Below, one piece after another: positions 1-64,000 of a stretch of DNA of 64,000 bases. The stretch covers positions 1,036-65,035 of the forward strand of contig CAZDLU010000007.1 of the NCBI GenBank assembly GCA_964506725.1. The letters run 5' to 3'. The notes under the pieces were generated by a model, which worked only from the letters and a program-made list of their open reading frames with translations, was not told where the DNA came from and did no database searches. The number at the start of each line of letters is the position of its first letter. Within the stretch, counting starts at the first letter, position 1. The translations under genes were made by a program, and so were the position numbers. The DNA is from an uncultured Rhizobium sp. (GTDB lineage Bacteria > Pseudomonadota > Alphaproteobacteria > Rickettsiales > UBA1997).

Positions 1-3000
1 TGTTGGTAGTGCTGTTGATAGAGGTAAGCGTGGTATTGTTACTCCTTTGGGTAAATGTGCATCCAAAGCATCGTTATCTGTAGCATCTGTTGCTCTCTTT
101 GCTGTAGCGGTAGATGTGGTTAAATGCTTTTTTTTAAAAGGAATTTCCCTTTTTGCATTCTGAAAACCTACCGAATGAGCATGATCGTCTTCTATTGTAT
201 TTGCATAAACTTTAGCTATTAGAGCATCCATTCTTATATCTTCATCTATTAAAAATTTTCTTTGCACAACCATAGCAGACCTTGCTGCGGCAGTAGCGCC
301 AGGCATTGGGCTTTCTGCCATCATTACTTCCGCAGTTCTATTGCGGTTATATTGCATTAAACGATTCCAGGTTAAGCGATCGCTTTTATTTACATGAATA
401 TATTGATGCGTAATTCCGGCACTGCAATCGCCATAATCTCCACCTATGGCATTTCTTTTATCAAAAAACGTAAAAAGGCGCGATACTTTGCTTATGCTGG
501 TTAATTCGCCATTTTGTATTTGTTCAGAGGTGAATTTTTGTGATTGCAGTTTTTCATCTTTACTTAATGTAAAAACTATACAACCTAATTTATCATTGTC
601 TTGATTAAGCCATGGAAAAACTATGGCATCAGCTTTTTTCTCATTAAAACATCTTCTGGCAATTCTTTGTTGTGTCGCTTCTTTTAAAACAAAATCAGGC
701 ACTACATATTGCAATTTAATCGCACCGTCGTCTGGTAAATCAGTAAGATCAGCGTCTTTAGATTTAAATTCTGTTTTTGGATCAAGTTTTTTATAATCCG
801 ATCTGTCTAACCGACTTCTTGTTTTTTCATTTCTTCTTTCTGCTAAGCTTTGGTGCTGACGTATTTTTCCTTCAAGTTTATTTTCTCTTCTTTCAAGCGC
901 GGATTTTAATGCCGGTTCGCATTCTGGTTCATTACTCTCTTTTAATCTTGATAATTCTCGTTCTTTCTGTGCTTTGGTTTCCGACAAAAGTTTTTTTATC
1001 TCGGTATTTTCTACAATTCGTTTAAATCTTTTAAACGCTGCATAAACAGGAAAAGTTGCTGCCTCTTTTGCACTAGCAGAAGCGCTTTCTTTATTTGTAA
1101 CAATGCCACTTAGATTTTTCGCAGCTTCAAGAATATCTTCTAATGTTTTATCTCCAGCAATTGATAATACAAGTCCAGGGCTAATGTTGTTAGTTTGAAA
1201 AACATCTATAACTTGTTCTACATCCTTGATAAAACTCTTTTGCTTCGTTGTTCTAGATTTTTCATTACTATCATTCCAATATGTAATATCTTTTGCACCA
1301 AAGGCATAGTCTAAATATCTGGGTTCAAATATTTTTACAGAATCTTCAAAAGATTGAATAGCCTGTTCAAGAACATCAATTCTTTCTTCTAAAGTATTTA
1401 AATCTTTTTGCGCTTCCTCTGTTTTTGTCTTTAATCTCTCAATTTCATAATCTATTTTTTCTAAACTTTCACTAGCGCCAAGCACTATAACATGGGCCCC
1501 GCGTTTGCGCAAATTTCTTATCGCAATATTTCTTTGGGTTTGAATATCTTTTTCTGGGGTAGAGGAATCTTGACCAATGCGCAAAAAATAATCGCCATAA
1601 AAAAATGCTTCATCAAGCATTATTAATTGACCATTTAATTCTTCAGATCCATTAAAAAGATTTGTTACTATTTGTGGGTTAGAATTTAGATCTAAAGTAG
1701 TGATTCCTGCAGGAAAGAGTTCTCCATATTTTTTTTCTATTACCCCGGTTAAAAAAGTTTTCCCTCCTCCCGTTGGAATTCTGATATCTGCTTTTATTCC
1801 ATAAGTTCTACGTTCTTGCTGATGTTGAAATAATGCATTATCTATAGCTTCAAGTGCGTCTAGCTGGTCTTCGGAAAGTAAAAACTTTCCTTCTTCATCC
1901 TTTTCTGCTTTTTCTTCTCCTGTTAAGTCAGTGTTTGCAAAATCAGCATCATCAAGTCTAATGCCAAATTTTGAGATAAATGGCCTAATTGCCGGTGAGG
2001 CAAAGGCTGTATTTAATTTTTTATCTCTTACTTTTGTTATTTGTTTATAGCATACTAATATTGGAAAACGACACTCATTATCCATGATCTTTTGAGCTTC
2101 TTCGTGCCAAAGAGGAAAATCATTTTCTATTGCTTTAACAGATGAAGGAACTGCTTCAAATGTTCTTGAATATCCGGAAGTTATTCTTGTGCGGTTAAAC
2201 ATATTGACATCAACCCTTGGCACTCTTAGAGAGGCTGCCTGTTTTGCAAGCAAGGCTATTTCACATTTTACTGCATGTTTAAGAAAATTAAAGGGCAGGT
2301 TGTTTTTTGTTTCATTATTTTGCGATATAAATTGTCTTAAGAAATAAGTGGCAAAATAGCTTAATTTAGAATGAAAATCTTCTTTTGCTGCTACAGATTC
2401 TCCGTAGCGCAATAGATCTTCTAATTGCTCTTCACTATTTATGCCATCAACTTCTTTGCTTAATTGCTTAAAAAATTTTTTAATTTTAGATTTGGTAACC
2501 TCTTTATCTCTTTTTAAATCAACAAATTCATCGGTGGATCCGGGTACTTTTATTTCTCTTGGTTTTTGGTAAAAGAGATGAATTAAAGTTCTAAAAGCAT
2601 TACTATCGTTAGCTATGTTACTACCAATTCCACATAATTTAAACTTAGTTCTATTTCTAAAATCTTTTATCGGAATCGTATCTTCTGTTATAAACTCTGG
2701 TTTTTTTGCAAAAGACTCCAACTCATCATAATACGATCCAAAACGTCTATCGCATTTTACGTAATCACTAGAAAATTTTACGGTTAGTTCTTTTACTTCA
2801 TCTGATTTTAAAGCTGCTCGAGAAGAGGAGCGCGAAAGGGCTGAGGTAGTGACCGCACTCCTTACGCTTCCCGGTGAAGCTCCACCACTCGCCACCATAT
2901 CTCTATCTCTCGGGGAATTTCCGCCACTTGCCGGTATTAAAGAGGCAGGAGGTTTAGGGCCTCTAGGATTTTTTGGGGGCAAAGCGCCTTTCGGGGCATC

Positions 3001-3033
3001 AGGTAAAACTGAGCCGCTAGGATTTCTTTTCAT
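1..3033 (-). CDS. Large hypothetical protein (at least 1011 aa, C-terminus beyond window edge) with an SF2-helicase-like P-loop NTPase core interrupted by coiled-coil stretches; possible translocated effector
   Basis: Absent from the supplied track because its stop lies outside the window. I checked every minus-strand codon in the frame of ATG 3033-3031 and found no stop down to base 1 (1011 codons). An in-frame TGA lies just upstream at 3036-3034. The N-terminus MKRNPSGSVLPDAPKGALPPKNPRGPKPP is Pro/Gly/Ser-rich and basic. Walker A PTGGGKTF is at nt 1756-1776 and a DExx box MLDEAFF at nt 1603-1620. Glu/Lys-rich coiled-coil-like stretches follow, then a second domain with LMQYNRNRT resembling helicase motif VI. 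Confidence 0.75.
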   Translation of the reverse strand, partial: MKRNPSGSVLPDAPKGALPPKNPRGPKPPASLIPASGGNSPRDRDMVASGGASPGSVRSAVTTSALSRSSSRAALKSDEVKELTVKFSSDYVKCDRRFGSYYDELESFAKKPEFITEDTIPIKDFRNRTKFKLCGIGSNIANDSNAFRTLIHLFYQKPREIKVPGSTDEFVDLKRDKEVTKSKIKKFFKQLSKEVDGINSEEQLEDLLRYGESVAAKEDFHSKLSYFATYFLRQFISQNNETKNNLPFNFLKHAVKCEIALLAKQAASLRVPRVDVNMFNRTRITSGYSRTFEAVPSSVKAIENDFPLWHEEAQKIMDNECRFPILVCYKQITKVRDKKLNTAFASPAIRPFISKFGIRLDDADFANTDLTGEEKAEKDEEGKFLLSEDQLDALEAIDNALFQHQQERRTYGIKADIRIPTGGGKTFLTGVIEKKYGELFPAGITTLDLNSNPQIVTNLFNGSEELNGQLIMLDEAFFYGDYFLRIGQDSSTPEKDIQTQRNIAIRNLRKRGAHVIVLGASESLEKIDYEIERLKTKTEEAQKDLNTLEERIDVLEQAIQSFEDSVKIFEPRYLDYAFGAKDITYWNDSNEKSRTTKQKSFIKDVEQVIDVFQTNNISPGLVLSIAGDKTLEDILEAAKNLSGIVTNKESASASAKEAATFPVYAAFKRFKRIVENTEIKKLLSETKAQKERELSRLKESNEPECEPALKSALERRENKLEGKIRQHQSLAERRNEKTRSRLDRSDYKKLDPKTEFKSKDADLTDLPDDGAIKLQYVVPDFVLKEATQQRIARRCFNEKKADAIVFPWLNQDNDKLGCIVFTLSKDEKLQSQKFTSEQIQNGELTSISKVSRLFTFFDKRNAIGGDYGDCSAGITHQYIHVNKSDRLTWNRLMQYNRNRTAEVMMAESPMPGATAAARSAMVVQRKFLIDEDIRMDALIAKVYANTIEDDHAHSVGFQNAKREIPFKKKHLTTSTATAKRATDATDNDALDAHLPKGVTIPRLPLSTALPT

Positions 3034-3179
3034 TCAATCTAATAAATAATTAAAACTTAAATCCAACCATAACAAAAATTTCACTCAAAATCAAAATAAA
3101 TTTCTGCTTTTCTTTTTCAAACATTTATTTTACAAATAATTTTCAATTCCAAAAAAATTTCTCTCTTCGAAAAAAATAA

Positions 3180-5033
3180 ATGCAAGATATCCCATTCATA
3201 AGACATATCCGCAATTTTACAATAATAACCTTATTGATTTTATTTGTCTTGGCGTTGTGCTTTTATTTGACCGGAACTTTGGTTTTAGTCACTATTACCG
3301 GGCGTTGGGACGTTATAAAAGCCTATTCACATTTGTCTTTAGACAAGCAATTTATTTTTCTTTTTCAAACGCTTTTTACTTATTGGAAATTTTATTTTTC
3401 TAATTACGGCAAGCTTACTCCCACAAGCTATAACGGCTTCACAACGAAATTATGGATAACCACGATTTTGCCTTATGGAATTTTATTTACTTTAGCCTGG
3501 GTTTTCCGCGCGCCCTTGATGGATTGGCGGCCGTTTAAAAAACCGGAATCTATTCACGGTGATGCTAAATGGGCGAGTCCGAAGCAGGTTAAAAAAATGG
3601 GATTGCGTTGTAAATCTGGTGTTTTGCTTGGTATGTATAAAAATAAATTGCTCATCACCGATGGCTATCAACACATACTGCTATTCGCGCCAACGGGTTC
3701 CGGTAAAGGTGTGGGTTTCGTAATTCCTAATTTATTATTTTGGAAAGAATCGGTAATTGTGCATGATATTAAATTGGAAAACTATGAGCTTACATCCGGT
3801 TGGCGTAAAAAACATTTGAAACAAAAGGTCGTATTATGGAATCCGGCCGATCCTGACGGTATTTCTCACTGTTATAATCCGATGGATTGGATTTCCAAAA
3901 AGCCCGGACAAATGGTGGATGACGTGCAAAAAATTTGCAACTTCCTCTTGCCGGAACAGGAATTTTGGCAAAACGAAGCGCGTGCTTTGTTAACCGGTGT
4001 GATGCTTTATTTGGTGGCGGCTGAAGACAAGCCTTGTACGCTCGGAGAGGTGGTGCGAACTCTGCGTAACGATGACGTTGTTTACAATTTAGCTGTGGTT
4101 CTTGACACAATGGGCAAAAAAATTCACCCGGTTTCTTACATGAATATTGCGGCTTATTTACAAAAGCCTGACAAAGAACGTGGTTCGGTGACATCAACGG
4201 CGAACTCGTCTCTCGAATTGTGGGCCAACCCATTGATTGATACAACAACGGCGACCAGTGATTTTAATTTGCACGAATTTAAATTGACGCCGCATACTTG
4301 CTATGCCGGTCTAACGCCTGATAACATTACACGCTTAAAGCCTTTGATGAATATGTTTTACCAACAGGCCGCGGCGTTTTTTACCGCGCATATGCCGCGC
4401 CCGGAAGAAAAATTCGGCGTGTTGATGCTGATGGACGAGTTTCCGACTCTTGGGAAAATGGAGCAATTTCAAGCCGGTATCGCTTATTTTCGTGGTTATA
4501 AAGTGCGTTTGTTTTTGATTATTCAAGATACCGAGCAGCTGAAAGGAATCTATGAAGAAAGCGGTATGAACTCGTTTTTATCAAACTCAACTTATCGCGT
4601 AACTTTCGCGGCGAACAACATGGAAACGGCGAATTTAATTTCGCAATTAATCGGTAATAAAACTGCGACGCAAATTTCTTATAATAAACCGAAATATTTA
4701 GATTTAAATCCCGGTGCGCGTTCATTGCACTTATCTGATACGCAGCGCGCGCTATTGCTTCCGCAAGAGGTTATTCAATTACCTCGCGACGAAGAAATTA
4801 TTTTGATTGAATCGCAACCGCCGATTCGTTGTAAAAAAATAAAATATTTTGCGGATAAAATGTTTAAGAGCCGCCTATTACCGAAGGTTGATATTCCTAA
4901 ACAAGAACCTTACATGCCGGATCATACTAAAAATAGCAAAGCTAATAAAGGCGGAGAGGGTGCGAAAAACGCGGGCTCAGGGGCAGCGGATAAAAAAGAA
5001 GATGATGCAGGTGGTGGAGTTATTGAAGGATAA
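3180..5033 (+). CDS. virD4: Type IV secretion system coupling protein, VirD4/TraG family
   Basis: 617 aa. N-terminal hydrophobic helices, Walker A in LLFAPTGSGKGVGFVIPNLL and Walker B-like MLMDEFPTLG give the overall TraG/VirD4 layout. The C-terminal tail is Gly/Lys/Asp-rich. Confidence 0.9.
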   Translation: MQDIPFIRHIRNFTIITLLILFVLALCFYLTGTLVLVTITGRWDVIKAYSHLSLDKQFIFLFQTLFTYWKFYFSNYGKLTPTSYNGFTTKLWITTILPYGILFTLAWVFRAPLMDWRPFKKPESIHGDAKWASPKQVKKMGLRCKSGVLLGMYKNKLLITDGYQHILLFAPTGSGKGVGFVIPNLLFWKESVIVHDIKLENYELTSGWRKKHLKQKVVLWNPADPDGISHCYNPMDWISKKPGQMVDDVQKICNFLLPEQEFWQNEARALLTGVMLYLVAAEDKPCTLGEVVRTLRNDDVVYNLAVVLDTMGKKIHPVSYMNIAAYLQKPDKERGSVTSTANSSLELWANPLIDTTTATSDFNLHEFKLTPHTCYAGLTPDNITRLKPLMNMFYQQAAAFFTAHMPRPEEKFGVLMLMDEFPTLGKMEQFQAGIAYFRGYKVRLFLIIQDTEQLKGIYEESGMNSFLSNSTYRVTFAANNMETANLISQLIGNKTATQISYNKPKYLDLNPGARSLHLSDTQRALLLPQEVIQLPRDEEIILIESQPPIRCKKIKYFADKMFKSRLLPKVDIPKQEPYMPDHTKNSKANKGGEGAKNAGSGAADKKEDDAGGGVIEG

Positions 5034-7351
<2,318 letters not shown>

Positions 7352-7353
7352 GC

Positions 7354-8637
7354 ATGTTGACAGCTTTTCGCAAATATTCATTTTTTTTAGTGCTTAGTGC
7401 TTGCTGCTTGGCGCTTGGTGAGGCGAGGGCGGATGAGAAACTTCCTTCGTTGGATGAAATTACGGCGGAATTACAGCAAAAAAAAGCTGAAGCTGAGCCA
7501 TTCGATCCGGCAAAAGTTAAGGTTGATATAGAGTCGTTGGGCCTTGATGCTCTTGACGAGAGAGATAAAGCTGGGGAAATAAAAAAAGAAGAAAAACAAG
7601 AAGAGAAGTCCAAGGAGGAAGTAAAAATTGTTCAGCCGAAAGCGCCTGAAAAACCAACGCCAAAGACCAGCAGTGAAACAAAAATAATTGACGATTCCGT
7701 TGAAAAAAAGATTGAAGAAAAAAAACAAGTTGAAGTGATAAAGCCTGTTGCTACAACGTCTGCTGACATAAAAAAGCCAACTGAAAAATACATTAATTCT
7801 GTAAAAAAACAAAATCTAAAAAAACGTTTAGAACAAGAAAAGAAAAGAGAAAGAAGTGCAAAGGAGAATTTAAAAAAGCTGCAAGAACTACGGGCCCAAT
7901 ACTTGATAAAGATTGACAAAAATAAAGAACAAGAAGAATTTTTTGCTACAGAAGAAAAAATAATTCCGCAGCGAAAAACTTTTAGCCAATTTATTTCTGA
8001 TGAGGCTCCTGCAATTCCGATTTTAAACCGCTATCGTACGCAGGATAATTTACACATTCCGGTTATTTTAACTCATAAAGAAAAAATTGATATAATGTTT
8101 GATGCAATCAGGCAGCGCTATGATACCGAATATTTTAATGCTGCTTATAAAAATGTCGAAAATCCAAATGAGATTAATGAAAACGGTGATACGATTTTAA
8201 CTTACGCCATTTTAATTCAGAATTATGGCGTGATTGCTTCGGTATTAGCTAAAGGCGCGGATCCAAACATGCCAAATTCTTTGGGCTATACTCCGGTCAA
8301 TATTGCAATTGAACTTGCCGATAATAGGGCACTTAATTTGCTCGCGGAAAATAAAGCTGATTTAACGAATTATCTTGATGCTTTCGGGCGCAATTATTTG
8401 ATGTATGCGGTGCGTGTTGGCTTTTTACCGGCTGTGGAATTATTTTTTAAAAAAGGAATTGATATAAATGCTATGGATGATGACGGATTCACTGCTTTAG
8501 CCATTGCACACCGTTATAAACGTGATATTATTGTGAAATATTTATTGCAAAATGGTGCTAAAACTTGGATCGAAAAACCTTATGAACCTGAAAAAAAATC
8601 TTTAATAAAAGAATTGGAAAATAGATGGAAAAATTAG
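7354..8637 (+). CDS. Ankyrin-repeat protein with signal-peptide-like N-terminus and Lys/Glu-rich linker
   Basis: N-terminus MLTAFRKYSFFLVLSACCLALGEARA, then ~200 aa of K/E-rich low-complexity sequence. C-terminal ankyrin repeats follow: GDTILTYAI..LAKGADPN, LGYTPVNIAIE, GRNYLMYAV, DGFTALAIAHRYKRDIIVKYLLQNGAK. Confidence 0.8.
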   Translation: MLTAFRKYSFFLVLSACCLALGEARADEKLPSLDEITAELQQKKAEAEPFDPAKVKVDIESLGLDALDERDKAGEIKKEEKQEEKSKEEVKIVQPKAPEKPTPKTSSETKIIDDSVEKKIEEKKQVEVIKPVATTSADIKKPTEKYINSVKKQNLKKRLEQEKKRERSAKENLKKLQELRAQYLIKIDKNKEQEEFFATEEKIIPQRKTFSQFISDEAPAIPILNRYRTQDNLHIPVILTHKEKIDIMFDAIRQRYDTEYFNAAYKNVENPNEINENGDTILTYAILIQNYGVIASVLAKGADPNMPNSLGYTPVNIAIELADNRALNLLAENKADLTNYLDAFGRNYLMYAVRVGFLPAVELFFKKGIDINAMDDDGFTALAIAHRYKRDIIVKYLLQNGAKTWIEKPYEPEKKSLIKELENRWKN

Positions 8638-8833
8638 TGAGTTTAAAATAATTTATTAATGAGTTTTTGGACCCATTAATGCAGGAAGTGACATAGCAGT
8701 AATGCTTCCGCCATATTGCATGACGGAGTCCATAATCTCTTTAATTATTATTTAAATTCTGATTTTACTAAACAAAACCAGCTTTATCTGCAGTCAATAC
8801 GTTTTAAATCAAAAAAACGTAAACCGTATTTTT

Positions 8834-9805
8834 TTGCTTGTTTTTGCTATTGTATTTTTTTCCATTAAGCCAATCAAAGCACAAATAGAAAGTCTTTATG
8901 ATAATAATGCTGGTGCGGTTGCGGGCATTAATTCATTGATGTCGGCTGTTGCAAGTAATGATTTAAACGGTGTTAAATTTTTTGCCAAAGCGGGCAGGGT
9001 ATTGATAAATCAAAAAAATTTGGGAGGTGCTACTTCACTGCATCTGGCATGTCGCGAAGGCAATTTTGAAATTGTGAAAGTTCTAATTGAAAATGGTGCC
9101 GATGTTAATGTTGTTGATAATGAAGGCTGGACACCATTGATGCGCGCAGCTTTAGCGGGTAACCAAAATATTACGGCATTGTTACTTGATCAAAAAGCTA
9201 TAGCAAGCAAAACCAATTTAACCGGCGAATCCGCCATAATTCACGCGGCTTTATCCAATTGCAACGAATGTTTAAATTTCATGTTTGAGAAATTTGATTT
9301 TATTCAAAACATGGATATCAGGCTTTTAAAAGAGCAATTGACGGAAGCTTTTGTTATTGCGCGCAACCATGAAAATGAAGTAATGCAAGGTTTGCTTACA
9401 AGCTATTTGGATCGTGTTATTAAAGCCGAGCCTTTAATTAAAGAAAAAGACCAATCTACTCCGCCTATTCCGTCTTTAGAAAACAAAGTATTTAAGATTA
9501 AGAAGGATGAAACAGAAGAGGAGGTTGTTTACACCAAGCCGATTGTGCCTATAGCTAATCCTAATGCGGTTTTTAATGAATCAATATTGCCGGTAACAAA
9601 ATCTTCTGCGCAGTCACCAATCCCCATGATTGTTAAAAATAATGAAGGTAATAACACTGTTGTGAAGAAGTTTAAATTTATATCAGGACCCAGTGGACAG
9701 GTTGTAACTAGTGTGCCAAAATATAAGAAAAAATATAAAGCAGTGGTGAAGCCTAAAACTGTTTACAAATTTAAAGGCGATTGTTATTGCGATAAAAAAC
9801 AGTAA
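8834..9805 (+). CDS. Ankyrin-repeat protein
   Basis: Ankyrin repeat consensus is clear: GATSLHLACREGNFEIVKVLIENGADVNVVDNEGWTPLMRAALAGNQNITALLLD. The track start is a TTG with no in-frame ATG upstream, so the start is uncertain. The N-terminus is short and hydrophobic; the C-terminal third is Pro/Lys-rich. Confidence 0.8.
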   Translation: MLVFAIVFFSIKPIKAQIESLYDNNAGAVAGINSLMSAVASNDLNGVKFFAKAGRVLINQKNLGGATSLHLACREGNFEIVKVLIENGADVNVVDNEGWTPLMRAALAGNQNITALLLDQKAIASKTNLTGESAIIHAALSNCNECLNFMFEKFDFIQNMDIRLLKEQLTEAFVIARNHENEVMQGLLTSYLDRVIKAEPLIKEKDQSTPPIPSLENKVFKIKKDETEEEVVYTKPIVPIANPNAVFNESILPVTKSSAQSPIPMIVKNNEGNNTVVKKFKFISGPSGQVVTSVPKYKKKYKAVVKPKTVYKFKGDCYCDKKQ

Positions 9806-9850
9806 CTAAAGCGATAGTTTTACGTAATGTATTTTCCCCATAATATATAT

Positions 9851-10010
9851 TATGTAAAATTAAATATTATTTTTTTAAAGGTTATGTCAGCAAAAAATAC
9901 TAATACTAAAACAATAAAAGTTGCCCCAAGTATGTAAAATTAAATATTATTTTTTTAAAGGTTATGTCAGCAAAAAATACTAATACTAAAACAATAAAAG
10001 TTGCCCCAAG
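9851..10010. repeat. Exact 80-bp direct tandem duplication (2 copies: 9851-9930 and 9931-10010)
   Basis: Read directly: tatgtaaaattaaatattatttttttaaaggttatgtcagcaaaaaatactaatactaaaacaataaaagttgccccaag occurs twice back to back with no mismatch. Each copy carries the upstream AT-rich leader, the ATG and the first 15 full codons of the downstream ORF. Confidence 0.95.
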
Positions 10011-10749
10011 AAGTAGTGAAGATAGTGGATTTAGAGGTGTTGACTATATTGTAGAAAATGCCGCTCCACAGCAACCTAGTATTCTTAGAAGAGTATTTGG
10101 CCAAGGAGGTGTAAATATAACAACTCGTCTTGTGACAATAATTTCTTCTCTAGCTGGTGCGGGATGCTTTTCGGTGGCAGGTTATTTTGGATCAGGAGGA
10201 AGTGTAGAAACTGCTGCAGAGGCTGCTGGACTAGCAACCGAATATGGTGTAGTGGGAGCTATGATGGTAGTAGTTGCATTATCTTCAGAGGCAGGTCGAG
10301 CTTACCGTAGATATAGAGTTAATAATCAGACTGTTAGTCCTGATAGTAATGCTTCTGCACAAGGTAAAACTAATGTGCATCAGCAAACTAAGGAGACAGA
10401 GGCTGCCATTACGGTTAAAGTTGAAGAAATTGTGGTTGAAGAAAATGCTCACCCTTCCCCAACTTCTAATTTATCTCCAACATCTCCGCTTTCTCAATCA
10501 AGCGTAGTTAGTAATAAGCCATTACTTAAAACAAATGATATTAGAAAAACAAATGATATTAGACCCGGTGATAGAATCGGTGCAAGAAGAGTGACCTTTT
10601 CATCACCAACCCCGCTTTCTCCTTTGTCAAATTTAGCTTCGACAGATATTCCTGGCTCTGCTCCTCAAATTGATCATGAATCAAAAGATAATGATGATGT
10701 GGTTAAAAAGATGTTTGGTGATGTAGAAGAAATTGAATTCAAAAGGTGA
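9964..10749 (+). CDS. Hypothetical protein with Gly/Ala-rich membrane segment and Pro/Ser-rich tail
   Basis: 261-aa ORF. Gly-zipper-like hydrophobic stretch IISSLAGAGCFSVAGYFGSGGS...GVVGAMMVVVALS. Ser/Pro-rich region PSPTSNLSPTSPLSQSS. In-frame 18-bp tandem repeat at 10528-10563 (KTNDIR x2). No family recognised. Confidence 0.6.
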   Translation: MSAKNTNTKTIKVAPRSSEDSGFRGVDYIVENAAPQQPSILRRVFGQGGVNITTRLVTIISSLAGAGCFSVAGYFGSGGSVETAAEAAGLATEYGVVGAMMVVVALSSEAGRAYRRYRVNNQTVSPDSNASAQGKTNVHQQTKETEAAITVKVEEIVVEENAHPSPTSNLSPTSPLSQSSVVSNKPLLKTNDIRKTNDIRPGDRIGARRVTFSSPTPLSPLSNLASTDIPGSAPQIDHESKDNDDVVKKMFGDVEEIEFKR

Positions 10750-10762
10750 CGCTTTCCAATTC

Positions 10763-10795
10763 GCAATCTGTTGTGTTGACTATGCAACAGATTGC
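10763..10795. terminator. Hairpin between convergent genes (possible bidirectional terminator)
   Basis: 11-bp perfect inverted repeat gcaatctgttg (10763-10773) / caacagattgc (10785-10795) with an 11-nt loop. It lies between the stop of the 9964-10749 ORF and the stop of kbl. There is no strong T-run. Confidence 0.45.
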
Positions 10796-10814
10796 CACAC
10801 TGTTTAAATATTGG

Positions 10815-12026
10815 TTATTCTATAACCTTTAATTCCCTCCCAACTTTCACAAAACTCGTAATAGCCTTATCCAATTGCTCTTTAGTATGAGCCGCTGAAA
10901 TTTGTACCCGAATTCTTGCTTCATTTTTTGGCACAACCGGAAAAGAAAATGCGATTACATATATACCCTCTTCTTCCACCATTTTTTTAGCAAACTTCGC
11001 GGCCAAAATCGCATCGTAAAGCATTACCGGAACTACCGGATGCACAGCATTTTTATCGCGCAAATCAAAACCGGCTTCTAACATTTTTTTTCTAAAATAA
11101 GCGGTATTTTCGGCGGATTTTTTAATTAAATCTTTTGAAGATGAGATCATGTTTAAGATCTCAATTCCAGTTGCTGCAGTCATTGGCAACAAGTTGTTTG
11201 AGAATAAATAAGGACGAGCTTTATTTCTTAACTTATCAATTATTTCTTTCTTAGAAGCAATAAATCCGCCGCCTGAGCCACCCAATGCTTTTCCTAAGGT
11301 TGAAGTTAAAATATCAACCCTGCCTTCCACGCCACACAACTCTAGTGTTCCACGACCATTAGCACCGATAAAACCAGTGGCATGTGAATCATCCACTAAA
11401 ACCATTGCCGAATATTTTTCCGCTAAGTCGCAAATTTCTCTCAACTTGGCAATGTCGCCGTCCATTGAAAAAACGCCGTCCGTAACGATTAAAATATTTT
11501 TATGCTTTTGTGCTTCTTTTAATTTTTCTTCTAGAGCCTGCATGTCATCAAATTTGTAGAAATAGCGCGCAGCCTTGCAAAGCCTGATTCCATCAATCAA
11601 GCTAGCATGATTTAAATCAGCGGAAACGATTGCATCATTTTCGTCTAAAAGAGCGGAGAACACGCCACCATTGGCGGCAAAGCAGGATGAAAAAGTTATA
11701 ACATCTTCAAATTTTAAAAACTCGGCCAACTTTTTTTCAAATTTTTTATGCAAATCAAAAGTGCCGCAAATGAAACGCACAGAAGCCGTGCCAAGTCCGT
11801 ATTGATCTAGAGATTTTTTTGCAACTTCAATTAAATGTTCGTTATTGGCAAGACCCAAATAATTATTGGCGCAAAAATTCAGCACATGTTTTTTTAAACC
11901 TTGATGATAGATCTCGATATCACAAGATTGCGGGCTGGTAATTTCATATTCGCTTTTGTAAAGCCCGTTTTTTTTCAAATCTTCAAGCTCAAGCTTAATA
12001 TCGTTTAGGAATTGTGTTTTTAGCAT
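10815..12026 (-). CDS. kbl: 2-amino-3-ketobutyrate CoA ligase (glycine C-acetyltransferase)
   Basis: Colinear with E. coli Kbl as I remember it: NFCANNYLGLAN, ASVRFICGT, SCFAANGG, LNHASLIDGIRLCKA, DDSHATGF, PLP-lysine context TLGKALGG. 403 aa. Confidence 0.9.
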   Translation of the reverse strand: MLKTQFLNDIKLELEDLKKNGLYKSEYEITSPQSCDIEIYHQGLKKHVLNFCANNYLGLANNEHLIEVAKKSLDQYGLGTASVRFICGTFDLHKKFEKKLAEFLKFEDVITFSSCFAANGGVFSALLDENDAIVSADLNHASLIDGIRLCKAARYFYKFDDMQALEEKLKEAQKHKNILIVTDGVFSMDGDIAKLREICDLAEKYSAMVLVDDSHATGFIGANGRGTLELCGVEGRVDILTSTLGKALGGSGGGFIASKKEIIDKLRNKARPYLFSNNLLPMTAATGIEILNMISSSKDLIKKSAENTAYFRKKMLEAGFDLRDKNAVHPVVPVMLYDAILAAKFAKKMVEEEGIYVIAFSFPVVPKNEARIRVQISAAHTKEQLDKAITSFVKVGRELKVIE

Positions 12027-12056
12027 AGGAAAATTATATTGTATTACGATTTGTAG

Positions 12057-12139
12057 TTTACCGTCACCCTTCGACAGGCTCAGGGTGACTGCTTAGCTTT
12101 TCAGCAGTCATCCTGAGCCTGTCGAAGGGTGACGGTAAA
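12057..12139. repeat. Palindromic intergenic element, family A (core GAGCCTGTCGA), copy 1
   Basis: tttaccgtcacccttcgacaggctcagggtgactgc...gcagtcatcctgagcctgtcgaagggtgacggtaaa. The ~37-bp arms are inverted with one mismatch. It lies between divergent kbl and thiL. Confidence 0.9.
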
Positions 12140-12161
12140 CTCCGAACAAACATATTCAATA

Positions 12162-13076
12162 ATGCAAGAATTTCAACTAATAAAAAAATACTTCGCCCCC
12201 CTCGCCGCAAGTAAAGCTGCGCGCGGTTTAAAAGATGATGCTGCTAGTTTTTCAATCAAATCAAGCGAACAATTAGTTGTAAGCAAAGACATGATGGTTG
12301 AAAATCGCCATTTTTTATTTAGCGATGGCGGCTATAAAATTGCTAAAAAACTTTTGTATAGCAATCTTTCAGATCTTGCAGCGTCTGGTGCCAAGCCGCT
12401 TTATTACATGCTGGGTTTTTCTAAAAATGATAGATTAAATAAAGAGTTTTTTACGGATTTTTCGCGTGGATTAAAGGAAGTACAAAATGAGTTTAAGCTT
12501 GATTTACTCGGTGGCGACACCGTTTTTTCTGATAAATTAGTTTTTTCAATTACGATTTTTGGTGTAACGAAAAAAAATAAAATATTAGCGCGCAACCAAG
12601 GAAAAGCCGGTGATTTAGTTTTTGTTTCAGGGTTTATCGGAGATGCTTTTTTAAGATTAGATCGCCATTTTTTTCCAACGCCAAGAGTAAAACTCGGTCA
12701 ATATTTACTTCAAAAAAATCTGTCAAAATGTGCCATTGACGTTTCTGACGGACTTCTTGCTGATCTGCGCCATATCTGTGAGGGATCGAATTTAGAGGCT
12801 GATATTGAAATTGAAAAAATTCCGATTTCCAAGGGCGCAAAAAAAATGGATTTTGATATTATGGATTTGCTAAGTGGTGGTGATGATTATGAGCTGATTT
12901 TTACCACCAGCAAAAAAAATTATGAAAAAATAATGAAGTTGAAAAAACTTCTCGATATAAATATTTCCTGCATCGGCGAGCTAAAAAAGAAAAAAAGGGG
13001 TCAGACCCCTTTTGTCAATTTACTCGACAAAAACAAGCAAAAAATAACAATTAAAAAATTTGGTTATGAGCATTGA
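12162..13076 (+). CDS. thiL: Thiamine-monophosphate kinase
   Basis: EFQLIKKYFAPL, DDAASF, VVSKDMMVENRHF, SDLAASGAKP and GGDDYELIFT match the ThiL/AIR-synthase-related layout. I use ATG 12162 because the track start (GTG 12129) lies inside the palindromic repeat. Confidence 0.85.
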   Translation: MQEFQLIKKYFAPLAASKAARGLKDDAASFSIKSSEQLVVSKDMMVENRHFLFSDGGYKIAKKLLYSNLSDLAASGAKPLYYMLGFSKNDRLNKEFFTDFSRGLKEVQNEFKLDLLGGDTVFSDKLVFSITIFGVTKKNKILARNQGKAGDLVFVSGFIGDAFLRLDRHFFPTPRVKLGQYLLQKNLSKCAIDVSDGLLADLRHICEGSNLEADIEIEKIPISKGAKKMDFDIMDLLSGGDDYELIFTTSKKNYEKIMKLKKLLDINISCIGELKKKKRGQTPFVNLLDKNKQKITIKKFGYEH

Positions 13077-13704
13077 AAAAAAATATAGCGGATCATTTAA
13101 GAGAACTACAGCGGCAAGCATTGATGCCATTATTGTATTGTTATTAAGAATTATAGTAATGCAAAGTTTGGCCTTAATTTGGATTAATAAATCTCTGCAA
13201 AATTTTGCTACCGATTTTTATAATCATTTCGGCACTGAATCGATAAAAAATACACCGGAACATATTGATTTTATTGTTCATCACCGCATGTTTTATTATG
13301 CGATAATTTTTTATTCGATCGTGATTTTTGTCGGTGCGATTTATCATGCTTATTTAAATTCATCCCTCTGGCAGGCAACGATAGGCAAAAGGTTGATGAA
13401 AATTATTATGATTAAGGAAGATGGTAACTCACGAATCAGCTTGTGGCGCGGTTTGACACATTATTTCCTTTCGGTGTTGCCATTTGTTTATATAACTTAT
13501 TTAGTATTTTTCCAAGTAAGAAATAATGTTGATTTTTATCAAGCAATTACTGCTACTAAAGTTAATGTTTTTTTCGGCATAGTTTTTGTATTATGGGCGC
13601 AAATTCATCTATTTACCAAGAAAAAAACCACGGCTTATGATTTGATTTGCGATACAACTTTAATTGAAGGAAAAGCCAACGCTAAATTACCTTGGCGCAC
13701 TTGA
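13066..13704 (+). CDS. RDD family membrane protein
   Basis: N-terminal FKRTTAASIDAIIVLLL (R..D), several TM helices, C-terminal TAYDLICDTTLIE (D). Start taken at ATG 13066 (track start 13060 is a TTG); it overlaps the thiL end. Confidence 0.65.
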   Translation: MSIEKKYSGSFKRTTAASIDAIIVLLLRIIVMQSLALIWINKSLQNFATDFYNHFGTESIKNTPEHIDFIVHHRMFYYAIIFYSIVIFVGAIYHAYLNSSLWQATIGKRLMKIIMIKEDGNSRISLWRGLTHYFLSVLPFVYITYLVFFQVRNNVDFYQAITATKVNVFFGIVFVLWAQIHLFTKKKTTAYDLICDTTLIEGKANAKLPWRT

Positions 13705-14256
13705 TTTCTGATAAGAGCTGCCATATTGAGACTGTAAATCTTGCTGATAATATTGTTCGTAGCTCTTATTGTTTTTTGACATATCTTGATGGTAGTAATA
13801 ATCGATCATATTATTAGGACTATTAGCAGCTCCCATTAGCGGGTCTTTATTTGGAGCCCCAAGAGCATTACCGTTATTTGGAATAATTAAACTATATTCT
13901 TTTTGCGTAAAATCGGCACATTTTGTGGTAAAAGCATTAAAGAAAAACACAACAGACATCATATCAAGCCAACATCTTGTGCCGTCGGAAGTTCTATTTC
14001 CCATAACATCCGTTCTAACTGCACCCCAGGTTTCAAGCTTTAATTGACCGGTTCCATAGCCTTCTTTGCTTAAAGTTACAATTTGTGGTTTTGGCTCAAT
14101 ATTTACAACAGTTGGAGTTTTTCCATAATTTTTTCCATCAATAAAAATATCAGCTCCGCTTGGATTACTATTAATTGCTATATCAACATTCCTATCGTTA
14201 AAAAAAGCACAGGAAGAAATTCCAAATAAACAAAATAATAAAAATAATTTTTTCAT
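13687..14256 (-). CDS. PEGA-domain lipoprotein
   Basis: Lipoprotein signal MKKLFLLFCLFGISSC. PEGA-like motif INSNPSGADIFIDGKNYGKTPTVVNIEPK. The C-terminal tail is Gln/Tyr-rich. Confidence 0.65.
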   Translation of the reverse strand: MKKLFLLFCLFGISSCAFFNDRNVDIAINSNPSGADIFIDGKNYGKTPTVVNIEPKPQIVTLSKEGYGTGQLKLETWGAVRTDVMGNRTSDGTRCWLDMMSVVFFFNAFTTKCADFTQKEYSLIIPNNGNALGAPNKDPLMGAANSPNNMIDYYYHQDMSKNNKSYEQYYQQDLQSQYGSSYQKSSAPR

Positions 14257-14269
14257 AAAATAAATATGA

Positions 14270-15148
14270 TTATTTTTTCCAGCGATTGTGAACCCAAAAC
14301 CACTGTGAAGGATATTGTTTTATCCATTGTTCCAACTTTTGATTAATTTTTGTTGTAACGGATAATATATCAGCATTAATGTCATCACTCTTTTGAAAAG
14401 CAAGCGGTTTTTCCACCTCGACTATAAATTTAAATTTATTATCAATTCGAATTGAACGCGCCGGAATTAAGGGGCAGTTATATTTAAGAGCAATTCTGGC
14501 AATTGAGGTAGCGGTTATTGCATCATCATGAAAAAATTTTATCGGCTCGCCTTCACTAACTTTTTGATCGGCTAAAATAATTACAAATTTTTTATTTTTA
14601 ATAAATTCAACAATTTTGCGATTGCCTTTAGCATTTTTTTCAATCATTTCCGTACCACGAATTGAAGCGGTCATTTTTTCGACGTAGGGATTATTTAAAG
14701 GACGATAAACGGTGCCGACAGGCAATCCATAACGTAGAAATGTTTTTGGTCCAACTTCCCAATTACCAATATGCCCGGAAAAAATAATGCCACCCTGCCC
14801 TAAATTTTTATAAAATTCTAAATTTTTTTTACTTTCTTCTGATAGCTCGACAAAGCGTTCAATATCTTCAGCGCTGCATTTTGCGATGTGCGGATATTCG
14901 CCAACAATGCGGCCCAAATTATCCCACATTTCATCTAAAATTTTTTCTTTTTCATTTTCACTTAATTGCGGAATGGCTTTGCTTAAATTATTATAAGCTA
15001 ATTTATTAACGGCGATTTTTTTTCCGATAAATTTAGAAATTTTAGCGGCGATATTAGAAGATTTTTTTGAATTAAGTGTGCCAAAAAAAGCCAGTCCAAG
15101 CCTTACAATTAAAGCTTCTATAAGATATCTAATATTTTTCAAATTCAT
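14270..15148 (-). CDS. lpxL: Lipid A biosynthesis lauroyl/late acyltransferase (LpxL/HtrB family)
   Basis: 292 aa. Acyltransferase H-x4-E/D motif in FSGHIGNWEV and family-typical C-terminus YPSQWFWVHNRWK. It overlaps lpxK by 4 nt. Confidence 0.7.
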   Translation of the reverse strand: MNLKNIRYLIEALIVRLGLAFFGTLNSKKSSNIAAKISKFIGKKIAVNKLAYNNLSKAIPQLSENEKEKILDEMWDNLGRIVGEYPHIAKCSAEDIERFVELSEESKKNLEFYKNLGQGGIIFSGHIGNWEVGPKTFLRYGLPVGTVYRPLNNPYVEKMTASIRGTEMIEKNAKGNRKIVEFIKNKKFVIILADQKVSEGEPIKFFHDDAITATSIARIALKYNCPLIPARSIRIDNKFKFIVEVEKPLAFQKSDDINADILSVTTKINQKLEQWIKQYPSQWFWVHNRWKK

Positions 15149-16116
15149 AATATTTCTTGCAAAGATCTTTTTACAAATTCTTTATTTTCAATTTCTAATT
15201 CAATGTCTAAATAAGAAATTTTTTCCTGAAAACTTGTCGAAAATTTTACCCAATCTTTTTTCGTGGTAATCAATGTAGCATTTTTTTCTTTTGCTAAATT
15301 GCAAAGTTTTTCTAAGTCGCCATTTTTATAATTATGATGATCAGCAAAACTAATGTTTTCTATTATTGTGAGACCTTGATTTTCAAGATAAGAGAAAAAC
15401 TTTTGCGGATAAGCCAAACCACAGAATGCAATTAATTTTTGGTTGAAAAATTTATGTAAATTTTTGGCAAAAATATCGGCGTAAATTATTTTTTTGCCTT
15501 CTAAAATTTTTAATAATTTTTTATTGGCTTTACCAATAACTATAATTAAATCTGCTCGTTTTAAACCATGACCAATAGGCTCTCTTAAAGGTCCGGCAGG
15601 AATCATAAAATTATTGCCAAAACCAATTTTTCCATCAATTACTAAAATTGTAAAATCAATATGAAGTGAATTATTTTGCATACCGTCATCAAGAACAATG
15701 GCATTAAATTCATTCATTTTGCTAATTTGTTTAGCGCCGAATAAACGATTTTTTGACAAAAATGTTGGTGCAGTTTCAACTAATAATAAAGGCTCATCTC
15801 CTGCGGCTGTTGCTAAATGATTATGATGTTTTCTAAGCAATAAAAATTTTGATTGATCGCTCATATAGCCGCGGCTTAAATAAGCAAAATCCACATTCAT
15901 TTCATGCAAAATTTTTCCAATTGCCAGCGCCACCGGAGTTTTACCGGCGCCACCCGCAATAAGATTTCCAATGCAAATTACCGGTTTAGAAATTTTGTGA
16001 GGTTGAGTAAAAGATCTTTTTAAAAAAAAGCCAAGACAATAGATAAGGCTAAGTGGAAGTAGTAAAAGTGAGATTATATTTTTTTTAACCCAGAATTTTG
16101 GGGTTTTCAGGAGCAT
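15145..16116 (-). CDS. lpxK: Tetraacyldisaccharide 4'-kinase
   Basis: P-loop VICIGNLIAGGAGKTPVALAIGK in the characteristic LpxK context. 323 aa. Confidence 0.9.
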   Translation of the reverse strand: MLLKTPKFWVKKNIISLLLLPLSLIYCLGFFLKRSFTQPHKISKPVICIGNLIAGGAGKTPVALAIGKILHEMNVDFAYLSRGYMSDQSKFLLLRKHHNHLATAAGDEPLLLVETAPTFLSKNRLFGAKQISKMNEFNAIVLDDGMQNNSLHIDFTILVIDGKIGFGNNFMIPAGPLREPIGHGLKRADLIIVIGKANKKLLKILEGKKIIYADIFAKNLHKFFNQKLIAFCGLAYPQKFFSYLENQGLTIIENISFADHHNYKNGDLEKLCNLAKEKNATLITTKKDWVKFSTSFQEKISYLDIELEIENKEFVKRSLQEIL

Positions 16117-16130
16117 AGTTCAATCCTTAA

Positions 16131-17387
16131 TTACTCAACAATTGCCTCAACCTTACCATCAAACATTTCAATTGCAATTCGATCGTGGTTTTTTAAATCT
16201 TTTGACGAAGTAATCAAACCGCCCTCTCGCCTTGCTACCAAAGCAAATCCACGTTTTAAAATTGCTTTATGATTATTCGATTTTAATAATTTTTCTAAAT
16301 TTTGTAGCGCAATATTTTTATTTTTTAAATCGGCATCAGCCCTTGATTTTATTGATTTAGCGGCAAATTCCATTTTTTGTTGGAATAAATTAATTTGCTG
16401 CAAAATATTTTGTTTGGAAATTTGTTTTTCTAAAGAAATAAATCTTTTCTGAATTTGTTCTAAAATTTTTTTTGGATCAATAATATAGCGCTTTAAATCA
16501 TTTATTTTTTGCAAATTTTTAGCGATAAAATTTTGTGGCGCAGTGCTTAATTTTTTATTTAAGTAATTAAAATTATTTTTTAAATCTTCCAAAACCGGAA
16601 CGGCAAGCTCCGCTGCGGCTGTTGGCGTAGCGGCGCGCAGATCAGAAACATAATCAATTAAATTTGTATCTGTTTCATGTCCGATTGCCGAAATTATCGG
16701 AATTTCCGATTTAAAAACGGCGCGCACCAATTCTTCATCATTAAATGGAAGTAAATCTTCAATTGAACCGCCTCCTCTGGCTATTATCAAGATTTCAGGA
16801 CGATTTTTTTCTAAATTATTAAAATATTTTATACCTTCAATTACTTCCGGAGCGGCTTTATTTCCCTGCATTAGTGAAGGATAGATAATTAAATGAACGC
16901 CGCATCTGGCATCGAGGCGATTCTTGATGTCTTCAATAACAGCGCCGGTTGGTGAAGTAATTACACCAATAATTTTTGGAAAAAAAGGTAATGGTTTTTT
17001 ATGCTTTGCGTCAAACAAGCCTTCAGCCATAAGCTTTTGTCGTCTTTCTTCGATCATTGCTAAAATAGCGCCGATACCTGCCATTTCTAGCTTCTCAACT
17101 ATTATTTGATAACTTGATCTGCCTTCAAAAGTTGTTATGCGCCCTGAGGCCGTAACTTGTAAGCCATCAACAATTTCAAAACTAATTAATTGCGCCATAT
17201 TGCGAAAGCACACAGCTGTAAGCACGGCATTTTCATCTTTTAATGTAAAATAAAGATGTCCGGAAGTGGCGCGCTTAAATCCGCTAATTTCGCCGCGGAT
17301 TCTGATATAGCCAAAAGCGTCTTCGACAGTTCTTTTTATTGAGCGAGAAAATTCGGAAACGGTAAATTCGGGGATGTTGAATTTCAT
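16131..17387 (-). CDS. xseA: Exodeoxyribonuclease VII large subunit
   Basis: N-terminal OB-fold signature VSEFSRSIKRTVEDAFGYIRIRGEISGFKRATSGHLYFTLKDE. Catalytic region ARGGGSIEDL, then a coiled-coil C-terminus. Confidence 0.92.
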   Translation of the reverse strand: MKFNIPEFTVSEFSRSIKRTVEDAFGYIRIRGEISGFKRATSGHLYFTLKDENAVLTAVCFRNMAQLISFEIVDGLQVTASGRITTFEGRSSYQIIVEKLEMAGIGAILAMIEERRQKLMAEGLFDAKHKKPLPFFPKIIGVITSPTGAVIEDIKNRLDARCGVHLIIYPSLMQGNKAAPEVIEGIKYFNNLEKNRPEILIIARGGGSIEDLLPFNDEELVRAVFKSEIPIISAIGHETDTNLIDYVSDLRAATPTAAAELAVPVLEDLKNNFNYLNKKLSTAPQNFIAKNLQKINDLKRYIIDPKKILEQIQKRFISLEKQISKQNILQQINLFQQKMEFAAKSIKSRADADLKNKNIALQNLEKLLKSNNHKAILKRGFALVARREGGLITSSKDLKNHDRIAIEMFDGKVEAIVE

Positions 17388-17453
17388 TATTTAGTTGTCA
17401 GTGGTCAGTTGACAGTTGCCAGGCGAATCTTTGACTAACAACTGTTAACTAAT

Positions 17454-19145
17454 TTATTTCTTTCTTCTGAAAAATGCCGGAATATTTAGAATATCATCAT
17501 CAAGAGCATTATTATCATTTTGTACATTTTCTTCTTCATCAAATATTGTTGAGCTAAAAAAGCTATTTCGTTTTTTCTCAATTTCTTCTGCTTTTTCTAC
17601 CTTACTCTTAGTTGGTTTAACAGGTTTTACAGGTTTTCTTTCCACTTCCTCAAATTCTTCCTGTTCTTCAATTTCAAGCTCAACTTCATCATCTTCTTTG
17701 CTTGAAGAATTCATAAAATTAAACAGGCTAAAACCGGAAGTTTCTTTTTTAGTTTTTTTCATTTTTGATTTTGCCGGTTTAGAAATTGTCGGTATTTTTT
17801 CTTCAATTTCTTCTTCATCTTCTTTACGGAATTTTTTTTCTTTATTTAATTTTTCATCAAGCTCATCACCGAAAAAGCTTACCTGCGTGAAGCTTCCGCC
17901 TTCGGCAATAGTAAATTTTTTATCAGCAGATTTTTCAACTTTTCCATAATTCGGATTAGCTTCTTTGGAATAATTTTTTTTCGGTTTGAAATTTACATCA
18001 CTGATTTCTTCAATTTCTTCCTCTTCTATTTTTGCTGAAACTCCAATGTCAAAAAAGCTTTCATTTTTTGCAACAATTTTTTCTTCATCATTATCGAAAG
18101 AAACTCTAAAGCGGCTTGGCTCGCCTGTTTCCTTAGTTTTTGCCGATTCGCGTCTGAATTCTTCAATGTCAATTCCGGTTGCAACTACTGAAATTCTGAT
18201 TTTGCCTTTCATATTTTCATTGAAGGCTGAACCAAAAATTATATTAGCATTTTGATCAACTTCTTTTTTGATTGCATTAACCGCCATGTCAGCTTCAAAC
18301 AGCGTCATATCTGGTCCACCGGTCATATTTACCAACACGCCTTTAGCACCTTTTATAGAAATATCATCAAGTAAAGGATTGGAAATTGCGGCTTCGCAAG
18401 CAACAATGGCGCGGTTTTCACCGGCTGCTTCACCAGTTCCCATCATGGCTTTACCCATTTTGGTCATGATTGTTCTAATGTCTGCGAAATCAAGATTTAC
18501 AAGGCCCGGCATTGTAATTAAATCAGTAATTCCGCGCACGCCGGCATGCAAAACATCATCAGCCATTTTGAAAGCTGATTCAAAAGTTGTATTTTCGTTA
18601 GCGATTCTAAAAAGATTCTGATTTGGAATTACAATTAATGTATCAACATATTTTTTTAATTCCTCAATGCCCTTCTCCGCAGTTTCCATGCGGTATTTTC
18701 CTTCGAAGTGAAATGGTTTTGTAACCACGCCAACTGTTAAAATATCACGTTCACGTGCTAATTTGGCAATAATCGGAGCCGCACCGGTTCCGGTTCCGCC
18801 ACCCATTCCGGCAGCGATAAAAACCATATTATTACCTTCTAAATATTTTTCGATTTCTTCAATATTTTCTTCGGCGGCAACACGTCCGCGATCAGGAAAA
18901 GAACCGGCTCCCAAACCTTTAGTTGTTTTAACGCCAAGCTGAATTTTATTTTCTGCTAAAGAATTTGCTAAAGCCTGAGCATCAGTATTAGCGGCCACGA
19001 ACTCAACGCCCTCAAGGTTGGAGCGAATCATGTTATTAATGGCATTGCCACCGGCACCACCTGCGCCAAAGATAGTAATTTTCGGTTTTAGTAATTCAGG
19101 CTGTGGAATATCAAGCTTGAGGGACATAGATTTTGTTTTTTTCAT
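17454..19145 (-). CDS. ftsZ: Cell division protein FtsZ with long acidic linker
   Basis: [13 protein letters not shown] and [15 protein letters not shown] tubulin signatures. A ~230-aa Glu/Lys-rich linker is followed by the conserved C-terminal peptide [13 protein letters not shown]. Confidence 0.97.
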
Positions 19146-19317
19146 TGGAAAGAAGAAAATATTTTTAGTGAGAGAAAAGTTAAATTTTTTGATGAAAGTT
19201 GCAAAGGAAAATTTGGAATTTTTTTTGAAATGACTGCGGCGGGATTATAAACCCGATTGTACATTGAGGCACTGGATTTCGAGCGCGACAAGGTTTGTAA
19301 ACCCTCGCAACTTTCTG

Positions 19318-19527
19318 TTATTTGTTTTCTATTACTTCTATCTTCATCCGCGCCTCTTCCAACCTTGCCGCACAATGTTCCTTCAATGCCACACCTTCTT
19401 CGTAAAGTTCAACCATCGAATCCAAATTTATTTTTTCCGATGATAAAATTTCCACAATTTCTTCTAAGCGTTGCATCGCGCTTTCGAAATTCATTTGTGA
19501 AATATTTTTAGCAGATTTTTTTGTCAT
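19318..19527 (-). CDS. xseB: Exodeoxyribonuclease VII small subunit
   Basis: 69 aa. FESAMQRLEEIVEILSSEKINLDSMVELYEEGVALKEHC is the XseB signature. Its start overlaps the purF stop (ATGA). Confidence 0.9.
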   Translation of the reverse strand: MTKKSAKNISQMNFESAMQRLEEIVEILSSEKINLDSMVELYEEGVALKEHCAARLEEARMKIEVIENK

Positions 19528-20945
19528 TTTCTGTAATCAAATAATGGAGTTTCGCTGCCTTCTTTATCAGTTAAGCGAATTGGATATTGATCGGAAAAAC
19601 AGGCATCGCAATATTGCGGATTTTCGCTATTGCGATTTGTTTTGGCGATGGCGCGATAAAGCCCGTCAATTGAAATATAAAGTAATTTATCAACGCCGAT
19701 CATTTTTGCCATTTCATCAATTGAATAATTTGCCGCCATTAAATGTTTTTTATCAGGCGTATCAACACCGTAAAAACATGGTGCGATTGTTGGCGGACTT
19801 GCAATTATCATGTAAACTTCTTTGGCTCCGGCATCACGAATCATTTGTACTATTTTTTTGGAAGTGGTGCCGCGCACTATACTGTCGTCTATCAGAACAA
19901 CTCTTTTACCTTTGATAATGGCACTGTTGGCATTATGTTTTAACTTCACGCCGAAGTGACGAATTTTATCTGTTGGTTCAATAAATGTGCGACCAACATA
20001 ATGATTTCTGATGATGCCAAGTTCAAAAGGAATTCCTGATTCAGCGGCAAAGCCAATTGCTGCAGGAACCCCGGAATCCGGCACCGGAACCACAATATCA
20101 GCATTAATTTTTACTTCGCGTGCTAATTCAATTCCGATATTTTTACGCATTTCATAGACATTTTTTCCTTCGATTAAACTATCCGGACGAGCAAAATAAA
20201 CATATTCAAAGATGCAGAATTTTGAAGGTTTGGCAACAAACGGCTTGAAAGATTTTACGCCATCTTTATTTATCACAACCATTTCGCCATGCTCAATATC
20301 ACGCTCAAACTCAGCACCGATTATATCGAAAGCACAAGTTTCGGAAGCAACAGCGTAAGCATCGCCCAACTTTCCTATTGAAAGTGGTCGTACGCCATAT
20401 GGATCACGTATCGCGATAATTTCGCCCTCATGGATAATTACTAGAGAAAATGCTCCTTCGATTTGAGCAACAGCATCAATTATTTTTTCAATTACCGTTG
20501 CTTTTTGACTTAGCGCGATCAAATGGATAATAACTTCAGTATCCATCGTGGACTGAAAAATTGCGCCGCGCTTGATTAATTTATTGCGCAGGAAATTGGC
20601 ATTGGTTAGATTGCCATTATGGGCAACGGCGAGAAAACCAAAACTAAATTGTGCGTAAATTGGTTGAAAATTGCGGGCATTTTTTTTACCGGCCGTTGAA
20701 TAGCGCACATGGCCGATCGCTGAATCGCCCTCTAATTTATTTGCGACTTCGGAAGAATTAAAGTTATCGGCAACTAAACCTTCGGCAAAATGAGCTGAAA
20801 AAAATGCTCCTGACATTGAGACGATACCGGCAGCTTCCTGACCGCGATGTTGCAAAGCGTGCAGGCCAAGCGCTGTGTTTACGGAAGCGTCAGCGCTTCC
20901 ATATATTGCAAATATTCCGCATTCTTCTTTTAATTTATCGAACAT
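19524..20945 (-). CDS. purF: Amidophosphoribosyltransferase
   Basis: Short propeptide then the catalytic CGIFAIYG N-terminus. PRPP-binding VVLIDDSIVRGTT. Cys ligands CFYGVDTP and CDAC indicate the Fe-S type. Confidence 0.95.
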   Translation of the reverse strand: MFDKLKEECGIFAIYGSADASVNTALGLHALQHRGQEAAGIVSMSGAFFSAHFAEGLVADNFNSSEVANKLEGDSAIGHVRYSTAGKKNARNFQPIYAQFSFGFLAVAHNGNLTNANFLRNKLIKRGAIFQSTMDTEVIIHLIALSQKATVIEKIIDAVAQIEGAFSLVIIHEGEIIAIRDPYGVRPLSIGKLGDAYAVASETCAFDIIGAEFERDIEHGEMVVINKDGVKSFKPFVAKPSKFCIFEYVYFARPDSLIEGKNVYEMRKNIGIELAREVKINADIVVPVPDSGVPAAIGFAAESGIPFELGIIRNHYVGRTFIEPTDKIRHFGVKLKHNANSAIIKGKRVVLIDDSIVRGTTSKKIVQMIRDAGAKEVYMIIASPPTIAPCFYGVDTPDKKHLMAANYSIDEMAKMIGVDKLLYISIDGLYRAIAKTNRNSENPQYCDACFSDQYPIRLTDKEGSETPLFDYRK

Positions 20946-20952
20946 AGATTTT

Positions 20953-21086
20953 AAAATCCCCCTACCCCCCTTCTAGGGGAAGACGTGCTACACTTCGTTT
21001 TGCAACGTCAGAGTACCATAACGATACTTTGAGTTTGCTTATACAAGATGTGCTTGCGCAACGTCAGAGTGCCAGGACGACACTTT
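20953..21086. repeat. Intergenic repeat, family B (AAAATCCCCCTA...CTTCTA.GGGGAAG.CGTGCT...GCAACG.CAGAGTACC), copy 1 with internal sub-repeat
   Basis: aaaatccccctaccccccttctaggggaagacgtgcta...gcaacgtcagagtacc matches the reverse complement of 46607-46674. The sub-motif gcaacgtcagagt(a/g)cc occurs twice here (about 21002 and 21058). Confidence 0.7.
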
Positions 21087-21104
21087 TTTATTTGCGTCAG
21101 CACG

Positions 21105-23180
21105 TTATTTAATCTGATCGTAATTCGAACGCGACATCAAATATTTATAAACTATCAAGTTTTCCATGATGCGCTGAACGTAATTTCTAGTTTCAGAATA
21201 TGTTATTAATTCAATCCAATCAACTACTTTATCAAGGTCTTTGGCCTTGCGCGGATCGTAAAATTCATTGATCCAACGCTGTGTTGCGTTAGGTCCGGCG
21301 TTGTATGAGGCAATTGCCAACATTTCCGAACCGTCAAATCGATCTATTAATTGTTTTATATAATGCGAACCAAGCGTGATATTATATTTAATATCATAAG
21401 CTAATTTATGCTTATTATATTTTATGCCTAAATCTTTGGCGACCAGTTTTGCTGTAGCCGGCATCAATTGCATAAAACCAATTGCACCAACATTACTCAT
21501 CGCACTTACCACAAATCCGCTTTCTTGTTTAATTATAGCGTGAACCAACGGCGCGTAAGCGTCGCCTTCAACTTCTTTTACAATTTGAAATTTATCCTTT
21601 ATGAAAAATACATTTCTTTTAGCAGCAGTGCGCGAAACCTTGGCATCAAGAGCGCGATCGCCGATTTCATTAATTATTTTCATCACAACCGCAATTTCGC
21701 CGTCGCTTTTAGCATTATTTACAATCCAGTCAAAAATCTTTCCGGCATTATCTTTGTCACCGGTTAAAGCCAGTAAGTAAGCCACTTGCGCCGCTTTTAA
21801 ATTAGCGATTGTTGTCATGTCTTTTCCGGTGATATCGGGATCTTTCGGTAAAATAATATCATCCTGCGCGCTTACGCTATCAAGGAGCCGATGCTTGTGA
21901 ATTGCCAATTGTCCATAGAAAAAAATCGGATATTTTGTTGCTTCCTTATACCATTTAATTGCTTCAACTCTATCACCATCAGCTTGCGCCGCCATACCAA
22001 GCCAATAATCTGCGCGTGCTAAAGTTACGGCTTGCGTTACATTACTTTGTAAACTTTGGAAATGTTTAAAAGCAACTTTCGGCTCGTCTAAAAAACGCAG
22101 CGCAATCCAGCCGGTAGTCCATTCTGCTTCCCAATAATTCGCAGAAGCAAAAGGTAAATTATGAGCTGAAACTATTTTATAAGCCGCACTATATTTTTTA
22201 CTTTTTAGAAGCTCGCGACCATAGAGACGACGCAAGTTCCACCACTTTTCAGCAAATTGTGAATTCTTGGGTAAATCTTCCATTAAATCAATGGCTTCAT
22301 CCTTATCGTCATGCGCTTTATGCCACATAATTCTGTGGTAAGTTAAATTTTCATGGGCCCTTAATTTTCTTGGAACTTCAAGAACTATTCTGTCGATATA
22401 TTTTGGTTTTTTTTCAATTTCTATAATTGCTGTAAAAAGTTTTTTATAATCATCATTTGTAAGTAAATTCATAATGCGGTTGGCCTCAGTAATTTTGCCA
22501 TCCCAAAGCAATCTGTCAATGCGCGCAATATGATCTATTTCATTTAATTGTTGTTGATATTTTGCTAAAAAATTTTCTTCTTCAACAAGAGAAAAGTTTT
22601 CTTTAATCCAAATCTCTGAAATCAGCGCCCGCAAGTCTTGATTTGCTTTCACTCTTTCTTGCTCAGTTAAATTTTTGCGCGATAAAAAATCTATTTTTGC
22701 TTTTAGTAAATAAATTTTTGATTCGGTTGTATTTGCCGGATTTGTTTTAAAATATTGTTCACTGGCCTGATATGGAATGTCATTGGCAATAGCCACTTTT
22801 TCAGCATTGCGCTGCATTTCTTTATAATTCGGATAAAATTTATTATCATTAACGAAACGGGAAATATCATTAAAAGAAATGCCATGCGCATCAATTTTAT
22901 TACTATATTTATTCCACAAAATAATATCTTTCAGACTTTCGGAAAAGCCAAGTTTTACCTGGCCTTCGGCGCTTACTTCATCTTGTAATAGTTTTGCTTG
23001 TTTTAAAGCTTCTTCATAATTTTTATTTTTTAAATCGGCGCTAATTTTTTTAATGATTTGTAAATCATGTTGGTCAATTTTTTTCCATAATTTAGCACTC
23101 ATAGAAGCCGAAGCGGTAGTAGGAGCGACAGCAAATGCCGTTACAAAAATTATTTGTAAAATTTTAGATATTTTATGCAA
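21105..23180 (-). CDS. slt: Soluble lytic murein transglycosylase (Slt70-like)
   Basis: Signal peptide, long alpha-superhelical N-terminal region and a C-terminal goose-type lysozyme domain (IIKQESGF, GFMQLMPATA, ASYNAGP). TTG start at 23180. Confidence 0.85.
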   Translation of the reverse strand: MHKISKILQIIFVTAFAVAPTTASASMSAKLWKKIDQHDLQIIKKISADLKNKNYEEALKQAKLLQDEVSAEGQVKLGFSESLKDIILWNKYSNKIDAHGISFNDISRFVNDNKFYPNYKEMQRNAEKVAIANDIPYQASEQYFKTNPANTTESKIYLLKAKIDFLSRKNLTEQERVKANQDLRALISEIWIKENFSLVEEENFLAKYQQQLNEIDHIARIDRLLWDGKITEANRIMNLLTNDDYKKLFTAIIEIEKKPKYIDRIVLEVPRKLRAHENLTYHRIMWHKAHDDKDEAIDLMEDLPKNSQFAEKWWNLRRLYGRELLKSKKYSAAYKIVSAHNLPFASANYWEAEWTTGWIALRFLDEPKVAFKHFQSLQSNVTQAVTLARADYWLGMAAQADGDRVEAIKWYKEATKYPIFFYGQLAIHKHRLLDSVSAQDDIILPKDPDITGKDMTTIANLKAAQVAYLLALTGDKDNAGKIFDWIVNNAKSDGEIAVVMKIINEIGDRALDAKVSRTAAKRNVFFIKDKFQIVKEVEGDAYAPLVHAIIKQESGFVVSAMSNVGAIGFMQLMPATAKLVAKDLGIKYNKHKLAYDIKYNITLGSHYIKQLIDRFDGSEMLAIASYNAGPNATQRWINEFYDPRKAKDLDKVVDWIELITYSETRNYVQRIMENLIVYKYLMSRSNYDQIK

Positions 23181-23284
23181 TTTGAGAGGATTTAACAGTT
23201 GTAAAAAAGAAAAAACGCTTTAACTTTTAGCCGCACTTATATTAAGTTACTTGAAAATTTTTAAAAAAAAAGATCTTACTTAAA

Positions 23285-23605
23285 ATGAATTTCATCAATA
23301 AGTTACTAATAAAATTATTTTGCCAAAAGGTCGGTTTTGACGAATTCGGCAATGAATATTTTACTAATAAAAAAGGCAAAAGATTTGTAGTTTATAAAGG
23401 AATTGCCGAGGCTTCAAAAATACCGGCAAAATGGCATGGCTGGATGCATTATGCTACTAATGTTTTGCCAAATGCCAGCAATATTAAAGATTATCCTTGG
23501 CAGAAAATCCATTTGCCAAATTTGACCGGAACCAAGAATGCGTACAGTCCGAACAACTTTGCGACCGTCAAACCAGAGTATGAAGCTTGGAATCCAAATA
23601 AATAA
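23285..23605 (+). CDS. NADH:ubiquinone oxidoreductase subunit NDUFA12-like protein
   Basis: DEFGNEYF...KRFVVY...IPAKWHGWMHY matches the B17.2/NDUFA12 family pattern common in alphaproteobacteria. Confidence 0.8.
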   Translation: MNFINKLLIKLFCQKVGFDEFGNEYFTNKKGKRFVVYKGIAEASKIPAKWHGWMHYATNVLPNASNIKDYPWQKIHLPNLTGTKNAYSPNNFATVKPEYEAWNPNK

Positions 23606-23612
23606 ATAATTT

Positions 23613-24074
23613 ATGAATAAAAATAATAATTATTTTGAAATTATTGTCGGAACTTTTGTGTTGCTTTGTGCCGCTTTCTTTTTTTTCGATTCTTATAGTA
23701 GCGCCAAAATAAGCCATGAAGGCGGCTATTTTTTAATTGCAAAATTTGATAATGCTGACGGAATCAATAACGGTAGCGATGTAAAAATTTCCGGTGTAAA
23801 AATTGGCGTGGTCGAAGATCAATCTTTAGATAAGGAAACCTTTCGCGCTACTTTAAAAATCAATATCGATCCTTCAATAAAAATTCCGGCAGATTCTTCG
23901 GCTAAAATTGCTTCCGAGGGATTGCTCGGATCCAAATATTTAGCAATTTCTCCTGGCGGCGATGAAGAAAATTTAAGCAATGGTGATGAAATTATTTTTA
24001 CGCAATCATCAGTAAATTTTGAAGACCTTTTGGGTAAATTTATTTTTGGCGATAAGAAAAATGAAAAGAAATAA
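23613..24074 (+). CDS. mlaD: Outer membrane lipid asymmetry maintenance protein MlaD (MCE domain)
   Basis: N-terminal TM helix then an MCE domain: ADGINNGSDVKISGVKIGVVEDQSLD...FRATLKINIDPSIKIPADSSAKIASEGLLGSKYLAISPG. Confidence 0.8.
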   Translation: MNKNNNYFEIIVGTFVLLCAAFFFFDSYSSAKISHEGGYFLIAKFDNADGINNGSDVKISGVKIGVVEDQSLDKETFRATLKINIDPSIKIPADSSAKIASEGLLGSKYLAISPGGDEENLSNGDEIIFTQSSVNFEDLLGKFIFGDKKNEKK

Positions 24075-24483
24075 ATTTTTTGTAATATTTTTTGCAATGA
24101 TAATCGCAAGCATTAACTGCTTCGCACAAGAAAATCTTGAATTAACTTCTGATAAAATCGATCCCTCGCATTTTTACGGAACGGCTTCTGTCCAACTTTT
24201 AAATAAAACTACTGCCAAATCTTCTAATATTGATTTAAAAATTAATCAGGAAACTAAGTTTGGTACTTTGTCCATCAAAGCTTTGAGATGTTGGAAATCT
24301 TCGATTGATCAAAAGCCGGAAAATAAAGTTTTACTTGAAGTCTTTGAAGATCAAGGTTCTAAAGCTGATGAAAAACCGACATTCAAAAGAATTTTTTATG
24401 GTTGGATTTTTTCTTCCAGCCCTTCTGTTTCAGGGCTTGAACATCCAATCTATGATATTATTGTTCTAAATTGTAAAAAATAA
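24061..24483 (+). CDS. Secreted DUF2155-like protein
   Basis: Signal peptide [23 protein letters not shown] (ATG 24061 preferred over track start 24019). Its position after NDUFA12-like and mlaD matches a gene order I recall as conserved in alphaproteobacteria. The domain call is from memory of that context and the motif [11 protein letters not shown]. Confidence 0.55.
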
Positions 24484-24485
24484 TT

Positions 24486-25127
24486 ATGATAAAAATCGCG
24501 CCTTCAATTCTTTCGGCCAACTTTGCTAAATTAGGTGAAGAAATTCAAGCAATTGAAAAAGCCGGTGCGGATTATATTCATATTGATGTGATGGATGGAA
24601 GTTTCGTTCCCAACATTACGATTGGTAATGAAGTTATAAAATCTTTGCGCTCTGTTTCATCCCTGCCCTTTGACGTTCATTTGATGATTAATAATCCCGA
24701 TAATCATGTTGAAGCTTTTGCTAAAGCCGGCGCCGATATTATTACGATACATGCTGAAGCTGTGACTCATCTGGATCGCAGCCTTTCTTTGATAAAATCT
24801 TTTGGTAAAAAGGTCGGTGTTTCAATTGTGCCTTCAACCAGTGAAGATGTTTTAGATTATGTTTTGGAAAAATTGGATTTAATTTTAGTTATGAGCGTTA
24901 ATCCTGGTTTTGGCGGGCAAAAATTTTTGGATTCGCAATTAAAAAAAATTGAAAATATTAGAAAAAAAATTGATAGAATCGGAAAAAATATCGATCTTGA
25001 AGTTGATGGCGGAATTAATGATAAAACCGCGAGATCGGCAGTCGCGGCAGGAGCTAATGTTTTGGTTTCAGGATCTTATATTTTTGGAAATAAAAATTAC
25101 GCACAAGCTATTTCAAGTTTAAGATAA
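24486..25127 (+). CDS. rpe: Ribulose-phosphate 3-epimerase
   Basis: [51 protein letters not shown]. Confidence 0.95.
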
Positions 25128-26488
25128 TGAAAAAATTTATAGTCTACGGCCTTGGCTTTTCCGGTATTTCAGCCATAAAATTTCTAGCAAAAAATAATGA
25201 AGTAATTGCGACAGATGATAATGAAAAAGCAATTATTGATGCGCAAAAGAAAGTCAATTTATCACAAGTAAAATTTTTAAAACCGGATGAAATTGAATAT
25301 GATGCTAACACGACAGTCAGTTTTGCTCCCGGCATTCCATTATATTTTCCTAAGCGTCATAAAATATTAGAAAAAAAAGTTGATCTTGCTTGCGACATCG
25401 AAGTTTTTTACAGAAATAATTCAAAAAATAATTTTATCGGAATCACCGGAACTAACGGCAAATCTACAACAACGGCACTTACCGGCTTTGTTTTAAAGGA
25501 ATTGGGAATTGATGTTGAAGTTGGCGGAAATATTGGTGTGCCTTGTTTTGATTTGCCTGCGGAAGAGAAAAAAACTTATGTTTTTGAAATGTCGTCTTAC
25601 CAATTAGACTTACTTTCACAGACTCATTTTCACATAGCATGTCTTTTAAATATAACTCCTGATCACATTGACAGACATGGCTCTCTGGCTGGTTACATTG
25701 AGGCAAAAAAAAGAATTTTTAGAAACCAAAATGAAAATGATTTTGCATTGATTGACGTTGATAATGAAAATTCACGTACGGTTTTTGAAGAGTTAAAAAA
25801 TGATAAAAATTTTAAGGCAAAATTAATTCCGATTTCGACATTAAAGCCGCAAGATTCAGGAATAGCACTGATCGATGGCGTTTTATTTGATGGAATAAAT
25901 AATTTAAAAACTGAACTAAAATCAAAATTTTTAAAAGGAAAACATAATGAACAGAATATGGCTTTTGCTTATGCTGTTACTATGTTGGGTTTTAAATTTG
26001 AGGCTGCAAAAATAATTGAAACCATAAAAAAATTTAAAGGTTTACGTCACCGCATGCAATTGCTTGGCGAAGTTAATGGTATAAAATTTATCAACGACAG
26101 TAAGGCAACTAATGCGGAATCAACAGAGCATGCATTGCGTGCTTATGATGGCATTTTTTTAATTTTAGGCGGAAAACCAAAAGATGGTGGAATCGAAATT
26201 TTAAAACCTTATTTTAAGAAACTTATTAAAGTTTACTTGATCGGTGAAGCAAGCGAAGAATTCGCTAAAACACTAAGCGCAGAGCAAGTTGATTTTGAGA
26301 AATGCGGCAATTTGGAAAATGCCTTTAAAAAAGCATTTTTTGATGCAAAAAATAATAGCTTATCACAAAAAAACATTTTACTATCGCCGGCTTGCGCATC
26401 TTTCGACCAATGGAAAAATTTTGAAGAGCGCGGAGACTATTTCTGCAAGCTTTTTGATGAATTATCTAAAACCGAAAATCAAAATTGA
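25127..26488 (+). CDS. murD: UDP-N-acetylmuramoylalanine--D-glutamate ligase
   Basis: Mur ligase P-loop GITGTNGKSTT, DSKATN and LLSPACASFDQW motifs. 453 aa. Confidence 0.93.
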   Translation: MKKFIVYGLGFSGISAIKFLAKNNEVIATDDNEKAIIDAQKKVNLSQVKFLKPDEIEYDANTTVSFAPGIPLYFPKRHKILEKKVDLACDIEVFYRNNSKNNFIGITGTNGKSTTTALTGFVLKELGIDVEVGGNIGVPCFDLPAEEKKTYVFEMSSYQLDLLSQTHFHIACLLNITPDHIDRHGSLAGYIEAKKRIFRNQNENDFALIDVDNENSRTVFEELKNDKNFKAKLIPISTLKPQDSGIALIDGVLFDGINNLKTELKSKFLKGKHNEQNMAFAYAVTMLGFKFEAAKIIETIKKFKGLRHRMQLLGEVNGIKFINDSKATNAESTEHALRAYDGIFLILGGKPKDGGIEILKPYFKKLIKVYLIGEASEEFAKTLSAEQVDFEKCGNLENAFKKAFFDAKNNSLSQKNILLSPACASFDQWKNFEERGDYFCKLFDELSKTENQN

Positions 26489-29400
26489 TCCTAAAGGTTT
26501 GGTAAAAAACTTAACCGTTTGTCTTGCCTTAATTTTTGCTACTTCACTAATCTTTTTTTCTCCAATAAGTCACTCTGATGCTCTTCCGGATTGTGCAGTA
26601 TATTCAGGAACGCCGAACCCGGGAGTTAATTGCCTTTATTTAGGAAAGCCGCTTTGTTCAACTTTAAACGTTTCACCACAACCGCGAGTTAATTGTGCCG
26701 ATTTAATTGATTTACCGCTTTGCTCCGATATTGATAATCCGGCAAATATTTTAACAAATAAAAATTGTGTTAAAAAATGCAGTGATTCATCTTTTAATAA
26801 TCCTGATCCGACTAAGGTGCGTGGTGTAGATTATGCGATTCATAATAAAAATTGCATAAGGTTTTGTGATGAAGCGACTACGGAAGGAGTAACTCCGAGC
26901 TCGACAAATTGTGTACAAAAAAAATGTTATCAATTAAATACTTCAGTTACTCCGGATGCAACTTCAGCATCGGCAAATTGCACAATAACGCCGTGCAACC
27001 TACTTACGCCTGATGAATTAAATGATACCAGATTTGATGATAGTAGCAAAAAATATTGTGACGGTTCGGCAAAATGCTATACTTTTACTAAAGCGCAATT
27101 GCCTTATTTAAAGCTTAGGGCTACTAATACTATGTGCAAAATACATGATTGCACGCCCTACCCTGTTGCTTCGCCGCCAATTTGTGGTGTTGATGATGTT
27201 GTAAATATTACTAACAAAGATGCTAGTGAGACAGGATATTCCTCGGTTTATATAGAAAAAATAAACGCCGGTTTACCGCTTGATAATAATACGATTTGTA
27301 CTCCCGTAATATGTAAACCGGTGGTGCAAAGACAATATCGTTGCACTAATTCTTCAGGAACAATAGTGGGAGATAGTACCGATACCACGCCAAATGTAAA
27401 TTGCGATGCTAGTGGCGGTGGACATGTTTGTTCTGCGATTAATATGTGTTATAAAACAATTGATTGCAATAAGCCGGAGAACAGCTCGCAAGATGAATGT
27501 GCAACTTCCATATCAGATAGCGATGCTCCTCCGGAAGATAGTTTTGAAAGCACCCTTAATACTTGGTTCTATAGACCAAAACCCATGGATAAAGCTTTAA
27601 TAAGTAGTTCTACCGGAATATTGCGCAATATGGAAAGCGGGCTTTGTTATACTTCAGACCAAATGGATGAATTTGAACCGGGAGGATTTTTAGAAATTTT
27701 AGGAATTAATTTAGGATATTTTCACTCATTTATTTTGCCGGGACATAGTACTTCCGGTGGCATGTGCAGCGCTGATCATGTGGGCTCGCGTGGCAAAGGC
27801 TATATCTATCTTTGCGGTACTGACGGACTTTTATATAATAGTATAAGTGAACATAGCGGTTTTCAAAAAGGGTATGTCAGAAGTGTTTTTACTGAAGGTG
27901 ATGCTATACATAAAGTTACTTTTTGTTTACGTTTTAAAAATGCTATGAGGCCAGATGCGGCAGGATCCGGTGAGACATGCGGCTCAAGAGAATGCGGTGT
28001 AAGCTGTGCATTTGGCAGTTGCACGCAAGCTTGCGGTTATGATATTTGCCGCGAACTAACTATTACTGAAAAAAATTCGCAAGATTGTATGATGGGAAAT
28101 GATATCTTTGGTGGCGGCGATAAAAGTTGTATGACAACAGTTGATACTTATGTACGTTTGCGGGCTGTGGGCTATAAAAATAAAATTTGCGGATTCGTAG
28201 ATTCAAAAGGTCAATTTGCCTATAATCCAATGTTTTTTGATGGCAGTGAAACTCTTGAAGATGGTCAATGTATTTCCGGAGTAAAAAATACCGATGGCAG
28301 TTGTAACGGTAAAAATACTAATGACAGCGAAGAAGTTGCAACGAAATTTCGCACTATTTTAAAAATTCCTTATATCCAGAGCAATCAACCAAGTGATGAC
28401 GCGCAAGGCTATTTAACGCGCGATGGTAGGCTTTTTAACAAGCAAGAATGTACCAACATTGCCTTGCGTGTAAGACCTCCAAGACTCTATAATTTAGCTA
28501 ACGTTCAAAATTCTACCAAGCTATTTTCGCCGCCTTTATATATTTTAAACGTGCGCCAAAAAAGAGGTGGAATTATTTCAAATCCACTCAGTAGCGCTGA
28601 TACTTATGGCCCGACTGATTTTTATTATCCGGAAATGGAAATAAAATTTGGTACTTCGACACAAAAATTAAGTTTAGGACTTGGCTTTACCGGCTATGAA
28701 GACGAAGATCATGCTGATTCTGAAAGTTTCCACACCGTTACAACAACTGCCGGTACTATAACTTATTCCGTAGAAATTTTTGTTAGAAAAGAATATGGCG
28801 CTCTTGATCGCATGCCGAAATTTTGTTTGTACCGCAAACAAAAAAATTATAGTGGCGAATATTTAGCGCCGGTTCAAGTTGCTTGCGTGGTACGAAATTA
28901 TCCTGAAATAAATAATAGTACGAATTTAGAAAAAATAATAATCGATCAAAATTCTAACGCTAATTACGATGATGCTAAAATTAAATTTAAATATTTTTAT
29001 GGTAGTGGTACGGATTGTGCTGCCGGTAGCAACCATTGCTCAGATCAAGTAACATTGGTAAATGACGTTCAGGCGACTCCGGCTTGTGCTTCAGATGTTG
29101 AGAAATATCAGGTTTGCGCGCAAAGGGAAGAATGTAGCAAGTTAAATATTGAGTGTATAAAAAATGAAGTGAATTTGCAGCAGGCTAAAGCTAATGGCGC
29201 TCCAACCGGTTCGTACGAGGCTATCAGAAATGATTGCCAGCAAAATTTATTGCCGATTTGCAGCAGAAAAAAAGGCATTGCGCCAAGTGATAGCGCTACT
29301 TTATATAATCAAAATCCTGATAATTCTGCGGGAAGCGCTACAGCCTACGGTTGGTTTAATGAAGTATGTTTGGTTTACGGTTTTGAAACTAAATTAAAAA

Positions 29401-32321
29401 CTGTTTTAGCTAACAAAACAATCGATGGCGTGAAAGGTAAATGCGTAATTGACGAGGCTAACAGTCCTTACATTACCGATGGAAATGCTTCAACAAATTG
29501 TGATGCCGGCGGTAAAGCGCCGAACTGCTTATGCGTTGAAGCCGTTAGTGGTTTTACTTCTTACGACTCAGCAACGCAAGAAATCAGAAAACAAACATTA
29601 CGTGAAGCCGGATTGTGTGTTGATATGCCAACTCCAAAATTATGTTCTCCTATCGACTATAACCAAAGTCCAAATAGCGATAGTTCTGATGCCGAATATG
29701 TTTTATATTCTCTTGGCAAAACTTCTTACAACCCTCCCCCTCCCGCTTCTACACCTTATAATTCTTCTAGCAATGTGCATTATTCACACTTTCTGCGCAC
29801 TCAAGGTTCTGTTGGTGATACCTCGATTTCAGGTTTTGTTAGCCATGGTGAATTTGCTGTTGGTGTTGTTGGAATGACAAATGTTGAGGGTACTTGTACC
29901 GGTTTTTGGATGAATAAAAATGGTAGCTTAAAACCGAAATTAAATTGCACGACTGATGGATGGGTTAACGCTGCCGACCCTTCTTTAGCCTATCCTCTCA
30001 ATGATTGCCAAAGATATTCTTGCTCAGTAATTTCAACAACCGGACCGGATGCTTCCGGAAATTATCAGGGAAATTATGGCGCGTCTGAAACTGGCGAAAC
30101 TAAAGGAGCAAGCAATGGATTTGCTACTTGGCCAGCTCATACTTTAACTTCTGATTACGCCGAAATTGAAACTGCTGTAAATTGCATTGCCGGCTTTAAA
30201 CGCACAGGAAGCACGGCTTATACTTCTTCCGGAACCAGCCTAAGTGGTTCTGCCTTAACGCAAGCTGCAATTAACGGCACAATTGATCATTATTCCGGTG
30301 GTTCTCTGCCGCAAAGATATTGTAACCAGTTAGGACAATGGCAAGAGCCAACTAATGTGTGCGAGAGGATTTCTTGTCCGGCAATAACAGCTACAATGCT
30401 TGGAAGACCTACAGGCAGCTCTGGCAATAATGCTGACGGAATTCCTAATTCAACAATTTGGGATAATTGGAAAGCTTCCGGTGGCGCAATTTTTCCTTCG
30501 GTAAAAGCTTCGCGCAGTAATGCCAGAATACAAAGCGAATCAATTTCTTATGGTACTTGCGAAACTGATCAAACCAGCAATTGGGGTTTGGGATTCTTTA
30601 ATGCCGGAACCGCGCCTTCGCGGACCTGTGACTATAACGGCAATTGGGGTCCGGTGCAAAATCCTTGCGTTTCTTATTGTAGCGAAATTACTGATCCACT
30701 CGCAGCACCGGAACGTGATGGTTACGCGAAATGGCCACAAGGCTCAGTTCCAGTGGGAGAAAGTGAGTCAATTATTAACTCTAGTAGCTGTGCTCCTGGC
30801 TACATTCCGTACCCTTACTCGCCTTACAAAGATAATCACGGAAATTTCATCGTTGATAAAACAACAGGTGATGCAATTACTTGGGATGGTGTTCTAACTA
30901 AAAATACAACTCGCGACGGTACCAATCCACGCCGCGCTTGCCAATCAATTGTTACCGTTGGTGGTGGTACTGCTAATATTTGGACAGGCACTAATTCAAG
31001 ATGTGTTAACAAATGTCCGGGATACGATCCTTCAGTGTTAGTTTCTAATCCTGATGGCGATCCGGGAGATCCAAGACTTGGCGTTGGTCGCACTTCTCAC
31101 TCAACTGCTGCCGGCACGGAAATAGTCAACTGGCCGGATACAACTTTTGGAACTTATGCTTATGTCTATGGTCATTTTGATCCCAACAGCGTTACTTTAT
31201 CAGCTGCTGATTTTCAGCCGGGAAAAACCAGCAATTATTATGTTTTAAGACGCTATTGTAATAGTGATGGTACATGGTCAACTCCTGAGCCAATTTGTAT
31301 GGCCGGTGGTGGCAAAATAGGTAATGCTACTTATAGCGTTACTTCGTCAGTTTCCGGGGTTACCGATACTGCGCCATTTACCGGTGATCACAATTCATTG
31401 CCGGTCGGCACTACGCAATTAACCGGAACTTGCGTTGCCAACTATTGGACTGCAAGCCGCGGAACTGCCGCCGCACCAAAAAGAAAGTGTTCTTATGCAT
31501 CAGGAAATAGTTACATTGATCGGGTTTATTGGGAATTAGATGCAACTACTCAGGATTGCGAGCTAACTTCCTGCCAAGCTAAAACTATAAACAGCGATGG
31601 TCTTAGAACCGGAGCTACCAATGTTACTGCCGGGAATGTTACTGATAAAAGATATTTAAATTGTGCTTCGGCTTCTGAAGCGCCTCTATCAGCAAGTCTT
31701 CCGGCCGGAGTTCCTGCAACCAGTGGACCTTATGTAGCATGTGGTACGGACGGTAATTGGGGAGCTATACAAAATGCCATAGCTTGTCAAAGAGCTTGCA
31801 ATATTCCATTATCATCAGTTTCAGGTAATCGTGTTAACGCTTATGACTGTGGTGACGGATATGGTTATTATTCGGCATCAATTTATGGCGATAGCTATTT
31901 TGTTAAAAATTATCCGCATGGTTCATCAGTAAGTTTTGCTTATTCCGACTTCTGCCCGGACGGAGCTGACGCTTGCAATATGCATTCTTACTATGTAGGA
32001 TGCAGCGACGGAACGCCAATTATTCGTTATAGCGATGGTTACGATATCAATGCTGATAATGATTATGGTTGGTGTAACAAATACCAAATATATGATTCAA
32101 CTTCTGGCACTTGGTCTGAAGGTACCGATCCGGATGACGGTAGCAATCGTAATAGGTTGGTTTTCCGTAATGGTTCTACTAAGTTAAGCAGTACTGTTAC
32201 AGAACCCGACCAAGTTACGCCAAAAACTAATCTGGATGGCGATGATACTGCATATTTCTTTTTGAATTATATTGATAGCAGTGGCGCTACCAAGAAAATG
32301 GTAATAAAACGTGATCCATAA
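26457..32321 (+). CDS. Giant secreted cysteine-rich protein (~1954 aa) with C-terminal CCP/Sushi-like modules
   Basis: Uninterrupted 5.9-kb ORF. I start it at ATG 26457 because the track start 26289 would overlap murD by 200 nt. [42 protein letters not shown] reads as a Sec signal peptide. The mature part has about 90 Cys by my manual count, is rich in N/S/T/G/D, and has no further hydrophobic helices. Confidence 0.85.
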
Positions 32322-32332
32322 AAAATAAAATT

Positions 32333-32800
32333 ATGATTTCAATTATAATGGGCTCAAAGTCAGATTTTGCAACAATGCAACATGCTTGCAAAATTTTAGA
32401 TGACTTTAAACTGGAATATGAGGTAAAAATTATCTCAGCACATCGCACACCCGACCGACTTTACGAATTTTGTGAAAATGCAAAATCTCGTGGTATAAAA
32501 ATCATCATTGCTGGCGCGGGCGGCGCAGCGCACTTACCCGGAATGACTGCCGCCATGACTGAAATTCCCGTCTTGGGAGTTCCTGTTGAAAGCAAAAGTT
32601 TAAAAGGCCTAGATTCACTATTATCAATTGCCCAAATGCCGGCCGGAATTCCGGTTGCAACACTTGCAATTGGCGAAGCCGGTGCAAAAAATGCTGCACT
32701 ATTTGCTGTAGCAATTTTGGCCTTATCAAATGAAAAACTTGCTAAGAAATTGGAAAAGTTTAGAAGTGAGCAAACTGCTGCTATAAAACTTAAACCTTAA
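32333..32800 (+). CDS. purE: 5-(carboxyamino)imidazole ribonucleotide mutase
   Basis: [18 protein letters not shown] and [14 protein letters not shown] signatures. Confidence 0.95.
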
Positions 32801-32818
32801 AATTTTTTATATTATTCA

Positions 32819-33208
32819 ATGCAAAATAGACAAAGACAATTTAGCCATAACGAAAGACGTTATGATGCAAAAAATGAAGATTCTCACAACTCTAAGGACG
32901 AGAGAAGAGAAGACAGAAATGAACCACAAAATAACAAAGCAAAAAATGAATTATTTAAGGCGCAATCTTGTACCTATAGCTCTAGCCATTTCCTCGGATT
33001 TATTTATAATTTAGCTTTATTATATTTAGTTTATTATCTAATTAATAATGGCGAAAAAGCTTTTGCTTTAATTATTTTTTCAGTAAATGCTTTAATAGTT
33101 ATTTTGGCAATTTTAACCAAAGTAAATGACCGCAGAAAACGTAATTACAACAATCATCGTCGCAACAGAAACCGCAAATTCAGATACAATAACAGCAGTA
33201 ATCAATAA
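32819..33208 (+). CDS. Hypothetical small membrane protein with Arg/Asn/Asp-rich termini
   Basis: 129-aa ORF. Highly charged N-terminus (NERRYDAKNEDSHNSKDERREDRNE), two hydrophobic helices and a basic C-terminus (RRKRNYNNHRRNRNRKFRY). No family recognised; coding status is supported only by ORF length and position. Confidence 0.4.
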   Translation: MQNRQRQFSHNERRYDAKNEDSHNSKDERREDRNEPQNNKAKNELFKAQSCTYSSSHFLGFIYNLALLYLVYYLINNGEKAFALIIFSVNALIVILAILTKVNDRRKRNYNNHRRNRNRKFRYNNSSNQ

Positions 33209-33558
33209 ATTTTTGGTGCCGTTTTTAATTTTGATTTAAAAACGGCACTAACATAATAGGCAACGATGCAGGTAATTCCTAGCGTGAATGGAATTAAGGA
33301 AAATAATTTATATTGCTCATCAATTTTTAAAAACTCCGTAACCATCCAAAAAGAATTAGCTATAATCCAAAATAGCACTGCAAGATTCGGCAAAGTATAA
33401 AGAATAGAACGATGTCCTTTCCAAGTAATTAAAATAGCAAAACCAATTGTTGGAAAAATCATGAAAATGCCGAAGGCTTTAAACTGCAAAAGCCAGCTTG
33501 TATCTTTTAGCAACCAAAGAAAGATGTGGAAGTTTTCGTATTTGCGGATTTGACTCAT
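33202..33558 (-). CDS. Hypothetical integral membrane protein (about 4 TM helices)
   Basis: ORF with four hydrophobic segments. I prefer ATG 33558 over the track TTG start at 33624, which would overlap aroA by 23 nt. Confidence 0.5.
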   Translation of the reverse strand: MSQIRKYENFHIFLWLLKDTSWLLQFKAFGIFMIFPTIGFAILITWKGHRSILYTLPNLAVLFWIIANSFWMVTEFLKIDEQYKLFSLIPFTLGITCIVAYYVSAVFKSKLKTAPKIY

Positions 33559-33601
33559 TATTGATCTCAATAAATATTTTGAGGTAACAATGCTTATGAT
33601 A

Positions 33602-34927
33602 TTAGCACGATAAAGAAATTCCAAATCCTTTTAAAATATTTTTAAAATCAGGAAAACTGGTGGCTATCATCTCGGAGTCATCAACTTCAACACCATTTTC
33701 TAAAGTTAATCCCATAATTAAAAATGACATGGCAATTCTGTGATCCATTGCCGTTGCCACTCTTACAAGGGTTTTTGGTTGATTAACGCCACCTAGAACT
33801 TCTAAGAAATCATCACCCATTTTTAATGTGATGCCACATTTTTCTAAATTTTGGGCAATCATTAACAATCTATTACTTTCCTTAACTTTTAATTCGGCAA
33901 GACCATTCATTTTTGTTGTTCCTTTGGAGTGCGCCGCAGCAACTGCCAAAATCGGATATTCATCAATCATGCTGGCGGCGCGTTCTGCTGGCACTTCCAC
34001 CGCTTTTAAATCGCTTGATTCAACAATAATATCAGCAACTTCTTCGCCGCCGATTAATCTTTTATTGCTTAAAATAATATTGCCACCCATCTCGAGCAAT
34101 GTAGTAATTATACCGCTGCGCAAAGGATTGATGCCGACATTTTTTATAGTAATCTTAGAATTTTTAGTTATTAACGCGGCAACGATAAAAAATGCCGCGG
34201 AAGAAATATCATTTGGAATTGTAAAATCTTTTGCATCAAATTCTTGCAGGCCCTGATAAGAAATTTTACGCGCTTCACCAATATCTTCGACTGTTATATT
34301 TAATCCTAAATAACGCATCATAATTTCACTATGATCGCGACATTTTTCCGGCTCAATAATTGTCGTAATACCATGTGTTGCAAGGCTTGCCAGCAATATG
34401 CAGCTTTTTACCTGAGCTGATGCTACTTTCATTTTATATTCAATTGGCAAAGAATTTTTGGCGCCGATTATAGCAAAAGGCATTAGGTTATTTTGCCGCG
34501 CTACAATATTTGCGCCAAATTGCTTTATAGGTTCAAACACTCGTGCCATAGGCCTTTTTCGTAGGGAAGCATCGCCGGAAAAAAAAGAAGTAAAATTATA
34601 AGGAGTAACAAGACCCGCAAGCAAACGTGCCGCAGTTCCAGAATTTCCCATATCAAGCACATCGCTTGGTTCCGACAATCCCACCACTCCAGAGCCATTC
34701 ACTTCCCAAGCTCCATTCGCTATTCGGTTAATCTCAACACCCATTAAGCGCAAAGCTGACGCCGTTTTTAGAACATCTTCGCCTTCTAAAAGATTAGTAA
34801 TTTTTGTTTTGCCATGAGCCAGTGATGCAAAAATTAAAGAGCGATGAGATATTGATTTATCTGGTGCTATCGTAATTTCACCTTTTAGAGGAATATCTTG
34901 TTTGTAGGAGCGAAGAGGTTTTTGCAA
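33602..34927 (-). CDS. aroA: 3-phosphoshikimate 1-carboxyvinyltransferase (EPSP synthase)
   Basis: APDKSISHRSLIFASLA, GNSGTAARLLAG and DHRIAMSF motifs. TTG start at 34927. Confidence 0.92.
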   Translation of the reverse strand: MQKPLRSYKQDIPLKGEITIAPDKSISHRSLIFASLAHGKTKITNLLEGEDVLKTASALRLMGVEINRIANGAWEVNGSGVVGLSEPSDVLDMGNSGTAARLLAGLVTPYNFTSFFSGDASLRKRPMARVFEPIKQFGANIVARQNNLMPFAIIGAKNSLPIEYKMKVASAQVKSCILLASLATHGITTIIEPEKCRDHSEIMMRYLGLNITVEDIGEARKISYQGLQEFDAKDFTIPNDISSAAFFIVAALITKNSKITIKNVGINPLRSGIITTLLEMGGNIILSNKRLIGGEEVADIIVESSDLKAVEVPAERAASMIDEYPILAVAAAHSKGTTKMNGLAELKVKESNRLLMIAQNLEKCGITLKMGDDFLEVLGGVNQPKTLVRVATAMDHRIAMSFLIMGLTLENGVEVDDSEMIATSFPDFKNILKGFGISLSC

Positions 34928-34930
34928 AGT

Positions 34931-36403
34931 CTAAAACACCAAAAAATTGCTAATTAAATTCAATATTTTGCTCAAATAAGCAATTAGAATAATATTTAAA
35001 ATAGCGATTATGAAAATTATTGTTTTAGCATTTCCCACATCTTCCAATTTAATTATATTTTTTGGCTCATCAAAATACATAACTTTTACAATTCGTAAAT
35101 AATAAAATGCTGAAATTACACTAAATAAAATTGCTAAAATTGCCGTAATTAAATAGCCTTGTTTTAAGATCGAAATTAAAATTAAAAATTTGGAAAAAAA
35201 GCCTGCAAGCGGCGGAATTCCTGCGCTGGAAAACATTAATGTTGCCAAAGAAAATGCTACAACAGGATTGGTTTTTGCGAGTCCTGAAAGTGAAGAAATG
35301 CTGAAAATTTCTTTATTTTTCTCATCATTTTCTTTGTTATCAGGACTTTTAATTAATAATAAAAATCCAAAAGTTCCAAGAGAAATAAAGGCATAAACTA
35401 TAATATAAAACACAGCAGAAGAAAGCGCGCCGCTGCTAAGTCCGGCAAGACCAAGCAAAATAAATCCGACATGTCCGATTGAGCCATAAGCCAAAAATCG
35501 TTTTAAATTGTTTTGAAAAATCGCCCCAAAACTTCCGACAGCAAGTGATAATAATGCTACCAGAATAAAAATATTTTCAATTCCTGCCCAACCTAAAGTC
35601 AACGTTCCAACCAGGCGTATCAAGGTTGCAACCGCTGTTAATTTTACAATTGTGGCAAAGAAAGTTGTAACAATTGTTGCTGAACCTTCATAAACATCCG
35701 GAGCCCACATGTGGAAAGGCGCGGCAGCAATTTTAAAAAACATTGCCGTAATTACTAAAATAAAACCAAGCATCACGGCAAGTGGAACCTGATTAATGAA
35801 AACGCCATTTTCCATTGCTTGGTAAAGTTCAGTTAAAGCGTTGAAATTAGTGGTTCCGGAGAATCCGTAAATTAAAGAAATTCCAAAAAGTAAAATTCCT
35901 GAACCAACAGAGCCAAGAATAAAATATTTCATTCCGGCTTCAGAAGATTTTGCCGAAGTGCGATTTAATGCTGCCAGCAAATAAAGAGAAAGCGCTTGCA
36001 TTTCAAGGCCTAAATAGAAGGTCATAAAATCATTTGCCGAAACTAAAACCATACCGCCGCTGGTTGCAATCATTAATAGAGCTAAAAATTCGGCGCTAAT
36101 TTTTTTATTTACGGTAACAAAATTTAGCGAAAACATTATTACGCTTGCCAAAATAATTATAACAATTGCTTTGATAAAGGAAGTGTAGCCACTGCTTAAA
36201 AACATATCGTTAAAGGCAATTTCTTTAGCAACGAGATTTCTTGCTACAAAAAATACTGCGATTACGCAAAAAATTAGCGAAAGAAAATGCGAAAAATAAA
36301 AGAAATTTTCTTTCTTTTTTGCGCAAAAAACATCGGCCATTAAAATTATTAAAGCTCCTAAAAAGAGCGTAATTTCTGGAAGGATTAAAGATAGATTCAT
36401 CAT
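34931..36403 (-). CDS. nuoN: NADH-quinone oxidoreductase subunit N
   Basis: 14-TM antiporter-like subunit. GLEMQALSLYLL, KIAAAPFHMWAPDVYEG, and its position immediately after nuoM. Confidence 0.9.
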   Translation of the reverse strand: MMNLSLILPEITLFLGALIILMADVFCAKKKENFFYFSHFLSLIFCVIAVFFVARNLVAKEIAFNDMFLSSGYTSFIKAIVIIILASVIMFSLNFVTVNKKISAEFLALLMIATSGGMVLVSANDFMTFYLGLEMQALSLYLLAALNRTSAKSSEAGMKYFILGSVGSGILLFGISLIYGFSGTTNFNALTELYQAMENGVFINQVPLAVMLGFILVITAMFFKIAAAPFHMWAPDVYEGSATIVTTFFATIVKLTAVATLIRLVGTLTLGWAGIENIFILVALLSLAVGSFGAIFQNNLKRFLAYGSIGHVGFILLGLAGLSSGALSSAVFYIIVYAFISLGTFGFLLLIKSPDNKENDEKNKEIFSISSLSGLAKTNPVVAFSLATLMFSSAGIPPLAGFFSKFLILISILKQGYLITAILAILFSVISAFYYLRIVKVMYFDEPKNIIKLEDVGNAKTIIFIIAILNIILIAYLSKILNLISNFLVF

Positions 36404-36417
36404 TTTTTTTGTAATTA

Positions 36418-37887
36418 CTATTTCAAAAACAAAGTCACCAAATTATTAACCGGCAACTCAAAGAAACTTAAAACTAGATTTGGCAAAACACCAAGCAACA
36501 CTACAAACACCGCCATTGCCGCCAAAGAAATAAATTCAATTTTTGTTACATCAGAAATTTCTTTAACATGGCTATTAGTAATTTCACTAAACCAAACTCT
36601 TTTATAAAGCCAAAGCATATAGCAAGCGCCAAATATCACACCGGTTGCCGCAAATATTGCAGTAATCTTGCTAGCTTTAAAGGTTCCAACAATTGCTAAA
36701 AATTCACCAACGAAACCGCTAGTTCCGGGAAGTCCCACTGAAGCCATGGTAAAAATCATCGCTAACATGGCAAAGTTTGGCATTTTATTTGCGATGCCTC
36801 CTAAATCCGCAATTTGTTTGGTGTGAAGGCGATCATAAATAACACCCACGCACATAAATAGTGCTGCAGAAACTATACCGTGACTAATCATTTGCATTAC
36901 TGCGCCATCAATTCCTTGGCGGGTAAAGCTAAAAATTCCCATTGTTACAAAACCCATGTGAGCCACTGAAGAATAAGCGATCATTTTTTTCATATCTTCT
37001 TGCATCAAGGCTACTAACGAAGCATAGATTATTGCAATCACGCTTAACGCAAATACGAAATTGGCAAAATAAATTGAAGCCTGTGGAAAGAAAGGAAGTG
37101 AGAAACGTAAGAAACCGTAAGCTCCAAGCTTAATTAAAATTCCCGCTAAAATTACTGAACCGGCCGTTGGAGCTTGTACGTGAGCATCGGGAAGCCATGT
37201 ATGAACCGGAAACATTGGAACCTTGATTGAGAAAGAGGCAAAAAAAGCCAACCATAACCATTTTTGATATTTCAAATCAAGAGTCGGCAAAATCTTTGAA
37301 AGTACAGTAATATCAGTAGTTCCGGCGTGAAGATAAATACAAATAATTGCGATTAAAAATAGAACCGAACCAAAAAGTGTGTAAAGAAAGAATTTATAAG
37401 CGGCATAGATTCTATTTGTCCCACCCCAAATACCGATGACTAAAAACATCGGAATCAACATTGCTTCGAAAAATATATAGAAAAACAATAAGTCTAAAGC
37501 GCAAAAAGAACCTATAACAAAGCCTTCAATAAGAAGGAAGCAGGCTACGAATTCTTTAATACGTTTTTCTATAGAATTTATACTAATTGCCAAGCAAATC
37601 GGCGTAAGAAATGCTGTTAAAACAATCATCAAAAGCGAAATGCCATCAATTCCTAAAAAATATTTTATATTATGAGGTTCGAAGATTTGGAATATTTCAA
37701 CAAATTGAAAATCGGCATTATTTTTATCGAAATTTAAAAATAATTTACAACTTAAAATAAGTGTTAAAACACTAACAGTAATGCCATAGTAATAATAAAT
37801 GCGGTTATTTTTACAATTAACGAAGAATAATAATAAAGCCGTTATAATCGGCAAAAAGATTAGAACTGAAAGGATGGGGAAATTCAT
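36418..37887 (-). CDS. nuoM: NADH-quinone oxidoreductase subunit M
   Basis: KVPMFPVHTWLPDAHVQAPTAGSVILAGILIKLG and MIAYSSVAHMG are NuoM/ND4 signatures. Confidence 0.93.
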   Translation of the reverse strand: MNFPILSVLIFLPIITALLLFFVNCKNNRIYYYYGITVSVLTLILSCKLFLNFDKNNADFQFVEIFQIFEPHNIKYFLGIDGISLLMIVLTAFLTPICLAISINSIEKRIKEFVACFLLIEGFVIGSFCALDLLFFYIFFEAMLIPMFLVIGIWGGTNRIYAAYKFFLYTLFGSVLFLIAIICIYLHAGTTDITVLSKILPTLDLKYQKWLWLAFFASFSIKVPMFPVHTWLPDAHVQAPTAGSVILAGILIKLGAYGFLRFSLPFFPQASIYFANFVFALSVIAIIYASLVALMQEDMKKMIAYSSVAHMGFVTMGIFSFTRQGIDGAVMQMISHGIVSAALFMCVGVIYDRLHTKQIADLGGIANKMPNFAMLAMIFTMASVGLPGTSGFVGEFLAIVGTFKASKITAIFAATGVIFGACYMLWLYKRVWFSEITNSHVKEISDVTKIEFISLAAMAVFVVLLGVLPNLVLSFFELPVNNLVTLFLK

Positions 37888-37987
37888 TCTAGTTTATTTA
37901 AAATTGCTAATAAGGCGCGTATTTTATGTGAGGGAAAATTAGAATCAATTGTCTTTTGCTTAAATAAAGTAAGAACCCTACCCTTCA

Positions 37988-38872
37988 TTAACAAATCTCG
38001 CGTAAAAAATTTATAAAGGCTTCCAGGCGTGGCGATCGATATTTGCATTCCGGATAAACTGCATAAAATGTCATTTTATTTACTACCTCGTAATCATCTA
38101 ATAAAGTTACTAATTTTTTTTCTTTAATTTCTTTTTCAATATAGCACAGCGATTGGAGAGCGACACCAGCACTTGATAGTACAAGCTCTTTCACCATATC
38201 AACATTTCCGCACTTAACATTGCTATTTAAATCATAGATATTGCTAAATCTATTGGTGATTTTATTGCGTAAGCGCAAAACATTGTTTTTTCCTAAAGAG
38301 AAAAAATTATGCTTTATTAAATCCTCTGGAGTTCTTATATGACTATGCATTGCAATATATTCAGGCGTGGCACAAATTATTTTTTTACTATCTGATAATT
38401 TTTCTGCTTTTAAATCTTTTTCCTGCGGTAAGGAATTTCTTATTTGCAAGTCATAGCCACGATCAATGATATTTATCAAATTATCAGTAATGGTAATTTC
38501 CAATTCAAGATTAGGATATTTTGCTAAAAAATCTTTAAGATAAGGAGCAACATAATATCTGCCGAAATAAGGCGGCAGAACCATGCGTAGCACACCACTT
38601 ATTCCACTATTCTGATTTAAAAAGTTATCCAGATTCTCAACTTCTGTTAAAATTGACTTACAAAAAGTTAGAAATTTTTTGCCGTCGGAAGTCAGATTTA
38701 CGCGACGTGTTGTGCGCGTAAGTAAAGTCATTTTCAGAATTTTTTCTAATTCAATAATTCTTGTCGTTACAACGGCGCGCGATATGTTTAGCACCTCAGA
38801 AGCTTTAGCAAAACTTCTGAGATTAGCTACGTAATTGAAGGTTTCCAGGTCTTTTATATTGTAATTTTTCAT
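37988..38872 (-). CDS. LysR family transcriptional regulator
   Basis: N-terminal wHTH LETFNYVANLRSFAKASEVLNISRAVVTTRIIELE followed by a LysR substrate-binding domain. 294 aa. Confidence 0.9.
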   Translation of the reverse strand: MKNYNIKDLETFNYVANLRSFAKASEVLNISRAVVTTRIIELEKILKMTLLTRTTRRVNLTSDGKKFLTFCKSILTEVENLDNFLNQNSGISGVLRMVLPPYFGRYYVAPYLKDFLAKYPNLELEITITDNLINIIDRGYDLQIRNSLPQEKDLKAEKLSDSKKIICATPEYIAMHSHIRTPEDLIKHNFFSLGKNNVLRLRNKITNRFSNIYDLNSNVKCGNVDMVKELVLSSAGVALQSLCYIEKEIKEKKLVTLLDDYEVVNKMTFYAVYPECKYRSPRLEAFINFLREIC

Positions 38873-39107
38873 GCGTGTTAGGTTTAATTAATGGTATTTA
38901 AAAAATACACAAACGCATTTTTTCTGACGAAAGTGTTAATGCAAGAAAAAAATTTAACAAGCTGAAATGCCTTGAAAATAAAGGCTTAAGAAGGGTTTTT
39001 TAAAAATTAATTATTTGGAAATAAAAAACAGTGTGTTTTTTGTTTCAATATTTAGCATTAAAAACTTGATGTTCAAAAGAACCACCCCACACATTCTCGA
39101 TTTCTAT

Positions 39108-39151
39108 TTTAAAAAAAATAGAAAGGCCAAGAGTCTCTATGGCTCTTGGCT
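39108..39151 (-). terminator. Rho-independent terminator after the mrpE-like gene
   Basis: Stem gccaagag (39126-39133) / ctcttggc (39143-39150). On the minus strand it is followed by a T-run (complement of aaaaaaaa at about 39111-39118). It starts right at the stop codon. Confidence 0.6.
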
Positions 39152-39634
39152 TTAAATCAAATTCTCATCTCTTGTATCCTTTAAGCTACTTAAAACTTTT
39201 TTTAAATTAAGCGCCTTAAAATAATCTTGATCTAAAGCGTGAATAGTGATCTCGTCACCTTTACAATCGATAGCGAAAAGCCCGCTTGTTATATTTATTG
39301 TAGCCATCAATAAAGCCATGTCATTATCGCCAATTTTTATTATCTGAATAACCGGATAAATAGGTTCGCGCTTTACTGCTAATCCGCAAATAAGTTTCAT
39401 AGAGCTAAAAAAATTGCTAAAAAATATATTTAAAAAATGACGATAAAAACCAAAATTAAGATATAATAATTCGCCATTTTTTTCTGTTAATTTTAAGCGA
39501 ATAGAGATAAGAGTTACTAAGGCGGAAGCGATAATGCCGCAAAATAAATAAACCAAAGAAAAATGGCTCCATATAACCATTAGCCCAAGCCAAATAGCAA
39601 ATAAAAATAGAAATAAATTGAAAATGTTTAGCAT
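39152..39634 (-). CDS. Na+/H+ (monovalent cation/H+) antiporter subunit E-like protein
   Basis: 160 aa, two N-terminal TM helices. The C-terminal part ALLMATINITSGLFAIDCKGDEITIHALD aligns by eye with the MrpE/MnhE motif LLASLISLTPGTLS.D.....IYIHAID. Confidence 0.6.
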   Translation of the reverse strand: MLNIFNLFLFLFAIWLGLMVIWSHFSLVYLFCGIIASALVTLISIRLKLTEKNGELLYLNFGFYRHFLNIFFSNFFSSMKLICGLAVKREPIYPVIQIIKIGDNDMALLMATINITSGLFAIDCKGDEITIHALDQDYFKALNLKKVLSSLKDTRDENLI

Positions 39635-39690
39635 ATTCGAATAATTAAGGATGCGATCCTAATATTTTTAATAAAAACCAATCAAAAACA

Positions 39691-40116
39691 ATGAAAAAAA
39701 TCTTAATTGTTCAAGCTAATTTTTATAAACATATTTCTGAACTTTTGCTTGAAGGAGCTATAAAAGAAATTGAAAATGCCGGTTACGATTATGAAATTAT
39801 TACAGTACCGGGAGCATTTGAAATTCCTGCCGTAATTGCTTTCGCCAAAGATAGTGCAAAATATAACGGATATGTGAGTTTGGGGTGTGTAATTCGTGGT
39901 GAAACAACGCATTATGATTATGTTTGTTTAGAAAGTGCTCGCGGATTAAATGAACTGGCAATGAAAGAAAAATTGGCTATAGGATATGGAATTATAACAG
40001 TCGAAAACGAACAACAAGCCTTAGAAAGAGCTGATATTGCTAAGAAAAACAAAGGTGGATTTGCGGCAAGAACCTGTTTAGAAATGATAAAAATAAAAGC
40101 TAAATTAATTGCTTAA
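39691..40116 (+). CDS. ribH: 6,7-dimethyl-8-ribityllumazine synthase
   Basis: ILIVQANFY, ITVPGAFEIP and LGCVIRGETTHYDYVC signatures. Confidence 0.93.
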   Translation: MKKILIVQANFYKHISELLLEGAIKEIENAGYDYEIITVPGAFEIPAVIAFAKDSAKYNGYVSLGCVIRGETTHYDYVCLESARGLNELAMKEKLAIGYGIITVENEQQALERADIAKKNKGGFAARTCLEMIKIKAKLIA

Positions 40117-41076
40117 TTTAGCTTCTTTGAAATATTTTAAAGCTCCAGCATGGATTGGCGCAGATTGACCTTCTTTAACCATATCTTCTTTCTTTAATGA
40201 GGCAAAAACCGGATGCAAGGTTTTAAAATTATCAAGATTTTCAAATACGGATTTGGTTAGGTTATAAACAACTTCTTGGCTTGTTTTATCTGAAGTAACC
40301 AAAGTTGCTTTAATACCAAAAGTTTCTACAGCGTTCGGATTATTAGCATAGGTTCCACCGGGAATTACAGCTTTAGCATAGAAAGAATTATCTTTAATTA
40401 ATTTATCAATCGTAGCTTTATCAACGCTTAAAATTTTAACTTTGCAATTTTGTGCAGCTTCTTGAATTACGCCATTCGGATTTCCTGCAGCATAGATCAT
40501 AACATCTATTTTGTCATTGCATAATGCTTTAGGTTGTTCAGATGGTTGTAAATAAGTGATAGCGGAAAAATCTTCTTTTTTCCATCCCTTGGCTGCAATC
40601 AGAACTTCCATTGTAGCATACATTCCTGAACCTTCCGGACCGAAATTAACTCTTTTACCAACAATTTCATCGAATGATTTAATACCATTTGGCTTATCTT
40701 GTACAAGCATTGTGAAGGTTTCGGTGTAAAGTGAAAATACCGATCTTAAATCTTTAAATGGTTTTTGATCGGCGAAAAAACCGGTGCCATTATAAGCATG
40801 ATATTGCCAATCTGATTGAACTATGCCAAAATCAATTGTTCTGTTATGAACTGCATTCAAATTTGAAACTGAGCCACCTGTGGATTCAACAGAGCATCTA
40901 ATTCCATGTTCTTTATGACCACGATTAACTAAACGGCAAATTGCGCCACCAGCAGGATAATAAACACCCGTTACAGCACCGGTACCAATAGAAATATGTT
41001 TAGTGGCAGCGTCAGAATCCACGGCTAATCCTAGTAATATCGAAGCAAAAGCAAAAACTGAAAATATTTTTTTCAT
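40105..41076 (-). CDS. TAXI-family TRAP transporter solute-binding protein
   Basis: Signal peptide then IGTGAVTGVYYPAGGAICRLVN, typical of TAXI/Imp-like receptors. C-terminus HAGALKYFKE. Confidence 0.85.
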   Translation of the reverse strand: MKKIFSVFAFASILLGLAVDSDAATKHISIGTGAVTGVYYPAGGAICRLVNRGHKEHGIRCSVESTGGSVSNLNAVHNRTIDFGIVQSDWQYHAYNGTGFFADQKPFKDLRSVFSLYTETFTMLVQDKPNGIKSFDEIVGKRVNFGPEGSGMYATMEVLIAAKGWKKEDFSAITYLQPSEQPKALCNDKIDVMIYAAGNPNGVIQEAAQNCKVKILSVDKATIDKLIKDNSFYAKAVIPGGTYANNPNAVETFGIKATLVTSDKTSQEVVYNLTKSVFENLDNFKTLHPVFASLKKEDMVKEGQSAPIHAGALKYFKEAKLSN

Positions 41077-41218
41077 GTTAACAAAACTATAGTTACGAGA
41101 TAAGATTTAATTTTTAAATAAGAGATTTTAGCAAGTCAAAACCTTTTTTTAAATAGGTTAAAAAGCTAATATTAATTAGCAATGAGAAAAATGTCAAATT
41201 TCTGACTCTTTTATAAAA

Positions 41219-41890
41219 CTATTGTGAAGGCACTTGGATTACCGGGAAAGACGGTAAATCGCCGGTGGCGGCTTCATTATTTTGTTTTGATTGTTCTGTC
41301 TGAGCAAACAATGGTGGAACATTGTTTGCTTTTTTATCGGATTGATTTTTATCGGAAAACGGCATCAAGCTAATTGGCTCACGCTGTGTCGGTTTAGTAT
41401 TCGCTGAGTTATTAGTATTGTTTATAGCATTATTTACATTGGTTACTATTTGTTTCGATGTGTCTTGCGCCTTATCCGCTCCGGCTTTTGCGGCTTCTAT
41501 AGCGTTTTTCTTGGCTATAATATTTTTCATCACTTCCTCTTGATTATGTTTCATGGCTTCTTTGCGTTTTTCCTTGGCTTTATCAAGAATTTTTTGTTCT
41601 TCGGCCTGTTTTATATCATAGTCTTTTTTGTAGTCTTTTAAAGATATGCAAGTGCCGTCATTCCAGCATCGGCCTTTACCGCAATCGCAGGAAAAAATTG
41701 AAACTCTGCTACATATGCTATATTTATCGAATTGTTCGTAACAGGAATTGACGCAGGAAGTGCCAAATTCGCGCCATGTCCCACTTGCCTCTTCACATGG
41801 CTTGCGATCATCAAATGTGGTTGGACGCACATTTTGCGCTAGTGCGGAAAAATTACAAAAGAAAATAATTAAAAACAAAAACCATTTCAT
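41219..41890 (-). CDS. Secreted protein: 8-Cys N-terminal module, Lys/Glu coiled coil, Asn/Gln-rich tail
   Basis: Signal peptide [18 protein letters not shown]. Cys-rich block [53 protein letters not shown]-rich helix, then an N/Q/T-rich tail. Its start overlaps the leuB stop (ATGA). No family recognised. Confidence 0.6.
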
Positions 41891-42990
41891 GCCAGTTTTT
41901 TGATTTCTTCAATAATCTTGTCACCCATTTCCGAGCAAGAAATTCTAGGTTCTGAAGACTTTGCAATATCTGCAGTTCTAATGCCTTTGTTCAAAACATT
42001 TTCTACCGCTTTTTCAATTAATTCAGCTTCCTTTTTGTAATTGAAAGAATATTTAAACATCATTGCCAAACTTAGAATTGTGGCAAGCGGATTGGCAATA
42101 TTCTTGCCGGCAATATCAGGAGCCGAACCGTGAATTGGTTCATATAAAGCAAATTGCTTACCACTTTCCTGTTTTTTGCCAAGTGACGCTGAAGGTAGCA
42201 TTCCCAAGGACCCAGTAAGCATTGAAGCAATGTCAGACAAAATATCGCCAAAAATATTTCCGGTTACCACGACATCAAATTGTTTGGGGTTACGCACTAA
42301 TTGCATCGCAGCATTGTCTACGTACATATGACTTAAGGCCACATCAGGATATTCTTCTTTGCCGATTTTGGTTACGACTTCACGCCACATTTCTGTAGTC
42401 TCTAGCACATTTGCTTTATCAATTGAGCAAAGTTTTTTATTGCGTAAACGCGCTAAATCAAAGGATACGCGGGCAATTCTTTCAACCTCTTTCGAATTGT
42501 AAGTCATAGTGTTAACGCCCTGTTTTGAACCATCCGCTAAGGTCGTGACGCCACGTGGTTCGCCAAAATAAACGTCACCCGTCAATTCGCGCACAATCAT
42601 TATATCAAGGCCGGAAACAATTTCTTTTTTTAATGTTGAACTATCAGCTAAAGCAGCAAAAACAGTGGCAGGACGTAAATTAGCAAATAATTCTAATTCT
42701 TTACGGATACCGAGTAATCCTCGTTCCGGACGATGTTTATATTCAAGCGATTCCCATTTCAATCCACCAACTGCGCCAAGCAAAATAGCATCGCTTTTTT
42801 TCGCTAAATCAACAGTTTCTTGTGGAAAAGGCGTTCCAACCTTGTCATAAGCGATTCCGCCAAGCAAAGCATTTTCGCATTCAAATTTTTTGTCAGTATT
42901 TTTGTTAAAAAAATCAATTATTTTTTTAGCCTGTCCAACCACTTCCGGACCAATTCCATCGCCTTCGATAAGTAAGATTTTTTTTGTCAT
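41887..42990 (-). CDS. leuB: 3-isopropylmalate dehydrogenase
   Basis: Colinear with E. coli LeuB as I remember it: [82 protein letters not shown]. Confidence 0.92.
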
Positions 42991-43283
42991 AAATAATTTT
43001 TTAATTCTAAAAATAATTTTTGTGAAAGCTCTTCGCCCTTAGAGTTAAGCCATTTTTCATTAAATGAAAAATAATTAGCGCCGGAAAATGGTGAAGAGTA
43101 CCAAATTTTTTCTGAAGCGCTGTGACGGTTGATGATGTAGGTCTTGCCGCTATCTTCGAGAGTTATTTTCAATATTCCGTCAGAATATTCAACATCAAGT
43201 TTTGTACTTTGGTCTTTTGATTCAAGTTGTTCTGCAAGGTTTGCCAGAAAATCATCGCATAAATTATGGAAGTTTTTTTGCAT
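42987..43283 (-). CDS. cyaY: Iron donor protein CyaY (frataxin homologue)
   Basis: 98 aa. [39 protein letters not shown] matches the frataxin/CyaY core. Confidence 0.85.
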
Positions 43284-43287
43284 AGGT

Positions 43288-43881
43288 TTAAGGATAAATT
43301 AGTAGTTTATTCCACGAATCGCATGCCCGCTCATAAACCTCGCGTTTATGAATTCTAAATTCTCCTTCCCGCCAAAACTCAATTCGTTTCGGAACAACTC
43401 TAAACCCGGACCAGAAAGGAGGGCGCGGCACTTCTTGTCCTTCAAAATCTTTGGCAATTTTAGCAATACGATCTTCAAATTCTTGCCAATTTTCCATAGC
43501 GCAAGATTGCTTAGAAGCCCAGGCACCGATTTGGCTATCTCTTCTTCTTGAGGCAAAATAATCGTCAGCTTCTTTAATCGAAACTTTTTCTACAGTACCT
43601 TCAATTCTAATTTGCAAACCGAGCACGCCCCAATAAAAACAAAGAGCAACATTGGGATTTTCAACTAATTCTTTACCTTTGCGACTGGTTAAATTGGTAA
43701 AAAAACAAAAACCTCTTTCGTCAAACTTTTTTAACAAAATCATGCGTGACGATGGAAAATTATTTTTATCAACGGTGGAAAGGCACATGGCAGTAGGTTC
43801 TACAATATTAGCATTGGCCTCAGCTTTTTTTAGCCATTCTTGGAACTTTAAAAAAGGTTCGCTAAATTTAGCATTTATCAT
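43288..43881 (-). CDS. pdxH: Pyridoxamine 5'-phosphate oxidase
   Basis: PSSRMILLK, IRIEG and RIEFWREGEFRIHKR signatures. Confidence 0.92.
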   Translation of the reverse strand: MINAKFSEPFLKFQEWLKKAEANANIVEPTAMCLSTVDKNNFPSSRMILLKKFDERGFCFFTNLTSRKGKELVENPNVALCFYWGVLGLQIRIEGTVEKVSIKEADDYFASRRRDSQIGAWASKQSCAMENWQEFEDRIAKIAKDFEGQEVPRPPFWSGFRVVPKRIEFWREGEFRIHKREVYERACDSWNKLLIYP

Positions 43882-43953
43882 TTAAAATTTATCATTTAAT
43901 GTTTTTTTAAGAATGAACAAAATATAAATAACTTTAAAAAATGCGAGGTTTTT

Positions 43954-44454
43954 ATGAGTCCGATTTTTAAATTGCTGTTTCGAGCAACGTTGATTGTTAT
44001 TGTGATTTTTATTGTTCTTCAACCTTATAATTTATTTTGCAATGTAACTTCAAAATGTCAGGCATTTTATTTTTCTTCCTTGCTTCCCGTGAGCGAGGGA
44101 AAAGACCCGATAAATCTTATTTTTGAAGTTAATAATTTTCGTGGCGATATAGATTTTGAGCCTGTTGAAAAAACTATTGAAACGGTAAGCGGGCGCAAAA
44201 ATGTCGTGCACTTTAAAGCAACAAATGTAGGAAAACATTTAATTCGTTTTAGGCCGACAATCTATACCAAACCTGACCGCGCTATAGAATATATTGATCG
44301 CAATGATTGTATTTGTTTTCACGAATATACTTTAAAAAAAGACGAAACAATAGATTTAAAAATGGAATTTAGAATTAATAAAAAATTCGATGAAGTTAAA
44401 GATCGATTAAAATCTGAAAAAGATGGCGTGGTGATTGGCTTTAAGCTTATGTAG
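43954..44454 (+). CDS. ctaG: Cytochrome c oxidase assembly protein CtaG/Cox11-like
   Basis: N-terminal TM helix. The beta-rich domain has YIDRNDCICFHEYTLKKDETIDLKMEF, aligning with the Cox11 motif YF.KI.CFCF.EQ.L..GE..DMPV.F (C-x-C retained). Confidence 0.6.
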   Translation: MSPIFKLLFRATLIVIVIFIVLQPYNLFCNVTSKCQAFYFSSLLPVSEGKDPINLIFEVNNFRGDIDFEPVEKTIETVSGRKNVVHFKATNVGKHLIRFRPTIYTKPDRAIEYIDRNDCICFHEYTLKKDETIDLKMEFRINKKFDEVKDRLKSEKDGVVIGFKLM

Positions 44455-44464
44455 TTAACAGCGT

Positions 44465-45349
44465 TTAGCGCCAATCATATTCATTTCTGCCGATTTCTTG
44501 TTTTTTATAGTCGAAATTTTTAGTTATTTTTACTTCAGGATTTGTAGGTTTTTCTAAAAAAGCATTATCCAAAAGAGATTTTGTAAACTGGTCGCGAGCC
44601 TTAGACGTAGAGCATCCAAGCAATATAGAAACTACTTTATAATTATTTTTTTTAGCAATTGAAATTAAATTAAAACCGGAAGCATTAGTGAATCCGGTTT
44701 TCATGCCTTCCGCGCCTTTGTAATCAAGCAGCACATTATTATGTGTTTCATATTTTGTATCGCGATATTTAAATTCTTTTAGAGAAAATAAGTGATAATA
44801 TTCCGGAAAATCTTTTTGCAAAGCTAGCACCAAGCGCGCTAGATCATAGGTTGTCGTATATTGTCCTTCCTCATGAAGTCCGCTGGGATTTCTAAAACTT
44901 GTATCATTCATTCCTAGTTTTTTTGCTTTGTCATTCATCTTACGCACAAAATGCCATTCATCGCCGGCAACAGCTTCTGCCAATATTTCTGCAGTTTCAT
45001 TAAATGATTTTACAATAGTACCGCGAATCGCCTCTTTTACAGTAATTTTGTCACCTTCTTTTAATTTTAAACTATTAATTTTGTTCACTCTGGCAATTTC
45101 TTCAACCTTTGCCGATACAGTCAAAACCTGCTCTTGTTTAATTTTATTATTTTCTAAAGCTTCAAAAGTTAAGTAAAGTGTCATCAATTTTACCAATGAT
45201 GCCGGATAAGAAATTTTAGTAGATTTTTCTTCAGAAATTACATCACCGTTTTTGCTGTTAAAAATAAGATAAGAATAAACTTTACTACAGCCTTCTTGGG
45301 CTTGTGCGGTTTGTAAAAATAAAAAAAATATTATTAAGAATTTAATCAT
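44465..45349 (-). CDS. D-alanyl-D-alanine carboxypeptidase (PBP5/6-type, peptidase S11)
   Basis: Signal peptide plus the three PBP motifs: SxxK (PASLVKLMT), SxN (KSFNE) and KTG (MKTGFT). Confidence 0.85.
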   Translation of the reverse strand: MIKFLIIFFLFLQTAQAQEGCSKVYSYLIFNSKNGDVISEEKSTKISYPASLVKLMTLYLTFEALENNKIKQEQVLTVSAKVEEIARVNKINSLKLKEGDKITVKEAIRGTIVKSFNETAEILAEAVAGDEWHFVRKMNDKAKKLGMNDTSFRNPSGLHEEGQYTTTYDLARLVLALQKDFPEYYHLFSLKEFKYRDTKYETHNNVLLDYKGAEGMKTGFTNASGFNLISIAKKNNYKVVSILLGCSTSKARDQFTKSLLDNAFLEKPTNPEVKITKNFDYKKQEIGRNEYDWR

Positions 45350-45354
45350 AATAC

Positions 45355-45440
45355 CTCGATGTCATGCTGAGCCTGTCGAAGCATGTGTTTGCACTCCGAG
45401 TTACAACACCATGCTTCGACAGGCTCAGCATGACATCGAG
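45355..45440. repeat. Palindromic intergenic element, family A, copy 2
   Basis: ctcgatgtcatgctgagcctgtcgaagcatg ... catgcttcgacaggctcagcatgacatcgag. The 31-bp arms are perfect and the spacer is 24 bp. It lies between the DD-carboxypeptidase gene and lpxB. Confidence 0.9.
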
Positions 45441-45445
45441 AGTGG

Positions 45446-46552
45446 TTATAATTTCAAAATTTCTTCAACCACCCTTTGACTTGGATTCACGTCGCCGCAA
45501 AGAATTTTTAAAACTTCCTGACTATCATTAATTTGCTTTTCTGCAAATTCCTTATTCTCAACAAGTTGTTTTAAAACCTTATAAATCCTATCTCCACGAC
45601 AATTCCATTGTAACATTTCCGGAATAATTTCTCTATTCGCAATCAAGTTTATTAAATTTCCAAACTTAATTTTGATTAATAATTTTATCAAAAAATAACT
45701 CAACCAATTAATTTTGTAAGCCACAATCATAGGAATCTTGTGCAGCGAGAATTCCAGAGTGTTTGTGCCGGATTTTGCTAGAGCGAAATCTGCTTCTAAA
45801 AACATTTTTTCTTTTTCATTTTTTTCAATAAAAAAATATTCAACTTGTAAAGTTTTTGCCATTTCTTGTACAAGCTCTTTTGTTTTGTCCACCAAAGGAA
45901 TTACAATCTTTATGTTTGGAATTTTTGTTTTAAGTAAATTTATTGCTTCAATAAATTCCGGAAAAATCTTTTTGACCTCAGCCCTACGGCTTCCTGGTGT
46001 TATGGCGATTACCGTATTTTTTGTTTTTATTTTTTTTGCTAAATCCGGAATATTTTCACAAAGCGGATGTCCAATAAAAACGGTCCTCAAGCCATATTTT
46101 TCAAAGTATGGCGGCTCAAACGGCAAAATACAAAATAGCAAATCATAAAGCTTGGAAATTTTCTTCGCCCTACCCTCACGATAGGCCCAGACTGAAGGCG
46201 CGATAAGATGAATTTTTTTAGAACTTACACCGACAATTTTTTTCATCACCCGAAAATTAAAATCCGGCGCATCAATCGTTATAATAAAATCCGGCTTTTC
46301 TAAAATAATTCTCTGTGCCGTTTCCTTAATTCTTTTTAGTAATTTAAAAATATGCGGTACCACCTCAACAAAACCCATCACTGCCAAATCTTCCATCGGA
46401 AAAATTGAAATCAGGCCTTGTTCTTGCATTAATTTCCCGCCTACTCCAACAAAGGTCGAATCAGGTTCAGCAATTTTTATCTCTCTAATTAATTTGCTAC
46501 CGAGCAAGTCGCCTGAAGCTTCGCCGGCTATAATGAAAAATTTTTTGGTCAT
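45446..46552 (-). CDS. lpxB: Lipid-A-disaccharide synthase
   Basis: FFIIAGEASGDLLGSKLIRE N-terminus, DAPDFN and KSGTNTLE motifs. ATG 46552 preferred over track TTG 46570. Confidence 0.92.
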   Translation of the reverse strand: MTKKFFIIAGEASGDLLGSKLIREIKIAEPDSTFVGVGGKLMQEQGLISIFPMEDLAVMGFVEVVPHIFKLLKRIKETAQRIILEKPDFIITIDAPDFNFRVMKKIVGVSSKKIHLIAPSVWAYREGRAKKISKLYDLLFCILPFEPPYFEKYGLRTVFIGHPLCENIPDLAKKIKTKNTVIAITPGSRRAEVKKIFPEFIEAINLLKTKIPNIKIVIPLVDKTKELVQEMAKTLQVEYFFIEKNEKEKMFLEADFALAKSGTNTLEFSLHKIPMIVAYKINWLSYFLIKLLIKIKFGNLINLIANREIIPEMLQWNCRGDRIYKVLKQLVENKEFAEKQINDSQEVLKILCGDVNPSQRVVEEILKL

Positions 46553-46606
46553 ACTTGACTTTGCTCGCAATAAAAATTACACTCCTCGCCCCGAAAACTC
46601 TATGTA

Positions 46607-46674
46607 TCCCCTGAGGTACTCTGTCGTTGCGTTAGCACGACTTCCCCCTTAGAAGTGGGGATAGGGGGATTTTT
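46607..46674. repeat. Intergenic repeat, family B, copy 2 (inverted relative to copy 1)
   Basis: Its reverse complement aaaatccccctatccccacttctaagggggaagtcgtgctaacgcaacgacagagtacctcagggga aligns with 20953-21020. It lies between divergent lpxB and asd. Confidence 0.7.
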
Positions 46675-46698
46675 AAAAACTAGTTTAAAAATATACTT

Positions 46699-47715
46699 AT
46701 GTCAAAAAGAAAAGTAGCCGTTGTTGGCGCAACTGGCAATGTAGGTCGTGAGATTTTAAATATTTTAGCGGAAAGAAAATTTCCGGCTGATGAAGTAGTA
46801 GCTTTGGCTTCGCGCAATTCTGTGGGCAAAGAAGTTTCTTACGGTGACAAGATTTTAAAAGTACAGGCTTTGGATGATTATGATTTTACCGGAACTAAAA
46901 TCGGTTTGTTTTCTCCGGGCGGAAAAGTTTCGGCAATTCACGCGCCAAGAGCTGCAGCGCAAGGTTGCGTGGTAATTGACAATACTTCGCATTTTAGAAT
47001 GGAAAAAGATATTCCATTGGTTGTTCCTGAAGTTAATCCGGAAGCAATTGCCGAATATAAAAAACGCGGAATCATTGCTAATCCTAATTGCTCAACTATT
47101 CAAATGGTTGTGGCTTTAAAACCTTTGCATGAACTTGCCAATATTAAAAGAATTGTTGTTGCAACTTACCAAGCCACATCAGGTGCGGGTAAAGAGGCAA
47201 TGGATGAACTTTACGATTCAACTAAAAAAATCTACGCTAATCAAGGTCACGAACCAAAAAAGTTTTCAAAAAGAATTGCTTTTAACGTAATTCCGCAAAT
47301 TGATTCTTTCATGGATGACGGCGTGACTAAGGAAGAGTGGAAAATGAAAGTTGAAACTAAAAAAATCTTGGATCCAAAAATTGAAGTGGAAGCTACTTGC
47401 GTGCGCGTTCCGGTGTTTAATTGTCACTCGGAAGCCGTTAACGTTGAATTTGAAAAACCAATTTCGGCAAAACAAGCCAGAGCTGCACTAGAAAAGGCTG
47501 ATGGCGTGCTGGTTGTTGATAATCCGGCGGAAATGAAATTTGCCACTCCAACCGAGGTTTCAACGCAAGATCCGGTTTATGTTTCAAGAATTCGCGAAGA
47601 TAAATCAATTAAAAACGGTTTGTCACTTTGGGTTGTTTCTGACAATTTGAGAAAAGGCGCGGCTTTAAATGCGGTGCAAATTGCGGAAGTTTTAATTAAA
47701 GATTACGGTTTCTAA
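46699..47715 (+). CDS. asd: Aspartate-semialdehyde dehydrogenase
   Basis: VAVVGATGNVGRE, active-site IANPNCSTIQMV, YQATSGAG. Confidence 0.95.
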   Translation: MSKRKVAVVGATGNVGREILNILAERKFPADEVVALASRNSVGKEVSYGDKILKVQALDDYDFTGTKIGLFSPGGKVSAIHAPRAAAQGCVVIDNTSHFRMEKDIPLVVPEVNPEAIAEYKKRGIIANPNCSTIQMVVALKPLHELANIKRIVVATYQATSGAGKEAMDELYDSTKKIYANQGHEPKKFSKRIAFNVIPQIDSFMDDGVTKEEWKMKVETKKILDPKIEVEATCVRVPVFNCHSEAVNVEFEKPISAKQARAALEKADGVLVVDNPAEMKFATPTEVSTQDPVYVSRIREDKSIKNGLSLWVVSDNLRKGAALNAVQIAEVLIKDYGF

Positions 47716-48180
47716 AATTTTTAAAGCCTCGGCAACAGTTGATTTTCTTATATCGGACCTAATTCCGGAGAAAATAAACCTTTTTGTCGAGGCTTTATTT
47801 CTGTCCGCAATTCCAATATAAACTAATCCCACTGGCTTTTCTTCACTTCCACCATCGGGCCCGGCGATGCCGGTAATTGCCAGCGCCACATCGCTTTGTG
47901 AATTTCTCAGGGCACCAATTGCCATTTCTTTCGCTACTTCCTCGCTTACTGCACCATAGTTTCTCAGGGTTTCAACTTTCACTCCAAGCATTTTAATTTT
48001 TGCTTCATTCGAATAAGTAACAAATCCGCAATCAACAACTTGCGATGATCCCGGAATTTCGGTAAACAAAGCCGATAAAAGCCCGCCGGTGCAAGATTCA
48101 GCAAAGGCTAGTTTAAGTTTTTTTTCTTTAGATTTTTCAAGAATTTTTTTAGCTTGTGTAAATAAATTTTGATCGAACAT
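47692..48180 (-). CDS. CinA-family protein / nicotinamide-nucleotide amidohydrolase PncC domain
   Basis: FAESCTGGLLSALFTEIPGSS, AITGIAGPDGGSEEKPVGLVYI. Confidence 0.85.
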   Translation of the reverse strand: MFDQNLFTQAKKILEKSKEKKLKLAFAESCTGGLLSALFTEIPGSSQVVDCGFVTYSNEAKIKMLGVKVETLRNYGAVSEEVAKEMAIGALRNSQSDVALAITGIAGPDGGSEEKPVGLVYIGIADRNKASTKRFIFSGIRSDIRKSTVAEALKILETVIFN

Positions 48181-48188
48181 AAAACTAA

Positions 48189-48782
48189 TTAAAACTGGGC
48201 CCGCGTTTTAAACGCAATCGAAATTGTTCCTTCATCCAAATAATCAAGCTCACTTCCAACCGGAATTCCATGCGCCAAACGCGTAACTTTCACTGTAAAA
48301 TCTTTTAAATTTTCCAGCAAAAAATGTGCCGTAGTTTGCCCGTCAATTGTGGCGCTTGTTGCAATAATAACTTCTTTAATTTTTTCTTCTTTTAATCTTT
48401 TGTATAAATTTTCTAGATTCAAATCTTCAATAGTTTTTCCCGAAACTGCCGATAAATTTCCACCTAAAACATGATATTTTCCTTTATAATTTTCGGCGCG
48501 CTCAATAGCCCAAAGATCGGCAATTTCTTCAACAACACAAATTAAACTTTCATCGCGATTTTGACTTAAACAAATGCCACAAACCCTACCCTCATCAAGG
48601 TTGCCACATATTTCACAATTATGAATTTTATCTTTTAAAATCTCTAAATTTTCAATCAAAGGCAATAGTGATTTGTCTTTATTATTCGCTAAATAAAGCA
48701 CGATGCGCTTAGCAATTCTTGGGCCCAAGCCCGGAAGTTTGGAAATAATTTTACTTAAATTTTCGATGGAATTTTGCTGCAT
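48189..48782 (-). CDS. recR: Recombination protein RecR
   Basis: HhH LPGLGPRIAKRIVLYL, Cys4 finger CEICGNL...CGIC, Toprim domain. Confidence 0.95.
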   Translation of the reverse strand: MQQNSIENLSKIISKLPGLGPRIAKRIVLYLANNKDKSLLPLIENLEILKDKIHNCEICGNLDEGRVCGICLSQNRDESLICVVEEIADLWAIERAENYKGKYHVLGGNLSAVSGKTIEDLNLENLYKRLKEEKIKEVIIATSATIDGQTTAHFLLENLKDFTVKVTRLAHGIPVGSELDYLDEGTISIAFKTRAQF

Positions 48783-48787
48783 TTTAA

Positions 48788-48829
48788 AACAAAAAAAGAG
48801 GTCGGCTTAAATTTATAAGCCGACCTCCT
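48788..48829 (-). terminator. Rho-independent terminator after the outer-membrane protein gene
   Basis: 12-bp perfect stem gaggtcggctta (48798-48809) / taagccgacctc (48816-48827) with a 6-nt loop. On the minus strand it is followed by TTTTTTT (complement of 48791-48797). Confidence 0.75.
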
Positions 48830-48852
48830 TAAATTCAACTCTTAGATTAAAT

Positions 48853-49488
48853 TTAGAATCTATAAGCCAAACCGATTTTTAATACATCGATACGAGTATC
48901 AAGTTTTGAGCTATAATTAGCAGTTCCGCCGGAAGAAGTTTTCAACTTCAAGTTTTGCGTATTATATTCAAGTGATAAGGTTGTGTTGTCAGCTACATCA
49001 TGCTTAACACCAACGCCCCACATCCAGTCGCCTTGCGAACCGTTTTTAGATCCATAAAGACCTGAGCCGTCTTGAGTATTGGTTTTGTAATTTACACCGG
49101 TATAACCTGTTGTAGCATACAGGGCAGTTTTATCAGTTACATCATAACCTAAATCTGCTGTAATGCCGTAACGGTATTTAATTTGCGCCTGGTTATTATC
49201 TACGCCATTTCTTACTTTCAGATTATTATTTTCTACAAAAACTCCCGGAGCCAGGAAAACTCCATTCATATTAACGGCATATTTGTAATTTAAGCCGATG
49301 CTGTAACTACTGCCAGAATCTTTAGAACCTCTAACCGATGTTGGAGTTGTGTTGTCAGTATAACTTTCGCTATATGTTGCTTTAGTATTGATTAAATTAA
49401 CACCCGCATAAGAACCTTCGGTTTTAGCAAGAGCCGAAGTAGCAGCTATAGTAGCAGCTACAGAAGAGATAACTAATAATTTTTTCAT
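48853..49488 (-). CDS. Outer-membrane beta-barrel protein (small porin/OmpA-like barrel family)
   Basis: Signal peptide MKKLLVISSVAATIAATSALA. Alternating beta-strand pattern rich in Y/G/T and a terminal ...LKIGLAYRF aromatic residue. Confidence 0.75.
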   Translation of the reverse strand: MKKLLVISSVAATIAATSALAKTEGSYAGVNLINTKATYSESYTDNTTPTSVRGSKDSGSSYSIGLNYKYAVNMNGVFLAPGVFVENNNLKVRNGVDNNQAQIKYRYGITADLGYDVTDKTALYATTGYTGVNYKTNTQDGSGLYGSKNGSQGDWMWGVGVKHDVADNTTLSLEYNTQNLKLKTSSGGTANYSSKLDTRIDVLKIGLAYRF

Positions 49489-49588
49489 AATTTTAAAAAT
49501 TTGTTAAAAAATTAAACTAATAGCCAAATGGCTAAATAATATCTTTAAAGGGGAAGAAAATAAGTGCAAATATTTTTTTTGTATTGTT

Positions 49589-50848
49589 TCATTTTCGCAA
49601 AGCACACTTAGCTTCAACAATATATTTATAAGTCACCAATTGCTCCAAACCAACAGGTCCGCGAGCATGCATTTTTCCTGTCGCAATTCCAACTTCAGCA
49701 CCCAATCCAAATTCTCCGCCATCCGCAAATTGTGTAGAAGCATTATGCATTACAATTGCTGAATTTACTTTTTTTAAAAAAGTTTCTGCCGCTTTTTTAT
49801 CTTCGGTAATAATACTTTCAGTATGCGAAGAACCATAAATAGCAATATGTCTTATGGCCTCGTTAATATCTTTGACAATTTTTATAGAAATTATTTTATC
49901 TAAAAATTCCGTATAAAAATCTTTTTCTTCCGCTAATTTTATTCTTTTATCAAGCGTTACCGCTTCTTTATCGCCACGCATTTCACATCCTGCTTTACTT
50001 AAATCATCAGCAACTAAGGGCAGAATTTTTTTAGCAATTTTAGCATCAATAAGCAGCGATTCCGTAGCTCCGCAAATACCAACGCGTCGCATTTTGGCAT
50101 TCATTAAAATTGCGCGCGCTTTTTTAAAATCACATTTTTCATGCAAATAAGTATGACAATTTCCATCGAGATGGCGAAAAAGCGGAATTTTGGTATGTTC
50201 CATCACTGCCTTAATCAATGACTTGCCGCCGCGCGGAATTACTACATCGATATGTTCTTCCATTTTCAGTAATTCATTCACATATTCGCGCTCAACATTT
50301 TCTACTAAAGTCACGGCATTTTTGTCAACGCCGAATTTTTCCAAAGCTTTGCGAAAAATTTCAACTAATGCTTTTGCGGAATTAATGGAATCAGAACCGC
50401 CACGTAAAATCACGGCATTACCTGACTTAAGAGCAAGGGCCGCAATGTCTGATGCAACGTTCGGGCGCGACTCAAAAATTGCCAGCAACACTCCCAAAGG
50501 CGTGGTAATTCTTCTAATGTGCAAACCATTTTCACGCTTTACATCATAAAGAATTTTATTGGTCGGATCATTTAATTTAGCAATTTCTTTAACTGCATTT
50601 GCTAAAGAAATAATTCTGGCTTCATCTAAAATTAAACGATCAATTTTAGCCGTTTCAAGCTTGTTTTTCTTTGCCGCTTTAACATCTTTGGCGTTTGCTC
50701 TAATTATTTTTTCGCTACTTTCCTTAATTAATTTTGCTGCTTCCAATAAAATTTTATCTTTAGTTTTAGAATCAAGATTAGCAATTTCTGTGCTGGCTTT
50801 TTTTGCAGCAAGACAAATTTTTAGAACTTTGGATTTTATTTCGCTCAT
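49589..50848 (-). CDS. proA: Glutamate-5-semialdehyde dehydrogenase (gamma-glutamyl phosphate reductase)
   Basis: IFESRPNV, ILRGGS, active-site Cys context VGICGATESLLI, and VMHNASTQFADGGEFGLGAEVGI. Confidence 0.93.
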   Translation of the reverse strand: MSEIKSKVLKICLAAKKASTEIANLDSKTKDKILLEAAKLIKESSEKIIRANAKDVKAAKKNKLETAKIDRLILDEARIISLANAVKEIAKLNDPTNKILYDVKRENGLHIRRITTPLGVLLAIFESRPNVASDIAALALKSGNAVILRGGSDSINSAKALVEIFRKALEKFGVDKNAVTLVENVEREYVNELLKMEEHIDVVIPRGGKSLIKAVMEHTKIPLFRHLDGNCHTYLHEKCDFKKARAILMNAKMRRVGICGATESLLIDAKIAKKILPLVADDLSKAGCEMRGDKEAVTLDKRIKLAEEKDFYTEFLDKIISIKIVKDINEAIRHIAIYGSSHTESIITEDKKAAETFLKKVNSAIVMHNASTQFADGGEFGLGAEVGIATGKMHARGPVGLEQLVTYKYIVEAKCALRK

Positions 50849-52296
50849 AGAAAATTAATTATTTTAAACAAAAGCGGTATCGCCAAAGCCAACAATAGCA
50901 AGAGTCCAGTTAAAATCAAGGCAGAGTCGCTTTCTATTAATTTTATTAAATTCAAATCTTCGCTATTTCGCTGTGGCGCTTCTTTTGACAATAAAGGCAA
51001 AGCCACTTTCAAAGTAAAAATTATCAGGCTGACAAAATTGATTAAACATACAAAAGCGCTAATGAATAAATGTTGCTTTATAATGATTTTTAACAAAAAG
51101 AATTTTGTCAATAACCCTACAGCCGGAGCAATTCCCGCTAAATTGGCTATGGTAAAAATAAATAAAAAAGAATTTGTTCTTAGCTGATAAAATAAGCCTT
51201 GCGGGCTTTTATTTTCAGCCTTGTTAAGAAATAAAATAAAATTGGAAATAGTGATAAAAGCCAATGTTATAGAAAATACGAATGAAGTTGAAGGAAGGTA
51301 AATATTGGCTTTAGAGAAGTTTGCTAAAATTAGCGTTTCAAAAATTACCAATAAAAACTGCTGGAAAAAAAGATAGAAAAAAGATGATTTTAGATTTTTG
51401 CTAAATATTAAAAATATTGAGGCGATAAAAATATTTAATAAAAAAATTATTTCAAAAAAGTGTAAACCTATTTTAGAAATGATTTCCGAAATCCAAGTGA
51501 AGCCGAACAAAGTGGATGTAAGCTTGAGAAAGGTAAATAAACTGCTTAAAGAGTATCCGATAAAAAATAAAATATAGGTAACTAAAGTATCAAAATTTAA
51601 GTTGCGATAGATAATGTAAAATGGCGCTAAAGCCGAAAGAAAAAGTGCGGCAAAATATAATAAAAATAAAAAAGCATATTTTAAATTAACTTCCGTCATT
51701 ATGCCGCCTTTGGTAAAATCGGCAAAACCGTTGAATTTGTAGGTAGCGATGATAGCAAAAAGTAAAATTATCGATTCAAGATAAAGCAAAATCGTAAATA
51801 ATTGCGGCATTCTGGTATCTTTTTTATGCAAAAATTTTATAGCAAAAAAATGATACAAAATTACTAATGCATTATAAAAAAATAAAATTGTAAAAAGGTT
51901 CTTGGAAGCAACGAGTACAATGTTAAAAGAAAAAATTAAAATTGTAAAAAAGCGAAATTCATTAATATTTTTTATTAAATTTAACTGCATGTTTCTTGTT
52001 GAATAAAAAGTAAAAATCATCCACAAAAAACCCAACAAAAACAAAAAATAACAAGTTAATTTATCAACGCTAAATCCAAGTGCAACCGCGCTCTGCATGG
52101 CTTCTATCAGCATCAATTCATTATTGCCCTGCCCTAAACTTCTATATAATCCGCATAAAATTGCTAAAAATAATACCGGGAAAATTTTATTAATTAAATT
52201 AGTAATGCGCCATAAGCCGTTGAAAGCCTTAAATGCAAAGCAATTTGCAAAAGGAATCAAGATAAGAATAAAAAGTAAAAATTGCGTTTGGCTCAT
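50845..52296 (-). CDS. Divergent antiporter-like polytopic membrane protein (NuoL/M/N - MrpA/D superfamily-like)
   Basis: 483 aa, ~14 hydrophobic helices, extreme F/L/I bias. GFSVDKLTCYFLFLLGFLWMIFTFYS fits the family pattern L.VD.LS..F.LL......YS. In FFTILIFSFNIVLVASKNLFTILFFYNALV the position of the usual TM5 Glu is Asn. ATGA overlaps link it to both neighbours. Confidence 0.45.
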   Translation of the reverse strand: MSQTQFLLFILILIPFANCFAFKAFNGLWRITNLINKIFPVLFLAILCGLYRSLGQGNNELMLIEAMQSAVALGFSVDKLTCYFLFLLGFLWMIFTFYSTRNMQLNLIKNINEFRFFTILIFSFNIVLVASKNLFTILFFYNALVILYHFFAIKFLHKKDTRMPQLFTILLYLESIILLFAIIATYKFNGFADFTKGGIMTEVNLKYAFLFLLYFAALFLSALAPFYIIYRNLNFDTLVTYILFFIGYSLSSLFTFLKLTSTLFGFTWISEIISKIGLHFFEIIFLLNIFIASIFLIFSKNLKSSFFYLFFQQFLLVIFETLILANFSKANIYLPSTSFVFSITLAFITISNFILFLNKAENKSPQGLFYQLRTNSFLFIFTIANLAGIAPAVGLLTKFFLLKIIIKQHLFISAFVCLINFVSLIIFTLKVALPLLSKEAPQRNSEDLNLIKLIESDSALILTGLLLLLALAIPLLFKIINFL

Positions 52297-53750
52297 AAGT
52301 TGTTTGAAATTAAATAAGCGGCAAACCTTAAGGAAATATTGTTAAACAACCCTGACATTAGCGAAACCAAGCAAATTGTGACAATCATAAGCCAAAAAGC
52401 TATGGCATAAGATTTTTTTATTGCGACTTCTGAAAGCTCGTGCGGCCTGTCAAACAAAGGAGTTATAAGTTTTATTACTATAGCAATATTGGAAAAATTG
52501 GCGATAATTAAAATTGCCAATAGAAAAATTTCCAGATCAATTTTCAGCAATCCGTAAATCATATGCCAATTAGCAAAAAACATTATCGTTAATGGAAATG
52601 CCGCTAAAAATAAGAGCAAGATTTTAAATGGTAGAGTTATAAACAAATTGTCTATGAGGTTGATTTTACTGATTGAAGAGCTGTTGTAATGTTTTTTTAA
52701 AAAGATCGCAAAAGTAAAAATAAATAAATTAACTATAGAAAAATTTATTAAGTAAAAAAATAATGCCTGCAGCGAATCAACAGTTTGCAGGGTAAAAGCC
52801 AGCACAATAAATCCAAAATTATTTAGACAAAAATAAGCAGAGATAAATTCAAGATGGCGTTGAAGGTAGAGTTTTAGCGAGCTATAGAGGATTATTGCTA
52901 GCGCTAAAATTATAAAAAATATTTTAAAAACGGCGAACAATTCAATGTTAAAAAATAGAAAAATAAATTTTAAAGCTAAAAAAATTCCAACATTTGTTTG
53001 AATAAAAAGTGAGTCTATCGCCAGGAAATTAGCGGTTAAATTCTGGTTTTTTAATTTAGTAAAATAAAAATTAAATAAGAAAAACTTGATTGTAAAAGCT
53101 AATGCTAAAACTAAAAAAATTGATGCGGAGAACCACTTATCATTTAAGGAAATATTATTAGAAATTTCATCAAAATTTATTTCACCAAAAGTTAAATAAA
53201 TACTCAGAAAACATAGTAGAATTAAAAGCGAAGACGTGGCACTTAAACAAAAAGATTTAAAAGATAATTTGGCAATTTCAAGATCGTAAGAAATGGACGA
53301 AATGGCAAACAAACTAAAGGAATAAATTTCGAAAAATAAAAATAAATTTAACAGATTGTTGCTAGAAAAAATACCGATCAAGCTAAAAATTTGCAGTAAA
53401 AAAACCGGGTAAAAAAAAGCGCCGCCTTTTTTATTAAGAAACTTCTCAATATCAGATTTAAAAAAGCATAAGGTTGTTATTTTTATAAAAATAATAAGGA
53501 TTATAAAGATAATTCCCAAAATATCTAAATTAAACTCAAGCCCAAGAGACAGTAAGGATAAATGCAAATCATTTGCTATTCTTTCATAAAAAATCACTTG
53601 CGGAAAAATTTTTATCGCGAGCAAAAATTCTATTATAGCAATTGCCAACGCAACAAAAAAAGTAAATGATTTTTTAGCGATTAATTGGCAAAAAATTGCG
53701 GCAATAAGTGGTAAAAAAATTAGTAAGTAGATATTGCTAATTATGCCCAT
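52293..53750 (-). CDS. Divergent antiporter-like polytopic membrane protein (NuoL/M/N - MrpA/D superfamily-like)
   Basis: About 485 aa from ATG 53750 (the track TTG 53810 would overlap the divergent neighbour). LEFNLDILGIIFIILIIF, FLFFEIYSFSLFAI (TM5 Glu retained) and AFTIKFFLFNFYF (Lys retained, His/Trp of the K..P.H.WLP motif lost). Confidence 0.45.
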   Translation of the reverse strand: MGIISNIYLLIFLPLIAAIFCQLIAKKSFTFFVALAIAIIEFLLAIKIFPQVIFYERIANDLHLSLLSLGLEFNLDILGIIFIILIIFIKITTLCFFKSDIEKFLNKKGGAFFYPVFLLQIFSLIGIFSSNNLLNLFLFFEIYSFSLFAISSISYDLEIAKLSFKSFCLSATSSLLILLCFLSIYLTFGEINFDEISNNISLNDKWFSASIFLVLALAFTIKFFLFNFYFTKLKNQNLTANFLAIDSLFIQTNVGIFLALKFIFLFFNIELFAVFKIFFIILALAIILYSSLKLYLQRHLEFISAYFCLNNFGFIVLAFTLQTVDSLQALFFYLINFSIVNLFIFTFAIFLKKHYNSSSISKINLIDNLFITLPFKILLLFLAAFPLTIMFFANWHMIYGLLKIDLEIFLLAILIIANFSNIAIVIKLITPLFDRPHELSEVAIKKSYAIAFWLMIVTICLVSLMSGLFNNISLRFAAYLISNNL

Positions 53751-53800
53751 ATGGCTATTTTTCTGATAGTTTTTAATCAAGAAAATTACATTATAATCAT

Positions 53801-54376
53801 ATGATTGCAAATAAAACCGTGCTTGTAATTTTGCGCCAAGAATTTGCTACTACTACCAATTCCGATTCAATAATTTCTTCACCGAATGCTAAAAATGGCA
53901 CGATTTTAACGATAACTGATGAAGCTAGAGAAGTAACAACAATGGCTCATCTTGATAATAATGAGACCTTGGCAGAAGATTTCGAAATTATAATAAATGA
54001 TTTTACCCAAAATGGCGGAGATATTGAAAATGCCAAGTGCAATTTGATGGGAAAAAAACCTTATGTACAATTAGAGAAAATCTTGAATAAAAGAAAAATA
54101 AAATTTGATAAAGAAACCTGGAGCGGCACGCATTCTTATATTGTTGAAGCTTTTTATGACGGAAGAATTTCCATCACTAACGATCCGGAAAAATCGCGGC
54201 AAATTATTACCGGCCTCTTATTCGATGAAAAACAAGATGGCGAAAGCCGCATAAATCAAGCCATGAGCAATCAACCGATTAATCTGACAAAAATAATTCG
54301 CGGCCATCAGGTTCCGTCTTCGGTATTGGCAAAACCGCAGGAAGCTGCGGCACTAAATTATAGCAATAATAATTAA
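53801..54376 (+). CDS. Hypothetical soluble protein
   Basis: 191-aa ORF with no signal peptide or TM helix and no family recognised. Supported by length, position and ordinary amino-acid composition only. Confidence 0.5.
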
Positions 54377-54380
54377 ACTT

Positions 54381-54827
54381 ATGAAAAAAAATTCTTTGGG
54401 CCAAAAAACTATTTATCAATTAAGTAAAGTTGATGGTAAAATTTTAGAAAGCGTAAAAAATCCGCATTTAGACGTTGATTATGCGATTCGTTTTTCTTGT
54501 CCTGAATTTACTTCAATTTGTCCGATTACCGGGCAACCCGATTTTGCTAATATCATTATTGATTATGTGCCGAATAAAGAAATTATTGAGAGCAAATCTT
54601 TGAAACTTTATTTGTTTTCCTATCGCAATCACGGTGCGTTTCATGAAGATTGCACGGTACAAATCGCTAAAGATATTATTAAAAAAATTAATCCAAAATT
54701 TTTGCGGATCGGCGGATATTGGTTTCCCAGAGGCGGAATTCCGATTGATGTATTTTTTCAACATGGAAAATTACCTAAGGAAATTTTCTTAAAGGAGCAA
54801 GAATTCCCGATTTATAAAGGAAGATAA
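54381..54827 (+). CDS. queF: NADPH-dependent 7-cyano-7-deazaguanine reductase (type I QueF)
   Basis: [23 protein letters not shown] with the catalytic Cys. QueF motif [20 protein letters not shown]. Confidence 0.92.
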
Positions 54828-54829
54828 GC

Positions 54830-55618
54830 ATGATAATTACTTTGCCTTATATCAATCCAAATATATTAGAAATAGGTCCAATTGCTATTCGCTGGTATTC
54901 TTTAGCTTATATTGCCGGAATTTTGTTCGCTTTATTTTGGTTAAAAAAATGCAACCAGAAAAACAAAATAATGTCGCAAAAAGCTTATGATGATTGGTTA
55001 CTCTGGGCAGTGCTTTCCATAATAATCGGTGGCAGATTAGGCTACGTACTATTTTACAACCTGCCCTTTTTCTTAAGCCATCCTCTTGAAATTGCAGCAA
55101 TTTGGCACGGCGGCATGTCATTTCATGGCGGGTTATGTGGCTCGATTATCGGACTGTGGCTTTTTTGCAAAAAATATAAGATTGAATTTTTTAAACTAAC
55201 CGATGTTATGGCTGTGGCAACGCCATTTGGAATTTTCTTTGGTCGTATTGCCAATTTTATTAATATGGAACTTTATGGACGTGCCACGGAAAGTGATTAT
55301 GGCATAATTTTTCCTAATGCCGGGGATTTTCCTCGCCATCCAAGTCAACTTTATGAGGCTTTCTTGGAAGGTTTTTTACTATTTATTATTTTAATCTCAC
55401 TTCATAAATTCACTAAAATAAAAGATAAAAGCGGAGTTTTAAGCGGAATATTTTTAGCATTTTACGGCTTAAGTAGAATAATAGTTGAAAATTTTCGTGA
55501 ACCGGATGAGCAAATCGGCTTTATTTTTAACAAAATTACTCTTGGGCAGTTGTTATCATTGCCATTAATTTTGTGTGGAATTTTAATAATAATTTTTAGT
55601 TTCAAAAAGAAAAATTAA
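54830..55618 (+). CDS. lgt: Prolipoprotein diacylglyceryl transferase
   Basis: IRWYSLAYIAGI, GGRLGYVLFYN, GMSFHGGL, GRIANFINMELYGR, HPSQLYEA. Confidence 0.93.
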   Translation: MIITLPYINPNILEIGPIAIRWYSLAYIAGILFALFWLKKCNQKNKIMSQKAYDDWLLWAVLSIIIGGRLGYVLFYNLPFFLSHPLEIAAIWHGGMSFHGGLCGSIIGLWLFCKKYKIEFFKLTDVMAVATPFGIFFGRIANFINMELYGRATESDYGIIFPNAGDFPRHPSQLYEAFLEGFLLFIILISLHKFTKIKDKSGVLSGIFLAFYGLSRIIVENFREPDEQIGFIFNKITLGQLLSLPLILCGILIIIFSFKKKN

Positions 55619-55861
55619 TAAAAAAAATCTTGCTAAAAAAAGAATCGAGTTGTTTGTAGTGCCGACTTACCATAATGTGCCTTCAAGCCTTGAAAATAAA
55701 GGCCTTAAACTCATCAATGGTAGCAGTTTTTAGCCTCCCAAACTGTCAAGCGCTTTATTTTAAATAATAAAAAATAAATTTCTTTACTGGGAAAGAAAAG
55801 GGATAAAAATGATTAAGATCAAATTTAAAGATTTTAAAAAAATATCCCAATTTTCTCAGAT

Positions 55862-57256
55862 ATGAAATTAGCCCTAAAAAATGATGAAATTCTAGCGCAA
55901 AACAGTTCTTTTTTAACAAGCTTTTCTGATGCTTGTTTTAATGAGTTCGGTGAAGAAAATTTCGGTAAGTGGCTATCAAAACTTGAAATTGTTCTTGAGT
56001 CAGAAAGCGAAGTTATTTTTTCCGCTCCTTCTAAATTTATACGCGATTGGATTATTCGTGAATTTGTTGAAACAAAAAAGTTAATTAAGTTGGTAGCAAA
56101 TATAAAACCGCAGGTAAAAAAGCTTGCAGTTATATATAAAGCAAAAACTTGTGAAGAAATTTTGCCGACAAAAACTACGGAAAAAGTTATTAGCATCTCT
56201 AAGCATGATAATGTTTTTACTCTTGGAACCGAATTAAATCCGCGTTACACCTTTGAAAATTTTATCTCGGTTAAATCGAATAAACTAGCAGCTTCAATGG
56301 CAAAAATTGCTGCCGGGGTCGATGCTCAAATCAATCTTTTTGATGATAAAATTCCATTATTTATTCATGGTGCTGTCGGCATGGGAAAAACTCACCTAGC
56401 ACAAGCAATTGCTTGGAAGCTAAAGGAGTTTAACAAAACTAAAAAAGTCGTTTATTTGTCAGCTGAAAAATTCATGTATCACTTTGTGCAATCAATCCGC
56501 AGTAATGATGTGATGAGCTTTAAAGAAAAAATGCGCTCAATTGATGTTTTAATTGTTGATGATGTACAATTTATCGCCGGCAAAGAAAGCACTCAGCAAG
56601 AATTTATGAACAGTTTTAATTCACTTGTTGAAGATAATAAACAAGTGGTTTTGGTTTGCGATCGCTGCCCTTCCGCCCTTGAAAATATTGACGAGAAGTT
56701 AAAATCACGCATTACCGGTGGTATGATCGTTAACTTTAAAGCTCCTGACTATCGTGATCGCCTTGAAATTTTAAAACATAAAGCGCAATTGATGAATCAG
56801 GAAATTAATGAAGCCGTTCTTAGTTTGATTGCCGAAAAAATTACAACCAACGTGCGTGATTTGGAAGGAGTTTTAAAAAAATTAATTGCCAATAAAGTTA
56901 TCCTAAATGAAGAAATTACTATTGAACTAGCGAAAACATTGCTTGCCAGCTATATTAAAGCTTCCGATGCCAAAGCGCCTACCGTTGAAAAAATTCAAAA
57001 AACCGTAGCTAATTTTTATGGCATAAAAATTTCCGATTTATCGTCATCAAACCGTGCCAGGTCTATTGCTAGACCAAGACAAGTTGCCATGTATTTAGCA
57101 AAAATAATGACCACTGAAAGTTTGCCAAAAATTGGAGAGAAATTCGCTAAAAATCATGCAACGGTAATTCATGCGGTAAAACTTGTGCAGGAAATGATGA
57201 ATAATGACCAAAAATTTTCGCAAGAAGTTAAAGACTTAGAAGAAAAGATTAGATAG
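55862..57256 (+). CDS. dnaA: Chromosomal replication initiator protein DnaA
   Basis: AAA+ Walker A GAVGMGKTHLAQAI, Walker B LIVDDVQFIAGKESTQQEF. Domain IV: RPRQVAMYLAKIMTTESLPKIGEKFAKNHATVIHA. Confidence 0.96.
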   Translation: MKLALKNDEILAQNSSFLTSFSDACFNEFGEENFGKWLSKLEIVLESESEVIFSAPSKFIRDWIIREFVETKKLIKLVANIKPQVKKLAVIYKAKTCEEILPTKTTEKVISISKHDNVFTLGTELNPRYTFENFISVKSNKLAASMAKIAAGVDAQINLFDDKIPLFIHGAVGMGKTHLAQAIAWKLKEFNKTKKVVYLSAEKFMYHFVQSIRSNDVMSFKEKMRSIDVLIVDDVQFIAGKESTQQEFMNSFNSLVEDNKQVVLVCDRCPSALENIDEKLKSRITGGMIVNFKAPDYRDRLEILKHKAQLMNQEINEAVLSLIAEKITTNVRDLEGVLKKLIANKVILNEEITIELAKTLLASYIKASDAKAPTVEKIQKTVANFYGIKISDLSSSNRARSIARPRQVAMYLAKIMTTESLPKIGEKFAKNHATVIHAVKLVQEMMNNDQKFSQEVKDLEEKIR

Positions 57257-57348
57257 TTACAATTGGATATTTCCAATTCCTAATTTCTTGAAAATTAAAT
57301 TTTCCCCTTCACAATTCCAACCTTCTTAGACCTAGTTTTACTTTAATT

Positions 57349-58608
57349 ATGACAATTTTACAAAATTCTGATCCGCAAATTTTTGCCGCGATAAAAAACG
57401 AACTCGATCGCCAAAAATATCAAATTGAATTAATTGCCTCTGAAAATATTGTAAGCCCAGCTGTGTTAGAGGCTCAAGGCTCGGTATTTACTAACAAATA
57501 TGCTGAAGGCTATCCGGGAAAGCGTTATTATGGCGGTTGTGAATTTTCTGATGATATTGAAAACCTAGCAATTTCAAGGCTTTGCGAGCTTTTTGGTTCT
57601 AAATTTGCAAATGTTCAACCTCATTCCGGAGCCAGCGCCAATCTTGGTGTTTACTTGGCATTGTTACAACCGGGCGATACAATTCTTGGCATGTCGCTTG
57701 CGGCAGGAGGCCACTTAACACACGGCGCGGCACGCACAATTTCCGGCATGTGGTTAAAATCAGTGCAATATGGAATCAGGCTTGAAGATGGTTTAATTGA
57801 CTATGACTTGGCGCGCAAATTAGCACACGAACATAAACCGAAATTAATTGTTGCCGGAATTTCTTCTTACCCACGCATCGTTGATTGGCAACGCTTTAAA
57901 GAGATTGCCGATGAAGTTGGTGCTTTACTTATGGTTGATATGGCTCATGTAGCAGGCCTTGTGGCAGCTGGGCTCTACCCTACTCCGGTTGGTGTTGCCG
58001 ATATTGTAACTTCCACAACCCACAAAACTTTACGCGGCCCTCGCGGCGGTTTTATTTTAACTAATAATGAAGAACTGGCTAAAAAAATTAACTCGGCAGT
58101 TTTTCCGGGATTACAAGGCGGGCCATTGATGCATGTGATTGCGGCGAAAGCCGTGGCTTTTGCCGAAGCGCTGCGCCCGGAATTTAAAACTTATGCTAAA
58201 AAAGTTGTAGAAAATGCAAAAGTCTTAGCCGAAGTTTTAGTAAAACGCGGTTTAAAAATTACTACCGGTGGAACTGATTGCCACCTTATGGTTGTTGATT
58301 TGACACCACTTGAAACATTAACCGGAAAAGAAGCCGAAAAAGTTTTAGAACGTGCCGGCCTCACTTGCAATAAAAATGCCATTCCAAACGATCCGCGCAG
58401 TCCGTTCGTTACTTCCGGCCTTCGTTTTGGCACAGCGGCAGGCACAACGCGCGGCTTTGGCACAAAAGAATTTGCCAAAATCGGTGAGATGATTTGTGAT
58501 GTACTTGAAGGCTTTGTAAAAAACGGCGAAGAAGGCAACAAGGCTTTAGAACAAAGAATCAAAGCTGAAATTGTTGAGCTTTGTAAAAAATTTCCGATTT
58601 ATAACTAA
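57349..58608 (+). CDS. glyA: Serine hydroxymethyltransferase
   Basis: [35 protein letters not shown] site [14 protein letters not shown]. Confidence 0.97.
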
Positions 58609-58610
58609 AA

Positions 58611-59282
58611 ATGACCGACAAAATAAAATTAGTAACATCAAAATTTTCTCCCTACGGCTATCGCGTGGAAATGGCCTTAATTGAAAAAAATATTCCCTAT
58701 CAAAAAGAATACATAGATTTGTCAAATCGCCCGGATTGGTTTACCAAAGATTCACCTCTAGGAAAAGTGCCGATTATTTATATTGGAAATAAGGTTTTAT
58801 TTGAATCTACCGTAATTTGCGAATATCTCGATGAAGCGTACAAAGACGTACCTTTGCAACCAACTGACCTTTATACGAAATATTGGCATCGCGCTTGGAT
58901 TGAATTTTCTAACGGCATTTTGGCGGAAACTTTAGGAATGTGTTTTGCCCAAAATCAGGAACAGTTTGATATTAAAAAAGCTGCCCTCAATGAAAAATTG
59001 GCGATTTTTGATAAATACGTAAAATTTAATCCTTATTTTGAAGGTGACAAATTTTCTTTAGTTGATATTTGCTTAGCTTCGGTTTTCAAGCCTTTAACTT
59101 TTATTGATAATAAATTTACGTTGGAAATTTTTGATTTACACAAAAATACCGCAACTTATGTGGAAAGTGTAGTAACGCGCGGATCGTTGAATAAAGCGCT
59201 ACCGAAGGATTATGAGGAATTATTTAAGGCGTTTTTAGAGAGAAGGAAGTCACATCTTTTGACTATGAGTTTTAGCCTATAA
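58611..59282 (+). CDS. Glutathione S-transferase family protein
   Basis: Thioredoxin-like N-domain (FSPYGYRVEMALIEKNIPY, GKVPII..., ESTVICEYLDE) followed by a helical C-domain. Confidence 0.75.
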   Translation: MTDKIKLVTSKFSPYGYRVEMALIEKNIPYQKEYIDLSNRPDWFTKDSPLGKVPIIYIGNKVLFESTVICEYLDEAYKDVPLQPTDLYTKYWHRAWIEFSNGILAETLGMCFAQNQEQFDIKKAALNEKLAIFDKYVKFNPYFEGDKFSLVDICLASVFKPLTFIDNKFTLEIFDLHKNTATYVESVVTRGSLNKALPKDYEELFKAFLERRKSHLLTMSFSL

Positions 59283-59319
59283 AACGTAAGGTCGACATTA
59301 GAAATACCGACCTTACGTT
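59283..59319. terminator. Bidirectional terminator hairpin between convergent GST gene and ndk
   Basis: 12-bp perfect stem aacgtaaggtcg (59283-59294) / cgaccttacgtt (59308-59319) with a 13-nt loop. It begins 1 nt after the GST stop and ends 8 nt before the ndk stop. Confidence 0.6.
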
Positions 59320-59326
59320 GGCTTTA

Positions 59327-59749
59327 TTATTCCACAATCTCAAACCCGGCAAAGAAAAACGCCACTTCATTTTTCGCATTTTCCAAACTATCAGAACCAT
59401 GCACCGAATTCGCTTCAATTGAAAGCGCAAATTCTTTACGAATTGTTCCTTCCGCAGCATTTTGTGGATTAGTCGCTCCCATAATTTCACGGTTTTTTGC
59501 TACAGCATTTTCACCTTTTAAAACTTGCACAACAACCGGACCAGAAATCATAAAGCTGACCAAATCCTTAAAAAACGGACGTTCGCGATGAACCGCGTAA
59601 AAATCTTGCGCCATCTTTTCTGATAATTGCAATCTTTTTTGAGCCACGATTTGCAAACCGGCTTTTTCGAATTTGTTATTGATAGCACCAGTCAAATTGC
59701 GTTTTGTCGCATCTGGTTTGATAATTGAAAGAGTATATTCTACTGTCAT
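59327..59749 (-). CDS. ndk: Nucleoside-diphosphate kinase
   Basis: [14 protein letters not shown], active-site NSVHGSDS. Confidence 0.96.
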
Positions 59750-59871
59750 AAAAATTTAATTAATTTAAAGGGCGCGTCATCATAAATTTTGTGGTAATTT
59801 TGTCAATAAAAACATTGTAAATAATCAGACTAAATATATTCTTAAAATCTAAAAAATAATTCTTCAAAAAA

Positions 59872-60192
59872 ATGTCAAAAACTGATTTCTCCTTACAGGA
59901 ATTACTTGATTTGGTAAAGGCCAAAATCGCGCAAAAAGATCCACATTCTTACAGCTTTAAATTGTATGAAGAAGGTGTAGAAAAAATATGTCGCAAAGTT
60001 GGCGAAGAGGCTGTGGAAGTGGTTGTAGCGGCCTTTATCAATGACAAAAACCCTAATGCAAAAAATCGTGAAGAATTGGTTGGCGAAATTTGTGATTTGC
60101 TTTATCACTTAACTGTTTTAATGGCGCAACGCAATATTGATTTTACTGAAGTTTTAACGGAATTAAACGAAAGAAATAAAAGAAAAAAATGA
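59872..60192 (+). CDS. hisE: Phosphoribosyl-ATP pyrophosphohydrolase (MazG-like all-alpha NTP-PPase)
   Basis: 106 aa. SYSFKLYEEGVEKICRKVGEEAVEVVVAA ... ELVGEICDLLYHLTVLM is the HisE pattern. Confidence 0.8.
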   Translation: MSKTDFSLQELLDLVKAKIAQKDPHSYSFKLYEEGVEKICRKVGEEAVEVVVAAFINDKNPNAKNREELVGEICDLLYHLTVLMAQRNIDFTEVLTELNERNKRKK

Positions 60193-60512
60193 ATTCAGTA
60201 ACCTTAAGCAACACAGCATTAGAGCGTATCCACGAGATTCAAAGCAAAGAAAATAATCACGATAAATTCTTGCGTGTTTCAATTTCGGGTGGTGGTTGCA
60301 GCGGTTTTCAATATATCTTCGAACTAGACAACAAGCGCCTCGACGGCGATATTGAAATTATGAAAAATATTGCTGTAACTGATGAAACTTCCCTGCCATT
60401 TTTAAATGGTGCTGAAATTGAATTCGTTAAAGAATTAGGCGCTTCTTACTTTCGTGTAAAAAACCCAAATGCTAAGGCAAGTTGCGGTTGCGGAAGTTCT
60501 TTTTCCATTTAA
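60189..60512 (+). CDS. erpA: Iron-sulfur cluster insertion protein (HesB/IscA/ErpA family)
   Basis: [15 protein letters not shown] and C-terminal [13 protein letters not shown] overlap with hisE. Confidence 0.85.
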
Positions 60513-60516
60513 AAAT

Positions 60517-61371
60517 ATGAAATCTTTCCAAGAAATTATTTTCAACCTGCAAGAATTTTGGTCGAAGCAAGGTTGTGCGATCTTACAACCTGTTGATATT
60601 GAAGTTGGTGCAGGAACTTTGCACCCGGCCACTGTTTTAAAAGCTTTAGGTAAAAAACCGTGGCGCGCCGCTTACGTGCAACCATGTCGTCGCCCTACGG
60701 ACGCTAGGTACGCCCAAAATCCGAATCGCTTAAGTCATTATTATCAATTCCAAGTTTTACTAAAACCGGCGCCGCAAAATATAAAACAACTTTATTTGCA
60801 AAGCCTTGAAATCATTGGTCTCGATATTAAAAATAACGATGTGCGTTTTGTTGAAGATGATTGGGAAAATCCATCAGTTGGCGCTTCTGGCCTTGGCTGG
60901 GAAGTTTGGTTTAATGGTATGGAAGTTACGCAATTTACTTACATGCAGCAAGTTGGCGGCATTGAATGCGATTTAATTTCCGGTGAAATTACTTATGGTT
61001 TAGAACGCATTGCCATGTATATCCAAAATGTTGATTCGATTTTTGATATTAATTGGAACGGTGTGGAAGGTGAAGGCAAAATGACTTATGGCGATATTTT
61101 TAAAGAAAGTGAAATCGAAAATTCCGCGTTCATTTTGGAGCATTCAAACGTAAATGACTTGTTTAATCAGTTTAATTATGCTGAAAAACAGTCTAGGATT
61201 TTAGCGGAAAAAAACCTGCCGATTCCTGCTTATGAACAAGCCTTAAAAGCCAGCCATGTCCTAAATTTACTTGATGCGGGCGGTGCTGTTTCAGCTAACG
61301 AAAGAGCGGCCTTTATTGGGCGTGTTAGGGATTTGGTGAAGGCAGCTTGTGAGTTGGTGGTAAGAAAGTGA
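60517..61371 (+). CDS. glyQ: Glycine--tRNA ligase alpha subunit
   Basis: [74 protein letters not shown] 60517 preferred over the track start inside erpA. Confidence 0.95.
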
Positions 61372-61377
61372 TTATTC

Positions 61378-61417
61378 ATTACTCGTCATCCTCCTTCGGC
61401 CAAGGATTACGAGTAAT
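61378..61417 (+). terminator. Hairpin after glyQ (probable terminator)
   Basis: attactcgt (61378-61386) pairs with acgagtaat (61409-61417), and the inner atcct pairs with aggat. It starts 7 nt after the glyQ stop. The downstream T-tract is weak. Confidence 0.5.
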
Positions 61418-61444
61418 TGGTATAAATATTTATTAATAAATTTT

Positions 61445-63895
61445 ATGACAAGCATTACAAGCTTAAACGAAGCTCTCTACGACACTTCAATTTTACTCGG
61501 AGAGATTCCGCACCTAGGAATTATTGTGGCCGTGATGTGCTTAATTTACGCTTACAAAAGATTTTCCATCTATTCTTATCTTTTTATTCTCACCATTTTT
61601 TTTGTAAAATATAATCTTGCTCCGCACTTTTGGATCACTTATGCAGTAATTGCTACCTTGCTTGCCGTGCCTTTGGTAAGACGATATTTAATAACTGCGC
61701 CACTTCTTTCAATTATACAAGGCCTTGGTCTTTTACCAAGAATTTCCGAAACTGAAAAAATTGCCTTAACATCAGGAACTATCTGGGTTGACGGCGAATT
61801 ATTTTCCGGTCGTCCCAATTTTAAATGGATTTTTTCGCAACAATATCCGCGCTTAACTGATGAAGAAAAAAGTTTTTTAAATAATGAAGTTGAAGAATTA
61901 TGTCATCTTTGTAATGACTACGAAGTGCAAGTAATGCGTGACTTACCACAAGAAGTTTGGGATTTTTTAGCAACCAAAAAATTCTTCGGCATGATAATTC
62001 CAAAAGAATATGGAGGCTTAGGATTTTCGGCTTACGCCCATAGTTGTGTGATTCAAAAATTAGCTTCGCGTTCAGTGCCTCTCGCAATCACGGCGATGGT
62101 GCCAAATTCGCTTGGACCTGCGGAATTACTGCTTCATTATGGAACCACGGAACAGCGGGAATATTATTTACCGCGCTTGGCTGACGGTCGCGAACTGCCT
62201 TGCTTTGCTTTGACCGAGCCTACTGCAGGAAGCGATGCTACCTCTATCATGTCTTACGGAATTTTATTTAGAGATGAATATGGTGAAGTAAAAATTCTCT
62301 TAAATTGGAATAAAAGATACATCACACTCGGAGCTTACGCTACCTTGATCGGCGTAGCTTTTCAACTTTACGATCCGGAAAATATTTTATTTGATCATGA
62401 AGAGATCGGCATTACTTGCGCCCTTGTGCCATATGACACGCCTGGTGTCATCCAAGGTCGCAGACATGATCCACTGGCTACACCTTTTGTAAATTCTCCG
62501 CTCAATGGCGATGACGTAATTATAGGCCTTGGTGACATAATCGGCGGCCAAAACGGCTTGGGTCACGGTTGGAAAATGTTGATGGAATGTTTAGCAGCTG
62601 GGCGCGGAATTTCTCTTCCGTCAACAAGCTGTGGTGGCGCGAAATTAGTGGCGCGCACCGTTAGTGCTTACTCGGCAATCAGGCAGCAATTTGGCACGGC
62701 TATCGGCAAATTCGAAGGGGTAGAAGAAGTATTGGCGCGGATTGCGGCTAGAACTTACACACTTGATGCGGTACGCACATTTACCGCCGCCTCAGTTGAT
62801 TTGGGTGCCAAGCCAGCAGTAGTTTCGGCCATCGCCAAATATCACGCTACTGAATTATTCCGCCAAGTAATAAATGACGGCATGGATATTATGGGCGGAC
62901 GCGGTATTATCAGGGGTCCGCGCAATATTTTGGCAAATGCTTATTTTTCAACGCCGATTTCAATTACCGTCGAAGGTGCAAATATTATGACACGAAGCCT
63001 AATCCATTTCGGTCAAGGTGCTATCATGTGTCATCCTTACGCCTATAAGGAAATAATGGCTTTGGAAAATCATGATTTAGCAGAATTTGATCGCGTTTTC
63101 TTTGCCCACATTAATCATTTAATTAGTAACTTTGTAAGATCGACCCTACTCTCTATTACGCGCGGCGCGATTTACAAACCTTTCAAAAGAAATTTTATAA
63201 CTAAATATGAAAGAAAAATTAAATGGTGTTCGGCAACTTTTGCCTTGCTTGCCGATATAGCATTAGCGCGCTTTGGTGGTAATTTAAAACGCAAAGAAAC
63301 AATCAATGGACGCTTCGGCGATGTGCTTTCTGCCATGTATTTAGCAACTTCAATTTTGAAAAAATTTAAAGAAGGCGGTTGCAGAAAAGAAGAAAAACCG
63401 GTCGTTGAATATGCCTTACGCGAATGCTTGGTGAAAGCACAAACTGCCATTGACGGACTTTACCAAAATATGTTTGGATGCTTTGCCAAAATTATTTTAT
63501 TTCCATTTTCAAAATGGGCTAAAATCAATAGTTTCGCCTGTCCGCCCAGCGATAAACTAGGTCACAAAATTGTACAAGATTTTATCAAAAACGGCAAATT
63601 GCGCCAAAAATTAACTGAAGGAATTTTTGTTAGCGAAGATGCTGCTGATAATTTGGGAAGGCTTGAAAATGCTATGCGATTGCATGAAAACGCGGCGAGC
63701 GCATCTGACAAAATCAAGCAAGCAATTCGCGTGGGAATTTTACCTAAAGCACGCATTGAAGACTTGATTGATGTTGCTTGTGAAAAAAATATAATTAATT
63801 TAGCCGAAAAAGAATTGCTCGACCAAGCTTCAGAGGCTGTACTTGATGCCATGCAAGTGGATGAATATAGCTTGGAAGAATATGTGAATATTTAA
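61445..63895 (+). CDS. fadE: Acyl-CoA dehydrogenase, long FadE type
   Basis: 816 aa. Colinear with E. coli FadE as I remember it: N-terminal TM helices, KEYGGLGFSAYA, VPNSLGPAELL, CFALTEPTAGSDA, WNKRYITL, GITCALVP, GHGWKMLMECLAAGRGISLP, ITVEGANIMTRSLIHFGQGAIMCHPY. Confidence 0.92.
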   Translation: MTSITSLNEALYDTSILLGEIPHLGIIVAVMCLIYAYKRFSIYSYLFILTIFFVKYNLAPHFWITYAVIATLLAVPLVRRYLITAPLLSIIQGLGLLPRISETEKIALTSGTIWVDGELFSGRPNFKWIFSQQYPRLTDEEKSFLNNEVEELCHLCNDYEVQVMRDLPQEVWDFLATKKFFGMIIPKEYGGLGFSAYAHSCVIQKLASRSVPLAITAMVPNSLGPAELLLHYGTTEQREYYLPRLADGRELPCFALTEPTAGSDATSIMSYGILFRDEYGEVKILLNWNKRYITLGAYATLIGVAFQLYDPENILFDHEEIGITCALVPYDTPGVIQGRRHDPLATPFVNSPLNGDDVIIGLGDIIGGQNGLGHGWKMLMECLAAGRGISLPSTSCGGAKLVARTVSAYSAIRQQFGTAIGKFEGVEEVLARIAARTYTLDAVRTFTAASVDLGAKPAVVSAIAKYHATELFRQVINDGMDIMGGRGIIRGPRNILANAYFSTPISITVEGANIMTRSLIHFGQGAIMCHPYAYKEIMALENHDLAEFDRVFFAHINHLISNFVRSTLLSITRGAIYKPFKRNFITKYERKIKWCSATFALLADIALARFGGNLKRKETINGRFGDVLSAMYLATSILKKFKEGGCRKEEKPVVEYALRECLVKAQTAIDGLYQNMFGCFAKIILFPFSKWAKINSFACPPSDKLGHKIVQDFIKNGKLRQKLTEGIFVSEDAADNLGRLENAMRLHENAASASDKIKQAIRVGILPKARIEDLIDVACEKNIINLAEKELLDQASEAVLDAMQVDEYSLEEYVNI

Positions 63896-63896
63896 T

Positions 63897-63964
63897 GTCA
63901 TGCTGAGCCTGTCGAAGCATGGCTTTACAAAAGAAAAATCACCCTTCGACAGGCTCAGGGTGAC
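63897..63964. repeat. Palindromic intergenic element, family A, copy 3 (hybrid arms)
   Basis: gtcatgctgagcctgtcgaagcatgg ... cacccttcgacaggctcagggtgac. The left arm is of the catgct type seen in copy 2 and the right arm of the caccct type seen in copy 1. It starts 2 nt after the fadE stop. Confidence 0.85.
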
Positions 63965-64000
63965 AAAAAAATTATTATGAAAAAAATATTTTTAACTCTC

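What the first reader, a model, noticed from the sequence alone, without database searches (positions are those of the whole stretch)
26457..32321. Giant (~1954 aa) signal-peptide-bearing protein with ~90 cysteines, inserted between murD and purE
This 5.9-kb intact ORF is by far the largest gene in an otherwise streamlined window. It lies between two core genes on the same strand. Its start overlaps the last 32 nt of murD, and purE starts 11 nt after its stop. The N-terminus is a plausible Sec signal peptide. The mature protein has no further hydrophobic helices, about 90 Cys (roughly 4.6 percent by manual count) and an N/S/T/G/D-rich composition. These features imply an extracytoplasmic, disulfide-stabilised, modular protein. 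I see none of the usual bacterial giant-adhesin hallmarks. There is no RTX GGxGxD nonapeptide, no obvious long tandem Ig-like repeats, no lipobox and no LPXTG. The C-terminus ends ...[11 protein letters not shown] with no terminal aromatic residue, so there is no autotransporter-like signature. Its export route and fold family are therefore not obvious. It is my best candidate for a novel host-interaction factor.
Basis: partly seen in the sequence, partly recalled or inferred. Interest (0 to 1): 0.85.

Follow-up and report, generated by a model that had tools for sequence, protein, structure and literature searches.

The report
Conserved giant disulfide-rich secreted protein
This intact 1954-residue gene encodes an exported protein with about 45 likely disulfide bonds; it is not an insertion but a conserved, uncharacterised gene of an uncultured Rickettsiales-like lineage, is built from two parts with no known relatives plus a string of animal-type "Sushi" modules, and is probably a rigid envelope or surface fibre.

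Summary
ORF 26457..32321 (+) is intact: 1954 aa, 91 Cys, one N-terminal hydrophobic segment, a 32-nt overlap with murD, and purE 11 nt downstream.

The word "inserted" is wrong. At least 130 full-length relatives (33-45% identity, about 70 invariant Cys) exist in uncultured alphaproteobacterial MAGs. They sit at the same locus in most loci examined. GC3 matches the neighbouring genes.

The claim of no tandem repeats is also wrong. Residues 1131-1781 hold seven divergent Sushi/CCP modules. Residues 43-352 hold degenerate 19-aa CX4C repeats.

Residues 363-1065 form a confidently modelled β-rich core. It has no Pfam, PDB or BFVD match, and only 132 relatives among 1.84 billion representative proteins. 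The last ~170 aa are hypervariable.

Best reading (0.42): a Sec-exported, fully disulfide-bonded modular fibre with a conserved base and a variable binding tip, used for surface contact in a host-associated bacterium. The route across the outer membrane is unknown. A periplasmic or envelope scaffold (0.30) is not excluded.

It is a new, uncharacterised family. No function has been tested.

The parts
26457..26582 (+). N-terminal signal peptide, or possibly a signal-anchor (residues 1-42). It has a basic n-region (5 K), the 17-residue h-region [16 protein letters not shown], and SDA|LPDC. The first 32 nt overlap murD.
   Evidence: By a heuristic, 55 of 58 relatives show a hydrophobic core followed by a (-3,-1) site. 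The mature start LPxC is conserved.
26583..27512 (+). N-terminal cysteine-repeat stalk (residues 43-352, 26 Cys). It consists of degenerate ~19-aa units of the type D-x-P-G-x-N-C-x(3-4)-C. Relatives P0097, P0105 and P0117 carry 12-14 extra tandem units.
   Evidence: repeat listing. (pLDDT about 90, repeated small strand/helix elements). (the Cys are invariant).
27543..29651 (+). Family-defining conserved core (residues 363-1065, 33 Cys). It contains β-rich domains, a helical hairpin at 891-940 and a small Cys-rich domain. It has no detectable relatives outside the family.
   Evidence: mean pLDDT of the model 84.5. (no PDB or BFVD match). (132 hits among 1.84e9 representatives).
28473..28523 (+). 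A conserved loop inside the core that is modelled with low confidence (residues 673-689, [17 protein letters not shown], pI 11). It is a candidate interaction or flexible segment.
   Evidence: pLDDT below 50 at model residues 634-650. (consensus PPxxYNLANxxNSxxLFxPP)..
29847..31799 (+). Array of seven divergent Sushi/CCP-like modules, M0-M6 (residues 1131-1781). They carry C..C..C-x2-4-G-x-W..C patterns and 3-4-residue C-to-C linkers. Modules are 60-120 aa long because of insertions.
   Evidence: hhalign between modules, up to 96% probability. (Pfam Sushi above its gathering score in three relatives, mapping to M1 and M6). (sub-threshold Ephrin_CRD at 1241-1302). (best fold hits are CD46 SCR1-2, the Eph cysteine-rich domain and factor H SCR6-7, all sub-threshold).
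31800..32321 (+). Hypervariable C-terminal tip domain (residues 1782-1954) plus the stop codon. It is β-rich, modelled with low confidence, and replaced by unrelated sequence in many relatives.
   Evidence: column conservation 0.07-0.23, gaps up to 0.79. (pLDDT 36-80). (divergent C-termini).
25127..26488 (+). murD, the upstream neighbour. Its 3' end overlaps the start of the giant gene.
   Evidence: The same juxtaposition occurs in L003, L004, L008 and L010.
32333..32800 (+). purE (AIR carboxylase), the downstream neighbour, 11 nt after the stop.
   Evidence: purE is adjacent in L001, L003, L004, L007 and L008, and lies immediately upstream in L006.

Best explanation
The gene encodes a lineage-conserved, Sec-exported structural and binding fibre. 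It is tightly packed with murD and purE and is probably co-transcribed with them.

Proposed sequence of events:
1. The N-terminal signal takes the protein across the inner membrane.
2. The 90 remaining cysteines are oxidised into about 45 disulfides in the periplasm.
3. This yields a rigid, protease-resistant, elongated molecule of about 205 kDa.

The molecule has four parts:
- a cysteine-repeat stalk whose unit number varies between relatives;
- a conserved ~700-residue β-rich core of unknown fold, proposed as the base or attachment part;
- a beads-on-a-string array of seven Sushi/CCP-like modules, proposed as a spacer and protein or glycan binding surface;
- a hypervariable C-terminal tip, proposed as the ligand-contacting end.

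I infer that it is displayed at or beyond the cell surface, where it mediates contact with a eukaryotic host or partner cell.

Shown: the ORF, its conservation, the signal-like N-terminus, the Cys invariance and parity, the repeat and CCP anatomy, and the variable tip.

Inferred: cleavage of the signal, actual disulfide formation, surface exposure, the binding function, and the route across the outer membrane.
For: Intact gene and conserved family:
- 136 homologues were found. The 120 listed are almost all full length (1800-2700 aa).
- The family is conserved over residues ~40-1800, with about 70 invariant Cys.

Export and oxidative folding:
- There is a single N-terminal hydrophobic segment followed by signal-peptidase-type sites.
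- 47 of 58 relatives have an even Cys count after the aligned cleavage point (binomial p = 1e-6).
- DsbD and a thioredoxin lie close to the gene in L007.

Elongated modular build:
- Both AlphaFold models have high pLDDT (84.5 and 76.4) but pTM of only 0.52.
- The CCP modules are related to one another.
- They are joined by 3-4-residue Cys-to-Cys linkers.
- Pfam Sushi passes its gathering score in the orthologous modules of three relatives.

Surface or binding role:
- The C-terminal ~170 aa are hypervariable.
- Relatives carry extra adhesive-type domains: βγ-crystallin PF00030 in P0028, and a weak SUEL-lectin match in P0220.
- The N-terminal repeat number varies between relatives.
- The protein evolves much faster than LigA from the same contigs: 35-43% versus 72-75% identity.

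Host-associated setting:
- The window also encodes VirD4 and two ankyrin-repeat proteins.
- Related contigs carry VirB3 and TrbI, and a related contig from a relative reaches 954 kb.
Against: - No mechanism for crossing the outer membrane was identified. There is no β-barrel, TPS, RTX or T9SS-type domain, and no partner gene at the locus.
- A Sec signal alone places the protein in the periplasm.
- The h-region is long (17-19 residues), so an uncleaved inner-membrane anchor is possible.
- Strict vertical inheritance inside a housekeeping gene string next to murD, with an SLT transglycosylase and a MurA-type gene nearby, fits an envelope-structural role equally well.
- There is no expression, localisation or binding data.
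- The Sushi assignment is below threshold in this protein itself.
Confidence: 0.42

Rival explanations
1. Periplasmic or outer-membrane-associated structural scaffold. The protein stays inside the envelope, free or anchored by its N-terminal hydrophobic segment. There its disulfide-stapled rod stiffens or spaces the envelope, analogous to the cysteine-rich OmcB/OmcA network of Chlamydia.
For: - Only a Sec-type signal is present, with no outer-membrane translocation module.
- The h-region is long.
- The position directly after murD is deeply conserved, even in the distant 2415-aa relative in L010.
- Envelope genes lie nearby: SLT, MlaD, DUF2155 and a MurA-type EPSP_synthase family gene.
- The gene is a core gene of the lineage.
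Against: - A hypervariable C-terminal tip, variable repeat number and acquisition of crystallin- or lectin-like inserts are not expected for an internal scaffold.
- Seven CCP modules plus the stalk would probably exceed the width of a periplasm. This is an inference from the typical ~3-4 nm length of a CCP module, which is my own knowledge and was not tested here.
- The linkage to murD is broken in L005, L006 and L007.
Confidence: 0.3
2. Secreted toxin or effector released into, or injected into, host cells. One possible route is a periplasmic intermediate exported by the type IV system, as for pertussis toxin.
For: - T4SS genes are present in the window and in relatives.
- Pertussis toxin is a precedent for Sec export, periplasmic disulfide formation and then T4SS export. 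This is my own knowledge.
Against: - No catalytic or toxin domain was found in Pfam, NCBIfam or PDB.
- The invariant residues are mostly Cys, Gly, Arg, Trp and Pro rather than a catalytic set.
- The protein is very large and rod-like.
Confidence: 0.08
3. Recent horizontal acquisition from a eukaryote or a virus, or an assembly artefact or pseudogene.
For: - Sushi/CCP and Eph-type cysteine-rich modules are typical of animals and their viruses.
- GC is locally higher: 0.45 in the 3' part against about 0.35 for the window.
Against: - GC3 of the gene (0.282) equals that of its neighbours. The GC rise lies in codon positions 1 and 2, so it reflects amino-acid composition.
- The reading frame is intact.
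- The identical protein occurs on an independent Logan contig.
- There are at least 130 full-length bacterial relatives in conserved synteny.
- The core has no relatives outside this family.
- An ancient origin of the CCP modules from eukaryotes cannot be excluded.
Confidence: 0.03

Closest known systems
Tandem CCP/Sushi (SCR) arrays of complement regulators (factor H, CD46, CR1, poxvirus VCP) and the Sushi-containing cysteine-rich domain of Eph receptors
   Same: - The modules have four Cys with a C-x2-4-G-x-W motif before the last Cys.
- The linkers between the last Cys of one module and the first Cys of the next are 3-4 residues long.
- The best fold matches are CD46 SCR1-2, the EphA2 cysteine-rich domain and factor H SCR6-7.
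- Pfam Sushi passes its threshold in the orthologous modules of three relatives.
   Different: - The protein is bacterial.
- The modules are 60-120 aa long, with large insertions.
- Two modules lack one canonical Cys.
- No Pfam Sushi hit was found in this protein itself.
- All fold matches have E > 0.01.
- The array is fused to ~1100 residues that have no relatives.
Chlamydial cysteine-rich envelope proteins OmcB/OmcA (outer membrane complex)
   Same: - Both carry a Sec signal and have about 4-5% Cys.
- Both are core genes of a reduced-genome, host-associated lineage.
- Both are presumed to work as disulfide-stabilised envelope proteins, and OmcB also acts as an adhesin. This comparison rests on my own knowledge.
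   Different: - No sequence or Pfam similarity was detected.
- The size is 205 kDa against about 60 kDa.
- The modular repeat and CCP build is different.
- The resemblance is an analogy only.
Giant bacterial surface adhesins: RTX/LapA-type T1SS adhesins, Rickettsia Sca autotransporters, intimin/invasin inverse autotransporters, and TpsA proteins
   Same: - The size is similar.
- The design is a conserved base, a rod of repeated small β-modules and a variable distal tip.
- The setting is a host-associated organism.
   Different: - There are no RTX repeats.
- There is no C-terminal or N-terminal β-barrel.
- There is no TPS domain.
- Those adhesins are almost free of Cys, whereas this protein has 90 Cys in its exported part.
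- The export route is unknown.

Membership tests
Sushi/CCP/SCR repeat (PF00084) | Match to the family profile at the curated threshold | tested here: inconclusive
   This protein has no Sushi hit at E<=1; the only hit is Ephrin_CRD at 16.3 bits against a cut-off of 27. Relatives P0043, P0102 and P0111 score 25.4-29.2 bits against a cut-off of 20.7, and these matches map onto query modules M6 (1706-1777) and M1 (1189-1302).
Sushi/CCP/SCR repeat (PF00084) | Four conserved Cys per module, and an invariant Trp between Cys3 and Cys4 | tested here: met
   Five of the seven modules have four Cys. M0 and M4 lack one, and M5 has four only if C1614 is counted as its first Cys rather than as the fourth Cys of M4. 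A Trp follows Cys3 in all seven modules. The Cys and Trp are invariant or nearly invariant across 58 sequences. The 1-3 / 2-4 disulfide pairing itself could not be checked.
Sushi/CCP/SCR repeat (PF00084) | Compact β-sandwich fold of about 60 residues | tested here: inconclusive
   The modules are 60-120 aa long. The best Foldseek hit is CD46 SCR1-2 at E = 0.014, probability 0.77. The Eph cysteine-rich domain and factor H SCR6-7 score weaker, and nothing reaches E<=0.001.
RTX / T1SS giant adhesins | GGxGxD nonapeptide repeats, and a C-terminal secretion signal without an N-terminal signal peptide | tested here: not met
   There are zero GG.G.D motifs, and an N-terminal signal-like segment is present.
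Classical autotransporters (type Va, including Rickettsia Sca proteins) | C-terminal β-barrel translocator ending in an aromatic residue | tested here: not met
   There is no autotransporter Pfam hit. The C-terminus ends ...VIKRDP and is hypervariable in the family.
Inverse autotransporters (type Ve) and two-partner secretion TpsA (type Vb) | N-terminal β-barrel (intimin/invasin type) or an N-terminal TPS domain | tested here: not met
   There are no Pfam or NCBIfam hits. The model of residues 40-1100 has no PDB fold match at E<=0.1.
Bacterial lipoproteins / LPXTG-anchored proteins | A lipobox at the end of the signal peptide, or a C-terminal LPXTG motif | tested here: not met
   The only lipobox-like string is at residue 1703. 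There is no LPXTG.
Chlamydial OmcB family | Sequence homology to the 60-kDa cysteine-rich outer membrane protein | tested here: not met
   No Pfam family other than the sub-threshold Ephrin_CRD was found. There is no PDB sequence match.

The most novel reading that the evidence does not exclude
This family is the principal, lineage-defining host-attachment organelle of a deep, uncultured Rickettsiales-like clade. It would be an extracellular fibre stapled by ~45 disulfides, built on two protein folds not seen before plus a genuinely bacterial CCP array. It would reach the surface by a route not covered by the known secretion-system signatures, for example export of a folded periplasmic intermediate through the type IV system. 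Its variable tip would determine host range.
Probability: 0.15. Interest if true: 0.8.

Novelty: new variant of a known kind. Interest (0 to 1): 0.55.

Why it matters
This lineage's genome is small; a contig from a relative reaches about 1 Mb. It nevertheless keeps a 5.9-kb gene, holds roughly 70 cysteines invariant, and maintains the gene at a conserved locus across the whole lineage. That marks the gene as important.

If the protein is the surface structure by which these uncultured Rickettsiales-like bacteria touch their hosts, it would give three things:
- a handle on how host association works outside the well-studied families;
- a marker gene for the clade;
- an antigen for visualising or enriching these cells.

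The ~700-residue core and the CX4C stalk are confidently modelled, yet they have no relatives in Pfam, PDB or BFVD. They are therefore candidate new folds. A bacterial CCP array also bears on where these animal-type modules came from.

Tried and rejected
- Pfam, NCBIfam and PHROGs scans of the whole protein gave only a sub-threshold Ephrin_CRD hit.
- A profile of 58 sequences against PDB sequences found nothing at E<=1.
- Foldseek of the model of residues 40-1100 against PDB and BFVD found nothing at E<=0.001. The top hits were Fab fragments and phage proteins with TM below 0.1, and I treat them as noise.
- Foldseek of the C-terminal model gave only weak CCP and Eph hits.
A domain-level match could therefore have been missed.
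- The genome-contig scan returned one relative, L002, labelled 'uncultured Rhizobium sp.'. I regard that label as uninformative.
- Exact look-ups gave no organism names.
- Literature searches on accessions and on Sushi or cysteine-rich proteins in Rickettsiales found nothing relevant. One Rickettsiales MAG preprint does not mention such a protein.
- Promoter and terminator scans were at chance level.
- Alignments of more than about 95 full-length members failed, so 55-58 sequences were used.
- Pfam scans of distant, longer relatives (up to 4811 aa) gave no functional clue beyond a weak SUEL-lectin match.
- I considered an outer-membrane β-barrel within the core. I set it aside because no porin or autotransporter fold match appeared and the strands carry conserved Cys. 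It is not formally excluded.
Full report
**1. Is it there?**

Yes. The frame from ATG 26457 to TAA 32321 is open for 1954 codons, with no internal stop. A longer mechanical ORF starts at TTG 26289, but that stretch lies inside murD. Relatives begin MNY... and share the mature motif LPxC, which supports the ATG at 26457.

murD (25127..26488) carries the Mur_ligase_M and Mur_ligase_C domains and overlaps the start by 32 nt. purE (AIRC, 32333..32800) begins 11 nt after the stop.

The protein has 91 Cys (4.66%). Its most frequent residues are S, G, T, N, A and D. It has one hydrophobic stretch, near the N-terminus. It has no GGxGxD, no LPXTG and no N-terminal lipobox, and it ends ...VIKRDP. The factual part of the finding is accurate.

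**2. It is not an insertion.**

A search of 5.8 billion proteins found 136 relatives. The 120 listed are almost all full length (1800-2700 aa) and 32-49% identical to the query. None carries a name other than 'hypothetical protein'.

The gene order NDUFA12 - MlaD - DUF2155 - rpe - murD - [giant] - purE recurs in several places:
- the window itself;
- a 954-kb contig, L003;
- GCA_018970485.1, L004;
- GCA_964537735.1, L008.

Other arrangements also occur:
- L006 has murD - purE - [giant].
- L007 has tsaE - [giant] - purE.
- The distant 2415-aa relative in L010 still follows murD, with a 4-nt overlap.
- Only L005 has a different setting.

GC3 of the gene is 0.282, inside the range of its neighbours (0.24-0.42). 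Its higher overall GC lies in codon positions 1 and 2 and so reflects amino-acid composition. The identical protein was also assembled independently in a Logan contig. The gene is therefore real, vertically inherited, and a core gene of its lineage.

**3. Which lineage?**

No rRNA or other Rfam family lies in the window. LigA from the window is 68-76% identical to LigA of many MAGs. Those MAGs are labelled Rickettsiales bacterium, Proteobacteria bacterium, Alphaproteobacteria bacterium RIFCSPLOWO2_01_FULL_40_26 or Pelagibacterales bacterium.

The window encodes a VirD4-type coupling protein and two ankyrin-repeat proteins. Related contigs carry VirB3 and TrbI, and a related contig reaches about 1 Mb. 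This fits an uncultured, reduced-genome alphaproteobacterium that is probably host-associated. The exact taxon was not determined.

On contigs that carry both genes, LigA is 72-75% identical to the window's copy. The giant protein is only 35-43% identical. It therefore evolves fast on a fixed cysteine scaffold.

**4. Anatomy.**

The 58-sequence alignment (A1) shows conservation from residue ~40 to ~1800, with about 70 invariant Cys.

(a) Residues 1-42 form the signal-like segment. It has five Lys, a 17-residue h-region, and SDA|LPDC. By a simple heuristic, 55 of 58 relatives show the same layout. The h-region is long, so an uncleaved anchor cannot be excluded.

(b) Residues 43-352 carry 26 Cys in degenerate ~19-residue units of the type D-x-P-G-x-N-C-x(3-4)-C. 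Three long relatives add 12-14 clean tandem copies (...NCSLPxCxxPLxxxDxP...). AlphaFold models this region at pLDDT about 90, as a series of small elements.

(c) Residues 363-1065 form the family core. It holds β-rich domains, a helical hairpin (891-940) and a small Cys-rich domain. It is modelled confidently (the whole model has mean pLDDT 84.5), apart from one conserved basic loop at 673-689.

(d) Residues 1131-1781 hold seven modules with the Cys and Trp pattern of Sushi/CCP domains. They are joined by 3-4-residue Cys-to-Cys linkers. Evidence on these modules:
- Profile-profile comparison relates the modules to one another, with up to 96% probability.
- Pfam Sushi passes its curated cut-off in three relatives. 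Those matches map to modules M1 and M6 of this protein.
- In this protein only a sub-threshold Ephrin_CRD hit appears, at 1241-1302.
- The best fold matches of the C-terminal model (pLDDT 76.4) are CD46 SCR1-2 (E = 0.014), Eph receptor ectodomains and factor H SCR6-7. None is significant.

I call them divergent CCP-like modules carrying large insertions.

(e) Residues 1782-1954 are hypervariable in the family and modelled with low confidence.

**5. No relatives for the first 1100 residues.**

Several searches found nothing:
- a profile of the whole family against PDB sequences;
- Foldseek of the model of residues 40-1100 against PDB at E<=0.001;
- the same model against BFVD at E<=0.001.

A profile of the core was searched against 1.84 billion representative proteins. 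It found 132 proteins, all of them giant (up to 4811 aa) or fragments of such proteins. The distant members also lack Pfam domains, apart from one weak SUEL-lectin match.

**6. Disulfides.**

After residue 42 the protein has 90 Cys, an even number. The count is also even in 47 of 58 relatives (binomial p = 1e-6). This is the pattern expected if essentially all Cys are paired, meaning the protein folds in an oxidising compartment. DsbD and a thioredoxin lie near the gene in L007.

**7. Mechanism.**

The best-supported reading is a Sec-exported, fully oxidised, elongated modular protein with a conserved base and a variable end. Four features point to a surface-contact function:
- the variable tip;
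- the variable number of stalk repeats;
- the sporadic insertion of βγ-crystallin-like or lectin-like domains in relatives;
- a substitution rate faster than that of a housekeeping enzyme.

CCP arrays elsewhere act as extended binding rods; this statement rests on my own knowledge. The weak point is export. Nothing in the sequence or at the locus explains passage across the outer membrane.

The main rival is a periplasmic or envelope scaffold, an analogue of chlamydial OmcB. It is favoured by the Sec-only signal and by the deep linkage to murD among envelope genes: SLT, MlaD, and a MurA-type gene at 33602-34927. I give 0.42 to the surface fibre, 0.30 to the envelope scaffold, and small probabilities to a released toxin or effector and to foreign origin or artefact.

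**8. Comparison and novelty.**

The protein is not a member of the RTX, autotransporter, inverse-autotransporter, TPS, lipoprotein, LPXTG or OmcB families. The defining features of each were tested and not met.

Its C-terminal third works like, and is probably homologous to, CCP arrays. Formal membership is inconclusive for this protein.

The family is uncharacterised. It is best described as a new variant of the known kind 'giant modular bacterial surface or envelope protein'. It is unusual in four respects: extreme disulfide content, a bacterial CCP array, two regions without detectable relatives, and status as a syntenic core gene in a ~1-Mb genome.

Interest is moderate to high for people who study Rickettsiales-like symbionts and protein folds. 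It is limited by the complete lack of functional data.

Noticed in passing
window 3180-5033 (+), 7354-8637 (+), 8834-9805 (+): A VirD4-type type IV secretion coupling protein is followed, after ligA, by two ankyrin-repeat proteins. This combination is typical of host-associated bacteria.
   Followed up: partly
window 32819-33208 (+); L003 16761-17120; L004 16615-16983: A small (119-129 aa) protein is conserved just downstream of purE. It has two central hydrophobic helices and very basic, His/Arg/Asn-rich tails. Its only Pfam hit is a weak, sub-threshold CLN3 match. Whether it is functionally linked to the giant gene is unknown.
   Followed up: partly
window 50845-52296 (-) and 52293-53810 (-): Two adjacent ORFs have markedly lower GC (0.27-0.28, GC12 about 0.27) than the rest of the window (~0.35). 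They were not annotated.
   Followed up: no
window 21105-23180 (-) and 33602-34927 (-): A 691-aa SLT lytic transglycosylase and an EPSP_synthase-family (MurA/AroA-type) gene flank the murD-giant-purE string. Several peptidoglycan-related genes therefore cluster around the giant gene.
   Followed up: partly
window 28473-28523 (residues 673-689 of the giant protein): The motif PPxxYNLANxxNSxxLFxPP is strongly conserved but is modelled at pLDDT below 50. It is the only basic patch (pI 11) in an acidic protein, and is a candidate docking or processing site.
   Followed up: no
L003 1261-5655 (-): A relative's contig holds a second large ORF (1464 aa) with no Pfam hit, a few kb upstream of the conserved gene string. 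It was not compared with the giant family.
   Followed up: no
relatives P0216, P0220, P0231, P0244 (L009 for P0220): Distant family members reach 3700-4800 aa. P0220 fills almost its whole 12.6-kb contig. The superfamily therefore includes considerably larger architectures.
   Followed up: partly
window 13687-14256 (-), 13060-13704 (+): A PEGA-domain protein and an RDD-family membrane protein lie next to a lipid A acyltransferase gene. These are further envelope-related genes in the window.
   Followed up: no

Follow-up and report, generated by a model that had tools for sequence, protein, structure and literature searches.

A giant, cysteine-rich protein encoded in the window (the whole 64,000-nucleotide stretch of DNA that was analyzed) carries a tandem array of seven modules, M1 to M7, in its C-terminal third. 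The overall explanation that we consider likely is that these are modules of the Sushi/CCP superfamily, embedded in an exported protein that would serve in host contact. The Sushi/CCP identity follows from four independent lines of evidence, namely, Pfam, predicted structure, a profile search of a whole protein library, and profile-profile comparison. The strength of the assignment varies along the array: as judged from sequence, M1 to M4 and M7 are firmly of the Sushi/CCP type, M5 is probably a derived Sushi-type module, and M6 is a marginal one. An earlier note on this DNA had described the modules as a divergent or a convergent version of Sushi/CCP; the Pfam matches of the homologs, the predicted fold of M1 to M4, the profile search, and hhalign values of 95 to 97% for five modules argue for the divergent version.

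Extracellular proteins of animals are considered the typical setting of Sushi/CCP modules. Our search of the literature found no paper discussing such domains in bacteria or in Rickettsiales, and neither Schon et al. nor the Deianiraea papers mention these metagenome-assembled genomes (MAGs) or a protein of this kind.

The giant protein is encoded by a core, syntenic gene

The gene lies in a plus-strand ORF (26289..32321) with a probable start at ATG 26457, and the translation from this codon is identical to the database protein P0001. A murD-like gene overlaps the giant gene by 32 nt, purE begins 12 nt downstream, and together SLT, MlaD, DUF2155, rpe, murD, the giant gene, and purE form a block of conserved gene order. 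The order murD-giant-purE is kept in most of the 54 loci included in the synteny comparison, and the same protein architecture in the same slot recurs in more than 40 genomes at 30 to 45% identity. The homologs come from freshwater and groundwater alphaproteobacterial MAGs, and the gene is present in a single copy. It is a core, syntenic gene of a freshwater alphaproteobacterial MAG clade and is vertically inherited. The same window contains genes for a VirD4-type secretion component and for ankyrin proteins. Comparison with Rfam identified nothing within the window, and a scan for promoters and terminators around the giant gene performed no better than on shuffled sequences.

The layout of the putative N-terminal signal (Table 1) is also present in the consensus of the homologs. 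Two more specific readings of the export route were dropped: a lipoprotein, because of a poor lipobox and the lack of conservation at C78, and an autotransporter, because Pfam and NCBIfam identified neither an autotransporter barrel nor any other outer-membrane secretion domain in the giant protein. NCBIfam gave nothing for any part of the protein. The N-terminal/central orphan region contains no recurring Pfam family among 42 homologs and has no PDB match. This N-terminal part (1,020 aa), as rich in Cys as the array, served as the internal negative control for Cys-rich bias, and it yielded no Sushi-type matches, either with Pfam in the 42 homologs or with the CCP HMM. Family and fold searches with the C-terminal tail gave no match; in the predicted model, the tail consists of beta strands and of loops of low confidence.

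TABLE 1 Features of the giant-protein gene and the module array
Feature	Position	Strand	Description
Giant-protein gene	26457..32321	+	1,954 aa, Cys-rich, predicted exported; from ORF list and translation
Signal peptide or signal anchor (putative)	26457..26582	+	Basic N-region, then hydrophobic stretch of ~20 aa; read from sequence
N-terminal/central orphan region	26583..29630	+	~1,016 aa; nearly invariant Cys; repeated N-C...C motifs
Module array M1-M7	29631..31802	+	C-terminal third of the giant protein
M1	29631..30011	+	aa 1115-1241; Cys 1119, 1203, 1220, 1240
M2	30012..30365	+	aa 1242-1359; Cys 1245, 1299, 1345, 1358
M3	30366..30671	+	aa 1360-1461; Cys 1363, 1424, 1447, 1460
M4	30672..31007	+	aa 1462-1573; Cys 1464, 1501, 1551, 1572
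M5	31008..31301	+	aa 1574-1671; Cys 1576, 1657, 1670; without C2
M6	31302..31562	+	aa 1672-1758; Cys 1715, 1734, 1757; without its own C1
M7	31563..31802	+	aa 1759-1838; Cys 1762, 1792, 1818, 1833 and 1837
C-terminal tail	31803..32318	+	aa 1839-2010; low conservation, beta-rich

The modules share an enlarged Sushi-type cysteine frame

The seven strings that run from the third Cys (C3) through Trp to the fourth Cys (C4), on which the earlier note had built its proposal, are all present where it had placed them in the ORF, as are the five shorter motifs that it quoted. The array itself starts upstream of the ~29880 that had been proposed, with M1 and its C1119, encoded at 29643. Each module had been credited with four Cys, apart from a single exception; four are found in M1 to M4 and M7, and two modules, M5 and M6, are one Cys short. 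The spacing from C1670 of M5 to M6 is near canonical, and C1670 may serve as C1 of M6. In M7, the Cys originally taken as the last one, C1833, is conserved in 27% of the homologs; the conserved one is C1837.

Conservation was examined in 115 full-length homologs with 33 to 46% identity. The module Cys are 93 to 100% conserved in M1 to M4 and M7, mostly 99 to 100%. The Trp between C3 and C4, previously described as invariant, comes close to this in five modules (W1225, W1351, W1453, W1565, and W1663, 92 to 100% conserved) but is 84% conserved in M7 (W1824) and mostly replaced by Phe or Leu in M6. A second Trp, located between C1 and C2 of M2 to M5 (positions 1281, 1394, 1482, and 1615), is invariant. 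The C4-to-C1 linkers consist of 3 to 4 residues in nearly all of these homologs, and in one of them, P0118, C1 and C3 of M2 have been lost together, a hint of the C1-C3 pairing in the CCP disulfide pattern (C1-C3 and C2-C4). The motif C-x(2,5)-G-x-W-x(4,20)-C was observed 4 times, against an expectation of 0.11 to 0.18 and a maximum of 3 in 2,000 shuffles; a looser pattern, consisting of C3..W..C4, linker, and C1, was observed 6 times, against 0.4 to 1.1 expected in shuffles.

The modules are longer than CCPs of ~60 aa, as had been noticed, with a range of 80 to 127 aa in the window protein rather than ~80 to 100 aa, because of insertions in the C1-C2 and C2-C3 loops. The C3-C4 spacing is canonical (12) in M2, M3, and M5, whereas the C1-C2 and C2-C3 spacings are enlarged. 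For example, the Sushi-like core of M1 corresponds to approximately its last 60 aa, ahead of which lies a long insertion of irregular or helical structure; M2 is extended by insertions after C1 and, between C2 and C3, by a helical one of ~30 aa; and the C2-C3 loop of M4 is long and variable. In some homologs, the C1-C2 loop of M4 accommodates a beta/gamma-crystallin-like insertion. Conversely, some homologs reach canonical Cys spacing: the C2-C3 spacing of M2 can be 12, M2 of P0102 is free of the insertion, and M7 of P0111 is 60 aa long. The loop insertions and the tail differ strongly between homologs. SUEL-lectin-like stretches, below the Pfam cut-off, were also seen in enlarged orthologs.

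The array shares with canonical Sushi/CCP/SCR modules (PF00084), such as those of factor H, beta2-glycoprotein I, CD46, Crry, and SVEP1, the four-Cys frame (complete in M1 to M4 and M7), the Trp between C3 and C4, G-[FY] after C2, and the tandem arrangement with linkers of 3 to 4 residues. The C3-C4 spacing of 12 is also alike, as is the C2-C3 spacing of 12 to 16 in the shortest homologs. The array differs from the canonical modules, which measure ~60 aa with Cys spacings of ~25-32, 13-15, and 10-16, in its module length, in the second conserved Trp (A-x-W-P) between C1 and C2, in the Cys missing from M5 and M6, and in its bacterial host.

Pfam and CCP profiles recognize modules across the family

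The Pfam check that the earlier note had proposed remained sub-threshold for the window protein, where Sushi scored 12.8 to 14.1 bits (E = 0.064 to 0.16) against a gathering score of 20.7 bits, with E = 0.064 at the C3-W-C4 end of M5, but it succeeded in homologs. The gathering score is passed by P0111 (29.2 bits) and P0043 (25.4 bits) at the position orthologous to M7 and by P0102 (25.7 bits) at the M2 position; the M7 ortholog of P0111 is a full-length Pfam Sushi match of 60 aa. The only Pfam model passed by the window protein is Ephrin_CRD (PF25599), with 32.9 to 34.7 bits in the C-terminal part against a cut-off of 27. Its best stretch extends from C2 to C4 of M2 (aa 1297-1358), and M2 alone scores only 18.3 bits; the Ephrin_CRD score is a sum of weak stretches. 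The hormone receptor domain of class B GPCRs (HRM, PF02793) reaches 21.9 bits (E = 2.3e-4) on M5, below its cut-off of 26.2. Among the module regions of 42 homologs, the recurring families are Ephrin_CRD (14 homologs), Sushi (13, counted at E < 0.01), and HRM (4); the only other one, Crystall, found in 2 of the 42, corresponds to a loop insertion.

Both additional families are of the Sushi fold. The Eph receptor CRD includes a sushi subdomain; the other parts of Eph receptors, namely, the ephrin-binding domain, EGF-like part, fn3, and kinase, are missing from the giant protein. HRM has a Sushi-like, disulfide-stapled fold, as predicted for the array. The HRM frame has six Cys, and this six-Cys frame is absent from the window protein.

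A CCP HMM applied to the 115 homologs produced weak M3 matches in 79 of them and matches with E < 0.01 for M7 in 22 and for M6 in 3. Compared with canonical CCP by hhalign, M2 scored 83.8%, M7 82.6%, and M5 31%; M1 and M4 gave no direct canonical-CCP sequence signal with the CCP HMM or hhalign. Sequence-profile searches of the PDB at E <= 10 retrieved nothing for the full-length family, the module region, or the N-terminal region, and the only PDB matches of the M3 profile, all nonsignificant, were to the EphA2 cysteine-rich domain.

M1 to M4 are predicted to adopt the CCP fold

The AlphaFold2 model of M1 to M4 (pLDDT 88.1, pTM 0.78) was compared with the PDB using Foldseek. Nearly all of the best 50 matches are to multi-CCP proteins or Eph ectodomains, including beta2-GPI (E = 1.9e-4, 333 columns), Crry, FXIII-B, CD46, CD55, and factor H. 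Foldseek probabilities of the top matches are 0.82 to 0.87; E-values are modest, about 1e-4, and the multidomain query keeps the TM-scores low. On this model, M1 to M4 would form CCP beta-sandwiches. The structural check suggested by the earlier note thus bears out its proposal for the first four modules. With the model extending from M5 to the tail, Foldseek found no CCP match, mainly GFP barrels at E of ~0.1. We regard these matches as noise, and the fold of M5 to M7 is therefore assigned from sequence profiles alone.

The closest relatives are repeats of protist receptor kinases

The family profile was searched against 1.84 billion proteins, and only 187 matches were obtained in the whole library; EGF and similar, much more common Cys-rich repeats were not retrieved. 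The non-family matches examined contain 6 to 14 matching stretches each, with E-values from 2.5e-38 (P0192) to 1e-11, and those that were checked proved to be eukaryotic receptor kinases with HRM/Sushi modules in tandem arrays, encoded on intron-bearing contigs. In Pfam, the examined proteins match HRM (down to 1e-60), which is the strongest label of these eukaryotic intermediates, as well as Sushi (down to 5.6e-28) and Ephrin_CRD, and two of them also possess fn3 and a kinase. P0192 matches SVEP1-like proteins (1.9e-65) and a Blastocystis protein, and in the PDB also factor H and beta2-GPI. Profile-profile comparison of the individual modules with the eukaryotic module by hhalign gave 95.7% for M1 (45 columns), 97.1% for M2, 97.4% for M3, 95.4% for M4, 69.6% for M5 (43 columns), 46.9% for M6 (19 columns), and 96.1% for M7, with reversed controls at or below 0.5%.

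By these profile comparisons, the nearest relatives of the array are the ectodomain repeats of microbial-eukaryote receptor kinases. The closest ones found are in the metagenomic proteins P0192, P0210, P0214, P0217, and P0218; a named relative is the Blastocystis sp. hypothetical protein WA158_005587. These repeats and the array have a common consensus,.C-P-A..a.W-P....G-T-C..G-[YF].G.P-T-R.C...G.W....N-P-C, and both have short linkers and the second Trp, whose motif, A-x-W-P, marks a 53-aa module subtype in the ectodomains of microbial-eukaryote receptor kinases. The protist modules are compact (median, 53 aa) and number 6 to 27 per protein, with fn3 and an intracellular kinase downstream of them. 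The giant protein, in contrast, has an orphan N-terminal part of 1,000 aa and no transmembrane segment after the array, and Pfam identified neither fn3 nor a kinase in it. The designation of the modules as eukaryotic complement-control type in the earlier note is thus apt as far as eukaryotic relatives are concerned, but these relatives are protist receptor-kinase repeats, not complement regulators.

Possible function and alternative explanations

The giant protein would be exported by the Sec pathway, after which ~45 cysteine pairs would be oxidized in the periplasm and the modules would fold as disulfide-stapled beta-sandwiches. Packed into a fairly rigid stalk, the modules could display their variable loop insertions as binding surfaces, and the protein would recognize or adhere to a eukaryotic cell or its ligands; the VirD4 and ankyrin genes in the window count in favor of this reading. 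We infer that it is an exported binding scaffold, probably for contact with eukaryotes, and that a eukaryote was the probable source of its modules, which would have entered this bacterial clade early in its history. A more specific scenario, offered tentatively and with low confidence, is that an ancestor of this Rickettsiales-like freshwater clade with small genomes took over repeats from the ectodomain of a protist receptor kinase, that these became joined to a giant, Cys-rich bacterial protein, and that the product has since been retained as a core gene; the array would then be a host-receptor mimic or decoy, or a binder of the same ligands. Precedents for pathogens or symbionts with host-type modules include the poxvirus proteins VCP and SPICE and the ankyrin proteins of Rickettsiales and Legionella. 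VCP comprises four canonical CCPs, which were obtained recently from the host, and its complement target is known, whereas the array is old, core, and enlarged.

The most serious alternative accepts the Sushi identity and assigns the protein an internal role, as a structural component of the periplasm or envelope, for example a spacer or scaffold in peptidoglycan or outer-membrane maintenance. We consider such a role possible, if on the whole unlikely. A role in the envelope and one in host contact are equally compatible with the operon-like position of the gene, whose neighbors are housekeeping and cell-envelope genes: the overlap with murD and the conserved block point to the cell envelope, but that block includes unrelated metabolic genes (rpe and purE), and a shared function need not follow from conserved order. 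The single-copy, core status of the gene and a signal of the Sec type only, with no outer-membrane secretion domain found, are also consistent with an internal role. Conversely, the modules have their nearest relatives in extracellular receptor ectodomains, strong variation such as that of the loop insertions and the tail typically marks surfaces that experience diversifying pressure, and the SUEL-lectin-like stretches of enlarged orthologs, although below the Pfam cut-off, likewise argue against it.

It is very unlikely that the array is instead a convergent Cys-rich beta module that mimics the Sushi pattern without common ancestry. Convergence would account for the sub-threshold Pfam Sushi score of the window protein taken alone, for modules up to twice the canonical length, and for the lack of PDB matches to the family profiles. 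However, the HMMER matches (E = 2.5e-38 to 1e-11) are to proteins that Pfam itself scores strongly as Sushi, HRM, or Ephrin_CRD, hhalign values reach 95 to 97% with negligible reversed controls, and the Sushi gathering score is exceeded by orthologous modules that have the canonical length; moreover, EGF-type repeats were not retrieved, and the Cys-rich N-terminal part produced no matches.

Recent eukaryotic DNA, whether from a fresh horizontal transfer or from an assembly chimera, is an extremely improbable source: the module type is eukaryotic and GC at 30-32 kb is 0.447 against a window average of ~0.35, but the higher GC is in keeping with a region rich in Gly, Ala, Pro, and Trp, the ORF is uninterrupted and includes a bacterial N-terminal part, and the core, syntenic status of the gene across the clade refutes a recent transfer. 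Equally implausible, and dropped, is a regulator of complement activation (RCA) comparable to poxvirus VCP or factor H that shields the bacterium from animal complement: although the fold matches include factor H, CD46, Crry, and CD55, the likeness to RCA proteins exists only at the level of fold and Cys frame, and neither the freshwater and groundwater origin of the genomes nor the nearest relatives, repeats of microbial-eukaryote receptor kinases, fit this role.

Implications

The array represents an enlarged, two-Trp variant of the Sushi module in a 6-kb core gene of a whole uncultured, Rickettsiales-like clade, and it exemplifies the tolerance of the CCP frame to loop and domain insertions. 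It links the HRM/Sushi repeats of protists to metazoan CCPs and to a bacterial family, a connection that is relevant to how old the fold is and how far it has spread. As a probable exported scaffold for eukaryote contact, the giant protein is a concrete, testable candidate for the interaction of these uncultured bacteria with eukaryotes, and its sequence provides a handle for finding their hosts. If the capture of receptor repeats did take place, the array would be a conserved device for host attachment or manipulation that has no described counterpart in bacteria, and it could serve as a marker pointing to the eukaryotic hosts of the clade.

The Sushi/CCP-type array and its conservation

The seven C-terminal modules (M1 to M7, with cysteines C1 to C4 in order) of the giant protein are members of the Sushi/CCP superfamily, M5 probably and M6 marginally so. 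The array is contained in a single long open reading frame in the ORF list. Translation probably starts at ATG 26457, and reading from this codon gives exactly the 1,954 aa of the database protein P0001. Downstream of the start, the sequence reads as basic residues and then a hydrophobic segment, resembling a signal peptide or signal anchor. The whole protein contains ∼90 almost invariant cysteines. Its N-terminal and central 1,016 aa are an orphan Cys-rich region, with cysteines that hardly vary and N-C..C motifs recurring at aa 100 to 410, for which no Pfam, NCBIfam, or PDB match was found in any of 42 homologs. None of the curated bacterial families in NCBIfam covers the giant protein, and literature searches yielded no publication dealing with Sushi modules in bacteria or Rickettsiales.

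Translation recovered every one of the seven C..W..C strings from an earlier note, along with its shorter motifs, at the positions assigned to them; the true start of the array lies ∼250 nt further upstream than proposed there. The note took C1833 as the last cysteine of M7, a residue kept in only 27% of the homologs; C1837 is invariant. The loss of a cysteine, which it ascribed to one module, is real and affects two, M5 and M6. Together, these two modules contain six invariant cysteines, and M6 may borrow C1670 as its C1, pairing it with C1734. The strict motif occurs 4 times, compared to 0.11 to 0.18 expected from shuffles, and a looser pattern that includes the linker cysteine occurs 6 times, compared to 0.4 to 1.1. 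The GC content at 30001-32000 (0.447, against ∼0.35 across the window) fits the Gly/Ala/Pro/Trp-rich composition of the module region.

Features of the module array, the window, and related eukaryotic loci. Residues are counted from 26289, and module borders are set by cysteines; the last two columns give hhalign probability and E value against the eukaryotic module.
Feature	Position	Cysteines	Probability	E value
M1	aa 1115-1241	1119, 1203, 1220, 1240	95.7%	9.2e-9
M2	aa 1242-1359	1245, 1299, 1345, 1358	97.1%	5.4e-11
M3	aa 1360-1461	1363, 1424, 1447, 1460	97.4%	9.1e-12
M4	aa 1462-1573	1464, 1501, 1551, 1572	95.4%	1.9e-8
M5	aa 1574-1671	1576, 1657, 1670 (without C2)	69.6%	4.2e-5
M6	aa 1672-1758	1715, 1734, 1757 (without C1)	46.9%	2e-4
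M7	aa 1759-1838	1762, 1792, 1818, 1833/1837	96.1%	3.5e-9
Reversed controls			<=0.5%	
Canonical CCP			91.5%	8.5e-7
ORF with the array	26289..32321 (+)			
N-terminal and central region	26583-29630			
Overlap with murD-like gene	26457-26488			
Giant-gene stop to purE	32321-32333			
Crystallin-like insertion site (M4)	aa 1490-1497, ∼30756-30779			
VirD4-type gene and two ankyrin-repeat genes	3180-5033, 7354-8637, 8834-9805			
ORFs of 261 and 482 aa	9964-10749, 50845-52296			
dnaA	55862-57256			
Receptor-kinase locus L056 (tandem pair)	728-5542, 10001-14695			
Receptor-kinase locus L058	5115-9779			
Receptor-kinase locus L059	5126-12128			

A database search yielded 136 relatives, none with a name beyond "hypothetical protein"; apart from the identical sequence they share 32 to 44% identity, and most are 1,820 to 2,070 aa long. 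Among 115 aligned full-length members, the module cysteines are 99 to 100% conserved. The Trp after C3 is 92 to 100% conserved in five modules and 84% in M7, and is replaced by Phe or Leu in M6; M2 to M5 also share an invariant second Trp, which lies between C1 and C2. The linkers from C4 to the next C1 (3 to 4 residues throughout), the C3-C4 spacing (12 in M2, M3, and M5), and the C2-C3 spacing (12 to 16 in the shortest homologs) agree with those of 16 canonical CCPs taken as reference. A single hint, the joint loss of C1 and C3 from M2 of the homolog P0118, points to 1-3 pairing. Loop insertions vary strongly between homologs. In some (P0016, at aa 1493-1531, and P0028), the loop from C1 to C2 of M4 is extended by a beta/gamma-crystallin-like insertion, at a site that spans only 8 residues in the window protein.

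Comparison with canonical Sushi/CCP modules

The window protein departs from canonical Sushi/CCP proteins in module length and Pfam Sushi score, and the bacterial modules have an additional Trp. Its C-terminal 873 aa matched Ephrin_CRD (PF25599; 32.9 bits, cutoff 27), HRM (PF02793; E = 8e-4), and Sushi (PF00084; E = 0.16). Among single modules, M2 matched Ephrin_CRD (E = 0.0025) and M5 matched HRM (E = 2.3e-4) and Sushi (E = 0.064), so that the Pfam Sushi check suggested in the earlier note stayed below the cutoff for the window protein, both in the C-terminal part and in single modules. Three full-length homologs did exceed the gathering score (P0111, 29.2 bits; P0102, 25.7; P0043, 25.4) at positions corresponding to M7 and M2. 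The P0111 match covers the complete model (1-56/56), and M7 of this protein is 60 aa, the canonical length; M2 of P0102 is without the ∼30-aa C2-C3 insertion carried by the window copy. Among 42 homologs, the module region matched Ephrin_CRD in 14 (best E, 1e-9), Sushi in 13 (5.7e-6), and HRM in 4, the sole further recurring family being Crystall (2/42). As a control for Cys richness, the N-terminal 1,020 aa (5.7% Cys) from the same 42 genomes showed neither a recurring Pfam family nor a PDB match.

A CCP HMM was also made, for which beta2-GPI, DAF, factor H, and VCP supplied 16 canonical modules whose sequences were verified against the PDB. At E < 0.01, it matched M2 in 15 of the 115 homologs, M3 in 3, M5 in 2, M6 in 3, and M7 in 22, with zero matches for M1, M4, the tail, and nine N-terminal control windows. 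When family module profiles were aligned to canonical CCPs by hhalign, the probabilities were 83.8% (M2), 82.6% (M7), 31% (M5), 7% (M3), 2.7% (M4), and below 1% (M1 and M6), with reversed controls at <=0.3%.

AlphaFold2 was run on M1 to M4 (459 aa) with a 50-sequence alignment and without templates (mean pLDDT, 88.1; pTM, 0.78), and the packing is predicted with confidence. The top 50 Foldseek matches of this model in the PDB were almost exclusively multi-CCP proteins and Eph receptor ectodomains. The multi-CCP proteins were beta2-GPI (1qub; E = 1.9e-4; probability, 0.82; 333 aligned columns), Crry, FXIII-B, PAPP-A, CD46, factor H CCP1-4, C1s, and CD55; low TM-scores are expected for a query of four domains with insertions. 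By DSSP, the modules share an order of elements: a beta bridge at C1, an insertion, the A-x-W strand, strands around C2, a hairpin, a second insertion (helical in M2 and M3), and a strand with C3, Trp, and C4. The structural check thus retrieved CCP arrays for M1 to M4; for the model that runs from M5 through the C terminus (pLDDT, 76.7), Foldseek found nothing significant.

Closest relatives in microbial eukaryotes

A 14-sequence profile of the module region, searched against 1.84 billion representative proteins, gave only 187 matches at E <= 0.001. The best were mostly family members and longer versions of the giant protein; lower-ranking proteins aligned in 6 to 14 separate stretches (among them P0192, E = 2.5e-38; P0210, 2.3e-24; P0214, P0215, P0217, P0218, P0227, and P0211). 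In Pfam, these gave strong scores for HRM (best E, 1.4e-60), Sushi (best E, 5.6e-28, at 97.5 bits), and Ephrin_CRD, with additional fn3 and C-terminal Tyr/Ser-Thr kinase domains in P0210 and P0217. Their contigs are eukaryotic by gene content, carrying split PEPCK_GTP and mitochondrial-carrier genes, tetraspanin, Hus1, ribosomal protein L14e, and separate kinase exons. One of these proteins, P0192, matched a hypothetical protein of Blastocystis (1.8e-155) and, with 98% coverage, SVEP1-like Sushi proteins of mollusks (1.9e-65). Its matches in the PDB, obtained by sequence alone, were factor H CCP1-4 (at 8.9e-7), beta2-GPI, and a CR1-like protein.

The closest kin of the bacterial modules are an unnamed two-Trp subtype found in protist receptor kinases. 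The eukaryotic module (98 modules; median, 53 aa) has the consensus.Cpa.....a.Wp.t.ag..a.GtC..Gy.G.ptR.C...G.W....npC, which accounts for the additional invariant Trp in the bacterial modules (for example, NGFATWP in M2, YAKWP in M4, and VNWP in M5). The earlier note had left open whether the modules were divergent or convergent. They are divergent Sushi/CCP modules; a convergent origin of the pattern is very unlikely, since both steps of the chain, from bacterial modules to protist HRM/Sushi repeats and from these to metazoan CCPs, are significant. The receptor kinases of these uncultured microbial eukaryotes carry 6 to 27 two-Trp HRM/Sushi-like modules in tandem, together with fn3 and a Tyr/Ser-Thr kinase, and have a named relative in Blastocystis.

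Genomic context and possible function

In one-genome-per-species collections, the related loci all come from MAGs labeled Rickettsiales, Alphaproteobacteria, or Proteobacteria, from lakes and groundwater. Several records (L006, L007, L008, L011, L031, and others) name an implausible organism (Rickettsia typhi, Rhizobium sp., or Lentimonas sp.), and their locus content agrees with a Rickettsiales-like clade. The giant gene is an old, vertically inherited core gene of this clade, because most of 54 loci retain the order SLT(-), MlaD, DUF2155, rpe, murD, giant, purE at 30 to 45% protein identity, which also rules out recent transfer or an assembly chimera. One homolog lies on a 1.09-Mb contig. 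In other lineages, the slot between murD and purE holds versions of 3,600 to 4,300 aa (P0173, at L060 6001-17115; P0171, P0174, P0175, P0177, P0179, and P0194); P0171 and P0173 have SUEL (galactose/rhamnose-binding) lectin-like stretches at 24.6 to 26.9 bits, below the cutoff of 31.4.

The window otherwise also encodes ordinary metabolic genes; the two ORFs of 261 and 482 aa had no Pfam match at E <= 1e-5. Cumulative GC skew has its minimum at ∼48 to 52 kb, which, together with dnaA, suggests that the replication origin may fall within the window (48000-57256). The window encodes a VirD4-type coupling protein of type IV secretion (T4SS-DNA_transf, E = 2.4e-140) near two ankyrin-repeat proteins, a combination typical of host-associated Rickettsiales, and the clade is probably eukaryote-associated.

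The giant gene and the 3' end of the murD-like gene share 32 nt, and purE begins 12 nt past the giant-gene stop, suggesting cotranscription with housekeeping genes. This neighborhood, and the lack of a recognizable outer-membrane export domain in the giant protein, speak for the main rival explanation, in which the domains have the same identity and a structural role within the cell envelope; we consider it rather unlikely. In the most likely, host-directed reading, the protein would be exported by Sec and oxidized in the periplasm, where the modules would form a semirigid, disulfide-stapled stalk with the variable loops as binding surfaces. Such an array would recognize a eukaryotic surface or ligand, possibly imitating a host receptor ectodomain. 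At its furthest, a reading in which we have still less confidence than in the envelope rival, the repeats may have been captured long ago from the ectodomain of a host receptor and today serve the clade as a core host-contact device.
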